From Mobula birostris (lineage: Eukaryota): a stretch of 64,000 nucleotides of DNA. Below the pieces are notes generated by a model. It did no database searches. It was not told the DNA's origin and was given only the letters and a program-made list of their open reading frames with translations. The translations under genes were made by a program, and so were the position numbers. Shown here piece after piece: positions 1-64,000 of this stretch. The stretch is from contig NC_092383.1 of assembly GCF_030028105.1 (NCBI RefSeq), positions 71,533,313 through 71,597,312 on the forward strand, given 5' to 3'. The stretch's first letter is position 1; every line of letters starts with the position of its first letter.

Positions 1-1324
1 ACTTCCCTACCTGTTTCCCTTACCTTACACAATTTCAAGAGTTCTATGGAATAATATCCATAGAGCGTTTCCCCACCCTAATATTCATTAACAACTCCTG
101 TTTAAACCAGTTAATAACAGAATATTCTATTACAGGTAAACAGAGTAACTTCGTCTTAACACACTGCAAACAAATAGCAATACTTCTGAACACATTGTCC
201 AACAAAATTACACTTTAACTTCAAAAGAGAGTAAAATGGGGCAGTTTGGATTAAAATGACACCCAGGAAAATATTTTAGGTGTTGATTACTTTCTTTTAT
301 TAGCAATGCTCATTGTTGTGCCAGTCCGTTTCCACAGTCAAGCATTCAGAAAGCATTTCAAACAGTTGATAGATCAAGTAGATTATGAAAGAAGATGGTA
401 TCTGTCAAATGCCGTCTTTGGTGCACAGTTCTCTCCACATTAGGAAGCACCATGTCTTCCAACTCTGGGCTTCAGAGTACATTGCAAATGGCATGTGAAT
501 TTTCATCTAACTATTTCATTGCAAGATGAATCACCAGCAGAAGTATACTGTCCGTGCTGAGGAAGCCGGAAATGAAGGGAAACTTCTTTCATGGAATGCT
601 TTTGAGATTTCTGGAATTCCCAATTTCAGACAGTCATGAATACTCAATCACTGAATGCATTGCATCCCGAAATAGCTAAATGTTTACAGTGACATTATGA
701 AATCAGAAGATGATGTCAGGAATGATGGTTTTGAGTGACATGGTTGACCACAGTTACAATGAATGACTCATGGAGCCATATGGTCTACTATTTTCAATGG
801 GTCAGGTGAATACCATTGAATTTGATTTATTGAACTGAAAACTTATCTGCATGTTGTCCTATCTACAAAGTATTTTAAACAGTTTCTGTCATTATTTCTG
901 ATTTTCGGTACTGTTAATTTTTGCATTTGTTGTTCTACAAGTGCTTTTTAACTGAAAATCTTTTCCCTGACATTTATTTTGGAATCTTTGATCAAAATTA
1001 GATCACAGAGCAGAATTTCCTACAATACTTCGATAGTAGCTTGCCATGGTTGTTATGACTTCTGGGAAAAATAGAGCAGAGGATTTTGTGGAGAATCTTG
1101 CGTACATTTTGTAGCAGTCTACATACAAATATTATCAAATATACATGCAAATCTTTTACATCCAATTCATTAAGGTAAAACAAAAATAGTAAAGCTTACC
1201 TTGGTATATTCAGAGTTGTTACGGATTCTGACCATCAATATTACATTTGCAAATTTTGATGTGCCAAGGAACCTGAATGTTTACTCTGTACCAAGATCCT
1301 TATTGCTATCCTGTGTAATATGTA

Positions 1325-1861
1325 CATTCAGTGGCTGCTTTATTAGGTACCTCCTGCACTTAATAGAGGCCACTGCGTGTATGTGCATGGTATTCTGCTG
1401 CTCTGCTATAGCCTATCCACTTCAATGTGTTGTGCATTCAGAGATGCTCTTCTGCACACCACTGTTATAATGTATGTTATTTGAGTTATTGTTACCTTCC
1501 TCTCGACTTGAACCAATCTGGCCATTCTCCTCTGTCCTCTGTCATTAACGAGGCACTTTTGCTCACTGGACTTTTTTAAAATTTTGTTTTTCACGCCATT
1601 TTCAGTAAACTCTAGAGACTGTTGTGCATGAAAATCCAAGAGATCAGCACTTTCTGAGATACTCAAACCACTCCGTCCAGCACCAACAATCATTCCACAG
1701 TCAAAGCCACTTATATCACATTTCTTGCCCATTTTGATGTTTGGCCTGAACAACAACTAAACTTCTTGACTACGTCTACAGGCTTTTCTGCATTGAGTTA
1801 GTGCCACGTGACTGGCTGATTAGATATTTGCATTAATGAGCAGGTGTTTAGCCACTATGTG
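1325..1861 (-). mobile_element. Non-autonomous Tc1-like DNA transposon with transposase N-terminal remnant
   Basis: TA|cattcagtggc ... gccactatgtg|TA termini. The minus ORF 1406-1756 (MGKKCDISGFDCGMIVGAGRSGLSISESADLL) resembles a Tc1 HTH N-terminus. The left end carries a doubled palindromic TIR. Confidence 0.8.
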
Positions 1862-1979
1862 TATATCATACTGGTAAATAGTACTCACTTTAATCAGATG
1901 TACAGTAATTGGGATCTGAAAATTAAGGTTATCACAAAGAAAATTAATTTAGCACAAACAAAAACAAATTTCTCATATA

Positions 1980-3375
1980 AATTTAAATGATTTGATGAAA
2001 ATGTTGGTGCTCTAATAAGCAAGTTTGCAAATGATATGAAAATTAGTGGACTAGCAGATAGCAAGAGAAATTGGCAAAGGATGTACCAGGATATGGATCA
2101 GTTGGAAACTTGGATGGAAAAGTGGTAAATAGATTTATTTTAGACAAGTACAAAGTTGATGACATGACCCTTAGGAGTATTGATATAGAGGGATCTTGTG
2201 TGCAAGTCCATAATTCCTTGAAAGTAGAAACACAAATATAGGCATCAGTTAGTCTCTTGAGACCACAGATTTGCTCCTTGGAAGGTTTCTAGGCTGCAGA
2301 CCTGGGCAAGGTTGTATGGAAGACCAGCAGACTCCCTTCTCCATGCCACCGATGTTGCCCAAGGGAAGGGCACTAAGGCCGATACAGTTTGGCACCGGTG
2401 TCATCGCAGAGCAATGTGTGGTTAAGTGCCTTGCTCAAGGACACAACACACTGCCTCAGCTGAGGCTCGAACTAGCGACCTTCAGATCACTAGACTGATG
2501 CCTTAACCACTTGGCCACGTGCAAACGCAAATAACTAGTTTTGTTAAGAAGATATATGGCATGTTTGCCTTCATTGGTCAGGCCTTGAGTACAAAAGCTG
2601 TGAAGTCATGTTGCAGCTGTTTAATTCTGTGGTTAGGTCACAGATAGGGAATTGTGTGCAGTTCTACTCAGCACACTGCAGGTACGATTTGGAGGCTTTG
2701 GAGAGCATGCAGAGATAAGAGGCATTAATCGTGTGGATAGTCAGAGGCTTTTTCCCAGCGTTGAAATGGTTGCCACAAGAGGACACAGGTTTAAGGTGCT
2801 GGGGAGTAGGTACAGAGGAGATATCAGGGGTATGTTTTTTACTCAGAGAGTGATGAGTGCGTGGAATGGGCTGCTGGCAATGGTGGTGGAGGCAGATAAT
2901 CTAGGGTCTTTTAAGAGACTTTTAGATAGGTACATGGAGCTTAGTAAAATAGGGGGCTATAGGTAAGTCTAGTAATTTCTGAGGTAGGAACATGTTCGGC
3001 ACAACTCTGTGGGCTGAAGGGCCTGTATTGTGCTGTAGATCTATGTTTTCTAAACAGTTCACTAGAATTTGCTTGGATTGGAGTGTATTAGCTAGATGGC
3101 GAGGTTAGATAAACTTGAATTGTTTTCTCTGGAGCGTTGGAGACTGAAGGGTAATCTGTTTACAGTATGCGAAATTATGAGAGGCATAGGTAAAGCAGAT
3201 TGAGTTTTTTCCCCCCCTCGGAGTGGAGATGTCAAATACTGGAGGATGTATGTTTAAGGTGAGAAAGGAGAGGTTTAAAGGAGATGTACAAGGCAAGTTT
3301 TTTTTTACACACAGAATGGTAATTGCTTGGAATGTGTTGCCAGGGAAAATGGTAGATGCAGATATAATAGCAACA
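1980..3375 (+). mobile_element. Decayed CR1 LINE fragments (RT and 3' end), interrupted by a SINE
   Basis: KFANDMKI-like DNA at ~2020. ORF 2652-2966 (TRGHRFKV...FFTQRVMSAWNGL) is a typical CR1 C-terminus, followed by the CR1 3' tail gggctgaagggcctgt. Confidence 0.75.
2243..2522 (-). mobile_element. tRNA-derived SINE
   Basis: Minus strand has an A box (gtggccaagtggttaagg) and a B box (gttcgagcc). Flanked by the imperfect repeat acacaaata/acgcaaata. Confidence 0.7.
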
Positions 3376-3377
3376 GA

Positions 3378-3665
3378 CAGCACGGTAGTGTAGTGGTTAG
3401 CACAACACTTTACAGTACCAACTTCCCAGGTTCAATTCCCGACACTGCTTGTAAGGAGTTTGTATGATTTCCCTGTGACTATATGGGTTTATTCTCAGTG
3501 CTGCAGTTTCTTCCCACAGTCCAAAGACGTACTGGCTGGTAGGTTAATTGGTCAATTTGTCATTTTAAATTGTCTTGTGATTCGGCAAGGTTAAATTGGG
3601 GGATTGCTGGACAGGGATGCTCGAAGGGTTGGAAGGGCCTATTCTGTGCTGCCCCTCAATAAATA
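3378..3665 (+). mobile_element. V-SINE/HE1-like tRNA-derived SINE
   Basis: A box tagtgtagtgg, B box ggttcaattcc, and central domain ggagtttgtatg...cccacagtccaaagacgt...aggttaattgg characteristic of V-SINEs. Confidence 0.7.
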
Positions 3666-3678
3666 CATTCATTTAGGC

Positions 3679-3746
3679 CAGGGATTCCCAAACTTGTTTA
3701 AGCCATGGACCAGATGGATCCGTGGATCCCGGGTGGGCAACCCCAG
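3679..3746. mobile_element. 68-bp hAT MITE
   Basis: TIR-like ends cagggattcccaa / ggcaaccccag. 8-bp TSD atttaggc (3671-3678) / atctaggc (3747-3754). Confidence 0.7.
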
Positions 3747-6094
3747 ATCTAGGCAGACAAACAACCTAGACACAAGGTACAGGAGCCTGAAACTCCACAG
3801 TCAGTGGTTCAGGAACAGCTTCTTATCCTCAGCCATCGGATTTCTGAACAGTTCATGAATTCATGAACATCATCATCATCATTACACCACCTGGCCCAGG
3901 GGTGACCTGTAGGCTAGCAGAGGGAAGGAGACCCTTACACCTCCTTTGGTAGAGACCCATCTCCACCCCGCCACCCATGAGCACACCCTCATTATTCCTT
4001 TACTTTTGCACTGTTTAGTTTTGTAATTTGCACCTTTGCACTTTTCTGCTGCTGCAAAACAACACAGTTCACATCATGTAATTCAGTGCTAATAAATCTG
4101 ATTCTGAACGGGATCAAATGCAAGCAGATTCAATTAGTTCATATTGGCATTTGGTCAGCATACAGATGGTAGGCTGTAGGACCTTTCTGTGTGTAGTGAT
4201 ACTCTATGTTCACAACTATACATATATATATAAATCAATTTTGTCAGGTGAAGCAATTCAGTAATAATATCAATCTGTAATAATTCCTTGCAAGTGGAAC
4301 AAATTTTTAATGATTGAAAAATGTGCACATTAGTCATGAAACCTGGATCATGTGTGTTTTTCCATAGTAACTGTACGCAATCTTGAAAGGTACAAGTGGC
4401 ACGGAAATATGTGGCTCACCTCCACCCATGTTCTTAATGACAACTGTGCCTCAATACATGGTAATTGATGTCACCGTTCTGCATATAGTGACAGCCATGT
4501 GTAGATGCATCAACATGACAGCAGGTGCAAGTCAATTCCCTATTGAGTGGCGGGTATGTACTGAAATGTTGATCAATTTTGCGTTACCGATTTTTGCAAT
4601 CGAATTCCTGTGTCAATGCCTCCAACATCCTTGCATTTTAAAAGACTTCAATGTGCATCTTATTATCAGACCTGGTCGTCTTCGGCTCATGTGATTCTTT
4701 ATTTTCCTGATGTGAACAGGTGTGTGTATTTGTATGCTACCTGAGAAAGAAAGTCATAAAAGATGTTTAGTGTGTGTTCTGAAGAGGCTGCTCCCTTCTA
4801 TTATACACAGTAACTCATGAAGCCATCAGTGGATTTAGTCAAATTGAGCAGTAGATCTTACACATCAACGCAACATGTTCCAGCTTCCTCACTGACTTTA
4901 ATGTCATAAAGACATCAAGAGACTTCCTTGTTGGTGATATTAGCTCATCATTTAACTTGCAAAATTAAATTAAAAACAAATGAATAAAATGCTGTTACCT
5001 AAATCTCTTACTGGATTGCTGGAAGGGTTTATTTTAAAGGATTTTATCTTTTGATTTGTGAAGTCAGGTTAGCATGTTTGAACTCTTTTCATTTGTATGC
5101 TCATACAACATTCTTCCTTCTGATCTATTAAACAAATATGAATGTCCAGCAAGTAAGGTTGTTAGTGCCTGCCTAGAAGTAGGTTATATTGGTGATATGA
5201 AACCACCAAATACTTAGTGCTTAACCTGGCCCCAAATATTCTTAATAAATCAAGTGCTTCCAATTGTTAAAATCCAGATTCAATCTGAATAAATCATGAA
5301 GCTTTTGTGTAGTCTGTTATGCAGATACTGGAAAAATATTCACCATGTAGGAACTGATGATATTTTAAATTCCACAGCATTGTTTTCTGTGTAAATCAGG
5401 CATTGGCAGCAGAACAGTCTGTTGTATGGAGTCTGAGCTTGAAGTCATGGTAGCCTTTCTTGTACAGAATCAAGGCATTTTTTTTCTCTCTAGTTGCCTA
5501 TTCCATGAATTATGACTTTTGCATAAATTTTACTGTGTGAACCTCTACTTTATCATAATTTTCTTGTCAAGTTAGTCAAATATAAATTTTATCAACTCTC
5601 AGCCAAAGGAAAATATTGCCAGAATTTGCATTAAATTGCAGAAGCAAGTCACTATGAAAAAAAAGCAATGTGCTTGTTAAACTGTGCTTTATTAAAAAAA
5701 TCAATCATATCCCTTCCAATAGCTTTAAGAATTTAACTTAACAATTAGATGACCCATAGAGGTAAATCTAAGCCCAGACCTATTTCTGGATTCCATCTTT
5801 TGATCATCTATCTATGTGCTATGATGTCTGATTTCATCTGATAAAGTGAGGCTAGACGTTTTGTAGTGTTGTAGGAGTTTTATATGTTGTTGCTGTAATA
5901 GTTGATGTAGGCCATGATGATAAACCCTGGCTGGCCTTATGTTTAGCAGATTTCAGATAGATGTGCCTTTGTCTTCGAGAGTTTGATTTAGCCCTGTAAA
6001 CAAGAAAACTGTGGGGTTTGGTAACTAATTAAGGCTGATGTGCTTCAGTCTCATCTGATGACAGATTTGGCTTAATTTTGATTCAGTCTGTTGA

Positions 6095-6290
6095 ATCACA
6101 AACAAGAAACTGAAGGAACTCAGCAGTTCAGGCAAAATCTATAGAGGGAATAAACGGATGATGTTTCAGGCAAAGACCCTTCCTCAAGGCTGGGCTAATC
6201 CTCTCTGTAGATGCTTCCTGAACTGCTGAGTTCCTCCAACATTTTGTGTGTGTTGCTCTGGATTTGCAGAATCTGAGAAGTCTCTTGTGA
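6095..6290. mobile_element. Short palindromic Penelope pseudo-LTR end derivative
   Basis: ggaactcagcagttcagg...atctatagaggg is inverted relative to cctctctgtagat...cctgaactgctgagttcc. Degenerate hammerhead motif at ~6160-6190. Confidence 0.6.
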
Positions 6291-8341
6291 TGGTGCCCAG
6301 GGGGCCAAATTACAAATTTGTCTGAAGTATCAGAGGGTGTTCAACTTGTGAAGAATTGCAGGAAAGTCTTTATAAGAAAGGATGTACCCAAAGGAGAATG
6401 AGTGCAGGAAAACCATCAGTGGGGAAAAACCTCTTTCTACTTGAAGCTTTGTTAATGTCATTTCACTCTGTCTTGTTTGTGACATCAGAGAAGATTCCAT
6501 TGCTGACACTAGATTGCATATTGTTGACTTTGCAATGCAGGGGTTACTGATCCACTTGGAATTTTGTGTGTAAATCACACTAGATTAAACTACTAGGTAC
6601 AGAGAACTGGTTGTTTGCAAAATGGCAAATTAGGGATAGAAGGCCTTGTGTAGTTGGCCACATTGATGTGGTGAATGCAGTGTTATGTTTTGTAACTTCA
6701 AAACTTTAAGCTTATTCAAAGAAACTCATGGGAGTCTGATAATACAGATGAAAGTTTGAGTTTACTTCAAGCGAGGTGCACACGAATCACATGGTAGCAG
6801 GATAATGTTTGCAATTAACTTATTTTGTTTTACATATAACCCATAATTAATTGAATAAGAATTCTTTATCAGCAAATATGTATACAAGATTACTCAAGTA
6901 TTATTGAAATACAAAATACACAACATGCTGCAGAATAAAATATGGGGAAACATTAACAAGAAGACCCCACCCCCATGCACCCCTCAAGTTACACCATAAA
7001 AGTTGATAATGGGGAGATGATAAGGACATGAAGGCTAAGTAGGTGGGAGATACAAAAGTTGGAATGGTCTTGCCTCTCCCCAGAATATCAAGGCAGTGCA
7101 GATGTCTTCTGCGTCTGATGATGAGCAGTGAGTATGGAGGCCAAAATTTCCAGGGAGAAGATCATTGAGAATTGCCAACTGATGCAAGCAGAGCTGTGAC
7201 TGAGCAATCCTCCCTATGGCCACTAAGAACTCTGTTGCCTTCCATTCTTTGCTCTGGGACACTTTTAGATTTTTAGGGGTATGTTCACTACAGATCCCGA
7301 CTTGTGTCGAGAAAGCAAACCATCACCACTTTCTCAACAATGTTTAAGCATGACTCTAAAGCAAATACTTGACAATTTCTCTTCAAGTCAAGATCGTACA
7401 AACATGAAACAATGATCTCTAATGAAGAAAAGCTATATAAGGTAGATTTGTAAAACTGGTAAATCGCTTTCTTGTTTTCACGTGTACTGAGGCACAGTGA
7501 ACAACTTTGTTTTGCATGCCATCTATACAGATGATTCCATTGCAATAGTCTATAGGGTAGTGCAAGGGAAAAGCAATAACAATGCAGAATAAAGTGTTAC
7601 AGTGAGAGTGAAAGTACACGGCAGGCAGACAACAAGATGATTCACAGACTTGTAGAATTCAGATTTGACAGAGTACGATTCTAATAGACGTAATGAGTAG
7701 ATTTTCAGAGATCAGCGTGCAATGCGTCACCATTCTGCCACGACATTTATCTACTGAAGTATAGAAGAATGAGAGGAGACTAATTTGATTGCAATTTGCA
7801 AGGAGCAATTTGTAACGTTTTGTCTTGTGGAAGAACTTATAGTTAAGGTGACTCATTTGAGATAGAATTAAAGTGATTTTTGTTTTCCTCTAAGAGTCAT
7901 GAGGCTGTGACCCCTCTTCCCAAAAGAGTGGCAGAGACTGTCTTTATGTGTTTTTAAGGCAAATATAGATAAACTTTTGATAAGCAAAAGGGTGCAAGGT
8001 TATCACGGATAGACAGGAATTTACAGTAGAGAAGGTTGCACTCCAATCAGTTATCATCTTAATAATGATGAAGCAAGCTTGAAAACAGAATATTCCAATT
8101 GAATAGTCCATGCAAACCCTTGGCACAGCATTAATACTGATGTTCAGCACGTTTTTGTCAGTGTTCACTCCGTGAGGCAGCCAAGCTGCTAGAAAGAAGC
8201 CTGCTCACTAGAATGGAGGGAACTGCAATAGACTATACAACCCTTGGGACCGCATCGTCGCTGTGAACTACCGAGTATCTGCTGGCAACAAACAACCTCC
8301 TGCAGGGATTCAATGGGCCAAGCAGCAAGTGTAATTAGCTG

Positions 8342-8770
8342 CACACACAAAGTGCTGGAGGAGCTCCGCAAGCCAGGCGACATCTAGGGAAAAGAGTAAA
8401 CAGTCAACATTTCAGGCCAAGACCCTTCATCAAGATTGGGGAAAAAAGATGAGAAGCCAGAGCAAGAAGGTGGGGGAAGGGGAGGAAGAAGTGCAAGGTG
8501 GCAGGTGGTAAGTGAAAGTGGGACCGGGGAGAGGTGAAGTAAAGAGCTGGGAAGCTGATTGGTCAAAGAGATAGAGGGCTGGAGAAGGAGGAATCTGATA
8601 GGAAAGGGTAGCAGACCACAGAAGTAAATGCAGGGGGAGGAGCACCAGAGGGAGGTGATGGGCAGGTAAGGAGATACGGTGAGAGAGGGAAACAGGAATG
8701 GTGAAGGGGAAGGGGCAATTACCAGAAATTCAAGAAATCAATGCTACTGCCATGGGGTTGGAGGCTACCG
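8342..8770 (-). mobile_element. Penelope pseudo-LTR (inverted relative to downstream body)
   Basis: Matches the pLTR copies at 12720-13166, 31002-31590 and 58360-58760 in reverse orientation. Confidence 0.75.
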
Positions 8771-8939
8771 ATGTTTTTGTCAGTGTTTCTTTCATTGTAA
8801 CAGCCAAGCTGCTGGAAGTCTGCTCACTTGAATGAAGGAAACTGCAAAAGACTTCAGAGTCTGGCCTCCTTTGGGACTGCACATTCACTGTGAACTGCCA
8901 AATCTCTGCTGAAAGCAAACAACCGCTGCAGGAATTCAG

Positions 8940-10440
8940 TGTCTTCACAATTCTCTCTGGCCTTCCCCTCTCTGAAGGAGAGCGTTCAGTCCTCAGTAAG
9001 GTCCTCACCTTTGTCCCCTGCACCCACATCACAGTGAGTTCTGTACCCGCCATGATGCTGAGCTCTTCTTTCGTTGCCTCTGTCTCTGTGCCTACTTCTT
9101 TGGCAAAGACTCTCCAGCCTGCACCGATAACCACTTCTCCTCCTCTTCCTGGACACCCTGCTCCGGTGTTCTGCCTGCTCTGGATCTTTTCATTGCCAAC
9201 TGCCAATGAAACATCAACCGTCTCACTTTACCAGTCCTCTCTCCAATTCTATCCTTACTCCTTCTGAATGCATTACTCTCCAGTCTCTCTGCACTAAACC
9301 TAACCTCACCATCAAAACCCACAAATAAGTGGGGTGCTGTGGTAGTCTGGCGGATTGTCTTTCCATGTACAGGTGCTAACTCTCAGACACCTCCTCTTAC
9401 TTAACCCACTAAGGAGCACCAGGCCATTGTCACTGCCACCATCACTCCATCACTGACCTTATTAACTCTGAGGATCTCCCAACATGGCCAACAACCTCAT
9501 AGTTCCCTTATCCCACACCTCCCATTTCTACCTCCTACCCAAGTTCCACAAACCTGCCTGTCCTTTCTTACTTCACAGTCTCTGGATCTTTTCAATGATG
9601 TCAAGTTTCTTGGCCGCGATCATCTCATTTTCACCATGGATGTTCAGTCCCTGTACACCTCCATCTCCCATCTCTCCACTTCTCTCTAGACAACAGACCC
9701 ACCCAGATCCCCTCCACCACCACTCTCCTCTGTCTGGCAGAACTGGTCCTCGCTCTCAATAATTTCTCCTTCGGCTCCTCCCACTTCCTTCAAGCCAAAG
9801 GTGGAGCCATGGGCACTCGCATGGGTCCCAGCTATGGCTGTCTTTTTGTCGGCTCAGTGGAACAGTCTATGTTCCAAGCCTACACTGGTATCACTCCCCA
9901 AGTTTCCCTACACTATACTGCGACTGCATTGGTGCTGCTTCCTGCATCCATGCTGGGCTTGTTGACTTCATTAACTTTCCCTCCAATTTCCACCACACCC
10001 TTAAATTTGCCTGGTCCATTTCCAACAGCATGCGTGCGTGCGAGAGAGAGAGTTTATAAACTGATATTTTTTATAAACCCACTGATTCCCACAGCTACCT
10101 GGACTATACCTCTTCCCACCCTGTCACTTGTGAAAATGACATCCCATTCTCTCAGTTTCTCTGTCTCTGCCTCATCTGCTCTCAGAATGAAACTTTCCAT
10201 TCCAGCACTAATGAGATGTCCTCCTCCTTCAAAGAAAGGGACTTTCCTTCCCCCACTATCAACACTGCCCTCACCTGCATCTCTTCCATTTTGTACAGCT
10301 GCCCTTAACCCATCCTCTTGCCACCCCACCAGGAATGGTCTTCCTCTTGTCCTCACCTACCACCCCACTAGCCTCGACATCCAGCACATCTCCATCGAGA
10401 TCCCAACACCAAGCACATCTTCTCCCGTCCCCACCTTCTT
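8940..10440 (+). mobile_element. Penelope-like element, degenerate RT region
   Basis: Frameshifted motifs VFTI..LPLSEGERSVLSK.LTFVP, FYLLPKFHKP, MGTRMGPSYGCLFVG, LPLVLTYHPT. Continues at 12546 after a LINE insertion. Confidence 0.8.
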
Positions 10441-12545
10441 AGTTTACTTTACTTTATTGTTGACAAACAATTGATACTAGAATGTACAATCATCACAGCA
10501 ATATTTGATTCTGCGCTTCCTGCTCCCTGGACTACAAATATTAAATATTAAAAATATTAAAAGTAGTAAAAATTAGTAAACATTAAAAAATTAAATTATA
10601 AATCATAAATAGAAAATAGAAAAATGGAACGTAAGGTAGTGCAAAAAAACCGAGAGGCAGGTCCGGATATTTGGAGGGTACAGCCCAGATCCGGGTCAGG
10701 ATCCGTTCAGCAGTCTTATTACAGTTGGAAAGAAGCTGTTCCCAAATCTGGCCGTACGAGTCTTCAAGCTCCTGAACCTTCTCCTGGAGGGAAGAGGGAC
10801 GAAAAGTGTGTTGGCTGGATGGGTCGTGTCCTTGATTATCCTGGCAGCGCTGCTCCGACAGCATGCGGTGTAAAGTGAGTCTAAGGATGGAAGATTGGTT
10901 TGTGTGATGTGCTGCGCCGTGTTCACGATCTTCTGCAGCTTCTTTCGGTCTTGGACAGGACAACTTCCATACCAGGTTGTGATGCACCCCAGAAGAATGC
11001 TTTCTACAGTGCATCTATAAAAATTAGTGAGGGTTTTAGGGGACAGGCCAAATTTCTTTAGTTTTCTCAGGAAGTAAAGGCGCTGGTGGGCCTTCATGAC
11101 AGTGGACTCTGCTTGGTTGGACCAGGTCAGGTCATTTGTGATATTGACCCCGAGGAACTTAAAGCTTTTGACCTGTTCCACTTGCGCACCACCAATGTAA
11201 ATTGGGTCGTGCGGTCCACTACTCCTTCTGAAGTCAACAACCAATTCCTTCGTCTTATTGACGTTGAGGGAAAGGTTATTGTCTTCGCACCATGCCACCA
11301 GGTTCTTAATTTCCTTTCTGTACTCAAACTCATCATTACCCGAGATACGGCCTACAATCGTTGTGTCATTAGCAAACTTATATATTGAGTTTGATGGAAA
11401 CTTGGCTACACAATCATGGATGTACAGTGAGTACAGCAGGGGGCTGAGTACACAGCCTTGTGGGGCACCGGTGCTCAGAGTGATTGTAGAGGAGAGCTTG
11501 TCCCCTATTTTTACAGCCTGGGTCCTGTCTGTGAGGAAGTTGAAGATCCAGCTGCAGATCTGAGTGCTAAGGCCCAGGTTCCGGAGCTTAGGAATCAGTT
11601 TATTTGGAATGATGGTATTAAAGGCAGAGTTGTAGTCAATGAAAAGGAGCCTTATGTATGCATCTTTATTCTCCAGGTGTTCTAAGGAGGAATGTAGGGC
11701 CAGAGAGATGGCATCTGCCGTTGACCTGTTGCTCCAGTAGACGAATTGCAAAGTGTCGAGGTTGACCGGTAGGCTGTGGTTGATGTGTGCCATAACCAAT
11801 CTCTCGAAGAACTTCATAGCAATTGATATCAGAGCCACAGGTCGATAGTCATTCAGGCATGCCACCTTGCTCTTCTTTGGCACTGAGATTATCGTTGCCT
11901 TCTTAAAACACGAGGGGATCTTAGACTGAAGCAAGGAGCAGTTGAAGATGTCAGCAAACACTCCAGCTAGCTCGCTTGCACAGGCCCGGAGAACCCATCT
12001 TGGGATGGCATCTGGGCCCGTCGCCTTCCCTGGATTTATCTTCAGGAAGGCCCTTCTAACATCCTCCTCAGTGATGATGAATCTCGATGCCACCAGGTCC
12101 GGTTCATCCGGAGGGAGCTCCTCTTCTGTTCGAATCTTGTGTAGAATTCGTTAAGTTCATCAGGAAGAGAAGCGCCACAGTTATTGATATTCCCAGCCTT
12201 TTCTTTGTGCCCAGTGATCTCATTTAGACCCTGCCATAGTCTACTGGCATCCCTCTGGTTAGCCTGGGCTTCTAACTTGGCTTGATATTGCCTCTTGGCA
12301 CCCTTAATGGCTTTCCGGATTCATGCCTGGATTCCGTGTGGCGACTGGTATCCCCGGACCTAAAAGCTGCAGCTCTAGCCTTTAAAAGGGACTTGACCTC
12401 ATAATTCATCCAAGGTTTCCAGTTAGGGAATACCCGGATCGTCTTGCGAGACACACAGTCCTCCATGCATTTCCAAATAAAGTCCATGACAGCTGAGGCA
12501 TACTCATCGAGGTTAGCTGCTGAGTCCTTGAATACTAACCAGTCT
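10441..12545 (-). mobile_element. 5'-truncated Rex1/Babar-clade LINE inserted in Penelope
   Basis: 465-aa RT ORF 10696-12093 plus upstream fragment. The 3' end is aataaagtaagtaaact. Penelope sequence resumes on both sides. Confidence 0.85.
10696..12093 (-). CDS. Non-LTR reverse transcriptase (Rex/Babar-like), catalytic motif altered (KFAND)
   Basis: [73 protein letters not shown]. Confidence 0.85.
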
Positions 12546-13166
12546 GCTTTCCTACGCAACTCCCTTGTCAATACCTATGCTCTGACTTCCAGAAAAAGCA
12601 GGAATTCCCAGTGGCCATCCATTTCAATTCTACTTCCTATTCCCGTTCTGACATGTCAGTCCATGGCCTCCTCTACTGCTACAATGAGGCCACACTCAGG
12701 TTGGAGGAGCAACACCTTGTATTCCATCCAAGTAGCTTCCAACCTGATGGTGTGAACATCGATTTCTCAAACTTCTGGTAATTGTGCCCCCTCTCCTTCA
12801 CCTTATCTCGTTACCTGCCCATCACCTCCCTCTGATGTTTCTCCCCCTTCCCTTTATTCCATGGGCTTTTGTCCTGTCCTATCAGATTCCGCCTTTTCCT
12901 GCCCTTTATCTCTTTGACCCATCATCTTCCCAGTTCTTCACCCCTCCCCTATCCCGGTTTCACATATCACCCACCACCTTGAATAACTTTCTCCCCTCTC
13001 CCATCTTCTTGCTCAGGCCTTTCATCCTTTTTCCCCAGTTCTGATGAAGGGTCTCGGCCCAACACATCTTCTGTTGCTCTTTTCCATAGATACTGCTTGG
13101 TGTGCTAGGTTCCTCCAGCATTTTGTGCATGTTGCTTGGATTTCCAGTATCTGCAGATTTTCTCAT
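12546..13166 (+). mobile_element. Penelope 3' part (GIY-YIG remnant plus pseudo-LTR)
   Basis: cacactcaggttggaggagcaacacc...aacatcgatttctc and ctgatgaagggtctcggccc, followed by the pLTR end gttcctccagcattttgtg...tctgcagattttctc. Confidence 0.8.
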
Positions 13167-13905
13167 GACTGCAATCAGCTAGATGTTTCTGCTAGTTGGC
13201 TGGCAGGCAACACCAAGAGGAATAGCGGTAGGATCATAAATACCTTCCTGAGAGGAAGTAACCACTGATAACTCCCCCAAAGCGGTCTTAGAAATCTGTT
13301 GGTGGGATGCCATGATACTCCCAAAACCCTGATGGTTTCCAAAACTACATTGGGATAAAGGTCTGTGAGAAGTGGGATATGGATCACCATCATCTTCAAT
13401 GATTCTACTGGCCTGGGACTCTGTGGCAACCAAAACCAATTATTGGCAGCTATTCTCACAGAGTGTTGAACCAATGGACACAATCCTGTGACATTCTCTC
13501 TGGGGGGGAAAAAGGGAAAAAGAAGTGTTTTGGCATGATGCAATGCATTTCGGTCAAAAAAAGAAAGGAAAATGTTGGGAATATGATCAACTGGTCAGCC
13601 AGCATCTGTGGAAGGAGAAACATTGTTAACATTTAAGCTGAAGATCCTTCTAGGAACTAGGAATAAGAGAATAATAAGTTAATTTAAAGTTGTAGCAAAG
13701 GTGGGTGTGAGTGGATAGGACAAAGCAAATATCTGTGTTAGGGTGAAGCTGTAGTTGCCGTGGAGATAAGTTGTGGAATTTCTGCAGTGAGATCAATTAA
13801 TGGAAACAGTTGGAGGGTATTAATACAGACAAAAAAAGCATAATATGTTGCAAATGACAGGATAGTGGAATGTGCCCAGAGATACCAGGCTGTGGTAATC
13901 GAGAC

Positions 13906-13906
<1 letters not shown>

Positions 13907-13956
<50 letters not shown>
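13907..13956. repeat. (TG)n microsatellite
   Basis: About 25 uninterrupted TG units. Confidence 0.95.
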
Positions 13957-13960
<4 letters not shown>

Positions 13961-15416
13961 CACATGTGATAGAGATCATCTCCTCTGGTTTTAAAGCTAG
14001 AAGTGAGTTAGATGTGAGCTTGGGTATTTGAGCTTTGGAGTGGTACTAAGTGTGTGAGGGACTGATCATGAAACTGAACAAAGGAATTCTAAAGCACATG
14101 TTTTTGAGGTAATCAAATGGGAGATGGGAGTTGTTGAGCTCGCTCCTGACTTTGATAAAATGTTTTACTATTTAACCGATGTCCTGAATGACACCTTGGT
14201 GATATTGCTGTTGAGTGTGTCCTTCTTATGTTACTGTTTCTTGACGGGTAGATTGCTTGACTCCCAAGCTTAGAGAATTCCCTCTTTCTTATCCAGGAGT
14301 GGGCTGCTTTCTACTTTTCCTTGGCTGCTGGGAAATTTCTTAATTTTTATTATGACTTCTATTTAGGAGGTACAATTTTCAGCAGCACTAACCCATTGAA
14401 TTCCACTCTATAATTAAGTGTTAACGTGATAAATAGTGTGATGTAGCTTCCATAATGCCACAATCTACACATTGATTTGGGAACATGAATTTTATTTGAT
14501 ACCTGTGTCACATCATCTTGGTGTGGTTTAAATGTGTATCATTCCTTTAGGACATATCACCATCACAGTCCCTGCTAATCTCATTTTACACCATGTTTCA
14601 CTATTTGCTGATTAAATAATTCACTCTCTTATCAATAAACGGTTTACAGAACCATCCTGAGGCAACATTATTTCATTATAAAATTCATTTTGAGAGCATA
14701 TACCATTCTCAGAAGTCCTTGCACAGAGTATTTCTTAAAGTGAGTAATTGTTGACCTCTGGAACTTTCAATTACCTGTTTGAACAACTTCAATAAATGTG
14801 CCTTAAGGGGGGTCATCCTGAATACTGAATCATTTGATTTTCCCTTTGAGAACCTTCAGCTTCTGACGCAGGGTAGTTATTGCAGATGAAGCCCAGAGCG
14901 TACGAGTCTGTTTATTGTAACATAAATGAAAATGCTAAATTTAGATGGGGTGTTTAAGGAAATAAATCTTTATCTGATTAAGATAAGGAAGAGAACTTTG
15001 TTCCTTCAGAATCAAATTATTTTGTGTTATTAAGGAATTATGAATTAGAATCTGAAGTTATGTGGCTGCCTCTGTGTTCAACTATTGTTTTTAGTAGCAA
15101 AAAAACTCTTTGGCAAATGTCCAGATATTGAGCTGACTTTCCAAGTAGGGACCAGATAATCCTCCCCAAATATTTGTCATGATTCTGGCCCTGAGACCTT
15201 TTTTCCCAATTTTCTTTACTCACAGAATCATACTGCAGTGTGGAAGGTTAATTACTGCTTAAAACAGTAATATGATAGAAGTTCACAAAGATAGGCAAAT
15301 GCCAGCCAGGAGGTACAGTATTTTGCTTCTAACTTTAGAATCAATGAAGATGTTCAGAAGTGCCAGCCAAAAATATCTTACTTTATTATAGCCAATGCCA
15401 TTTATTTCTACTGCAG

Positions 15417-15520
15417 GATGTTACAACTATGCAATTCTGTGCCAATAAACTGGACAAGAAAGATTTTTTTGGAAAGTCAGATCCTTTCATGGTCTTTTAT
15501 CGAAGCAATGAAGATGGAAC
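15417..15520 (+). CDS. CPNE5: Copine (CPNE5-like) internal exon, C2B domain
   Basis: ctgcag|GAT...AC|gtaagt, 104 nt. Translates [34 protein letters not shown](T), a near match to copine-5/8. Confidence 0.9.
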
Positions 15521-16526
15521 GTAAGTATAATATTTAGCTTGTGGCATTTTTTTAAAAAAGGAAAAAATAACGAATAATCTTGGATGATTTTGCACCTGCT
15601 TCTGATAATTAATTAAAAACTTTTAAATATTATGAGGGGAAGGTATTTGAGACGAGTGTGATGTACCTCACCAGATTTTAAAAAGATACACGTTCTAATA
15701 CCCATTTGAAGATTTTGAATAATAGCAAAGTGGTCTTTCTGGCACTGGAAATAAATATTGCCTGTGACGTGTAAAAATCATTCAAGGCCAGGCATCATTA
15801 TCCTTTTGCTGTATACCAGCAAAGGTAGCTTGCTACAGGGACCTCAAACAATATCAATCGAATTTGGAGTAGGTATATTTTGGTTTGGTGGGTAAAATAT
15901 CTAGGTCACATGGGAAATAGAACAGAGATGTAAATTAATTCCAAGATGTGCAAACATTATGGTTGTATCATGTTTCTGTTATTTATTCTTTGGGGATTTT
16001 TTTTGTTTCGTGGATGTCTGCAAAGAGAAAACATTCCAGGTTGTGTACTGTATAAATTCTCTGATATTAAATTGAATATTAAGCTGCTGATTGGAACAAT
16101 CTTTGCTGAGGACCTGATAACAAATGCATATGCAAAACAAGCCAAAAATTAATCATGATTGAAATCATCTTAGAGTCCAAAAGGACAAATGTTTTATGTT
16201 GTAGTTGCCTCTAATTCAAGACATCATCTATTTCAAAGAACAATACAAATCTGTACTATTGTTTTAGAATGCACTTAGAAATAAAGCCTTTCTCCATAAA
16301 TGCTCTTGGGGAATAATATGAAGGAATATGTAACTTGGTCTTTCATTAATATCACATAGATAATGAAATTTAGTACGTGTCTTGCAAGGTAAGGCATGCA
16401 CTTTTTTCAAGAGAGTGCTTGTGACACTTTTGACATAAATGTGCACAGCTTTCTAAAACTTTCCACAAGAAATAATTATATTTGTTGCTTTGACAGTTTG
16501 GAATTCATTTTTATTTGTGTTTCTAG

Positions 16527-16631
16527 CTTCACAATTTGCCATAAAACAGAGGTGGTGAAAAATACACTGAATCCTGTGTGGCAGCAGTTTTGCATTCCTG
16601 TGCGGGCTCTCTGCAACGGTGACTACGATAG
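16527..16631 (+). CDS. CPNE5: Copine (CPNE5-like) internal exon, C2B domain
   Basis: ttctag|C...AG|gtaggt, 105 nt, phase-compatible with the previous exon. Translates [34 protein letters not shown](R). EDGT and IPVR favour CPNE5 over CPNE8. Confidence 0.9.
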
Positions 16632-19600
16632 GTAGGTTTCTAGAATTATGGTCTTTAAGTGCATAGGAAAATGAGCAATGAGATGGATAACACAGTGGAA
16701 AGGCATCTACAGAACAAGTAAGCATATTTGAAACATGAAGAGAAAGAATACCATAGTTCCATTGGACTGGTTGACACTGTTGTCATCTGTCAACATGCTC
16801 TAGATATCGGCAATCACTCAAACAGTAATGCATGATGGGACGTGCTGGAGGTCAGATGCCAACATATCTGACTACTCATTGGGCCATGGATTTAGTGACA
16901 AGAGCTGGGTTGTTTTGTGAACTATTGTGCTGGATTGCCATCTATGCTAAAACGATTAAAGTTTATTATTGTGGTTAATTTTTTAATTCATTCAAATACT
17001 TGCAATTAAAATAATATAAATATACATATTTTTTTCAACTGTTTCTAAATGTCTCTGATCATCAGAATGGAAAAAGCCTTCACACCGTATGAAAACCATG
17101 GAGGCAGTCCATGGGTGGAGACTCAGTTAAAGCCAAAGAAGGCTGACTTGGCAGCTGTGGGTAACTGTAGCCTCCAGGACATTGGGAGATGTGGGAGCAC
17201 AAAAGAATAATGCAACCTAGGATGGATTTCAGGTAGAACTGAGACTGATTTCTGATCAAACTCAGCAGAGGAGCTGACTGAACTGGGTTGACATGTCTGG
17301 CCTCATTAATTTGAATGGTGTTCTTGTCCATTTAAAAGTTCTATTTTTGTTATTTTAGTTAATGATGAGATTTTAATTCATTCACGTATTAATTGCTCTT
17401 TAAATAGCTATTTTTAGTTCTTCAAATTATTCATCTGTTTTTAAATGTCTCTGATCATCAGAGACCTTGGTGAATGGGAAAGACCTTCCAGCAGCTTGAA
17501 TGTCTTGAGGGAAGTCCATGGATAGGGTCTCAGTTTGAGCCACTGGAGGTCTAACTGCTTCTAGGGGGCTGTTCTTTGTGGAATGGCTTGGCAGTGGAGA
17601 ATTGATTAGGAGCCAAGTGAATGCAATAAGTTAATGCAACTTCAAGATTTTCACAGGAGGCAGGCAGAAGACAAGTCGATATCAAGGAAAACCCAGCCCA
17701 TTGTGTATGGTTGGCAAAAAAAATTAGAACAAAGAACATCGCATAACATCGGAACACACTTTCAGGAAGCTATGTAATTGCATCCCAGGTACTCTGTAAC
17801 CAAAGCTGATAAGAGTCCTGTTGTTCATTGCAGGCTGAATACCACGAGCCAGGTTTCCTTTAACTCTCTTCCATATTTTTTTGCTGCTGAGGAGATAAAG
17901 ACAGACAGTGACAAACAGCGGGCTGCTGAGATTGAATTAGAAGATCTGATTTCACAAGCGCTACAGAGATTTAAAAAAGCTACTTAAAATTTCTGCCGAT
18001 ACAAATTTTAGTTTCAGACTTTTCTTAAACTCTTTTCGTACAAAGCAGTTAACCAAATTATATTGTGCATCATTTACGATTGTACATGAATCTCATCTTT
18101 CTGAAGTGGCAGATTAAAATTCAGAGACGGTAGCATGAAATTGTTTCCATTTTTCAATCTTCAGCACTTTTGGTATATTGCCGACCAGGGAAAGATTTTG
18201 ATAATGAGATTGCATTCTGCTGCTTGAATTGATCACCTAGCCGGAATCTTTGCAAACAGATTTTGTGTTCATTAGTTCAACAGAAGGGATGAGATAATTT
18301 CTGCTGCGATCAGTGTTAGAACACATTTTTGCCACTTTGTGAAGATTGTTAATAATTCTAAACAAATATTCATTGGTAGTATTAATGGGAAATATCCATG
18401 TAAATGTCAATCAGGTAACTTATGAATAATATAATACATTCTTAAGAAGCTTTTAAAATAACAGATTGTCAAAAAAACAAGCTTTTCTCTCACCATGATT
18501 GCATTTGAGTTTTTGCAACTTTACTCAATTTTCATGAAAGTTAAACAAACTTTTAAGCAAAGGGATTTTAATTCCCAACTATTTCTTGCATGCAATCTTG
18601 AGAAATCACATTGATAAAGAAGGCTTTGCATGTGGCAGATGATACTTCATCAGAAATTCACAGCAATATTTCACAACCTTGTCTGTTAAAACTGTTAGAC
18701 TATTATCCTGATTTCTTGAAAGCCAAATTTTTTCACTCCAATCACTTCAATTATTTTGAACTTTCCAGTTGAGAGTCGGAGTGTGTCAATGTTAAATGTG
18801 GTGCAAATAGTGTGGAAATTTTGCAACATTTTCATTGGTAAGTGACTCATATTGGTAAGAAGTAGGAGACCTTAAGATGATAACTACAACATGTTTAATA
18901 ATTAAGACATAGGAGCAAAATTAGACCACTCAGCAATTGAGTCTGATCTGCCATTCCATCATGGCTGATTTATTATCCCTCTTAGCAGCATTCACGTGCC
19001 TTCTTCCTGTAATTTTACTAATAACTAACCTATCAACCTCCACTTTAAATATACACAATGACTGGGCCTCCACAGCTAACCACACTCTGGCTTTCAAAGC
19101 TGATTGCAGCTACATCAAATTATAAGCATCTGTTCCCAACATCATTAATCAGAAAAAAAATCTGTTGACTGAGTTCTAAAAATATTAAGGGTTAGTATTT
19201 ATTTATTAGGGAAGGCTGAGAAAATTTCAGGTTTATAATTAATGTAATTGAAATTAAAATGCAATACATTTCAGCAAAATAGGTATTAGATTAATATAGC
19301 TGGAATTATTTAGAGACTAATTACTTGTCCTGATTTTACCGTCTTCAGAATGAGAAACATCCAAATAAAATGGTAAAATATTATATGAATCCTAGTGTAG
19401 ATATCCATTTTCATCCCCTCTGCTATTAAGCAACAGTTCGGCTGGGAGTTACAGAAAAACGGTATGTAGGATCAAACAGACCCGCAGGTTTGTATATGGT
19501 GACACGTATATACTCTGATAACCTTTCATCAAAGGTTATGGTGAGAAGGCGGGGGAGTGGGAGAATGGATCAGCTCATGATGGAATGGCGGAGCAGACTC

Positions 19601-19854
19601 GATGGACCGAATGGCCGACTTCTGCTCCTTTGTCTTATGGTCTTATAATAAATTTTACTTTGAACTTAAGCACTTGCCTTTAGCTTGCCACTAAATTAAT
19701 GTGGATCAAGTCCAGTATTTATCTACAGTCCACTCCAAAGTATCAATTCTGCTCAAGAAATGCTCAATGCAAAAGTGATAAAGAGGGAAATCCACAACAA
19801 TACGAATTAGCGTATATGGAGTGTCTTTAGCAAAGTTAAATTGCCCATGGCACA

Positions 19855-20220
19855 GCAATAGTGGCGGGTTGGAGATATTTCTCGACCAAAGGAGGTGTAA
19901 GGCACCCCTTTTCTCTGCCAGCCTGCAGGTCTCCCTTGTGGGACCTGTTTAGTGCGCCCCCCCCCCCCCTCAGTTAGGGTCATGGGAGTTGGTGGTGGAT
20001 GGTTGGATGAGCAGCTGGTGCACATCACAAGTCCTGGTTAAGCAACTTCTGACGCCAGGCAGACAATCTCTGAACAGTGTTGATAATATCTGGGGTTACC
20101 CCTCTTGTAAAGACACTACCCATAAGAAGGTAATGGCAAACCACACCAGTAGAAATATTTGCCAAGAACAATCATGGTCATGGAAAGACCATCATCAACC
20201 ACATCATCTGACATGGCGTG
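19855..20220 (+). mobile_element. Short interspersed repeat (probably RTE-related SINE)
   Basis: ccaaaggaggtgtaagg...ggcaaaccac...catggtcatgg. A reverse copy of the head lies at ~3885-3980. Confidence 0.45.
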
Positions 20221-20289
20221 TGGTACTCCTTTGGAGTACCAGAACAATTAGTGCAGTGTTTGTGCAGGCAGATGTTGTTAATACCTCAG

Positions 20290-23200
20290 GCAAAGCCAGG
20301 AACCAAAAGGTTGAGCATGGTGCGACTAATGTCCTGAACTGTGTACAATGCAAGAAGTATCGAATGCAAGGCCAATGAGCACAGGGCATGAATCAACATC
20401 TATGATATTATGATATTGTAGCCATTAGTGAGAATTGGTTCCCGGAAGGACAGAACTGACAGCTGAATATTCTGGGGTTCTGTTGTTTTAGACACGACAG
20501 AACAGGAGAGATTTAAGGAAGAGGAGTGGCGTTACTAGACAGGGAAAATGTCACAGCAGTGCTCAGTCAGGACAGACTGTAGAACTTGTCTAGTGATGTG
20601 TTAAGGGTGGAATTGAGGAATAAGGAAGATATGATCACATTAAGACCTTCAGATATAGGAGCAGATTTGGGCCATTTGGCCCCATTAAGTCTGCTCTGCC
20701 ATTTTATCATGACTGATCCAATTTTCCTGTCAGCCCCAATCTCCTGCCTTCTCTCAAATCCCTTCATGCCCTGACCAATCAAGAATCTATCAATCTCTGC
20801 CTTAAATACACATAAAGACTTGGCCCCCACAGCTGCCTGTAGCAAAGAATTCCACAGATTCACCACTCTCAGGGTAAAGAATTTCCTCCTCATCTCCATT
20901 CTAAAAGGACACCCCTCTATTCTGAGGCTGTGTCCTCTGGTCGTACACTCTCTCACCATAGGACACATCTTCTCCACGTCTACTCTATCAAGCCCTTTCA
21001 CCATTGGATAGGTTTCAATGAGACCCCTCATTCTTCTGAATTCCAACGAATACAGGCCCAGAGCCATCAAACACTCTTCATATGAAAAGCCATTCAATCT
21101 TGGAGTCTATTTCATGAACCTCCTTTGAACCTCTCCAGTTTTAGCAGATCCTTTCTAAGATAGGGGACATAAAGCTGCTCACAATACTCCAAGTGAGCCT
21201 CATCAGTGCTTTATAAAGTCTCAAAATTACATCCTTGCTTTTATATTCTAGTCCTCTTGAAATGAATGTTAACATTGCATTTGCCTTCCTCACTACATAC
21301 TCAACCTGCAAATTAACCTTTAAGGAATCCTACACAAGGATAGCCAAGTTCCTTTGCACCTCAGGTTTTTGTATTTTCTCTCCACTTATAAAATAGTCAA
21401 CCCTTTAATTTCTTCTACCGAAGTGCATGACCATACACTTCCCAACACTGTATTCCATCTGCCATTTCTTTGCTCACAGTCCTAATCTGTCTAAGTCCTT
21501 CTGTAACCACTCTACTTCCTCAAAATTACCTTCCCCTCCACGTATCTTCATATCATCTACAAAACTTGCAACAATGCCATCAATTCTAACAAACAAAAAC
21601 CGAGCAACACACACAGTGCAGGAGAAACTCAGCAGGCCAGGCAGCATCTATGGAAAACAGTACAGTCGATGTTTCGGGTTGAGAACCCTTGGCAGTCCAT
21701 CATCCAAGTCGTTGACATATAACATAAGAAGAATTTGTTCCACAGACACCTGTGGAACACCACTAGTCACTGACAGCCACCCTGAAAAAACTCCTGTTAT
21801 TCCCACTCTTTACCTCCTGCCAATCAGCCACTGCTTTATCCATGCTAGAATCTTTTCTGTAATACCATGTTAAGCAGCCTAATGTGTGGCACCTTGTCAA
21901 ATGCCTTCTGAAAATCCAAGTACACAACATCAACTGATTCTCCTTTGTCTATTCTGCTTGTTATTTCTTCAAAGAATTCCAACAGATTTGTCAGGCTAGA
22001 TTTTCCCTTGAGGAAATCATGCTGACTATGGTCAATTTTATCATGTGCCTCCAAGTACCCTGAGAACTCATCATTAATAATGGACTCCAACATCTTCTCA
22101 ACCACTGCGGTCAGACTAACTGTCGTATAATTTCCTTTCTTCTGCTGCTCTCCTTTCTTAAAGACTGAAGTGATATTTGCAATTTTCCAGTCTTTTGGAT
22201 CCATTCCGGAATCTAGTGATTCTTGAAAGATCGTTACTAATGCTTCCACAATCTGTTCAGTCATCTCTTTCAGAACTCTGGGGTGTACACCATCTGGTCC
22301 ATGTGACTTATCTAACTTCAGACCTTTCAGTTTCCCAAGAATCTTCTTCCTGGTAATGGTAACTTCACACACTTCATGCCCCTGCCAATGTCTTCCAAAG
22401 TGAAGACTGATGCAAAATACTTATTCAGTTCATCTGCTATTTCATTGTCCCCCATTACAACATCTCCAGCATCATTTTCCAGTGGTCTGATATCCACTCT
22501 TCACTGTCTTTTACACTTTATGTATCTGAAGAAGCTTTGGTATCCTTTTTTAATATTATTGGCTAGTTTACTTTCGTATTCCGTCTTTGCATTCTTAATG
22601 ACCTTTCTAGTTGTTTTTTCGTTGGTTTTTAAAAGCTTCCCAATCCTCGAACTTCACCCTGATTTTTGGTCTATTATATGCTCTGCCTTCGGCTTTTATG
22701 TTGACTTTGACTCATCTTGTTAGCTATGGTTTTGTCATCTTTCTTTTAGAGTACTTCTTCCTCTTTGGGATGTATATACCCTGTGCCTTCCATTAATGGT
22801 GCTAAATTACAGACCACCCAAATGTCTGAGAGATTTAGAGGAACATATTTGCAGAGAGATCGCTGACTGTTGCAAAAAACATAAGGTTGTTATAGTAGGT
22901 GATTTTAAATTTCCACGTATTGACTGGGATTCCCTTATTGTAAAAGGAATAGATGGGATAGAGTTTGTCAAATGTGTCCAGGAAAGTATCCTTAATCGGT
23001 ACGTAGAAGTCCCAACGAGAGAGTGCACGATACCTGATCTGCTATTTGGAATGAGACAGGGCAGGTGACAGAAGTTTGTGTAGGGGAACACTTTGCATCT
23101 AGTGATTACAATGCCATGAGTTTCAAAGTAGATGTGCAAAAAGTTAGATCCTATCTGTAGTTGATATCCTAAATTGGAGAAAGTCCAATTTTGATGGTAT

Positions 23201-23420
23201 CAGAAAGAATCTGGGAAGTGTGGAGTGGGACAGGCTTATTTTCTGCCAAGGGTATACCTGGTAAGTGGGAGGCCTTGAAAAGTGAAATTTTGAGAGTACA
23301 AAGCTTGTATGTGTCTGTCAAAATAAAAGGTAAAGATAACAGGTGTAGGGGCCTTGATAGTCAAGAGATATTGAGGCCCTGGTTAAGAAAAGGAGGTGCA
23401 TAGCCAGTATAGGCATTGGG
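20290..23420 (+). mobile_element. Old CR1 endonuclease-region fragment split by a second CR1
   Basis: VELRNKEDMITL (ends ~20643) continues as MVLNYRPPK...VVIVGDFKFPRIDW (from ~22796). Confidence 0.7.
20644..22790 (-). mobile_element. CR1 LINE (RT and 3' end), internally deleted, with TSD
   Basis: ORFs with GPDGVHPRVLKE, DFQKAFDKVPH and YSLEFRRMRG...TRGHSLRI. 6-bp TSD cattaa at 20638-20643 and 22791-22796. Small Penelope end inserted at ~21590-21693. Confidence 0.85.
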
Positions 23421-23769
23421 AACAAAGTTGAATATACCTCTTGTTGCAACTAATTTGAAAACTCAACGTGATGTGATCAAATGTACTTAGGGGGATGTTG
23501 GCTTCTGTGATGCAGAGAAGTTATCACCACTCTAGTTTTATATGAAATACAACAGGATGATTGTTCTTGAAGTTAATTGTATAATGTTTGAGGTTCAAGA
23601 TATAAGAGCACAGAACTTAAACTTCCAGAGAAGGAATAAATAGTTAGAGAGTCTTGTGCTCTGTATTCTAGAAGCAGTATGAACTGTTGATGGAGCAATC
23701 ATTTTTGGTCATCCGTTACCTTTGTAATTACTGGCAAATATCTGCAATATTTTCTTTTCATCAGCGCTG

Positions 23770-25260
23770 ATTCATTTTGGTATTGGTTTATTATGGTCAC
23801 TTGTACCAAGATACAGTAAAGATTTTCTTTATGTGCCATCCAGAGAGATCATGCTGTATATTACTACCTCAAGATGGTTAAAGGAGAGTTTGTAAAATAA
23901 GGTGGTTGCTGCTCGAGAGAAAGTGCAGTGCAGGTATACAACTATGAGGTAGATTGTTAGATCAATGGTTCATAGTTATTAGTTGAAAGGTCAGTTCAGG
24001 AATCTGATAACAGAGGGACAGAATTCGTCCTTGAACCTGGTGATGTGTGTTCTCAAACTCTTGTCTTTTTTGCCCGATATGGAGTGGAGGAAGATGAGAA
24101 GATGACAGGGGGTGGGTAGTTTGTTGATTGACTGCTTTCCCTTGGCAACAGGAAGTGGATGGAGTCAAGAGACTAATTTGCATTATAGACTGGGCTGCAT
24201 TTACAACGCTCTGCAATTTCTTGTGGTCTTGCCAGAGGTGTGGCCATACCAAGCTGTAATGCTTCTGGATAAGATACTTTCTAAGGTGTATTTGTAAAAA
24301 TTGGTGAGAGTCATCAGGAACATGCTGAATTTCCTTGACTTCTGAGGAACTAAAGGGCTAGCTGTGCTTTTTTGGCCATAATGTCTACATGGCTGGACCA
24401 GGACAAATTGTTGGTGGTATTTAGACCTTGGAATTTGAAGCTCTCAACCATCTCCACCTTAGCATCATTGATATAGATATAGATGTACGTTTCACGTCAC
24501 TTCCTGAAGTCACTGACTAGCTCCTTCACTATCTTGTCATTAGGAAGAAGCTATTGTCATGACATTATGCCACTAGGCTTCTTATCTCCTTCCTGTATTC
24601 TTGTTTCATTGTTGTTTGAGATCTGGCCAGAAAGGCAGTGTCATCTGCACACTTGTAAATGGAGTTAGAGCAGGATTTGGCCACACAATTGCGAGTGTGT
24701 AGGCCGTATAGTAAGAAGTTGAGGACACAGCCTTGTGGAGCACCAGGATAATATAGATCTGGTTACCTGTTCTTAAACAGTGTAATCTGTTTATCAAGAA
24801 GTTAATGTTCCAGTTACGGAATCCTGGGCTGAGGAGGTTGGGAATGAGTTTGTTTAGAATTATGATATTAAAGGTGGAGATATAATCAATAAATAGTAAT
24901 GTGATAGAGGTGTCTTTATCATATTGATGTTCAAGAGTGAATGTAGGGCCAGGGAGATGACATCTACTGTAGACTTGTTTTGGAGGGAGGAGAATTGCAG
25001 TTGATCATGATTGTCTGGGTAGCTGGAGTTGATGTGTGGCATAATGAGCCTCTCATTTTACATCATGATGGATGTCAGAGCCATCAAGCTTCAATGGCCA
25101 TTTCCTTGTTTTCCTCTAGCACTGTGACAGTTGTCTTCTTAAAGCTGGTGAGAAACTCTGATGGGAGTGGGGAGAAATTAAAGATGTCTGCAAATGCTCC
25201 TGACAGCTGGTTCAGCCAGAATCTGAGAACATGGCCGGAGAATCCATCTGAGCCAGTCTC
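23770..25260 (-). mobile_element. Decayed Rex/Babar-like LINE
   Basis: Frameshifted remnants LSGAFADIFN...FKKTTV, STVDVISLALHSLL and KKLQSVVNAAQSI, homologous to the 10696-12093 ORF. Confidence 0.7.
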
Positions 25261-27886
25261 AGGAAGCAATTTCTCTCCTGTTTATAAATGGTGCAAGACA
25301 ATTAAACAACTAATGTGTGGAAAAGGTTCAATAATATCCCCATCTGCATTGATACCAGAAGACATCTGAATGCAGAAGACAATATGCAAGCATCTTTACT
25401 CCAAAAAGGCTCTCTTCATGACATAACATAATAGAAGTTAGTCTTCACAAAATGGGGAATCAACGAGCCTTCGTAAAATGAAAGTGAATTGGAATTCTTT
25501 ACAGTGATCGAACACATCATTTATACAAAGAAAAATGGTGGTTGTGTTGGCAGTTTAATGGTATATGTAAAAGAGCCTCTTAGGGCAGTAGTCCTATTTT
25601 CAATTATTTTCTGCTATTCCTTTAACAAAAATGTTGCATAAGTGGATATGCTTCCTGATGTTTGAGCAAGTTTCAAGTCATGCCACGGCTGCTCAGTAAG
25701 TGTAGACAACTTTGAGAACACACTGATAAGTGGCTTTTAATGCATGTGCTGAGCATCTGCAACAAGAGAAAAATCTACTTACCCATCACATTTAATAACT
25801 TTATCATTACTGTCCCCACCATCAGTGCTTTGGGGTCAATGTTGACTAGAAGCTAGCTACGTAAGAACTTCTGCAGAAATACCAGGTAGAAGGCAGGAGC
25901 GAACATATGACTAAATGGTGGCTGTGGTGGTGGGACAAATAGGGGGAAGCTAAAGATAATCCTGTAAAAAAAAAAATTGAAGTATGGAGCTGAAGTATTG
26001 TTAGGAAAAAAAGCACTGTGAATTTCAGAAATCTGAAATCTATAAAGAAATTCTGAAGTTCTGGTTATCTGAAATTGCTAAACTCAAGTCAAATTGCTGC
26101 AACGTACTGGCTTGGAAGATGAAGTGCTGTCCCGAGAGCTTGCATTGAACCTTATTGTAATGGTATTATCAGTGAAGAATAGAGTGCAGAAGAAAAAAAT
26201 TGGACCAAGAATTAAAATGATGATTTGATGGGCAGAATTGTACTAAATGCACAGAATGGCAGTAGTTAGATGTTATACACAGCTTCTGAAATTTAGTTTG
26301 ATTGACTTCAGTGCATCACTGGTACTTTGTTGTCTGTTTAATGTACAAAGTTTGAAGTGAATTTATTATCAAAGTACGAAGTGTGTTTCTTGCGCACATT
26401 CACAGTAGAATGAAGAAATAGAATAGAATCAATGAAAAACTGCACACAAAGACTGACAAACAATCAGTGTGTAAAAGATAAACTGTGCAAATACAAAGAA
26501 ACAAATAAATAAATAATATTGAGAACATGAATTGTAGACACCTTGAAAATGCATCCATAGATTGTGGAATCAATTCAGAGTTGAGGTGAGTGAAGTTATC
26601 CATGCTGGTTCAGGAGCCTGATGGTTGAAGGGTAATAACTGTTCCTGAACCTGGTGGTGTGGGACCAAGGCTCCTCTACCTCCTTCCTGAATGCAACGGC
26701 AAGAAGAGGACATGGTCTGGATGGTGGTGATCCTTGCTGTTTTCTTGTGGCAGTGTCTCTTGTAGACAACCACAAATGAGTTAATAAACATGGAGTTATT
26801 CACTGTAACAATTCTCCAGGTGCCTCAACACCATTGGTTTCAGAATTGTCTGGGTGAATAGAGCTTCAGGGACAACATTTAGTATAAGCGACTACAGTTT
26901 ATTGAGAGCAAGAACATTAAACAGGTAGCTCCCATAGCTACTTTAGGTAGGTTGTTACTTACGGGGAAGCAAAGCAAGATTGTGGGACTTTGGCCCCAAA
27001 TATCCCTGAGATGTCCTGTTGCATCACACACACTGTGTATTCTCAGCAGTGTCTGGAAGCAGTGAATACAACATCATAGTTAATGTGGCTGTAGTTCCTG
27101 TGCTACGATACTGAAGTCAATTGATTTTATTTTCACAATATTTTTACTAAAATAGGACTAGAAATTTCTTCATACAAGATTAGGAAAAGTAAAAGGCTAA
27201 ATAGTATTGTATCATTTGTTGTGTTTTAGTGAATTACATTAACTTTCAGAAGGTTACAATGATATTAATAGCAAATTCCAATGTTTAAGTTGTAGAAAAT
27301 TGTGCAGAATAAGCTATTTCATCATTTCATACAAAAGTACAGAAAATCAGTTTTTAAATGCAAAATTTGCTACAAACTTCTGTAGTAACCAGCAAAATTA
27401 ATGACATATCCATTTCAAAACATTTTTGAGTATGGCTTCCCTCACTTCTCAAAGACTCGCCCTTGATCAAAACTTTTCTTTATCTGTTACAAATTGGAAG
27501 CTTAGTGTGTTATATTGCTCATCTCAGAATCATCAGATGAATGAAATCAATCGAGATTTGAACCAAAGAGGATAAATTTCAAATTTCTGTGGAGTTTCTC
27601 CGGATATTTTATGTGAAATTTTACTTATGGGGTTGTTTCATCTGAAAATGATGATTAATGCTATCAATTCCAAAATGATCAGTTTTGGATCATACAACAC
27701 TTTACAATGAATGGGGGATGCCATATAATTTCTCAGTGAAAATTTCTCCATTAAACAGATACTTTTTTATTTTTTTTCTCCGTTAAAGTACTGCCATTGG
27801 TTTAGAGCAATTATAACGTGACAGTTTGATTTGACAGACCCTAACAAATATCAGATTTTAGAAATAATTAATAAATTTATCATGTA

Positions 27887-27959
27887 CAGTACTGAACCAA
27901 AAGTCTTAGGCACAAACAAAGTATATAGCTAGGGTGCCTAAGACTTTTGCATAGCACTG
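27887..27959. mobile_element. Tc1/mariner-type palindromic MITE
   Basis: TA|cagtactg..aaaagtcttaggcac ... gtgcctaagacttttgcatagcactg|TA. Confidence 0.75.
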
Positions 27960-29647
27960 TAATAATGTTATGTATTACATTGTACTGCTGCCAGAGAAAA
28001 AAAAATCATGACATGTGAGTGATGATAAACCTGATTCTGATATGGGTCTCTATTGTGGACTGAGAATGGGGAAGGTGCAGGGAGAGGGGAATCACGCGTG
28101 GGAAAAGGCGAAGGGAGAGTAGAGGGAGCAGAGAGTAGGACAGCATGTAATTGCAGCATGTTTGGTCTAGTGTGGATATGTAAATACTATGACCTGTTGA
28201 CACTTAAGACCATAAGACATAGGACCAGAATCAGGCCTATCATTCCATTGGGTCTGCTCCTCTGATTTACTTTCCCTCTCAAACCCATTCTCCTGTCTTC
28301 TTCCCATAACCTTTGACACCCTTACTAATCAAGAACCGATCAACCTCAGCTTTAAATATACCCAATGACTTGGCAAAGAACTCCACAGATTTGCCTCCCT
28401 CTGGCTAAAAAATGTCTTCCTCATCCTTTTAATAACAATCCTTACAATGCTTCATCAAGTGAGTGTTCCAGTAAACTATTTGTAATCATGGTTATTTATA
28501 AATGAAGGATGTTACCAGTATGTTGGAAGGAATTATTGGCACAATATACCCTATATTCTTCAGATAATTGTCAACTCCAGTTGCATGGTTGAGAAAGAGT
28601 AATAACTACAAATATTGGAAATCTGAAGTAAAAATTGAAAATTCTGCATCTGTAAAAGAAAACCAGAAGATATTTTGGTTAGCAAGCTAATTTTTATTCA
28701 TTCAATTCAGAATTTATATTACTTTCGTTTTGTTAGGCATATGACTGAATAATTAAAATTACTTTTAAATTTGCAACCAACATTTAAGTGGCAATTTATA
28801 TTTCTGTATGCACTTTGATTTTCCCCTTGCATTTGCAAATCCATTCAGGGAATGAAAATATTCACTCTTGTATGGTAATTTTAGTCTATTTTTGCGTATT
28901 GGTTTCTGTTTCATTTCTGCATTGGGCATATCGAATCACTCTTGCATTTGATTCCTTGTGCATTTCTGACAATAAAATGCCATGTTTATGATATATTCTT
29001 AGAGATAACACAAATATAAAAAGATTTTTTTCACAGCAAAGGCCTTTTATATTATATTCCTATTATGGGAATTGCTAGTCAGCCAGTGAGTGCTTTGATG
29101 ATAATCTTTTAGAGTCATTTAATCATAGAGACATGCAACACAGTAAAAGGACCTTATAGTGTACTGTGCCCATGCCAGCCCTTCAGTACATATCTATGCT
29201 AATCCTATTTTCTAGCACTTTGCCCATAGCTTCTCTGCCTAGCCTAGATACTGTTAATGTCCTTTCTTTCTTTTTCAATCTTTTTATAGTTTCATAAAAT
29301 ATAAACATAACTTAGCAATAATACAAATTGTTGGAAATACATTGTTATACTTAAAATGAGTAATTATAAAACCAAGTTGTATAAATTGACAAAACTCCCA
29401 ATCGTGTAGGATAATGAATAGTACAGGACAAAAAAAAACTGGAGAAAAATCATGAAAAAGAAAAAAAATAGAAAAAAAAACAAACCCTACCCCAAAAAAA
29501 AACTAAACAGAATTAGTCAACTAAACTAAAAAGACTTGGGCAATTCTAACAAAGTAAAAATGGAAGAGAAGAAAACCTTAGTGTCAATGACTCCATTCCT
29601 CTCAACCAACAGTACAGAGAAGTGAAGTAAGTTTGGAAATGGTCAAA

Positions 29648-30466
29648 TTACATCATATGAAAATGCTGAATAAATGGCCTCCAAGTTTTTTCAAAGTTAA
29701 TGGAAGGGTCATAAACCACACTTCTAATTTTTTCCACATTCAAACACAACATAGTTTGTGAAAACCAGTGAAATACAGTAGGAGGGTTAATCTCTTTCCA
29801 ATTCAGCAAAATGGATCTTCTAACCACTAAAGTAAGAAATGCAATCATCCAGCGTGCTGAAGATGTTAAATGATTTGAGTCTATCATTGGTAATCCAAAA
29901 ATAGCAGTAATTGGATGAGGTTGTAAGTCTATATTCAAAACGGTTGAAATAATATCAAAAGTATCTTTCCAATATTTTTCCAACAAAGGACATAACCAAA
30001 ACATGTGAGTTAAAGAGGCTATCTCGGAATGACATCTATCATATATAGGATTAATATAAGAATAATAACGAGATAGTTTATCTTTGGACATATGAGCGCT
30101 GTGCACTACTTTAAACTGTATCAACACATGTTTAGCAGATATAGAGGATGAATTAACCAATTGAAGAATTTTTTCCCATTTTTCAATCGGTATAGTAATC
30201 TTAAGTTCTCTTTCCCAATCAGCTTTAATTTTATTGGAAACATCAGGACATAAATTCATAATTATGTTATAAATAATTGCTACAACACTTTTCTGAGAGA
30301 GAGTTAGATCTAAAATTTTTTCCAAAGTATCCATTGGATATGAGTGTGGAAAATTAGGAGAAGCAGTAATTAAAAAGTTTCTAATCTGTAGGTATCTAAA
30401 AAAGTGAGATCTGGGTAAGTTATATTTATTAGAAAGTTGATCAAAAGACATGAAACAATTATCCAA
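29648..30466 (-). pseudogene. L1 ORF2 C-terminal fragment
   Basis: FFRYLQIRNF, IQFKVVH, (C>Y)DRCHSEIASLTHMFWLC, F.KTWRPFI. Confidence 0.85.
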
Positions 30467-31001
30467 CCTAAATCACGAAAACGTACTATACCTTTGGTTT
30501 TCTAGTCAAAGTAAGCTTGATCCATAGTGGAAGGTTGAAAAAGGAAATTAGATATAATAGGACTTACTAAAATAAATTGATTGAACCCAAAAAATCTTTA
30601 TTAAAAATCATTATTCATCCTTTAATATTAGGAGGTTAATGTATATTGTTTATATCCCCTCACTTATTACCCCAGAATGTATTATCTCATTAGATGCTGA
30701 GAAAGCCTTTGACAGAGTTGAATGGCCTTATTTATTTAGTGTGCTCGAGAAATTTAATTTTAGTTTGACGTTTATATCTTGGATTAAATTGTTATATTAT
30801 TCCCCGGTAGCTTCAGTTTGTACTAATAATCAAAGATCTCCCTTTTTTCATCTTTTTCGTGGTACTAGGCAAGGATGCCCTCTTAGTCCTTTACTATTTA
30901 ATATCACCCTTGAACCTTTAGCAATTGCTATCCGTGACTCGCCCAATATTTTTGGTATTACCCACGGAAACGAAATAAATAAATTATCACTATATGCAGA
31001 T

Positions 31002-31648
31002 AACACACATACATCAAAGTTGCTGGTGAACACAGCACGCCAGGCAGCATCTCTAGGAAGAGGTGCAGTCGACGTTTCAGGCCGAGACTCTTCGTCAGGA
31101 CTAAATGAAGGAAGAGTGAGTAAGGGATTTGAAAGTTGGAGGGGGAGGGGGAGATCCAAAATGATAGGGGAAGACAGGAGGGGGAGGGATGGAGCCAAGA
31201 GCTGGACAGGTGATAGGCAAAAGGGGATACGAGAGGATCATGGGACAGGAGGTCCGGGAAGAAAGACAAGGGGGGGGAACCCAGAGGATGAGCAAGAGGT
31301 ATATTCAGAGGGACAGAGGGAAAAAAAGGAGAGTGAGAGAAAGAATGTGTGCATAAAAATAAGTAACAGATGGGGTACGAGGGGGAGGTGGGGCCTAGCG
31401 GAAGTTAGAGAAGTCGATGTTCATGCCATCAGGTTGGAGGCTACCCAGACGGAATATAAGGTGCTGTTCCTCCAACCTGAGTGTGGCTTCATCTTTGCAG
31501 TAGAGGAGGCCGTGGATGGACATGTCAGAATGGGAATGGGATGTGGAATTAAAATGTGTGGCCACTCGGAGATCCTGCTTTCTCTGGCGGACAGGAACTT
31601 TGATGTGTGTTGCTTGAATTTCCAGCATCTGCAGAATTCCTGTTGTTT
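31002..31648 (-). mobile_element. Penelope 3' fragment/pLTR with short inverted end and 13-bp TSD
   Basis: Minus ORF with ATHFNS...RLEEQHLIFRLGSLQPDGMN (GIY-YIG C-terminus). TSD actatatgcagat at 30989-31001 and 31649-31661. Confidence 0.9.
31066..31103 (-). ncRNA. Minimal type I hammerhead ribozyme motif (Penelope pLTR)
   Basis: Minus strand reads agtc-CTGACGA-agagtctcggcct-GAAAC-GTC-gact. Confidence 0.7.
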
Positions 31649-32906
31649 ACTATATGCAGATGATTTGTTATTATATATCTCTAATCCGGAGAAGTCAATT
31701 CCTACTATTCTAGCTTTGTTGGCTCAATTTAGTAATTTTTCTGGCTACAAATTGAATTTTAATAAGATTGAATTATTTCCCCTAAATAAGCAGGTACCTA
31801 TTTATGGATGTTTACCTTTTAAATTGGTTACTGACTCATTTATATATTTAGGGATAATAATTACGAAGAGGTATAAAGGCTTATTTAAAGCTAATTTTTT
31901 ACCTTTAATTGATCAGATTAAACTTTTGTTTACTAAATGGTCACCAATTTCTTTGTCTTTGATTGGTCAGATTAATGCTATTAAGATGATTATTTTGCCC
32001 AAATTTCTATATGTATTTCAACCGGTTCCAATTTTTATCCCAAAATCTTTTTTCGATAATGTTGATTCAAAAATTTCCTCATATATATGGCAGAACAAAA
32101 ATCCTAGGCTAGGTAAAAGGTATTTACAGAAATCTAAAAAGGAGGGGGGGGCTCGCCCTCCCAAATTTTAGATTTTATTATTGGGCAATTAATATTCGAT
32201 ACTTAAAATTTTGGTTAGGAGATTTGGATGTATCTTTAAATCCACATTGGGTAAATCTTGAATGTAATTCATTACAAGGTCTTCTTTGGGTTCGGTTTTA
32301 GGAACTTTGTTTCCTTTTATTTCTTCTAAATTGTATAAACAAATGTTTATGTCCTTAACATACAAAAAAAATCCTGCTCATTGTTCTCCTTAATAGCCAC
32401 TAACCGGAATGAATAGTCGTATTGGAGATACCAGGAGGTACGGTGTGTGGCACATTGTGCACTAGACTCCTGAAGCAGCAAATAATTTAAGAAATTGGAA
32501 GGTGATGGGGTTTACAGAAAGAAAGAAACTGCAGTAGTTTGTCAGTGTGAGAAGAAATGCGTTCACGCTAGGCATAATTGAACGAGAAAGAAAGATAAGG
32601 TAGGGTCTAACATCAATGACTCCATGTGACTTCAAATGGTAGTTGGCACAGAGCCTGTCAGGACCAAAGCAGCATAAAGGAAGGTTGTTATTACATCTCT
32701 ATTGTCCCAGCAATTCGAACACTTTGGACTCACTTGACAAAATCAGGAAAACAGATCATTTGTCATGAATTAAGACTACAAGCACTATTATCTGAAATCA
32801 TTATATAGGTTATTGGAAGCCTTGGTCATCCCTTTAACAATCCAGTAGTTAAAGTTTAACTACTGAATGACTAATTTTCCCTGTCTCAGAGTGCTTGAAG
32901 ACAATA

Positions 32907-33850
32907 CAGTGGATTCCAATTATTTGGGACAGCCACTTATTTGGGACAACCTTTAAAAAAAACAAAAACTAAATGAGAAAATATCTGGGGTTTCCTTTGT
33001 TTATTTGGGACACTATGCCACTCAGTTGGGGTGAAAACTTGCTGACCAGTTTTTAACTAGTCAGTTGCATGTGCTCGTGTGGCCGTTAGACACTACACCG
33101 TGCTTAGAGCGAACAGTTTTTAAATGGCATCAGTTGCATGTGTTTGTCTTCAAAAAGCAGTAATTTCTGTCACTGATAGTTGGTGAGAAATTAGCAGTAA
33201 GACAATTCAGAACTATTTTGCTCACTGTGATTTCAATCATTCAGACTCAGAGGTGCGAGAAATGGCTGGGAGTGAATATGAAATGATTTCCCCACTTCAG
33301 CAAATTAGGAAGTATAAAAAATTTGAAGGCATCAACAATCATATCAAATGTTACAATGAAAATGAAGATTTGGAGCATGCAACTGTTTGTGTGGCCATGA
33401 GACACCTCACTGTGCTTAGAGCAAACAGCATCAGTTGCATATGCGTGTGTTCTATCATTCATTTGGACCAAGAAATGATGAATTAAAAAGCAGAAAAATG
33501 TTGACACTATTTCATGAAAGAAGACAATATAGGCAGTCCATTATATGCATTAAGTGTCTGCACTGAATTTATTCACTTACACTCAGTCAAAAGAACATGG
33601 TAGCGTACACTGGATTAATTCCTCCATAGATAACTGTTAGGAACTAGTAAACAGTTTTACAGTACTGTAGTAATATTGGTAGTTCTAATTTGTTCTGTAT
33701 TTAATTTAAATATGTAATTTGTTACTTAGTTAAATGATAGTTTCTTTTTTATGCCTTCTATTTGCATGAAATATTGACTAATTGGGCCAGCCACTTAATT
33801 GCACCAAAATGTACTAGTCCTGATGTGTTCCAGTTAACTGGAATCCACTG
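32907..33850. mobile_element. Tigger/pogo-like non-autonomous DNA transposon
   Basis: TA|cagtggattcca ... tggaatccactg. Subterminal repeats tttgggaca. Confidence 0.7.
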
Positions 33851-34325
33851 CATATGCATTGCAGATGTCTTTGTTGATACATAGACAACTAAGGAGTTTG
33901 GATATTAATAGCCAGTCAGACTTACATTCAGAAAAGATGAATTAAATTTGGCAGAACAAAACTGAAATAGAGGAGGTATTAGAAATCTAAAGCAAAACAG
34001 TAAACATTATAAATACAGTGCTAGTCTTAGAAACTGACTAAAATCTGCATAGACTTTTATTTCCCTTATTTCAGAATGGCCCTCGTTTGATATATGACAT
34101 CATTCATGATTTGATCCAAGTACAGGTTCTCTTATTGCAGTTTCATAGCGTTTTTTTTAGCCCATGAGACACGGGAGCAGAATTAGGCTATCTGACCCAT
34201 CAAATCTGCTCCACCATTCCATCATGACTGATTTATTATCCCTCTCAATCCCATTCTCCTACCTTCCCTGTAACCTTTGACACCTCAACTAAAGAGGAAT
34301 ATATCAACATCCACTTTAAATATAA

Positions 34326-35220
34326 TGTTACGTACCCCGTAACTGGGTTGCCAAACCAGCAGAAATGGATCACTCAGTTGGAGTCTGGATTACTGGAACT
34401 AAGAAAGTTTTATTAAAGAAATAAGCAACACAGTACTCTAATAGTAAGGATATAAATGCAACAGGTTAGCAATGAATAAACACACATGTGCACAGATCTA
34501 GGATAATAGGATCAATCAAGCTCTATCGTCGTCTAGGGGTAAATGACCAGTTTCAAAGTGACGCAAAATTCAGTTCAATTGAGTTTAGTTCAGTTCACAG
34601 TAATCACTGCCATGGGAGAGAGAGAGAGAGAGAGCGAATGAATATTCAAATCGGATTCCAAACAGACCTTCGATATTCCTCACAGTCAGCTTTCGGGCGA
34701 GCCCTTTGTAATGTCTTCTGAGGTCACCGATTGTGACCCCTCCGTTTCAGATACGATCGTTCCTCTGCAGTGAACCTGGCACCCAGGCAAGGTCGGACAC
34801 ACACCAGGTTCCCGCCGAACGTACCTTTCCACTCTGTGCGTCTATGGCTTGGTCCCGCGACCAGCCCTCCAAAACTCCCACCGAATTGTGGGAGACGCAC
34901 CGCTTCCAGGGTCTCGTTACCTCGTGGTGTCGTGTGTGTCGCCTTAGTGAACCTGTCCCTTTTTATCCCCCTGCTGGGGTATCGCCTGTCCATCACACTT
35001 CAAACAGTTCAGGGCTCAAAGGGAGCCGATCTTGACAGCTCTCAGACCGTATCTCTTTCCATTAAACTCTCCCGTCTCTTCATTAACATTTCCAAATGCT
35101 GCTCCATTGTCTTCCTTATCTCTCTTTCTCCTGAAGACAGGTGGCAGATCCCACTGGTGCCAGCACAGGACAGTTAACATCTTAATCTATGTGTACTCTT
35201 TGTAACCCTCTTTCGTCACA
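34326..35220 (-). repeat. 3' LTR
   Basis: ~895-bp direct repeat of 38365-39276, preceded on the minus strand by the PPT. Confidence 0.95.
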
Positions 35221-35396
35221 CCCCTCACCTTTAAGGATTTTTACCGGGGTAAAAATTACAAACATGAATACATTATTTGATACACACAAATATACATCTT
35301 CATCAGCTATTTGGCTAATACAGAGAATTTTAAGTTGTCAACACCTTGACAGACAGTCAGCAATCACATTTTCCGCTCCTTTTATATGTGTAATTT

Positions 35397-37067
35397 TTAA
35401 TAATCCCCTAAACCAGGCTCCAACTTAGCAAACTTCATAGTGGCCGAAAACACTGATGAATTGCGATCAGTGTAACCTCTCACTGGGTTTCGTCCCGGAC
35501 CACGATAACAAGGGTCGTCCCATCCCGACTTAGTTTTCTCTCGCAAGGGCTTAGTAGGAGGGGGAGGGGTAGTAACTGCAGAGTTATTGCAAAACTTCCT
35601 ACAGTACCCCACCATCTCCAAGAGCCTTCTGAGGACCCTCTTGTCTGTCGGGGTTCGGATGTCAGAGATAGCCCGCACTTTAGCTTGCATCGCTGCCAGC
35701 TGCCCCTGTGTTACCACAATTCCCAGATAAGTGACCTTCGTGTGGCCGAACTCATTTTTTTCAAGGTTCACTATCAAGCTGGCTTCAGACAGCCGTATCA
35801 CATCGCCAATACATACTTCTGTGTTCGTTAGCCCTTTCGTCACTGAATTACTCATTCTATAGGGCTGTTGCTCACTAGGCTGACCTAGCATGACAAACAC
35901 CACCCAACATCCCAGTTCCTTGCATCGCCTCAGGATAATCAAACACACGCGTGCGAGCCGTTTAATTACTTCTCCTAAAGAGTCGCTTTGTTCGGGGATT
36001 AAGGGAGAGACCTTATCGGCAGAGCTGGCCAAAACAATAACCTTCTCCCATCTGGTTGATACCATACTCATCTTTTCAAAATGTTTTTTTTCTCTTATCA
36101 GGGGGACCCTAGCTTCATTGATTTCCGTGCTAACACCGACTAGGTTTGTTAGCATATCGAAAGCCTGTGACCGTCTCAGTTCGCGTCTGCCATAATCAAT
36201 AACATCCTTCCTCCTGTGCAGCCAGTAAACCTCTTTCATGGTTCCGCCAACTGTTTCCTTCAGCACCTCAAAATGCCCACCGAGGGGTACCTTGTGGGCC
36301 AGGTTAAAAATCTCATCCCCAGAGATTTTCGGCACCATCCCCCATTCCTCATCTGCGGTACTTGGTCTCCCTTCCTTCCTTAGCACACCCTTCTCCACAC
36401 AATAGCCTACTGGCTCTCTTTTTAATCCTGCTTCAGAGAGAGCAGTTTCCTCATCTCGCTTCTGTACCTGTATAAAGTCCTTCTTTTCTACTGATAAATC
36501 TACCTTAATTTCCCCACTTCCTCCTGTTTCATTACGTTCCTTCTTTGCACTTTCTACCCCTTCCTCGTACAAGGCTGGCAGAAACGTCTCAGCTAAATTT
36601 ACTTCGGCAGTCCCGGGATGAACCTGTGAGTCCATGGGCGGGGCCTCAATGCTGGCAGGCTGACCTGTCAAGCTCACTGTCGAGAACACAATTCCCCCGG
36701 CGAGGTCATTACCGAGCAAGACTTCCACGCCTTTCATCGGTAATTCGGACCTCACTCCGATCGTGACTAGTCCAGAGACCAAGTTGCTTTGTAGGTGTAT
36801 CTGGTGCAAAGGGACTGCCTCTGTCCCTTCCCCAATACCTTTGACCCTGACCTCCCCAGTCTGGGTCTCTGAACTAAACTCTAATACACTCTTCAATATC
36901 AATGACTGACACGCTCCCGTGTCTCTCCAGATCCGCACTGGTACTGGGTTTAACCCCTCCTTCACCGACACCAATCCGGCCGAGATAAACCTCTCACACC
37001 CTTCCTGAACTTTGGCAGACCTTTCCTCTCCTAGCGGTTCGTTTACCAGCTCAATACAGCCAGTCAA
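35397..37067 (-). CDS. Pol remnant: aspartic protease plus degenerate IN and RT pieces
   Basis: VRIWRDTGACQSLI...LLGNDLAGG (PR), AHKVPLGGHF (IN zinc-binding remnant), QQPYRM, CIGDV (lost YxDD), VTYLGIVV, RRLLEMVGYCRKF. RNase H tail ITHIKGAENVIADCLSR in another frame at ~35340-35400. Confidence 0.85.
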   Translation of the reverse strand: MTGCIELVNEPLGEERSAKVQEGCERFISAGLVSVKEGLNPVPVRIWRDTGACQSLILKSVLEFSSETQTGEVRVKGIGEGTEAVPLHQIHLQSNLVSGLVTIGVRSELPMKGVEVLLGNDLAGGIVFSTVSLTGQPASIEAPPMDSQVHPGTAEVNLAETFLPALYEEGVESAKKERNETGGSGEIKVDLSVEKKDFIQVQKRDEETALSEAGLKREPVGYCVEKGVLRKEGRPSTADEEWGMVPKISGDEIFNLAHKVPLGGHFEVLKETVGGTMKEVYWLHRRKDVIDYGRRELRRSQAFDMLTNLVGVSTEINEARVPLIREKKHFEKMSMVSTRWEKVIVLASSADKVSPLIPEQSDSLGEVIKRLARVCLIILRRCKELGCWVVFVMLGQPSEQQPYRMSNSVTKGLTNTEVCIGDVIRLSEASLIVNLEKNEFGHTKVTYLGIVVTQGQLAAMQAKVRAISDIRTPTDKRVLRRLLEMVGYCRKFCNNSAVTTPPPPTKPLREKTKSGWDDPCYRGPGRNPVRGYTDRNSSVFSATMKFAKLEPGLGDY

Positions 37068-37069
37068 AG

Positions 37070-38265
37070 TCGCCGTTTTTCCTTTTCCCGTCTCCTTTGG
37101 GGCAAAGCACCTGGACGCAAAGTGTCCGACTTTCCCACAATTATAACAGACGACCCCAGGAGACTTCCTACCAGACTGCTCCCGGTCTACCTTATCCTTC
37201 TCACTAGTCCCCGGCTTACTTTCTGACTTTTCTGGCGGACTCTCCCCACCGTCCTGACTACGTTCTGGTAGCCTTTACTCGGGACAAACTTCATTCTATG
37301 CGTCAACGCGTACTCATCTGCTAACTTAGCAGTTGCGGCTAACGTGGCTGCCTCTTTCTCGTCTAGGTAGGGTCTCATACCTTCAGGGACACAACCTTTA
37401 AACTGCTCAATCAGGATCAGCTGTAGCAGTCTGTCATAATCCCCATCCACCCCCTTCGAGGCGCACCAATGCTCACAATATGTCTGCATCTCACGGGCAA
37501 ACTCTAAATACATGCGGTCCCACTGCTCCCTCGCATTCCGGAACCTCTGCCGGTATGCCTCCCGGACCAACTCATAAATCCTGAAGATGGCCTCTTTCAC
37601 CACCTCATACCTCTGGGCATCTTCCGCGGACAAAGCTGAGTAAGCTTGTTGGGCTTTCCCTTTAAGTACACTCTGAAGCAAAACAGCCCACTTATCCCTC
37701 GGCCAGTCCTGACTTATAGCCACTTTTTTGAAATGGAGAAAGTACCGATCCACATCGGTATCGTCAAATGGGGGAACCAGCCTAACCTCCTGGGTCGGCC
37801 TGAACCCTCCACCTTGGTTCGGGATGGGCCCCTGCGCTGCCATCATCTTTAACTTCTCCAGCTCAAATTCCCTTTCCCTCTCCTCTTCTCGCTCCAACTG
37901 TTTATCCCTCTCTTCTCGCTCCAACTGTCTCTCTCGCTCTCTCTCCCCTGCCGTTCTAACTGTTTCTCTTTCTCTTCGTGTTCTAGCGGCCATACCCGGA
38001 ACTTGTACTCGAGTCTCAGCTTTTCAAGCTGCACCTGTACCGCGTCTCCAGCAGATTTTTCAATAGATATCACCTCCAGCTCCCCTTGGAGAAACACACC
38101 TTTAGATACATAGTGCTCTACGATAGCTCTGTGCATCTGCTCTCTCCTCATTGTCGACTTCCCCTTAACAAGATATAACCGCTTGGCCACAGCTGCCAAT
38201 TCCACTTTCCTGGCATCCTCTAATGCCTCCAAGGTCGGCGCCTTTAGAAATTCCTCAATCTCCAT
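37070..38265 (-). pseudogene. Gag with SCAN-like capsid domain and CCHC knuckle (frameshifted)
   Basis: VPPFDDTDVDRYF...LKGKAQQAY...EAYRQRFR...LILIEQFKGCVP. CYNCGKVGHFASRC encoded at ~37108-37150. Confidence 0.85.
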
Positions 38266-38364
38266 TTCTGCTGTTTGCCTTTTCTTTCTTTCGGGAATTT
38301 TAACCCAATCAATTTACTCCGTCCCAAATTTAGCGTTCAAAATCGCGGACGAGAACCCCACTTA

Positions 38365-39276
38365 TGTTACGTACCCCGTAACTGGGTTGCCAAACCAGCA
38401 GAAATGGATCACTCAGTTGGAGTCTGGATTACTGGAACTAAGAAAGTTTTATTAAAGAAATAAGCAACACAGTACTCTAATAGTAAGGATATAAATGCAA
38501 CAGGTTAGCAATGAATAAACACACATGTACACAGATCTAGGATAATAGGATCAATCAAGCTCTATCGTCATCTGGGGGTAAATGACCAGTTTCAAAGTGA
38601 CGCAAAGTTCAGTTCAATTGAGTTCAGTTCAGTTCACAGTAATCACTGTCGTGGGGGGGGGGGAGAGAGAGAGAGAGAGAGCGAATGAATATTCAAATCG
38701 GATTCCAAACAGACCTTCGATATTCCTCACAGTCAGCTTTCGGGCGAGCCCTTTGTAATGTCTTCTGAGGTCACCGACTGTGACCCCTCCGTTTCAGATA
38801 CGATCATTCCTCTGCAGTGAACTTGGCACCCAGGCAAGGTCGGACACACACCAGGTTCCCGCCGAACGTACCTTTCCACCCTGTGCGTCTATGGCTTGGT
38901 CCCGCGACCAGCCCTCCAAAACCCCACCGACTTGTGGGAGACACACCGCTTCCAGGGTCTCGTTACCTCGTGGTGTCGTGTGTGTCGCCTTAGCGAACCT
39001 GACCCTTTTTATCCCCCTGCTGGGGTATCGCCTGTCCATCACACTTCAAACAGTTCAGGGTTCAAAGGGAGCCGATCTTGACAGCTCTCAGACCGTGTCT
39101 CCTTCCGTTAAACCTCCCATCTCTTCATTAACATTTCCAAATGCTGCTCCATTGTCTTCCTTATCTCTCTTTCTCCTGAAGACAGGTGGCAGATCAACTG
39201 TTGATCCCACTGGTGCCAGCACAGGACAGTTAACATCTTAATCTATGTGTACTTTTTGTAACCCTCTTTCATCACA
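38365..39276 (-). repeat. 5' LTR
   Basis: Direct repeat of 34326-35220, followed on the minus strand by the PBS at 38342-38360. Confidence 0.95.
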
Positions 39277-39280
39277 ATAA

Positions 39281-39905
39281 CCAATGACTTGTCATCCACA
39301 GTTGTCTGTAGCAATCAGGTCCACAGCTTCACCACCAACTGACTAAAGAAAATCCTCCTCATCGCTATTGTAAGGAGCTGTCCCTCTATTCTGAGGCTGT
39401 GCCTTCTAGGTCTAGACACACACAGAATAGGAAACATCCTTTCTACATGCACTTTAGCTACGCTGACTTTGGCCTATTTTATCATGTGCCTCCAAGTACC
39501 CTGAAATCCCATCCTTAATAACAGACTCCAACATCTTCCCAACCACTGAGGTTAGGCTTACTGTCCTATAATTTCCTTTCTTCTGCCTCCCTCCCTTCTC
39601 AAAGATTGGCGCGTCATTTGCACTTTTCCAGTCCTCCAGAGCCATTCCTCAGTCTATTGACTCTTGAAAGACCATTACTAATGCCTCCACAATCTCTTCA
39701 GCTACCTCTTGCAGAACCCTGGGGTGTAGCCCATCTGGTCCGTGAGACTTATGTTCCTTCAGACCATTCAGCTTCCCAACAACGTTTTTCTTTGTAACAG
39801 CAACTACCCTCACTTCTACCTGCAAGACTCTCAAAGTTCTGGCATACTGCAAGTGTTCCACAGTGAAGATTGACACAAAATACTTATTCAGTTCATCCAC
39901 CATTT
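39281..39905 (-). mobile_element. CR1 LINE fragment (host of the LTR element; its 3' end is at ~34160-34325)
   Basis: GPDGLHPRVLQE and KGNYRTVSLTSVVGK motifs. Confidence 0.75.
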
Positions 39906-42547
39906 CTTTATTTGAAGTACATTTATTATCAAAGTATGTACACTATGTACAATCTTGAGATTTGTCTCCTTATGGGCAGCCACAAAACAAAGAAACCCAA
40001 TAGACCCATTAAAAAAGGCTGTCGAGCACCAAATGTGCAGAAGAAAAATTAGTGCAAACAATCAAAGTAAGCAAATAACATTCAGAACAAAAGTTCACAA
40101 AGGTGAATCCACAGCCATGAAGCCAGTCATCACTGCACCCAATCCAGGAGCCCTTTAGTTGCAGGCTACAGCCTTAGCTCACTGCAGAGACAAGTAAACC
40201 TTATGGACCGGTGAGATGAACACTGGCCCGTCCTTCTCCTTTGGCCCCGACACCCTGAGCTTTTCAATCTGGCCCAGCACTTAAATCAGCCAAACATCGG
40301 GTCGTTCCATGCTCTTGGACCAAGGTCATTCTGGCTCTGTGTTGGATTATGCTTGATCCACCCCTCATTCAAATCACTGATATTGAATAAACAGCTGGGG
40401 CTCTAGTACTGACCCCAGTAGTATCCTTTTAGGAACAGCCTCCCCACCTGAAATTAACCCATTCATTCTAACTCTGTTTTTGTCCGTAAATCAAATGACA
40501 CTGACATCGATGTATTATTCCCAAACACGTGTGCTTTCATTTTGTTTAATAATCTCTTTTGTGGTACTTTGAGAAGACTTAAAATTCCAAATGCACCACA
40601 TTAGCTAGTTCCCCGCATAGTTCCAACTTCATATAATTTTACCATTTTTGTGAAACATGATATTCACTGCCTAATTCTATTATTTTGGGCAGTAATTTTC
40701 TAGGTATTCTGCTGCCACTTCCTTAATACATAGCACACTGGGTCAGCAGCTGGAAGTACTGCTGTACAACTTTGGTGACCTGTGCTTGATCCCCCAACCC
40801 ATGTGGAGAATGCTCCTTTTCTCTGTTGCTACAGTTTCTCCCAAATAACAAAGACATCCTGAGAGGCTAATGGGCACTTGTAAATTACCCCTAGTGTAGA
40901 TGATGGATAGATAATCACAGAGAGTTGGTTGGTGTTTGAGCGAAGAAAACAATAGAATGAGGTCTCGGACTGATGAGAAGACTCGAAGAAATGGTATTAA
41001 CTTGATAAACCAAATCGTTGCATTCTGTCATAAGAAAATATGAAATAGATTCTAGCACACTGCAAGCTGTCAATGTCTGATCAAATGGCTCCTAGTTTCT
41101 CATTTACTCTCTCCTGCTTGTTTTCTATCTGTCAGAGTAATGGAATTTTGGAAAATAGTTACTGAGTAACTCCGTAGCAACTTCTCTCAAATCCTTGGGA
41201 TGCGGATTAGTAGTCTTGGAGATACAGTACAGTATCTCATCTTTCACTGAAATTAATGTCTCCAATATTGAGTTTCTACCAATACTAATTTCTCAGTTCC
41301 TCATCCATTCTGGAGTTAATTACATCCACTATTTCCAAGAGATTTTCCAGATCCTGTTATTATAGTATTGCAGCAGAATAGATTGATCTGAAAGCATGAG
41401 TTTTGAAACCATCATGACAGCTGGATATTGAACTGCAAGGAATTAAATAAATCTAAAATTTATAAATGGATGCTCGGAACAGTAAAAGTGTGAGCTAACT
41501 ATTGGTGAGGCCGTAATGTGTTTTCTGCTGTTCTCCACCAACTTAAGTTGTAAAGTGGTCTCTCTATACTATTGGGGGGTAACAAGTGCACGCAACTTTA
41601 CTTAAACTTGTAATAGTTGTACATAAAAAATCATATTACTTAATCATTTTGTATAACAAATGGTTCCTTTGCAGTGCCTACATACATTTTCTATTGCTTA
41701 TTTGTGATCCTGAATAGCTTTCAGCTGAATTAGTATCTTTTTGGCCTGCCATTCAGCCATAATGTAAGCAGTATTCAGTGTGATTCTCAATGATTAGAGG
41801 CCTGGTGGGGTAATCGGTACTTTACTGTGGTTTAAATTACTGCCTGCTGTTTTGTGAGGCAGCTGCCCTTCTGTTTCTTTACATGATGAACCAACTGGAA
41901 ATTTACTGGCCCTGCCTCTTTTGTGACAGCTTGACGGAATTTATTTTTGTCTACAAGTGTTCTTGTCGCACTTCAAATTGTCAGTTCTATTATGAACTTG
42001 TGTGGATATATTTAGTTTGAAACGTTGACCATTCATGGCTGACCCACAAGTGGGATTGCATGGATGTCACACATATTCTGACTTTCGGAAAAAACCTAAC
42101 CGAACCACACATCACCCCAACAAAGAAAACACAATAATATCTTTGAAAGTAAAAAACCCATATAACTTATCGCTTCTTTCATCAACGTAATATTCTGCAC
42201 AGCACATTTACTGAATAAAAAGCAATGGTAAAAATTACATCACACCGGTTGTTTTCTAACCCCCCCCCCCGCCCCACAGTTCTTTAGGGAAACAACAAAT
42301 CAGGGGAAGACCAATTTTCTTCTCAATCCTGATCTGCTATCTGGTGAAATTATGTCTGCTTTGTGACCTAATTCCACATTCTTGCTTTGTCTCCATGTCA
42401 CATTGTATCTTTGCTTAACTACTGAATGTCAGTTACTGCTTTCAGAAGAAAGTTCCACATTTTTACCATTCTTTGCATGTACATGTTATTCCCTAACTTC
42501 ATTCCTGCAGTACCGAGCTGTAGGTTTTGGACTATGTACCATATGTA

Positions 42548-44107
42548 CAAACCCCATTTCCAGAAAAGTTGGGATATTTTCCAAAATGCAATAAAAACAA
42601 AAATCTGTGATATGTTAATACACGTGAACCTTTATTTAACTGACAAAAGTACAAAGAAAAGATTTTCAATAGTCTTACTGACCAACTTAATTGTATTTTG
42701 TAAATATACACAAATTTAGAATTTGATGGCTGCAACACACTCAACTAAAGTTGGGACAGAGTTAAAATAAGATTGAAAAGTGCACAGAATATTCAAGTAA
42801 CACCGGTTTGGAAGACTCCACATTAAGCAGGCTAATTGGTAGCAGGTGAGGTATCATGACTGGGTATAAAAGTAGCATCCATCAAGGGCTCAGTCTTTGC
42901 AAGCAAGGATGGGTCGTGGCTCAGCCCTTCATGCCAAAATTCGTGAGAGAATTGTTAGTCAGTTCAAAAGGAACATTTCTCAACACAAGATTGCAGAGAA
43001 TTTAGGTCTTTCAACATCTACAGTACATAATATTGTGAAAAGATTCAGAGAATTCAGAAACACCTCAGTGTGTAAAGGGCAAGGTCGGAAACCACTGTTG
43101 AATGCGCGGCACTGCCTAAGAAACCGTCATGCTACTGTGACAATTATAGCCACCTGGGCTCGGGAGTACTTCGGAAAACCATTGTCACTCAACACAGTCT
43201 GTCGCTGCATCCAGAAATGCAACTTGAAACTGTATTATCAAGGAGGAAGCCATACATCAACTCTATGCAGAAGCGCCGGTGAGTTCTCTGGGCCCGAGCT
43301 CATCTCAGATGGACCGAAAGACTGTGGAACCGTGTGCTGGGGTCAGATGAGTCCACATTTCAGCTAGTTTTCGGAAAAAATGGGTGTCGAGTTCTCCGTG
43401 CCAAAGATGAAAACACCATCCAGATTGCTATTAGCGAAAGGTGCAAAAGCCAGCATCTGTGATGGTATGGGGGTGCATCAGTGCCCACGGCATGGATGAA
43501 TTCATGTATGTGAAGGTACCATTGACTCTGAGGCGTATATTAGGATTTTAGAGAGACATATGTTGCCATCAAGGCGGCGTCTCTTCCCGGGACGTCCATG
43601 CTTATTTCAGCAGAACAATGCCAGACCACATTCTGCACGGACTACAACAGCGTGGCTTTGTAGACACAGAGTGCGTGTGCTTGACTGGCCTACTGCCAGT
43701 CCAGATCTATCTCCTATTGAAAATGTATGGCGCATCATGAAGAGGAGAATCAGACAACGGAGACCACGGACTATTGAGCAGCTGAAGTCTTATAAACAGC
43801 AAGAATGGACAAAATTTCCAATTGCCCTCAGTTCCAAAATGATTAAAAAGTGTTATTAAAAGGAAAGGTGATGTAACACAATGGTAAACATGCCTCTGTC
43901 CCAACTTTTGTTGAGTGTGTTGCAGCCATCAAATTCTAAATTTGTGTATGTTGACAAAATACAATTAAGTTGGTCAGTAAAACCATTGAAAATCTTTTCT
44001 TTGTACTTTTGTCAGTTAAATAAAGGTTCATGCGAATTAACATATCACAGATTTTTGTTTTTATTGCATTTTGGAAAATATCCCAACTTTTCTGGAAATG
44101 GGGTTTG
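42548..44107 (+). mobile_element. Near-full-length Tc1 (DD34E) transposon with ~210-bp IR/DR-type TIRs
   Basis: TA TSD in an atgTA/TAcat palindromic site. TIRs caaaccccatttccagaaaagttggga... at ~42548-42759 and ~43895-44107, each with an inner aaagttggga repeat. Confidence 0.95.
42909..43887 (+). pseudogene. Tc1 transposase pseudogene
   Basis: MGRGS...STVHNIVKRF...GRKP, SDESTF, FQQ(D>N)NARPH-34aa-E in WPTASPDLSPIENVW. Several frameshifts. Confidence 0.9.
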
Positions 44108-47100
44108 TACATGGCTTATAATGATGATGAAGCCCCTTTTCTATGACTAGCCAGCCAGAAGAAATGGTTTCTCTCTATTTGCCCTAACAATTTCCATTAA
44201 AACTTAAATCAAATCAGAATAAATTGTAAGAAAAATAGCTTCTTTAATGTTCTCCAAAATTAATCATTTGCTTCTAGACATCATCTTGGTACATCCACCC
44301 TATACTTCTTCCAAAGCTGGCATAGTCTTTCCCAGGAGTGATACCAAAAATTGCTCACAGTGTCCCAAAAGTTATATGGCTTTTTAGTTTCAAAGATAAT
44401 ATTGTGTTTTTCTGTCAAGCTGTCAGAAAAAAAATCTGTGGTCCCTATTAGGCAAGCCCTCCTAATATGAAGACCCGCACTGCATTAGCCTTATTGACTT
44501 TGCTCTGAACCCATCTGGAACATTTTGGTGATCTAAGAACCAAGGTGCTCATATTTCTATGAACATCCATGGTTCTAGATTTTCAGCATTTTGAAATTAC
44601 TCTGTCTGTTGTAAGTCCAAATACATTGACCACAGATAACCTGGTTGAAGTACGCTTGCTACAGTTTAGCCAGTCATTCAAAGGATCAAAATCTCAATGT
44701 AAAGATTAGCTTTCTTTTTGTCATTTGCACATTGAATCGCACAGTAAATTGCATTGTTTGTCAGGAGAGTGAGATTCTCTGGGATTCTCTCAGATGATTT
44801 TTCACTCCTGATGGTTTGCAGTGTAAATAAAGACTTTTATATTTCCAAGTTACAGTTTCCATTTGGCTCAGTTTTATTCATTTACAAGAGTAGCACCAAG
44901 TTAGTCATTAATCTTCAATAACATGTTCTCAGTTTATTGTCCAAGGAGCTCTGGGTCGCTATAATCTCCAGGCTGCCAGCCAGCAAACACAGTTTCTTCT
45001 AAATAAATGCCATAAAGTGTCAAAACCAAAACAAAAACTCCTGCTGGTGGCTCCTCACCACCTCAAGCTGTCAACAAGAGAGGATTGCTGAATGAAAGAG
45101 ATGGATATCTTGTAGTTGATTTGAGAATTATGCAAAGAATTTGCAGGATGACAGTTTTTTTGTACTGTACAGCTGCCCCTCATCAGTCTACACAAGTTCA
45201 AGGATAAAAAAATAAGCTTGATAATTTATGTTTTTCATATTCATTCTTCTTTCTGTGAGCAACAGTTAAGATTTCATGATTCATTAGGTAGCCTCAATTG
45301 CCTTGCTTATATCCCAAATTGTGATAGGCTTTGTCCATGTTCTTGGATCTGCACTTGGAGAATATTCCATCGTACTCATGACCTTTATCTTGTAGATGAT
45401 GATTAAAGCTGTGGGATATCATTCACTACAGTCTTGTAGAGTTAGTAGTTAATATAGCTAATCTAGTTGATTCCCTGATCAATAGTATGCTCCAGGATGT
45501 TCATGGTAATGCATTGAATAATAAACTAGATTAAACTCTCTTTTATTGGAAGTAGTGATTGCTTTTGAGTAAATATTACTTGCCTTTAATCAGCCCACTT
45601 GAAAATTTTATCTCAGCCCCATTGCACAAGCTATTTCATCACTTCATTTGCTGAAGAGTTGTAATGAGAACTGAACAAACATTTGCACATCTGACCATGA
45701 TACAGAAGGAAGACCATTGAAGAAGCAGCTGAAGAGCGACAGACCTACGGTACAATTCTGACCTTGCAAAGCTTGGCTGACTTTCCTGAATCTAATCACT
45801 GTGCAGCAGATGGGACTACATTGGGAATGCATTGAGATGCAAGAGCTCATTATTTGATTCACTCACCTCAGTCTCTTTGAACAAGCAAGATTAATATTGC
45901 CTGATGTGTAGTGAAGCTAAAACTTTGCTCTGATTTTTTTTTTTACAGGGGTTGCCTAAATCCATTTGTTGTAAATAGAAAGATTTTTGGGTTGGTATGC
46001 TTACTTAATGGATCTCCAACATACATACAGTACCTTGATGTTATCACCACTGTTACCAGGGAATTGTGTGTGTGTGCTGAATAACTGTCTTTTTTTTTGA
46101 AACTCAGGTTATCCACTCAGTTCTACATATTTCTTTCAAAAAGATTTAAAATCGTGTACTGTTAAAAAAGGGTGAAATTTATTTACAAGTCTCTAGAATA
46201 TTTCAAACTGAAAGTTTTTGAGATTGTTGCACTGTTGGGAAGCAGGTGCACTGTGATACTCTCATGTTCAGTCAAATCACAGCAAGTATACATGTTCTTA
46301 GCAATAAAAAACATTGACAAGAATAAACTGCAATGCCTTTTCATCTTTACTTTTAAAGTCAATGCCTTCTGTACTGTTCTATTACATTGCTATTCAGCAG
46401 TGAAACTGCTGTCACTCCTGTGGCCATCGAGTCACAGTTAGCATATGCACGTAGATACTCAGAGAAAATGATGTTCTATACTTTGACAGTGCTTCTTTTC
46501 ACAACCCTGGAATATCTCAACATGGTTTACGGTGGTTGAAAGTCTTTCTTTGATATTCACTTTATATATTGGGGAGAAGAATCAATTCGTACACAGCAAG
46601 CAAACAACCATGTGATGATTTATATAAGTACTGATGCTGGTAGGGATAAACAATGAGATATTATTCTCCACAATTTCATCAAAAAAGGAAGTTTATGTTG
46701 TGGTATAATAATATATATTATTAACCAAGAACACATGAATGAACATGATTAAACCCAATTGTATTGTCACTGCTGGTATCACATAATTACTGTGTAAAAA
46801 TCATGGGACTTTCAGTATATGTTAAATACTAATTAATGAATTTTCAAAATCTATTGAAATTTTAAATGAGTTTAAGTATTAAGCTATAGGCTTGAGATAT
46901 GTAGATCTGTAGAAAGGCAGATTTCAAAGGAATTTATGTTGATGGCAGGGTACAATGTGCTGATGTAACAGATAGAATATTTAGCACTAAGGATCAGGGA
47001 AGAAAATCCAAACAAGAATCTGCAGAAAAACTGCAAGTCATCGACATCCTTTGGCATATAATATTTAATGTATTTTTGCTGACAGTCAGAGAATTTAATG

Positions 47101-47485
47101 CCTGAGGGAAGTTATGAGTTAACATGATAAGAACTTAGCAAGCTCCATTTACAAAATGGTTGGGCTGTTTTGCTTACAACCATGAAAAGTGGAATTTTCT
47201 TTTTATTGGTCAGCAGATAGTCTTCAACAAAGACATCTTGTGTAATTGCTACCACCATCGACAACCAGCACATAGTATTAAGCAGTGTTACAAGTGCACT
47301 CAACTGTTCATGTTTATATTTCTTTTTGGCATCATCTGCAAACTCCGTAATGTTTGAACCATAGATACTCAAGGCATCACACTGATAATGCTGGTTAGTT
47401 TGGTGGCTGTCTCATCTCCTGTTTGTTTAAGTGAATGTATTGATGCCATTACTCTGATCACAGAAGAGTAAGGAGTTCTGGTGAT

Positions 47486-47726
47486 AAGCACAAAAGATTC
47501 TGCAGGTGCTGGAAATCTTGAGCAACACACCCTAAGTACTGGAGGAACTCAGCAAGTCATCAGCATCTGTGGTGGGGAATAAACGGTCGATGTTTTGGGC
47601 CAAGACCCTTCATCGGGCCTCAAAGGAATTTTCTGATAAAGGGTCTTGCACTGAAATATTAACTGTTTATTCCCCTCCGTAGATGGTACTGACTTTCTGA
47701 ATTCCTCAATATTTTATGTGTGCTGC
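47486..47726. mobile_element. Palindromic element made of two inverted Penelope pLTR ends
   Basis: Left arm ggaggaactcag...aataaacggtcgatgttttgggccaagacccttcatc, right arm ctgataaagggtcttgcactgaaatattaactgtttatt...ctgaattcctc. Flanking 17-bp repeat with 2 mismatches. Confidence 0.65.
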
Positions 47727-50096
47727 TAAGGAATTCTGCTGATTTGACTGCATTTTATCCATATATTTCCTGGCCATTTCACTTCATTTTCTATTGGAGC
47801 CCTTGTATGTGTAGATTGGTGTGTCCATTCTACTACAATTCAGTGTTCCCACACAATGCAGAAAATTAAATTGCAATACTTCACTGAGCTGGAGCAATGA
47901 AAAGTGAAAGAATCAAGAAGGTGAAAATTATGAATATAGGTTCAAACTTGATCGATGATTAGAAAGGTGAGGGGATGAGGATTTAAAGTAAAAGGTTACT
48001 ATAGGTCAAGGGTATTACAAAGTCCCTGAATTCATGTTGTGGCTGTTGCAAACACAAGCAAGATCATATAGCTTACCCGCATATAAGCATAGGGTTTCAG
48101 TTTGGAAGTGGTTGTGCATGCTTTTTAGTCTCTTTAGTTTATGAACTATGCTGTATTCTGGAATAAAACAGATTGCTACAGATATAAAATGTCATTTTGC
48201 ATGTCGAAATTATAATTTTTGATTCATGATTATTTCTTGTTCTCAAAGTAGTGAAAGTGCCAGTCATGTGCAGCAAACAAATTTCCACTGTTACTTTGCA
48301 TGCTATTTCTTCCGATGTGATTGATACCCTAGATGCCCAGAAATAATTGAATGGAAGTAAAAATGGAGCTGTATGATTTATTATCACACATACATCTTTC
48401 CATTTATTTTTCAATTTTCTTACAAATGGGCAAACCACTATCCTTGTACCTTCTCCTTAAAAATAATAAACATGGACGATCAGCAAAGTTGGGCTGTTTG
48501 TTTTTATGGATGTTTGTTTTCAAGCTGACTAAAAGTTTGTGAATTTTAAAAAGAATTGCCCAGAAGCTGCAATCCTTTACACAAGTTTAATAACAATGCT
48601 AGAATTGGGCCTTACCCTGAAAAATAGCCGTTGAATTAATCTTAGTCCACTGCTGCTAATGATATATATATTTGAGAGCTTTTAAATGGGTTTCTAGAAG
48701 AGTATAGGGAAAAGAAGTATAGTTTAAGAAATGTATGTATAAAGCGGGATGGTTAACTTAGACATAGTGGGCTGAATGGCCTGTTTCTCTACTGTACAGC
48801 TCTATGCCTCTCTAACTAGACTCAACCTATTTAACCTATTTTTCATGGACACATTTTAAGAACTTCTATCCTTGTATTAAAATGTTTTGAACATTGTGTA
48901 GGAAATTTTATAGACATTCTTCCAGTCACTTTCCATAAATCCAGTTGAAGATCAGCAGAAATCTTGGAGGCACTGAAGCTTCAACCATTCTTTACCAGTA
49001 CCCTAGGACCAATTGATTTTCAGAATTTGCAATAATTCTATTCTTTAACCTTTTAATCTGCTCCCTTTTCAAAGATGTAATTAAGTTACCTTCTCAGACA
49101 AAGTATTCTGATTCTGGCCATCAAAGTATTCCTTCATATCAATTCTGTTTCCTGTGTAAGTAGGGCCAAAGTCTGTGGCCATTGATCCTTCAGATATTTA
49201 TTTCATCTCCCTGGCGCCGAATGCATCTGTTAAGACTTATCTTGCACTTCTTTGCTCAGGCCGCCTGTTTCAACAGACAATCCAAGTAAGTAATTGCTGA
49301 ATTATGGGATCATTCTGGCCCATGTCCCTTATACCCTTCTGAAGGGGAGGGAACGTTGACTCAGACCATGAGAGGCCTGCATCGGGCATTTTCATGCCTT
49401 ACAAGGCGCAGATTGGAAGTCTGTGTGGGGCGCCACTCCTCGCACAGACTGAAGGTGGTATCTAGAACTGGAAACAATATTGCAAAAGGGGTGTTACTAA
49501 CTGGTGTGTTATCATAACTTGCTGAGTGTTGTACTCTCTACATCCATATAATAGAGCTCAGGAACTATTTGCATTATTAACTAACTTCAAAGATATGTGC
49601 ACAAACAATTTAAAGTCTCTTTATTCTCGCTTTCCTTATAATTATACCATGAAGATTTTTATCCATTTGTTGAATGTCTGATTTAAAGTTGGTTTTTTCC
49701 CAACTAATTGAAATGCAAAATGCCAAAGATTTACATTGCCATGCTCTGCATTTCCTTGTATGTAAAATCATATTTTATCTCAGATGGTCAAGTTATCTCA
49801 ATGGCTTGACAGCCCTTGGATAAGTCAGCCAGCTCACAGTACTCAAGGGGAGTTTATGGTTATCTCTGGGGCACACTTGTTTCCTAAATGAGCTCCAACA
49901 AGGTCTGATTCATCTAATATAATGATCGCAATTTTGGTGGCAGTGGAAAGAAATTTTATCGACAGAGCTCAGGCAGCTTTTTCTTTCTCCAGAATTCTAT
50001 AAAGAATATTAACTGTACTAGGGTAATCATCTTGAATAATGATCTTGCCTCAGATTTGCAATCAAGCATTTATTCATTGCTTTCTTTTCTTTACAG

Positions 50097-50138
50097 AACA
50101 ATCAAGGTAGAGGTCTATGACTGGGACAGGGATGGCAG
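50097..50138 (+). CDS. CPNE5: Copine (CPNE5-like) 42-nt internal exon, C2B domain
   Basis: ttttctttacag|A...AG|gtaagg. Translates (R)TIKVEVYDWDRDG(S), phase-compatible with exon 16527-16631. Confidence 0.92.
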
Positions 50139-51351
50139 GTAAGGCTTGGATGAGTGCACATTTATAATGTTACATAAGAAGTCTAATCCACGAGAATACT
50201 ATTATATTTTCCAATCATTAGTTATTCAGCTAAAAGACCCTGCATTCTGCATCGTAATTGGCATCTTGTGAGCTCTTGAAAGATCGGATACCATCTGGTA
50301 TGAAGCAGCTTTTGTGAAGGGCATCAATATGATTACCAAGAACTGTGCTGTGTGTATCTTTGTAATGCATATTTGCAGAATAACTCTTGGCAAATTCATT
50401 GCAGCCTTGCTTCAGGTAGTGATCACTTCAGCAAGGAGTGAATTTTTAGTGACTTTTTAAAGTATAATATTTCCTGGCAATTAACTTAATCATATTTATC
50501 ATTATGTTTCCATTTGTATTAAATAACAACAAGTGTACAAGGAAGAATTTTTTTAAGTTTAGTTGATTATTTTAGTGAGATATGGGTGACTATAGGGATG
50601 GAATTAAAGGCTTATTGGTGTGTCCTATGGTAGTCAAATATTGTGCAGTGTAAAATAACTCTGGTGTTGCCTGAACCAAGGAGCTCTGGGAAAGGATTCT
50701 GCCACTCTCTCTTTGTACAGCCCATTATTGATAACTGTGTCCTTGGTTAGTAAGTCCTTGTGTTCCCTCTGAGCAGACGTATTGGCATTTGTTCTTCCTC
50801 TGCTTCATGCCAATGCTGAACAGACTTTTCATCATCCTTCCTATTACCTTCTCCTTGAGCTTGACATAAGCTTTCATCAGTGAATCATTTTAGAACACCT
50901 TACTGTGTTAAATTTGGTATGAGTTCTTCAGGAAATTTTAAAAAAAGTGATAGATGGATAATTTACTTTGTTTGGATATTGAGAATTTTCTGTGCCATTA
51001 TATTTTCACCTTTAGGGTGCTGAAGAAGGCTTTTGACACACAGACCTTCATCAGTCAGGGCACTGAGTATAGAAGTCAGTAAGTTACAATACATTGCAGT
51101 TGCGCAAGCTGCTGGTGAAGACGCACTTGAAGTATTCTCTACCCTATCTAATCACTAGCACTTTTACTAACTTTTCTCAAATGTTAGAATCCTTAGTAGA
51201 ATCCTAAATGGAAATGATGAAGGTTAAATTACCAAAATACATCCAATATCACTGTAATAAAGCTAATTATGGAGTTGAACCAAAATCTCATCAATTTATT
51301 ATTCAGAAGTTTATCGTTATCATTCATTAACTCCATCATGGCTCTAGCATC

Positions 51352-51838
51352 TGTTGGATCAGACTGTTTAATTCTTAGTTTAGGCTGCTTAATTATTATT
51401 TTCTTTACAGTTTAACAATTAACTCTTGATACTTTATATAATTACTTATATGCAAGTAACTTCATACTATGCTTCTTAGTGGTCACAGTGTGTAAATGCA
51501 AATTCAGTGTGTTCACTGATATGATTCTGGAAGCTTTTCTTGCTTCTGCATTACTTCAGTAAAAGCTTTCTCATTGGCTGACTCTTATCTGCAAAATTTG
51601 AATGTAATTTCCTTATCTATGGGTATAAAATAGCTGACCATAAAACTAGCACCATCTTGATTCTCAGTTGATGTCTCTTTGTTTTTAAGCTTTGTGCTAT
51701 TAGCTTCTGCTCCTGTTACTGTCCTTTTCAAGTTTTCCATGTTCTATTAACGCTTAATGAAATGATTGTGAAGCAACAAGTTTTGTGCCCCTTTCCTGAC
51801 TTCTGAAGGATCTTGGATTAAAACATCAGAATCCAACA
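51352..51838 (+). repeat. Putative ERV 5' LTR
   Basis: Inverted termini tgttgga...tccaaca, internal attgg (CCAAT) and tataaaa, followed by a degenerate PBS-like tagtgtagtaggtgccaaga. The start tgttg recurs after the PPT at 58000. Confidence 0.55.
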
Positions 51839-54699
51839 ATTAGTGTAGTAGGTGCCAAGATATTTTGTAAAGTTTAAGGAATAATTGCAGACAAAGTAGA
51901 ATTTTTAGCATGCAGCAAAAGGAGTAAGAACTCCCTCTGTTCCAATTTGCTTGAGAGTAAACTTAGTTCTGATTCAATACCATTGTATAAAAATTAGGAT
52001 TGAAGACTACTGCATGGCTATTTAATAAAAAAGATGTGTAAAAATTTTTGGTTGCAGGACAATCTATTTCAGTTGCACAATTATCTATTTTGGTACCTAC
52101 TGAAATTATTTTGTTGCACAATCTATTCAGTTACTAGATGATCTATTTTGGTTGCTGGGAAATCCATTTAGCTGTAATCTATTTGGATGTACTCTATTTG
52201 ATTGCGGGACTATCTATTATCGTTGCTGGATAATCTATTTGGTTACAATCTATTAAAATTTCATGATTATGGTCAAAGTAATAAAAAAAAATGTGTGAAT
52301 TAAGTTCAATTCAAACAATGGCCAAAGTTGTGACACCTACAACAAGCTCTTACCTGAATAAAACATCTCAGATTGATAAAATTAATGAAAAAGTTTTAAT
52401 GAAATATACCAACAATATTAAGAGAATTAAGATCCAGAAAATGTCTAAGGGAAAGGAAAAGCTCCTACTGATTTAGAGATCAGACCGCATGGTCGGTTTG
52501 ATTTAATGTGCAAGTGATTGAAAGTGTTAATGGGACAAATCAAGACTTTATTAAGTTTTTAACTTGTGATAAACTACAAAACAGCATGGTAGAAACAGTA
52601 AATAGTCTAAAGAGCACATCTTTGCATTGAATGAACAAAAGAAAAGATAAAATTGAAGTGCAGTGTACGGAGTTTCATAGCAGACTGAGTTAATTTTTAA
52701 CAGAGCCGCCTTGACTTCAGGGGGTGGTCCTGCTGGTGACTCTTCCTGTGATGCTACTGCTGGCACTCTGCCCTGGAAAACACTGCCTGCATTGAACAGT
52801 TTCTGGAGACAGCGACACCATCTGAACTCCGAGGAATTGTAGCCCACGGAACTTTCCCCAGAGACAGTGACTCTATTTGAACTCCGAAGAATTACAGCCT
52901 GTGTTGGTTGGACAGTCTCCCAACACAGCATCACCATCTGAACTCCAAGGAATTACAGGATGGACATGACATGGACTCCTACAGCTGCCCCTAGGAACTC
53001 AATTGAGGATGACAGTGATGAAACAATAAGATTGACAGTTCTGTTACAACTGGCCCCAATAAAGACCAAGTGAGTGAAGACACAGAACTGAAGATGAAAC
53101 CATTGCTAATCAATGTATTGGCGAGCTAGTGGTAGAGTCATCAACTATTGCTCAACCACTCAACAAGGCAGACAGTGCTCAGAGTACCCTGGGACTCTTA
53201 ATGAAAAGCAACTGTAAGTGTCTTGAACTTTAAAGGCAATCCTGTGTACTGCGCTTGCAAAAAGAATCCCTGTTAGAGGTACACCATTTACCCTGTGTAC
53301 TAAGGAGAAATACATGATGGCAGTCTTAACTCGTGAGCATGGAGACTGACAACTTCCTGTTGATTATTATTCTGCCAAAGGCTGTACTCTGACAACTCCT
53401 CAAAGAATGAGAGAGGAAGTTGAATGGTTGCTTCTGAAACTGAAATACTGCCATCAGAAAGTATTGCTCCTGGTACCTAAAAACTTTGATTGAAGCCTGT
53501 AAGTTGGCAGAAGGAAGAGCAGTTACTATCTACAATGATTCTCGATATGCTTTTGCACTGGAAGGAGATGGCGCCAGTGAACAGTGCTACCAATGGTGAT
53601 GTCCTGAAGACAGTTCATGAAGCAATTCACTTCACTTCTTTTACATCCTGCTCCTGTGCCTGTTGTCTACATTCTGCCAATGTGATTTCAGGCTGATCGG
53701 GCAATCTGACGCTTTGCTGACTCCAAACGTTTTCCAGGAGGCTGCAACCAAAGCGTGTAGCATGGAGGTCAGGGAGCCTGGAGACGGGGAGGGGGCATGA
53801 GCCTATGATTGACTTCATCTCTGGCCAATCTCGCTCACTAAAGCGCTGAGGAAGATTGTCATCATCGAGGAGGCTTCAGCGCCATCTACCATCCTTTTGT
53901 TGAGACGGTGTCGGCATGTGGCGCTCTCTCACTCTCTGCTCCCGAGGGAAGGTCCTTGTGTTCGAGTGATCTCGCTCTCTCCCTGGATGCTGTCGGTGGG
54001 TGGTGCCAGATCAAAGTTTAATCAACGTGGATTCTATATTTGGATTCTAATTTAGGTTTATGTTGTGTTCCAGTTCTGGCCACTCTTTTATGTTACTACT
54101 TGCGGGCAATTTTTGAATAGGGGCACTAATGAACACTCAGCTGAACCGAAATATGACTTTCGATTTTGTGTTATACATTCTGTGTTTTTGCTCTTTTTTT
54201 TTTGTTGCCGCTTGCGTGATTTTTTTGCCCTTGTAGGTTGGGGGCGGGGGGTTGATGTTTGATGTTTTTCTTTGAACAGATTGGATCCATGGTTCTTCTT
54301 TGTTTCCAGACTATTTGTGGAGAAGACTAATTTTAGAGTTGTATTCTGCATACATACTTTGATAATAAATGCTCTTTGAATCTTTGAAGTCATTCATAAT
54401 TTTGGAAATTACGGAGACAAACAGGATATCTTACAGCAGTAGAAACTCCAATCAAGAGTGGCCAACTATGACAAGAACTTATGGTTGTTATGCAACCATC
54501 GTCAGAAGTTGCTGTGTTACAATGTAAAAGCCACTTCGAATTGACTGCAGTGGAAAGCCATTGGAGTGCATTCACAGAAGAAACTGCGGAAAAGGCAGCA
54601 TGGGAAGGAGTAAAAGAAATAAAAGAAGTACCAAGAACGTACGCAGTAAACCTGACAACAAGAATTATGGAAACAAAGTTGAACTCTGTATCACAGACA

Positions 54700-55640
54700 A
54701 GCATACAAGATTATCTGGCACAGCATACACACTCTCTAGGACACATTGGAGTGTAAAAGGTGATGAACAGATTCTCCCAATGGTGATGGAATCCACAAGC
54801 TCAGGGCACAAGCTCTACAAACTTTTGAAAGATGCATGACATACCAGAAAAAAAAATCCTGGAGCAGGGGAAAAGCTACCACAATTAAGTGCTCCTGCTC
54901 CACCTGGACAATCTTCACACTTTCAAGTGGGCTACATTTCTTTACCAAAGTGTCAAGGATACTCAGTCGTACTGGTAATAGTAGACAAATTTTCAAGATG
55001 GAAGCTATTCCAGTAAGAAAAGCCACTGCCACTCACACAGCAAAAATCCTGGTCAAGGACAATATTCCTAGATGGGGATTGTTATGTCACATCAAGCCTG
55101 ACCAAGGAACACATTTCACTGGGAGTATTTGTCAGGAATTATGTCAACTGATGGACATTAAATGGTCTATCATTGTCCACATCACCCAGCGGCATCAGGA
55201 TAAGTCAATTGAATAAAACGAATCATCAAACAATGACTGACTAAGTATCATGAAGAGGATGTACCATGGCTTATAACTCTTCCTCTGGTGTTGGGGAGCG
55301 CCAGAGCAGGGCATCCTACATCACTGCTGGGAGCCCTCAATCTCAGAGAGGCTGATATGCACATTATGGGAGACAGTTTAGTTAACTATTGTGTGAAATT
55401 AACTCTAGCTGTACAGTCTGCTTCTCAGAAGGTTTCTGCTGCTTGGAATGGTCCAACAGAAGGAGGACAAACTCTGATTCCTGGTAAGTGGGCACTGATT
55501 AAGAAACCACATAAGGATCCACTGACAGCTCGATGGGAAGGTCCCTGTCAAGTGCTGTTAATTACCAACTTGCTGGTGAAAGTAGAAGGTAAAAGTAAGT
55601 GGATACACGCCAGCCACGGCAAACAAGCTAAAGTGGTACC
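54700..55640 (+). pseudogene. Retroviral integrase remnant
   Basis: VLVIVDKFSRW, PVRKATATHTAKILVKDNIPRWG...DQGTHFTG, ARWEGPCQVLLIT...VKVEGKSKWIHASH. Confidence 0.9.
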
Positions 55641-55762
55641 TGTGAAAGACAATGAGCACATGGTTAATGTGCGAGTAACCTCTGAACCCAATGCCTGCAT
55701 GGCTGGGCTACAGTGAGTAACCAGCCAGAAGACATCAAGCAAGTCGACAACTACTTGACATT

Positions 55763-57820
55763 ATGAAATTCACTCTAATATTATTTGTTGTAGTTATATT
55801 TTTGCCAATTTTCACCACTCACAATGTATCAGCTGAGATGTCTCATAATGCATGCTTGCGGATATCTCATGAATTTGTTGATGCTGTTAATGCCTCTAGC
55901 TGTTTGGTAAATTAATATGTACCACACACATCAAAATATTCACCCATGCTCGGCATTCCTCCAGATTCAGAACAAACACGCATCCTCTTTATTAAACATT
56001 CCAACAAAGGCGATGTTACATTATGCCTATGATTCATTACTCTCAAGGGATTTATTTATATATATATAATGATCATAACCCCCACATACCATCTTGAATT
56101 GGATCACTTATGTAAATGTAATCAGCATGATTTAGAAAATCATATCATATCTGACCCTATTCATGTCTTATCCTGGGTGACATCTATATCTGTATTTAAT
56201 TTTTCATGTGTTCACTATAAAAGCTACCTTTTGCTTAACTTCAGAAGGCACCATTCCAGTAAGGCATAGTTCATGCAATTATACTTTGCATTGTCCTAAA
56301 TGGGGTAATGACTCTGGAATTTTCATTGACAATCAGAGAAATCTTACAATTCATCATAGCCCCTTTGATGTAGTGTCTTGGTCTGAATCAAAGTTCATGG
56401 AATAATACATACTTACACCTCTCTTCCATGTAATTGGTTAGAATTTTGTTATTAAGGTATGTTTTTCCTGCCATGAGGCATGCATGCACCTTATCTTTAC
56501 CTCCCAAGTCTAGATATAAATAAGATATTTTAGAGGGCGATTGTTTGGAACCAATTTTATTCCTATTATATGGTGTTGCAGCCCATCAAACTTGCACACA
56601 TGGGGCAAGGCAGAGTCATCTACATGTCCACTGTGCTCCAAGCGAGGAACCCTGGAGCACATCCTCAGCGGCTGCGCAAGGGCACTTGGTGAGGGACGGT
56701 ACAGGTGGAGGCATGATCAGGTCTTGAAGACCATCACTGAAGCCGTCAGCGCAGGAGTTGAGTGGGCAAAGCGGTCCCGACCCTCCAAGCAGACCATTGC
56801 CTTTGTCAGAGCTGGGGAGCAGCCAATACGTGCCAAAAGAACATCTGCAGGCATTCTGAACTCTGCAAGGGACTGGCAGCTGTTGGTGGACCTCGCAGGG
56901 CAGCTGAAGTTCCCCAACAATATCGCATCTACCACCCTGCAACCAGACATTGTCCTAGTGTCTGAGTCTACTAAGCCAGTGGTGCTGCTGAAGCTGACAG
57001 TCCCATGGGAAGATAGCTTGGAAGAGGCCTTTGAAAGGAAGCTCTTCAAGTACGCAGGACTGGTCAGCAACTGTCAGCAGGCTGCATGGAGAGCGAGGTG
57101 TCTCCCCGTGGAGGTTGATTGTAGGGGATTCATAGCCCGTTCTTTAGTTCAAGCCTTCAGCATTTTGGGCATTGAGGGAGAGAGGAAAAGGAGAGCCATC
57201 CGCAGTACCACCGATGCGGCAGAGAGGGCCTCAAGATGGCTGTGGCTCAAAAGAGGGGAGCCATGGAGTCATAAGTAGCTAGCCATCTGGGCACAAGCTG
57301 GGGTCTGACCAGCCCCGGCTGGGTCACCTGGAGGAGGTTGTATGATGTTGAAAGACCGGAAACACCCGATGATTCCAGGAACATCACTGAAGATGTGTCC
57401 AGAAGCATCAATAGATGTATGTACACAGAGAGATTAAAAATATGCTGCAAAAAAAAAAGAGTAAGCAATAACATGGCTGATGCCTTTGGAACAGTAACAA
57501 CAGAAATAGTTGTCATGCATAAGATGGTTCTTCAAAATCGTAGAGCATTCAATCTTGTCTTTGCAGTCAAAGCGGGAAACGTGCAGTTATAGGTAAGGAA
57601 TGTTTTACTTATCAGATGAATCAGAAGACATAACTAATTTGACTGATTATATCCATAAATAAGCAGCTAAAATCGGATTCCTTTCTGGATTCATTTAAGT
57701 CTCAGAAGCTGGGATTATGCAGTATAATGAGTAACTTTATTCACATTAATATACCTTATCATTTATATCTTTTTTACTTTTTAAAAGTGATCATAAGCTT
57801 GTGTAAGTATGCCTCCTAAT
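55763..57820 (+). pseudogene. Retroviral env remnant (gamma-type)
   Basis: Signal peptide MKFTLILFVVVIFLPIF, NASSCLV (N-x-S-x-CWVC-like), fusion-peptide-like ILFLLYGVA, ISD VLQNRRAFNLVFA, then AVIGKECFTY (decayed CX6CC) and a hydrophobic TM stretch. Confidence 0.8.
56580..57425 (+). mobile_element. 5'-truncated Hero-like (R2 superfamily, restriction-like endonuclease) non-LTR retrotransposon
   Basis: PSNLHTWG..CPLCSKRGTLEHILSGC (CCHC), RYRWRHDQVL, PDIVLVS, LTVPWE, VEVDCRGF. ORF ends at 57278, followed by a 3' UTR. Confidence 0.85.
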
Positions 57821-58009
57821 CTGCCTGACCATGATATAATCTTATGAAAACTTTGGCGAATATATATCCTAATCTAAGTTAGGATATTTTCTAACTTAGG
57901 AAGTCTTTGACTATTTTATACCACAAGTTTTTCTGCCTCTGAATTTTCAGGTATAATGATTCTAAGTGTATGATTTAGAATCAAATTGGGGGAGTGGATT
58001 GTTGAACTA

Positions 58010-58760
58010 TAAGTGGAACAAGTGCTACACATGCCCTTACACTTCCTCCCTCACCACCATTCAGGGCCCCAGACAGTCCTTCCAGGTGAGGTGACACTTC
58101 ACCTGTCAGTCGGCTGGTGTGATATACTGCGTCCGGTGCTCCCGGTGCAGCCTTCTATATATTGGTGAGACCCGATGCAGACTGGGAGACCGTTTCGCTG
58201 AACACCTATGCTCTGTCTGCCAGAGAAAGCAGGATCTCCCAGCAGCCACCCATTTTAATTCCACATCCCATTCCCATTCTGATATGTCTATCCATGGCCT
58301 CCTCTACTATCAAGATGAAGCCACACTCAGGTTGGACGAACAACACCTTATATTCTGTGTGGGTAGCCTCCAACCTCATGGCATGAACATCGACTTCTCT
58401 AACTTCCATTAATGCCACTCCTCCTGTTCTTACCCCATCCCTTACCCCTGCTCTCCATCTTCCTCTGGCACTCCCCTCCCCCTTTCTTTCTCCCTAGGCC
58501 ACCCATCCCATGATCCTCTCCCTTCTCCAGCCTTGTATCCCTTTTGCCAATCAACTTCCCAGCTCTTAGTTCTATTCCTCTCCCTCTTGTCTTCTCCTAT
58601 CATTTCGGATCTCCACCTCCCCCTCCCCCTTTCAAATCTCTTACTATCTCTTCTTTCAGTTAGTCCTGACGAAGGGTCTCGGCCCGAAACGTCAACTGTG
58701 CTTCTTTCTATGGATGCTGTCTGGCCTGCTGCGTTCCACCAGCATTTTGTGTGTGTTGAA
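58010..58760 (+). mobile_element. Penelope 3' fragment (GIY-YIG endonuclease plus pLTR)
   Basis: VIYCVRCSRCSLLYIGETRCRLGDRFAEHL...EQHLIF...PHGMN. Confidence 0.9.
58657..58698 (+). ncRNA. Minimal type I hammerhead ribozyme motif
   Basis: cagttagtc-CTGACGA-agggtctcggccc-GAAAC-GTC-aactg. Confidence 0.7.
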
Positions 58761-59829
58761 TGAATTTACTCTGTGTTTAGTGTTCCACCGTCATTACTAT
58801 TGTGCTGGATTACAGCATATCCTAAAGTGTTCACATTTAAATAATTACTATATGATTAGGTTGATGTTCATTTCTGCTATGCACATTGGCAGTTCTGCTA
58901 AAATCTGACTCTGCAGTTTGGTTAACGGAATGAGTTAAGTAGTGCAGTTTTACAAGAACTTGGAAACAAGAGAACAGTACTTCGTGAAGGACGTGTAGAT
59001 GGGAGTCAGGAGGTGCATCAAATTGCAAAATTAAGTAAGATCATTCTCTCATGCATGGGCTTTTTACTTTGAATTTACCTTGTATCATTATACTGTATTA
59101 CATTGTTTGAACATAGCAACTCTGATAATACCGGTTTCACCTAGTGAAAAATAATGCGCCTCTTGAGTTGAAGTAAATTTCATCTCGTCTGGTATTAACT
59201 GAGCCCGTCTTCAGGAAGGTTGAAGGAGTGCGCCTGCGTATTTGTTCTATATTGCAAAGAACAAGTTGCAGCATAGCTGTTAGCCTCTGAGTTGTGTTAT
59301 CGGACATTATGACGTGTTGCGATGACTCCAATAAAAGTAAGACATTATGAGCCATGCCATTAAACCAATGAGGATATCTGTGCTAATCTTGATTTCTTTT
59401 TAAAGTGCATCTAGAAAAGGTCATCATCCATCTTTTGTGATCAACGTCCTGAGAGCACACCAAATTAAATAAAGCAATGTAAAAAAAAACTGTGAAAGGT
59501 ATATTTGCCTGAAATTCAGTTGCATAACATCCTTTCTTCTGTTGTTATACAATTGAGATTCAGACTCACATTTTATTTAACCTATGTATATTGAAATAAA
59601 CAGTAAAATGCCTAATTTGTATGACAACCAGCACACCCAAGGAAATGATGGGAGAAGCCTGCAAGTATCACCATTCTTCCAGCACCAACATTGCATGTCC
59701 ACAGTGTTCCACAGAACAACTAATAAATTTGTTTTTCCATGTGTTCATTTGGCATCATGTGGCCATGCTTTTTGTGGAGTAAATCATACCTGTGACCTTC
59801 ACATGATTACTACAACAGGATCATTCATT

Positions 59830-62800
59830 CATCCATCAAGCAACGATGAGAACCATTTTAGCCTTCTGCAATATAAAGAAGCTGGACTGGTCCGTGGGTA
59901 CACAGATGGCTGGAGAGGCCAGTCCATGATTGAGTAGTTCTTTGGCAGTGTGGGCAAAAGATGGCACCCATGTTGGGTTGGGAGTTGTGGGCTTAGGCTT
60001 TCCTGGCCAACCTACGTCTTTCTGCTGCAATTGTCCTCTCTGCCTCATGTATCACTGCACCATTATGGAGGACGGTGCGTCACTAAACCCAGTCCTGGGT
60101 AATATGTTCCTATGTGTCTGGGTTGGTGCCAAAGGCTTTTAGTGAAGTTTTCAAGGTGTCTTTTTAGCATTTCCATGGGAATGCTTTCCTTTCTCTAGTT
60201 TGCCGTAAAATAGTCTCTTAAGCAGCCGATGGTCTAATCACCGGGCCGTGGACTGGTACCAGGGCCGCAAAGCATGTGCTACCGGGCCGCGAGGAAACGA
60301 TATGATTTGGCGATAAGAGTCAGCGGCACCTTTCCTCATTCTCTGTCACGCCCACTGTTGAGATTGAACGCACACGAGGTCATTACACACGCGTCACCCA
60401 TGTCAGCGCGAGAAGGAGATCAACTCCTCGAGCTTGCAAATGACGGCGGGCTGAAAAGTATGTTTGACGTAACATGTCTGCCGGCATTCTGGATCAAAGT
60501 CGAGGCTAAATATCCTGAGATAGCCACGAAAGCACTGAAAATGTTGCTTCCATTTCCAACATATCTCTGCAATGAATGCAACGAAAATTAAATTGCGGAG
60601 CAGACTGGACATAAGGAACCCCCTTCGAGTATTGCTGTCTCCCATCACCCCTCGATGGTACTGTCTTGTTGCAGGAAAACAAGCTCAGGGCTCCCACTGA
60701 TTCAGCCATATTGGTGTGTTGCAATGATTTTATATGTTCATACGGGGAAAATATGTGCTGTGTGTTTAATATCCAAACATTACTTAAAATGTTATGATGC
60801 TATTGTCTTCTAAGTGACTTATATAACCATATAACAATTACAGCACGGAAACAGGCCATCTCTGCCCTTCTAGTCCGTGCCGAACACTTACTCTCGCCTA
60901 GTCCCACCGACCTGCACTCAGCCTATAACCCTCCATTCCTTTCCTGTCCATATACCTATCCAATTTTTCTTTAAATGATAATATTGAACCCGCCTCTACC
61001 ACTTCTACTGGAAGTTCGTTCAACACTTACTTCAAACTCCCCTGTCCTCCCCGATAATTGACTTATCACTGTATTCATGGGAGGAAAATATGGGCTGTGT
61101 GTTTAATATTAAATTCGTGAGATAAACCTTTTTAGAAACGAAACCCTCGGGGTAAACACAACATATTTGACTGCTACTCTTGTCCGTTGGCAACCCTACC
61201 TCCTCAGGTCGGCCGGTCCGCAAGAATATTGTCAATATTAAACCGGTCTGCAGTGCAAAAAAGATTGGGGACCCCTGCGTTAGGTAAACCCTTTTAGAAA
61301 CAAAATTGAGTGTATTAGCAACTTATCACCTATATTCTGGTCATGATTAACACCCCCCCCCCCACCCCGAACAGAATTGGCAAAAACAATTTGTAGAAAA
61401 AAATCGGCATGTACACGCATGCGCACGCAGGTGCCCACGCAAGTCTTCATGATCATGGTAGTCTTTCTTGGGGTAAACACAATGTACTTGACTGCTACTC
61501 TTGTCCGTTGGCAACCCTATCCTCCCCCCCCCCCCCGGGGTCGGCCGGTCTGCAAGAATATTGTCAATAATAAACCTGTCCGCGGTGCAAAAAAGATTGG
61601 GGACCCCTGGTCTAATATACAAGCTACGTGGCCTGCCCAGCATAACTGAGACTGTATCTGGATAGGGTAAATATTGGGCAGGCCCACCATGCTAAGTACT
61701 CCAGTGTCAGGGGGTTTTGTCATGCCAGTAAACGTTGAGGAGCTTTCTGAGGCAGACGATGAAAATGATTCAGTTTCTTGGCATGCTATTGATACACTGT
61801 CCACGTTTCAGAGGCGTAAAGCAGAGTGGGAGGTATGACGGCCCTATACCACCTTTGGCTTCATCTGTAGACTTGTTCCTCTTTTGTTCCAGCTGTTGGT
61901 ATGCCAAAGACTACATGAGGTTTGGCGATCCTGGCGTTTAGTTAATCATCAATGATGGTGTTCTGGGACAGTGTGCTACCAAGATGAATCTGTTCACTGG
62001 GTTGAGTGTCTGACCATTAATTGTGATGTTTGACTCAATATACGATTTCCCTGGTATTGGCTGATGCATTACCTCAATCTTTTTCATGTTGATGGTAAGC
62101 CCAAAGTTGATGCACACATCGGAAAACCTGTTGACACAATGTTAGTTTAAAAGATGATATGGTACACTGAGGCACAGTCATTAACAAAAGGGAAGTCTTT
62201 GATGATGTCTGCCATAGCCTTAGTTTTTGCATGGAGCCTCCTGAGGTTGAACAGTTTCCCATCAGTGCGAATGCCTACATCACCGTCTCTGAAGGTATCA
62301 GTCAACGTGGCAGAAAATACCAGACTGAATATGTTTGTGCCAAAACGCAGGCCTGCTTGATCCTGTTAAATTCAAAGAAGGACTTGGATGTCTCACCATT
62401 GTCCTGACTCTAGCTTGCATGCTATCATGGAATTGTGACACCATGGTGATGAATTTCCTTGGGCATCAGTACCTCACCAAGGTCTTCCACAGACACCCTC
62501 TGCTAACAGAGCCGAAGGTCTTAGTCAGCTCAATATTCTGTAGTAGGAAAACAGGTCAGCGTTTTGCTCCTGACATTTCTCGTGCAGCTGCCCTGCAACA
62601 AACACCAAGTCCCACGCTCTCTCTGGAATCCACAGTGACTCTCTGGTAGAATTCCCCAGTCAAGATGTGATGTGAGATGGTTGAAAAGAAGCATGGTGGA
62701 CATTTTGCCTGCAATAGACAGCAGAGATATCCCCCAATAGTTGTTGCAGGTTTGATGGTTTCTCCTTCGCTTCTACAGCTGGATGATGGATGCGTCTTTA

Positions 62801-62900
62801 AATTCCCACAACTGGTTGTGCACACGGCTGATGTCATCCCCCTTGTAATTCTACTCCAGGAGCATTATTGGGGAACTCAGAACATGTTTTCCAGGGGCAT
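59830..62900 (-). mobile_element. Decayed RTE-clade LINE, split by a hAT element
   Basis: QSQLCWAGHVACILD|HRLLKRLFYGK is contiguous across the hAT insertion. Further RT remnants extend to ~62900. Confidence 0.7.
60239..61609 (+). mobile_element. hAT (Charlie/Buster-like) deletion derivative with duplicated right end
   Basis: Dimerisation-domain remnant QLLELANDGGLK...FWIKVEAKYPEIATKALKMLLPFPTYLC. Right TIR ttggggacccctg at 61277 and 61609. Target duplication gtctaat. CR1 3' fragment nested at ~60820-61025. Confidence 0.8.
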
Positions 62901-64000
62901 CTGTTGATGAATGCTCCCTTGTCAAGATGGTACTAGTAGAGTGGAGCCAACCTGGTAATCATTTAAGCTAAGTAAATACTTAACTTTATCCTTTCTCTTT
63001 TGATGTGGTTATCAAACAATGCATACTTTGGGCAATACAAGTAAAAAAGGCTGAAGACATTCAGGCAACAGTTGTGGAATGAGAAACAGAGTTAATATTT
63101 CAGGTGAATGTCACTTTCTCAGAACTCAGAAAGTGGGAATGTAATTTAGTTATACGTTGGTACTTTATCACGAAGTCATACGGCACAGGTCATCTCAAAG
63201 GATTGTCATCTTGTCATGGAGGAGAGGGTTGTGAATTCATGAGATGCTGTCTGGAGTTTCGACATCTGGTGCTTAGCTCTTGTAGGGTCACAAATGGCAG
63301 TAAGGTCATGGGGAAGATTCCAGACAAAGAGATCTAACCAAGACCATAGTGGTAAAGTTGGCGGAAGGGGAAGGCACGTCGTAACAGCAGTGTAGACGAA
63401 GGAAGGCTGCATGAGCGGAGGGTCCCCAGTCGTCTTGTACTCCATTCCACTGGATCCTGAGCCCTATCTGTCAAAGAACATGCGGTGACTTCTCCTGTAC
63501 ATGAACTCCCCCATGTCACAGGCATTCTCTGTCAAGCAATCCACCCTAATATTCTGGTTATGTGGGTCCTGGGTTGGCCTCTACAGCCACCTGAAAACCC
63601 ACTGATAGATAACCCCGCTGGAGAACAGTCCTACAGCACAGAAACACACTATTCAGCCCACTTTATCTGTGCTGACCATCAAGATCTTACACTAATCCTA
63701 CTTTCCAGCATTCAGCCCATAGTCTTCTATGCCTGAGTGTCTCAAATGCTTATCTAATGCTTCTTATATATGGAAGTAATGGAGGATACCTACTTCCATC
63801 ACCTCTACAGTTAGTGCATTCCAGGTTTCACCTATAATCTGGGTGGAAAAAAATCTTCCTCAAAGCCCTTTAAATCACCTACTTCTTAACTAGAAACTAC
63901 GTTCTCTGCTAAGGAGAAATGTTTCACTCTATCGACTCTACTATTGCCTCCAGTAATTTTTATACCTACTCCAAAGGAAATACTGTAAATCTAACCTTTT

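What the first reader, a model, noticed from the sequence alone, without database searches (positions are those of the whole stretch)
29252..32356. Twin-priming 5'-inverted L1 in a non-mammalian (probable chondrichthyan) genome
Seen: the L1 3' half and tail are on the minus strand, and the RT half is on the plus strand, joined head-to-head at ~30597. One 13-bp TSD (1 mismatch) encloses both, with a TT|AAGG target. The RNA-3'-most end of the inverted piece (...SSKLYKQ) abuts the TSD, and the non-inverted piece appears to restart slightly downstream (RFFGFNQF). Known: this is the geometry predicted by twin priming, which is mainly described for mammalian L1 and, as I recall, reported as rare in other vertebrates. 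Inference: this L1 lineage twin-primes.
Basis: partly seen in the sequence, partly recalled or inferred. Interest (0 to 1): 0.7.

Follow-up and report, generated by a model that had tools for sequence, protein, structure and literature searches.

The report
Front-flipped L1 copies in cartilaginous fish
A dead L1 jumping gene sits here with its front part turned backwards between two copies of a 13-base target, about one in eight sampled relatives in this probably ray-like fish genome has the same layout, and the likely cause is "twin priming", a copying accident so far described almost only for mammalian L1.

Summary
A 3.1-kb L1-type insertion (29252-32356) has its RT piece on + and its 3' end and tail on -, inside one 13-bp target duplication (TSD). 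In 29 of 29 nearest genomic copies the RT-side and 3' pieces run in one direction, about 47 nt apart. Both halves differ 2.3% from the family majority, so they come from one RNA. There are 2-nt and 2-3-nt microhomologies at the two junctions. A related organism has the empty site with one target copy. The layout recurs: 16 of 136 independent copies sampled by their 3' end are 5'-inverted (12%; 18% of the 89 with a clear TSD, against 31% in human/chimp). All 16 have 12-19-bp TSDs, and 11 of 16 have 2 nt or more of microhomology against 13 of 62 truncated copies. Twin priming is the likely cause; it is inferred, not shown. The host is probably a cartilaginous fish (nearest named proteins: stingray). 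This is a known mammalian process, now counted in a distant vertebrate. The scan noted similar cases on other DNA (e1-9281833, e1-7941570). Two key zebrafish-L1 papers could not be read.

The parts
29252..29264 (.). TSD copy beside the 3' tail (13 bp)
   Evidence: the empty site in organism D aligns up to 29264 and resumes at 32362
29265..29276 (-). GAAA-rich 3' tail
   Evidence: the same tail follows the 3' end in the other copies
29265..30598 (-). Non-inverted piece: 3' UTR and ORF2 C-terminus (element 4706-6047); first-strand TPRT product (inferred)
   Evidence: 94.7% to full-length L133; weak zf-RVT hit, E 0.003, below the cut-off
30597..30599 (.). Inversion junction: 2-nt (AA) overlap, 3 nt in family variants; 47 nt of the element missing
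   Evidence: loose ends of family contigs stop at 30597 and 30598/30599
30597..31001 (+). Inverted piece, part 1: RT domain up to the YADD codons (element 3563-3967)
   Evidence: RVT_1 E 8e-18; mapping
31002..31648 (-). Later nested, very high-copy element with its own 13-bp TSD (30989-31001, 31649-31661) and a short inverted end; Penelope-like by recall only
   Evidence: TSD coordinates; absent from all 29 colinear copies; far higher contig depth; no Pfam hit
31662..32345 (+). Inverted piece, part 2: rest of RT and thumb region (element 3968-4658); its end is the likely internal priming site
   Evidence: RVT_1 E 7e-6, below the cut-off; 95.5% to L133
32344..32356 (.). TSD copy beside the inverted piece; its first 2 nt (TG) also match the L1 RNA (microhomology)
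   Evidence: the family reads …AAACAAATG|AATAATCC and the window …AAACAAATG|TTTATGTCC

Best explanation
This is one dead, 5'-inverted L1-clade insertion inside a single 13-bp target duplication, likely made by twin priming, and the same layout occurs in about 12% of sampled copies of the family. Inferred steps: (1) ORF2p nicked the bottom strand at TT|AAGG and that end primed reverse transcription at the GAAA-rich tail, copying about 1.34 kb. (2) Before it finished, the top strand was cut 13 bp away, and its 3' end (…CA-3') paired with a UG 47 nt upstream of where the first cDNA stopped and primed a second cDNA of about 1.1 kb. (3) The two cDNAs annealed through 2-3 A/T bases and were filled in. 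(4) Later a different element inserted into the YADD codons. Shown: geometry, TSD, microhomologies, common origin of the halves, empty site and recurrence. Inferred: the two priming events and their order.
For: Halves colinear and about 47 nt apart in 29 of 29 nearest copies. Same age, 2.3% vs 2.3%. Empty orthologous site with one TSD copy (X10 record 9). Organism A contigs join the left flank to the tail and the right flank to the internal L1 site; organism B contigs join the right one. Sample by exact 3'-end pattern: 11 of 99 independent copies on contigs C1-C8 and 5 of 37 on later contigs are inverted, with no difference between sets (p 0.77). All 16 have TSDs of 12-19 bp, 10-16 bp after removing the overlap, the 10-20-bp range reported for human inversions (PMC4245944). 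In 14 of 16 the inverted piece abuts the TSD with no extra bases. Microhomology of 2 nt or more: 11 of 16, against 13 of 62 truncated copies (Fisher p 5e-4) and 17.5% by chance. In 15 of 16 the central junction has a small deletion or duplication, -16 to +48 nt by blast ends. In L144, L152 and L087, 6-7 of the last 8 TSD bases match the RNA and the target's own base stands at the mismatch, as expected if the target end was the primer.
Against: No priming event can be seen in DNA; the mechanism is read from geometry. This copy's own microhomologies are short (2 and 2-3 nt), and 2 nt or more arises by chance in 17.5% of joins. 4 of 16 inverted copies have none, 2 of them with 4-7 extra bases. 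L072 has a 380-nt gap, larger than the rest. TSD lengths include the overlap bases, which inflates the inverted-versus-truncated length difference (p 0.001). The right-junction contigs carry only 28-30 L1 letters beyond the TSD boundary, just under the tool's 31-letter bar (41 if counted from the TSD's outer end). X1-X4 may be the source sample of the assembly.
Confidence: 0.92

Rival explanations
1. An ordinary 5'-truncated copy whose front part was later inverted in place by DNA repair or recombination.
For: It would give the same order of pieces. Post-insertion rearrangements do occur in this family: L118 has an internal inverted duplication, and several copies have internal deletions.
Against: One breakpoint would have to fall exactly on the TSD edge; it does so in 14 of 16 inverted copies plus this one. 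The excess microhomology is between target DNA and the internal L1 site, as priming predicts. Organism B already has the inverted right junction.
Confidence: 0.04
2. Two separate insertions, one landing head-to-head at the edge of the other.
For: The family has thousands of candidate copies (2662 first-look candidates), and nested insertions are common.
Against: The + piece has no tail and no TSD of its own. It ends 47 nt from where the other piece starts on the same RNA. One TSD encloses both, and both halves are 2.3% from the family majority.
Confidence: 0.02
3. An assembly artefact from collapsed repeats.
For: The family is highly repetitive.
Against: Contigs from organisms A and B join the right flank to the internal L1 site, and A joins the left flank to the tail, in the same opposite orientations. 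A misassembly would not create a TSD that matches another species' empty site. 16 other loci have the same structure, each with its own TSD.
Confidence: 0.02

Closest known systems
5'-inverted (twin-primed) L1 insertions of human and chimpanzee (model of Ostertag and Kazazian 2001, not read; seen as described in passages and section 8 of PMC2912911)
   Same: TSD - inverted piece - non-inverted piece - tail - TSD. Microhomology at the 5' and inversion junctions, more frequent in inverted than in truncated copies. TSDs of 10-20 bp. Small deletions or duplications at the inversion junction (figure legend in PMC12350158).
   Different: The host is probably a cartilaginous fish. The tail is GAAA-rich. 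Target starts are purine-rich but not strictly TT|AAAA. The frequency is lower: 16 of 89 TSD-flanked copies (18%, CI 11-27%) against 639 of 2068 (30.9%), Fisher p 0.009, though sampling methods differ.
LINE inserts in cultured cells (PMC4245944, passages read)
   Same: Inversions go with long TSDs of 10-20 bp, as here.
   Different: There, 5' inversions came only from human L1 in human cells, plus one zebrafish Nimb-2_DR insert in chicken cells, and the authors concluded dependence on both host and LINE. Here they are regular in the germ line of a non-mammalian host with its own L1.
L1-like ORF2 relatives in the stingray Hypanus sabinus (P0001, P0002, P0004)
   Same: 61-72% amino-acid identity to the C-terminal ORF2 piece.
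   Different: They are annotated as parts of host-gene isoforms or uncharacterised proteins; their insertion structure was not examined.

Membership tests
Twin-primed 5'-inverted L1 insertion | One TSD encloses both pieces; the empty site has one copy | tested here: met
   (X10 record 9: 28407-29264, then 32362-33018, 6 record letters between against 5 in the window)
Twin-primed 5'-inverted L1 insertion | The RNA-3'-most end of the inverted piece abuts the TSD; the non-inverted piece starts nearby on the RNA | tested here: met
   element 4658 abuts the TSD, restart at 4706, 47-nt gap
Twin-primed 5'-inverted L1 insertion | Both pieces come from one RNA (same subfamily and age) | tested here: met
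   colinear in 29 of 29 copies; 25/1088 vs 31/1331 private differences; rho 0.72 over 20 copies
Twin-primed 5'-inverted L1 insertion | Microhomology between the TSD end and the internal priming site | tested here: met
   2 nt here (weak alone); family-wide 11 of 16 vs 13 of 62, p 5e-4
Twin-primed 5'-inverted L1 insertion | Microhomology at the inversion junction | tested here: met
   2-3 nt at 30597-30599; not counted for the other 16 copies
Twin-primed 5'-inverted L1 insertion | TSD of 10-20 bp | tested here: met
   13 bp here; 12-19 bp in 16 of 16
Twin-primed 5'-inverted L1 insertion | Two priming events on one RNA shown directly | not testable with these tools
   needs a retrotransposition or in vitro assay
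L1-clade LINE | ORF1 with the L1 RBD-like domain (Transposase_22) | tested here: met
   above cut-off in 3 of 3 ORF1 pieces chosen for (L094, L089, L083); a more N-terminal L133 piece gave only coiled-coil-type hits
L1-clade LINE | ORF2 with APE-type endonuclease, RT and C-terminal zinc region | tested here: met
   Exo_endo_phos and RVT_1 above cut-off; zf-RVT below cut-off
L1-clade LINE | A-rich 3' tail and 7-18-bp TSDs | tested here: met
   GAAA-rich tail, median TSD 12-13 bp; clade range as cited in PMC6007223
L1-clade LINE | RT phylogeny places it in L1 rather than Tx1 | not tested
   no reference RT set at hand
Chondrichthyan host | Host genes place the genome among cartilaginous fishes | tested here: inconclusive
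   only transposon-derived proteins were searched; 3 of 11 hits carry names, all Hypanus sabinus; 4.0-Gb genome
Penelope-like element (nested insert) | GIY-YIG endonuclease domain | tested here: inconclusive
   no Pfam hit for the 83-aa piece at E up to 5; the label is recalled

The most novel reading that the evidence does not exclude
Twin priming is not a mammalian speciality but an old, general property of jawed-vertebrate L1 elements that make long staggered cuts. It runs at 12-18% of germ-line insertions in a cartilaginous fish, with the same rules as in humans: long TSD and microhomology-guided second priming. Its absence in chicken cells would then be the exception, and 5'-inverted retrocopies should also exist in sharks and rays.
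Probability: 0.55. Interest if true: 0.6.

Novelty: new member of a known kind. Interest (0 to 1): 0.45.

Why it matters
Why L1 inverts its 5' end, and whether the element or the host decides this, is open: PMC4245944 found almost no inversions outside human L1 in human cells. A counted, TSD-verified set in a distant vertebrate, with an empty-site control, shows that the same junction rules hold far from mammals. It offers a natural comparison for separating ORF2p properties from host repair. The process itself is known, and this copy is dead.

Tried and rejected
Central junction in public contigs: none of the 32 listed records spans 30597 and 207 more were not shown, so this is inconclusive. 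Rows dropped before counting: L136 and L137 counted once (same site and TSD). L064 was counted as truncated, because its opposite-strand piece is only 74% alike and lies 2.6 kb away. L118 was counted as non-inverted (sense piece next to the TSD, internal inverted duplication). L143 was not counted as inverted (opposite-strand 5' piece 3 kb away, no shared TSD). 47 of 136 copies had no TSD passing the strict rule, and one truncated copy (L114) had no mappable junction. The 29 copies were chosen by the RT-side query and are not the frequency sample; some recur in it through their 3' ends. The sample is 137 of the 222 exact matches of one 31-nt 3'-end pattern. The second set needed a longer tail match, and inversions under about 30 bp would be missed. 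Naming the nested element: Pfam gave nothing; the Atlas was unavailable. Literature: 'twin priming' with 'only in mammals' 0 papers, with 'cartilaginous' 0, with 'zebrafish L1' 2, with 'Anolis' 4; none of the passages read reports inversions in a non-mammalian L1. Searches gave nothing relevant in their listings. Ichiyanagi et al. 2007, Ichiyanagi and Okada 2008, Kojima and Okada 2009 and Ostertag and Kazazian 2001 were not held, and Ichiyanagi and Okada 2006 was not tried, so a prior report in zebrafish cannot be excluded. A sequence look-up of earlier scan notes found nothing.

Full report
Anatomy. The window is G000:C18 of a 4.0-Gb genome. A 13-bp repeat with one mismatch lies at 29252-29264 and 32344-32356; on the minus strand the target reads TT|AAGG. 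Five near-full-length copies of about 6.05 kb were found, and L133 served as the coordinate reference. Window 29270-30598 is element 6047-4706 on the minus strand, with a GAAA-rich tail against the left TSD. Window 30597-31001 and 31662-32345 are element 3563-4658 on the plus strand. A 647-bp unrelated element with its own 13-bp TSD interrupts the YADD codons. Full-length copies carry an ORF1 with Transposase_22 and an ORF2 with Exo_endo_phos, RVT_1 and a weak zf-RVT, which is L1-clade architecture; L1 versus Tx1 was not tested by tree.

One RNA, two orientations. In 29 of 29 nearest copies the RT-side and 3' pieces run in the same direction with about 47 nt between them; four of these copies are truncated inside the more 5' part. 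The inverted and non-inverted halves differ from the majority of those copies at 25 of 1088 and 31 of 1331 positions (2.3% each), and their identities to 20 long copies rise and fall together (rho 0.72). The last two L1 bases of the inverted piece (TG) are also the first two of the TSD. The central junction shares AA, or AAA in family variants. Contig loose ends confirm both central breakpoints.

Empty site and reality of the junctions. Four of the 16 listed runs were laid on 28400-33200. One 1938-nt contig of organism D covers 28407-29264 and continues at 32362-33018, so it holds a single target copy and no insertion. Organism A contigs cover 28400-29311 (left flank into the tail) and 32316-33014 (internal L1 site into the right flank). 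Organism B also covers 32316-33020, so the insertion predates the A/B split. No listed contig spans the central junction; the table was cut, so this is inconclusive.

Frequency. An exact 31-nt 3'-end pattern has 222 matches. The first 100 were fetched, and 37 more on later contigs came from a longer pattern. After merging one duplicated locus, 11 of 99 and 5 of 37 are 5'-inverted: 16 of 136, 11.8% (CI 7-18%). Among the 89 with a strict TSD there are 63 truncated, 16 inverted (18%, CI 11-27%) and 10 reaching the 5' end. All 16 have 12-19-bp TSDs (10-16 bp net of overlap), and 14 abut the TSD without extra bases. Microhomology of 2 nt or more occurs in 11 of 16, against 13 of 62 truncated copies (p 5e-4) and 17.5% of random joins. 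Four have none. Central junctions show -16 to +48 nt in 15 of 16 and +380 in L072. Non-inverted parts are 382-1984 nt, apart from L072 at about 154 nt.

Mechanism. The likely route is twin priming: a first nick primes at the tail; a second nick 13 bp away primes internally through short complementarity; the two cDNAs anneal by microhomology. The steps are inferred from the model as described in PMC2912911 (passages and section 8 read). In L144, L152 and L087, 6-7 of the last 8 target bases match the RNA and the target's base is kept at the mismatch, which fits the target end acting as primer. Later inversion, double insertion and misassembly are each unlikely for the reasons given under rivals.

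Comparison with print. Human and chimp: 639 of 2068 TSD-flanked L1 are inverted, 30.9% (PMC2912911), higher than here (p 0.009; methods differ). PMC4245944 (passages) found inversions only for human L1 in human cells plus one Nimb-2_DR insert, with 10-20-bp TSDs. PMC12350158 (passages) counts 1,047 human cases. Passages of PMC4476161, PMC3747384, PMC6007223 and PMC5389967 and a term search of PMC2881922 gave no non-mammalian L1 inversion. No supplements were read. Searches pairing 'twin priming' with 'cartilaginous' or 'only in mammals' returned 0 papers. The Okada-lab zebrafish papers and the 2001 original were not available, so priority is open. Earlier notes of this scan describe similar cases in other genomes, including a cartilaginous fish and a one-in-ten estimate; I did not test them.

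Host. The named hits to the ORF2 C-terminus are three stingray (Hypanus sabinus) proteins at 61-72% identity, among 11 hits. This suggests a cartilaginous fish but rests on a mobile element.

Verdict. It is a known process in a little-documented lineage, here with a frequency, junction statistics and an empty-site control. Interest 0.45.

Noticed in passing
window 31002-31648: Nested very high-copy element whose one end carries about 55 nt of its other end in inverted orientation (inverted repeat 31007-31025 / 31592-31610); public contigs show many variable joints here. It resembles the inverted pseudo-LTR layout of Penelope-like elements (recalled). Related pieces lie at 58213-58756, 12589-12775 and 21626-21684.
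   Followed up: partly
L028 (G000:C13:79173359-79177044): Possible extra inverted copy outside the counted sample: only about 120 nt of 3' end non-inverted, against about 3 kb inverted (element 5945-2981); the TSD is unclear (8-bp match).
   Followed up: partly
L049, L085, L150: Copies in which a 5' or internal piece is joined directly to the 3' end with 2-5 kb missing (for example element 695 to 5579); L049 has a 15-17-bp TSD. They could come from spliced RNA, template jumps or later deletions.
   Followed up: no
L118 (G000:C8:61399800-61407800): TSD-flanked copy with a sense piece, then an inverted duplication of element 5469-5276, then a nested element: a double-switch structure.
   Followed up: partly
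L136 / L137 (G000:C3, about 86 kb apart): The same inverted insertion and TSD at two places, so a segmental duplication; L137 also has a second partial copy of the inverted piece upstream.
   Followed up: partly
window 35397-38313, minus strand: LTR-retrotransposon-like ORFs with SCAN and zinc-knuckle domains; Gmr1-like by recall.
   Followed up: no
window 55237-55716: Fragment with an MLV-type integrase C-terminal domain, a retrovirus-like remnant.
   Followed up: no
window 10696-12150 (-), 20567-22420 (-), 42876-43367 (+), 56520-57278 (+): Other mobile-element remnants: an RT with ALKBH8_N, CR1-like pieces (recalled), a Tc1/Sleeping-Beauty-type HTH, and a C-terminal piece resembling a restriction-like-endonuclease LINE (recalled; no Pfam hit).
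   Followed up: no
P0001, P0002: L1 ORF2 C-terminal sequence is annotated as part of stingray METTL21A and BBS5 isoforms: exonisation or annotation artefact.
   Followed up: no
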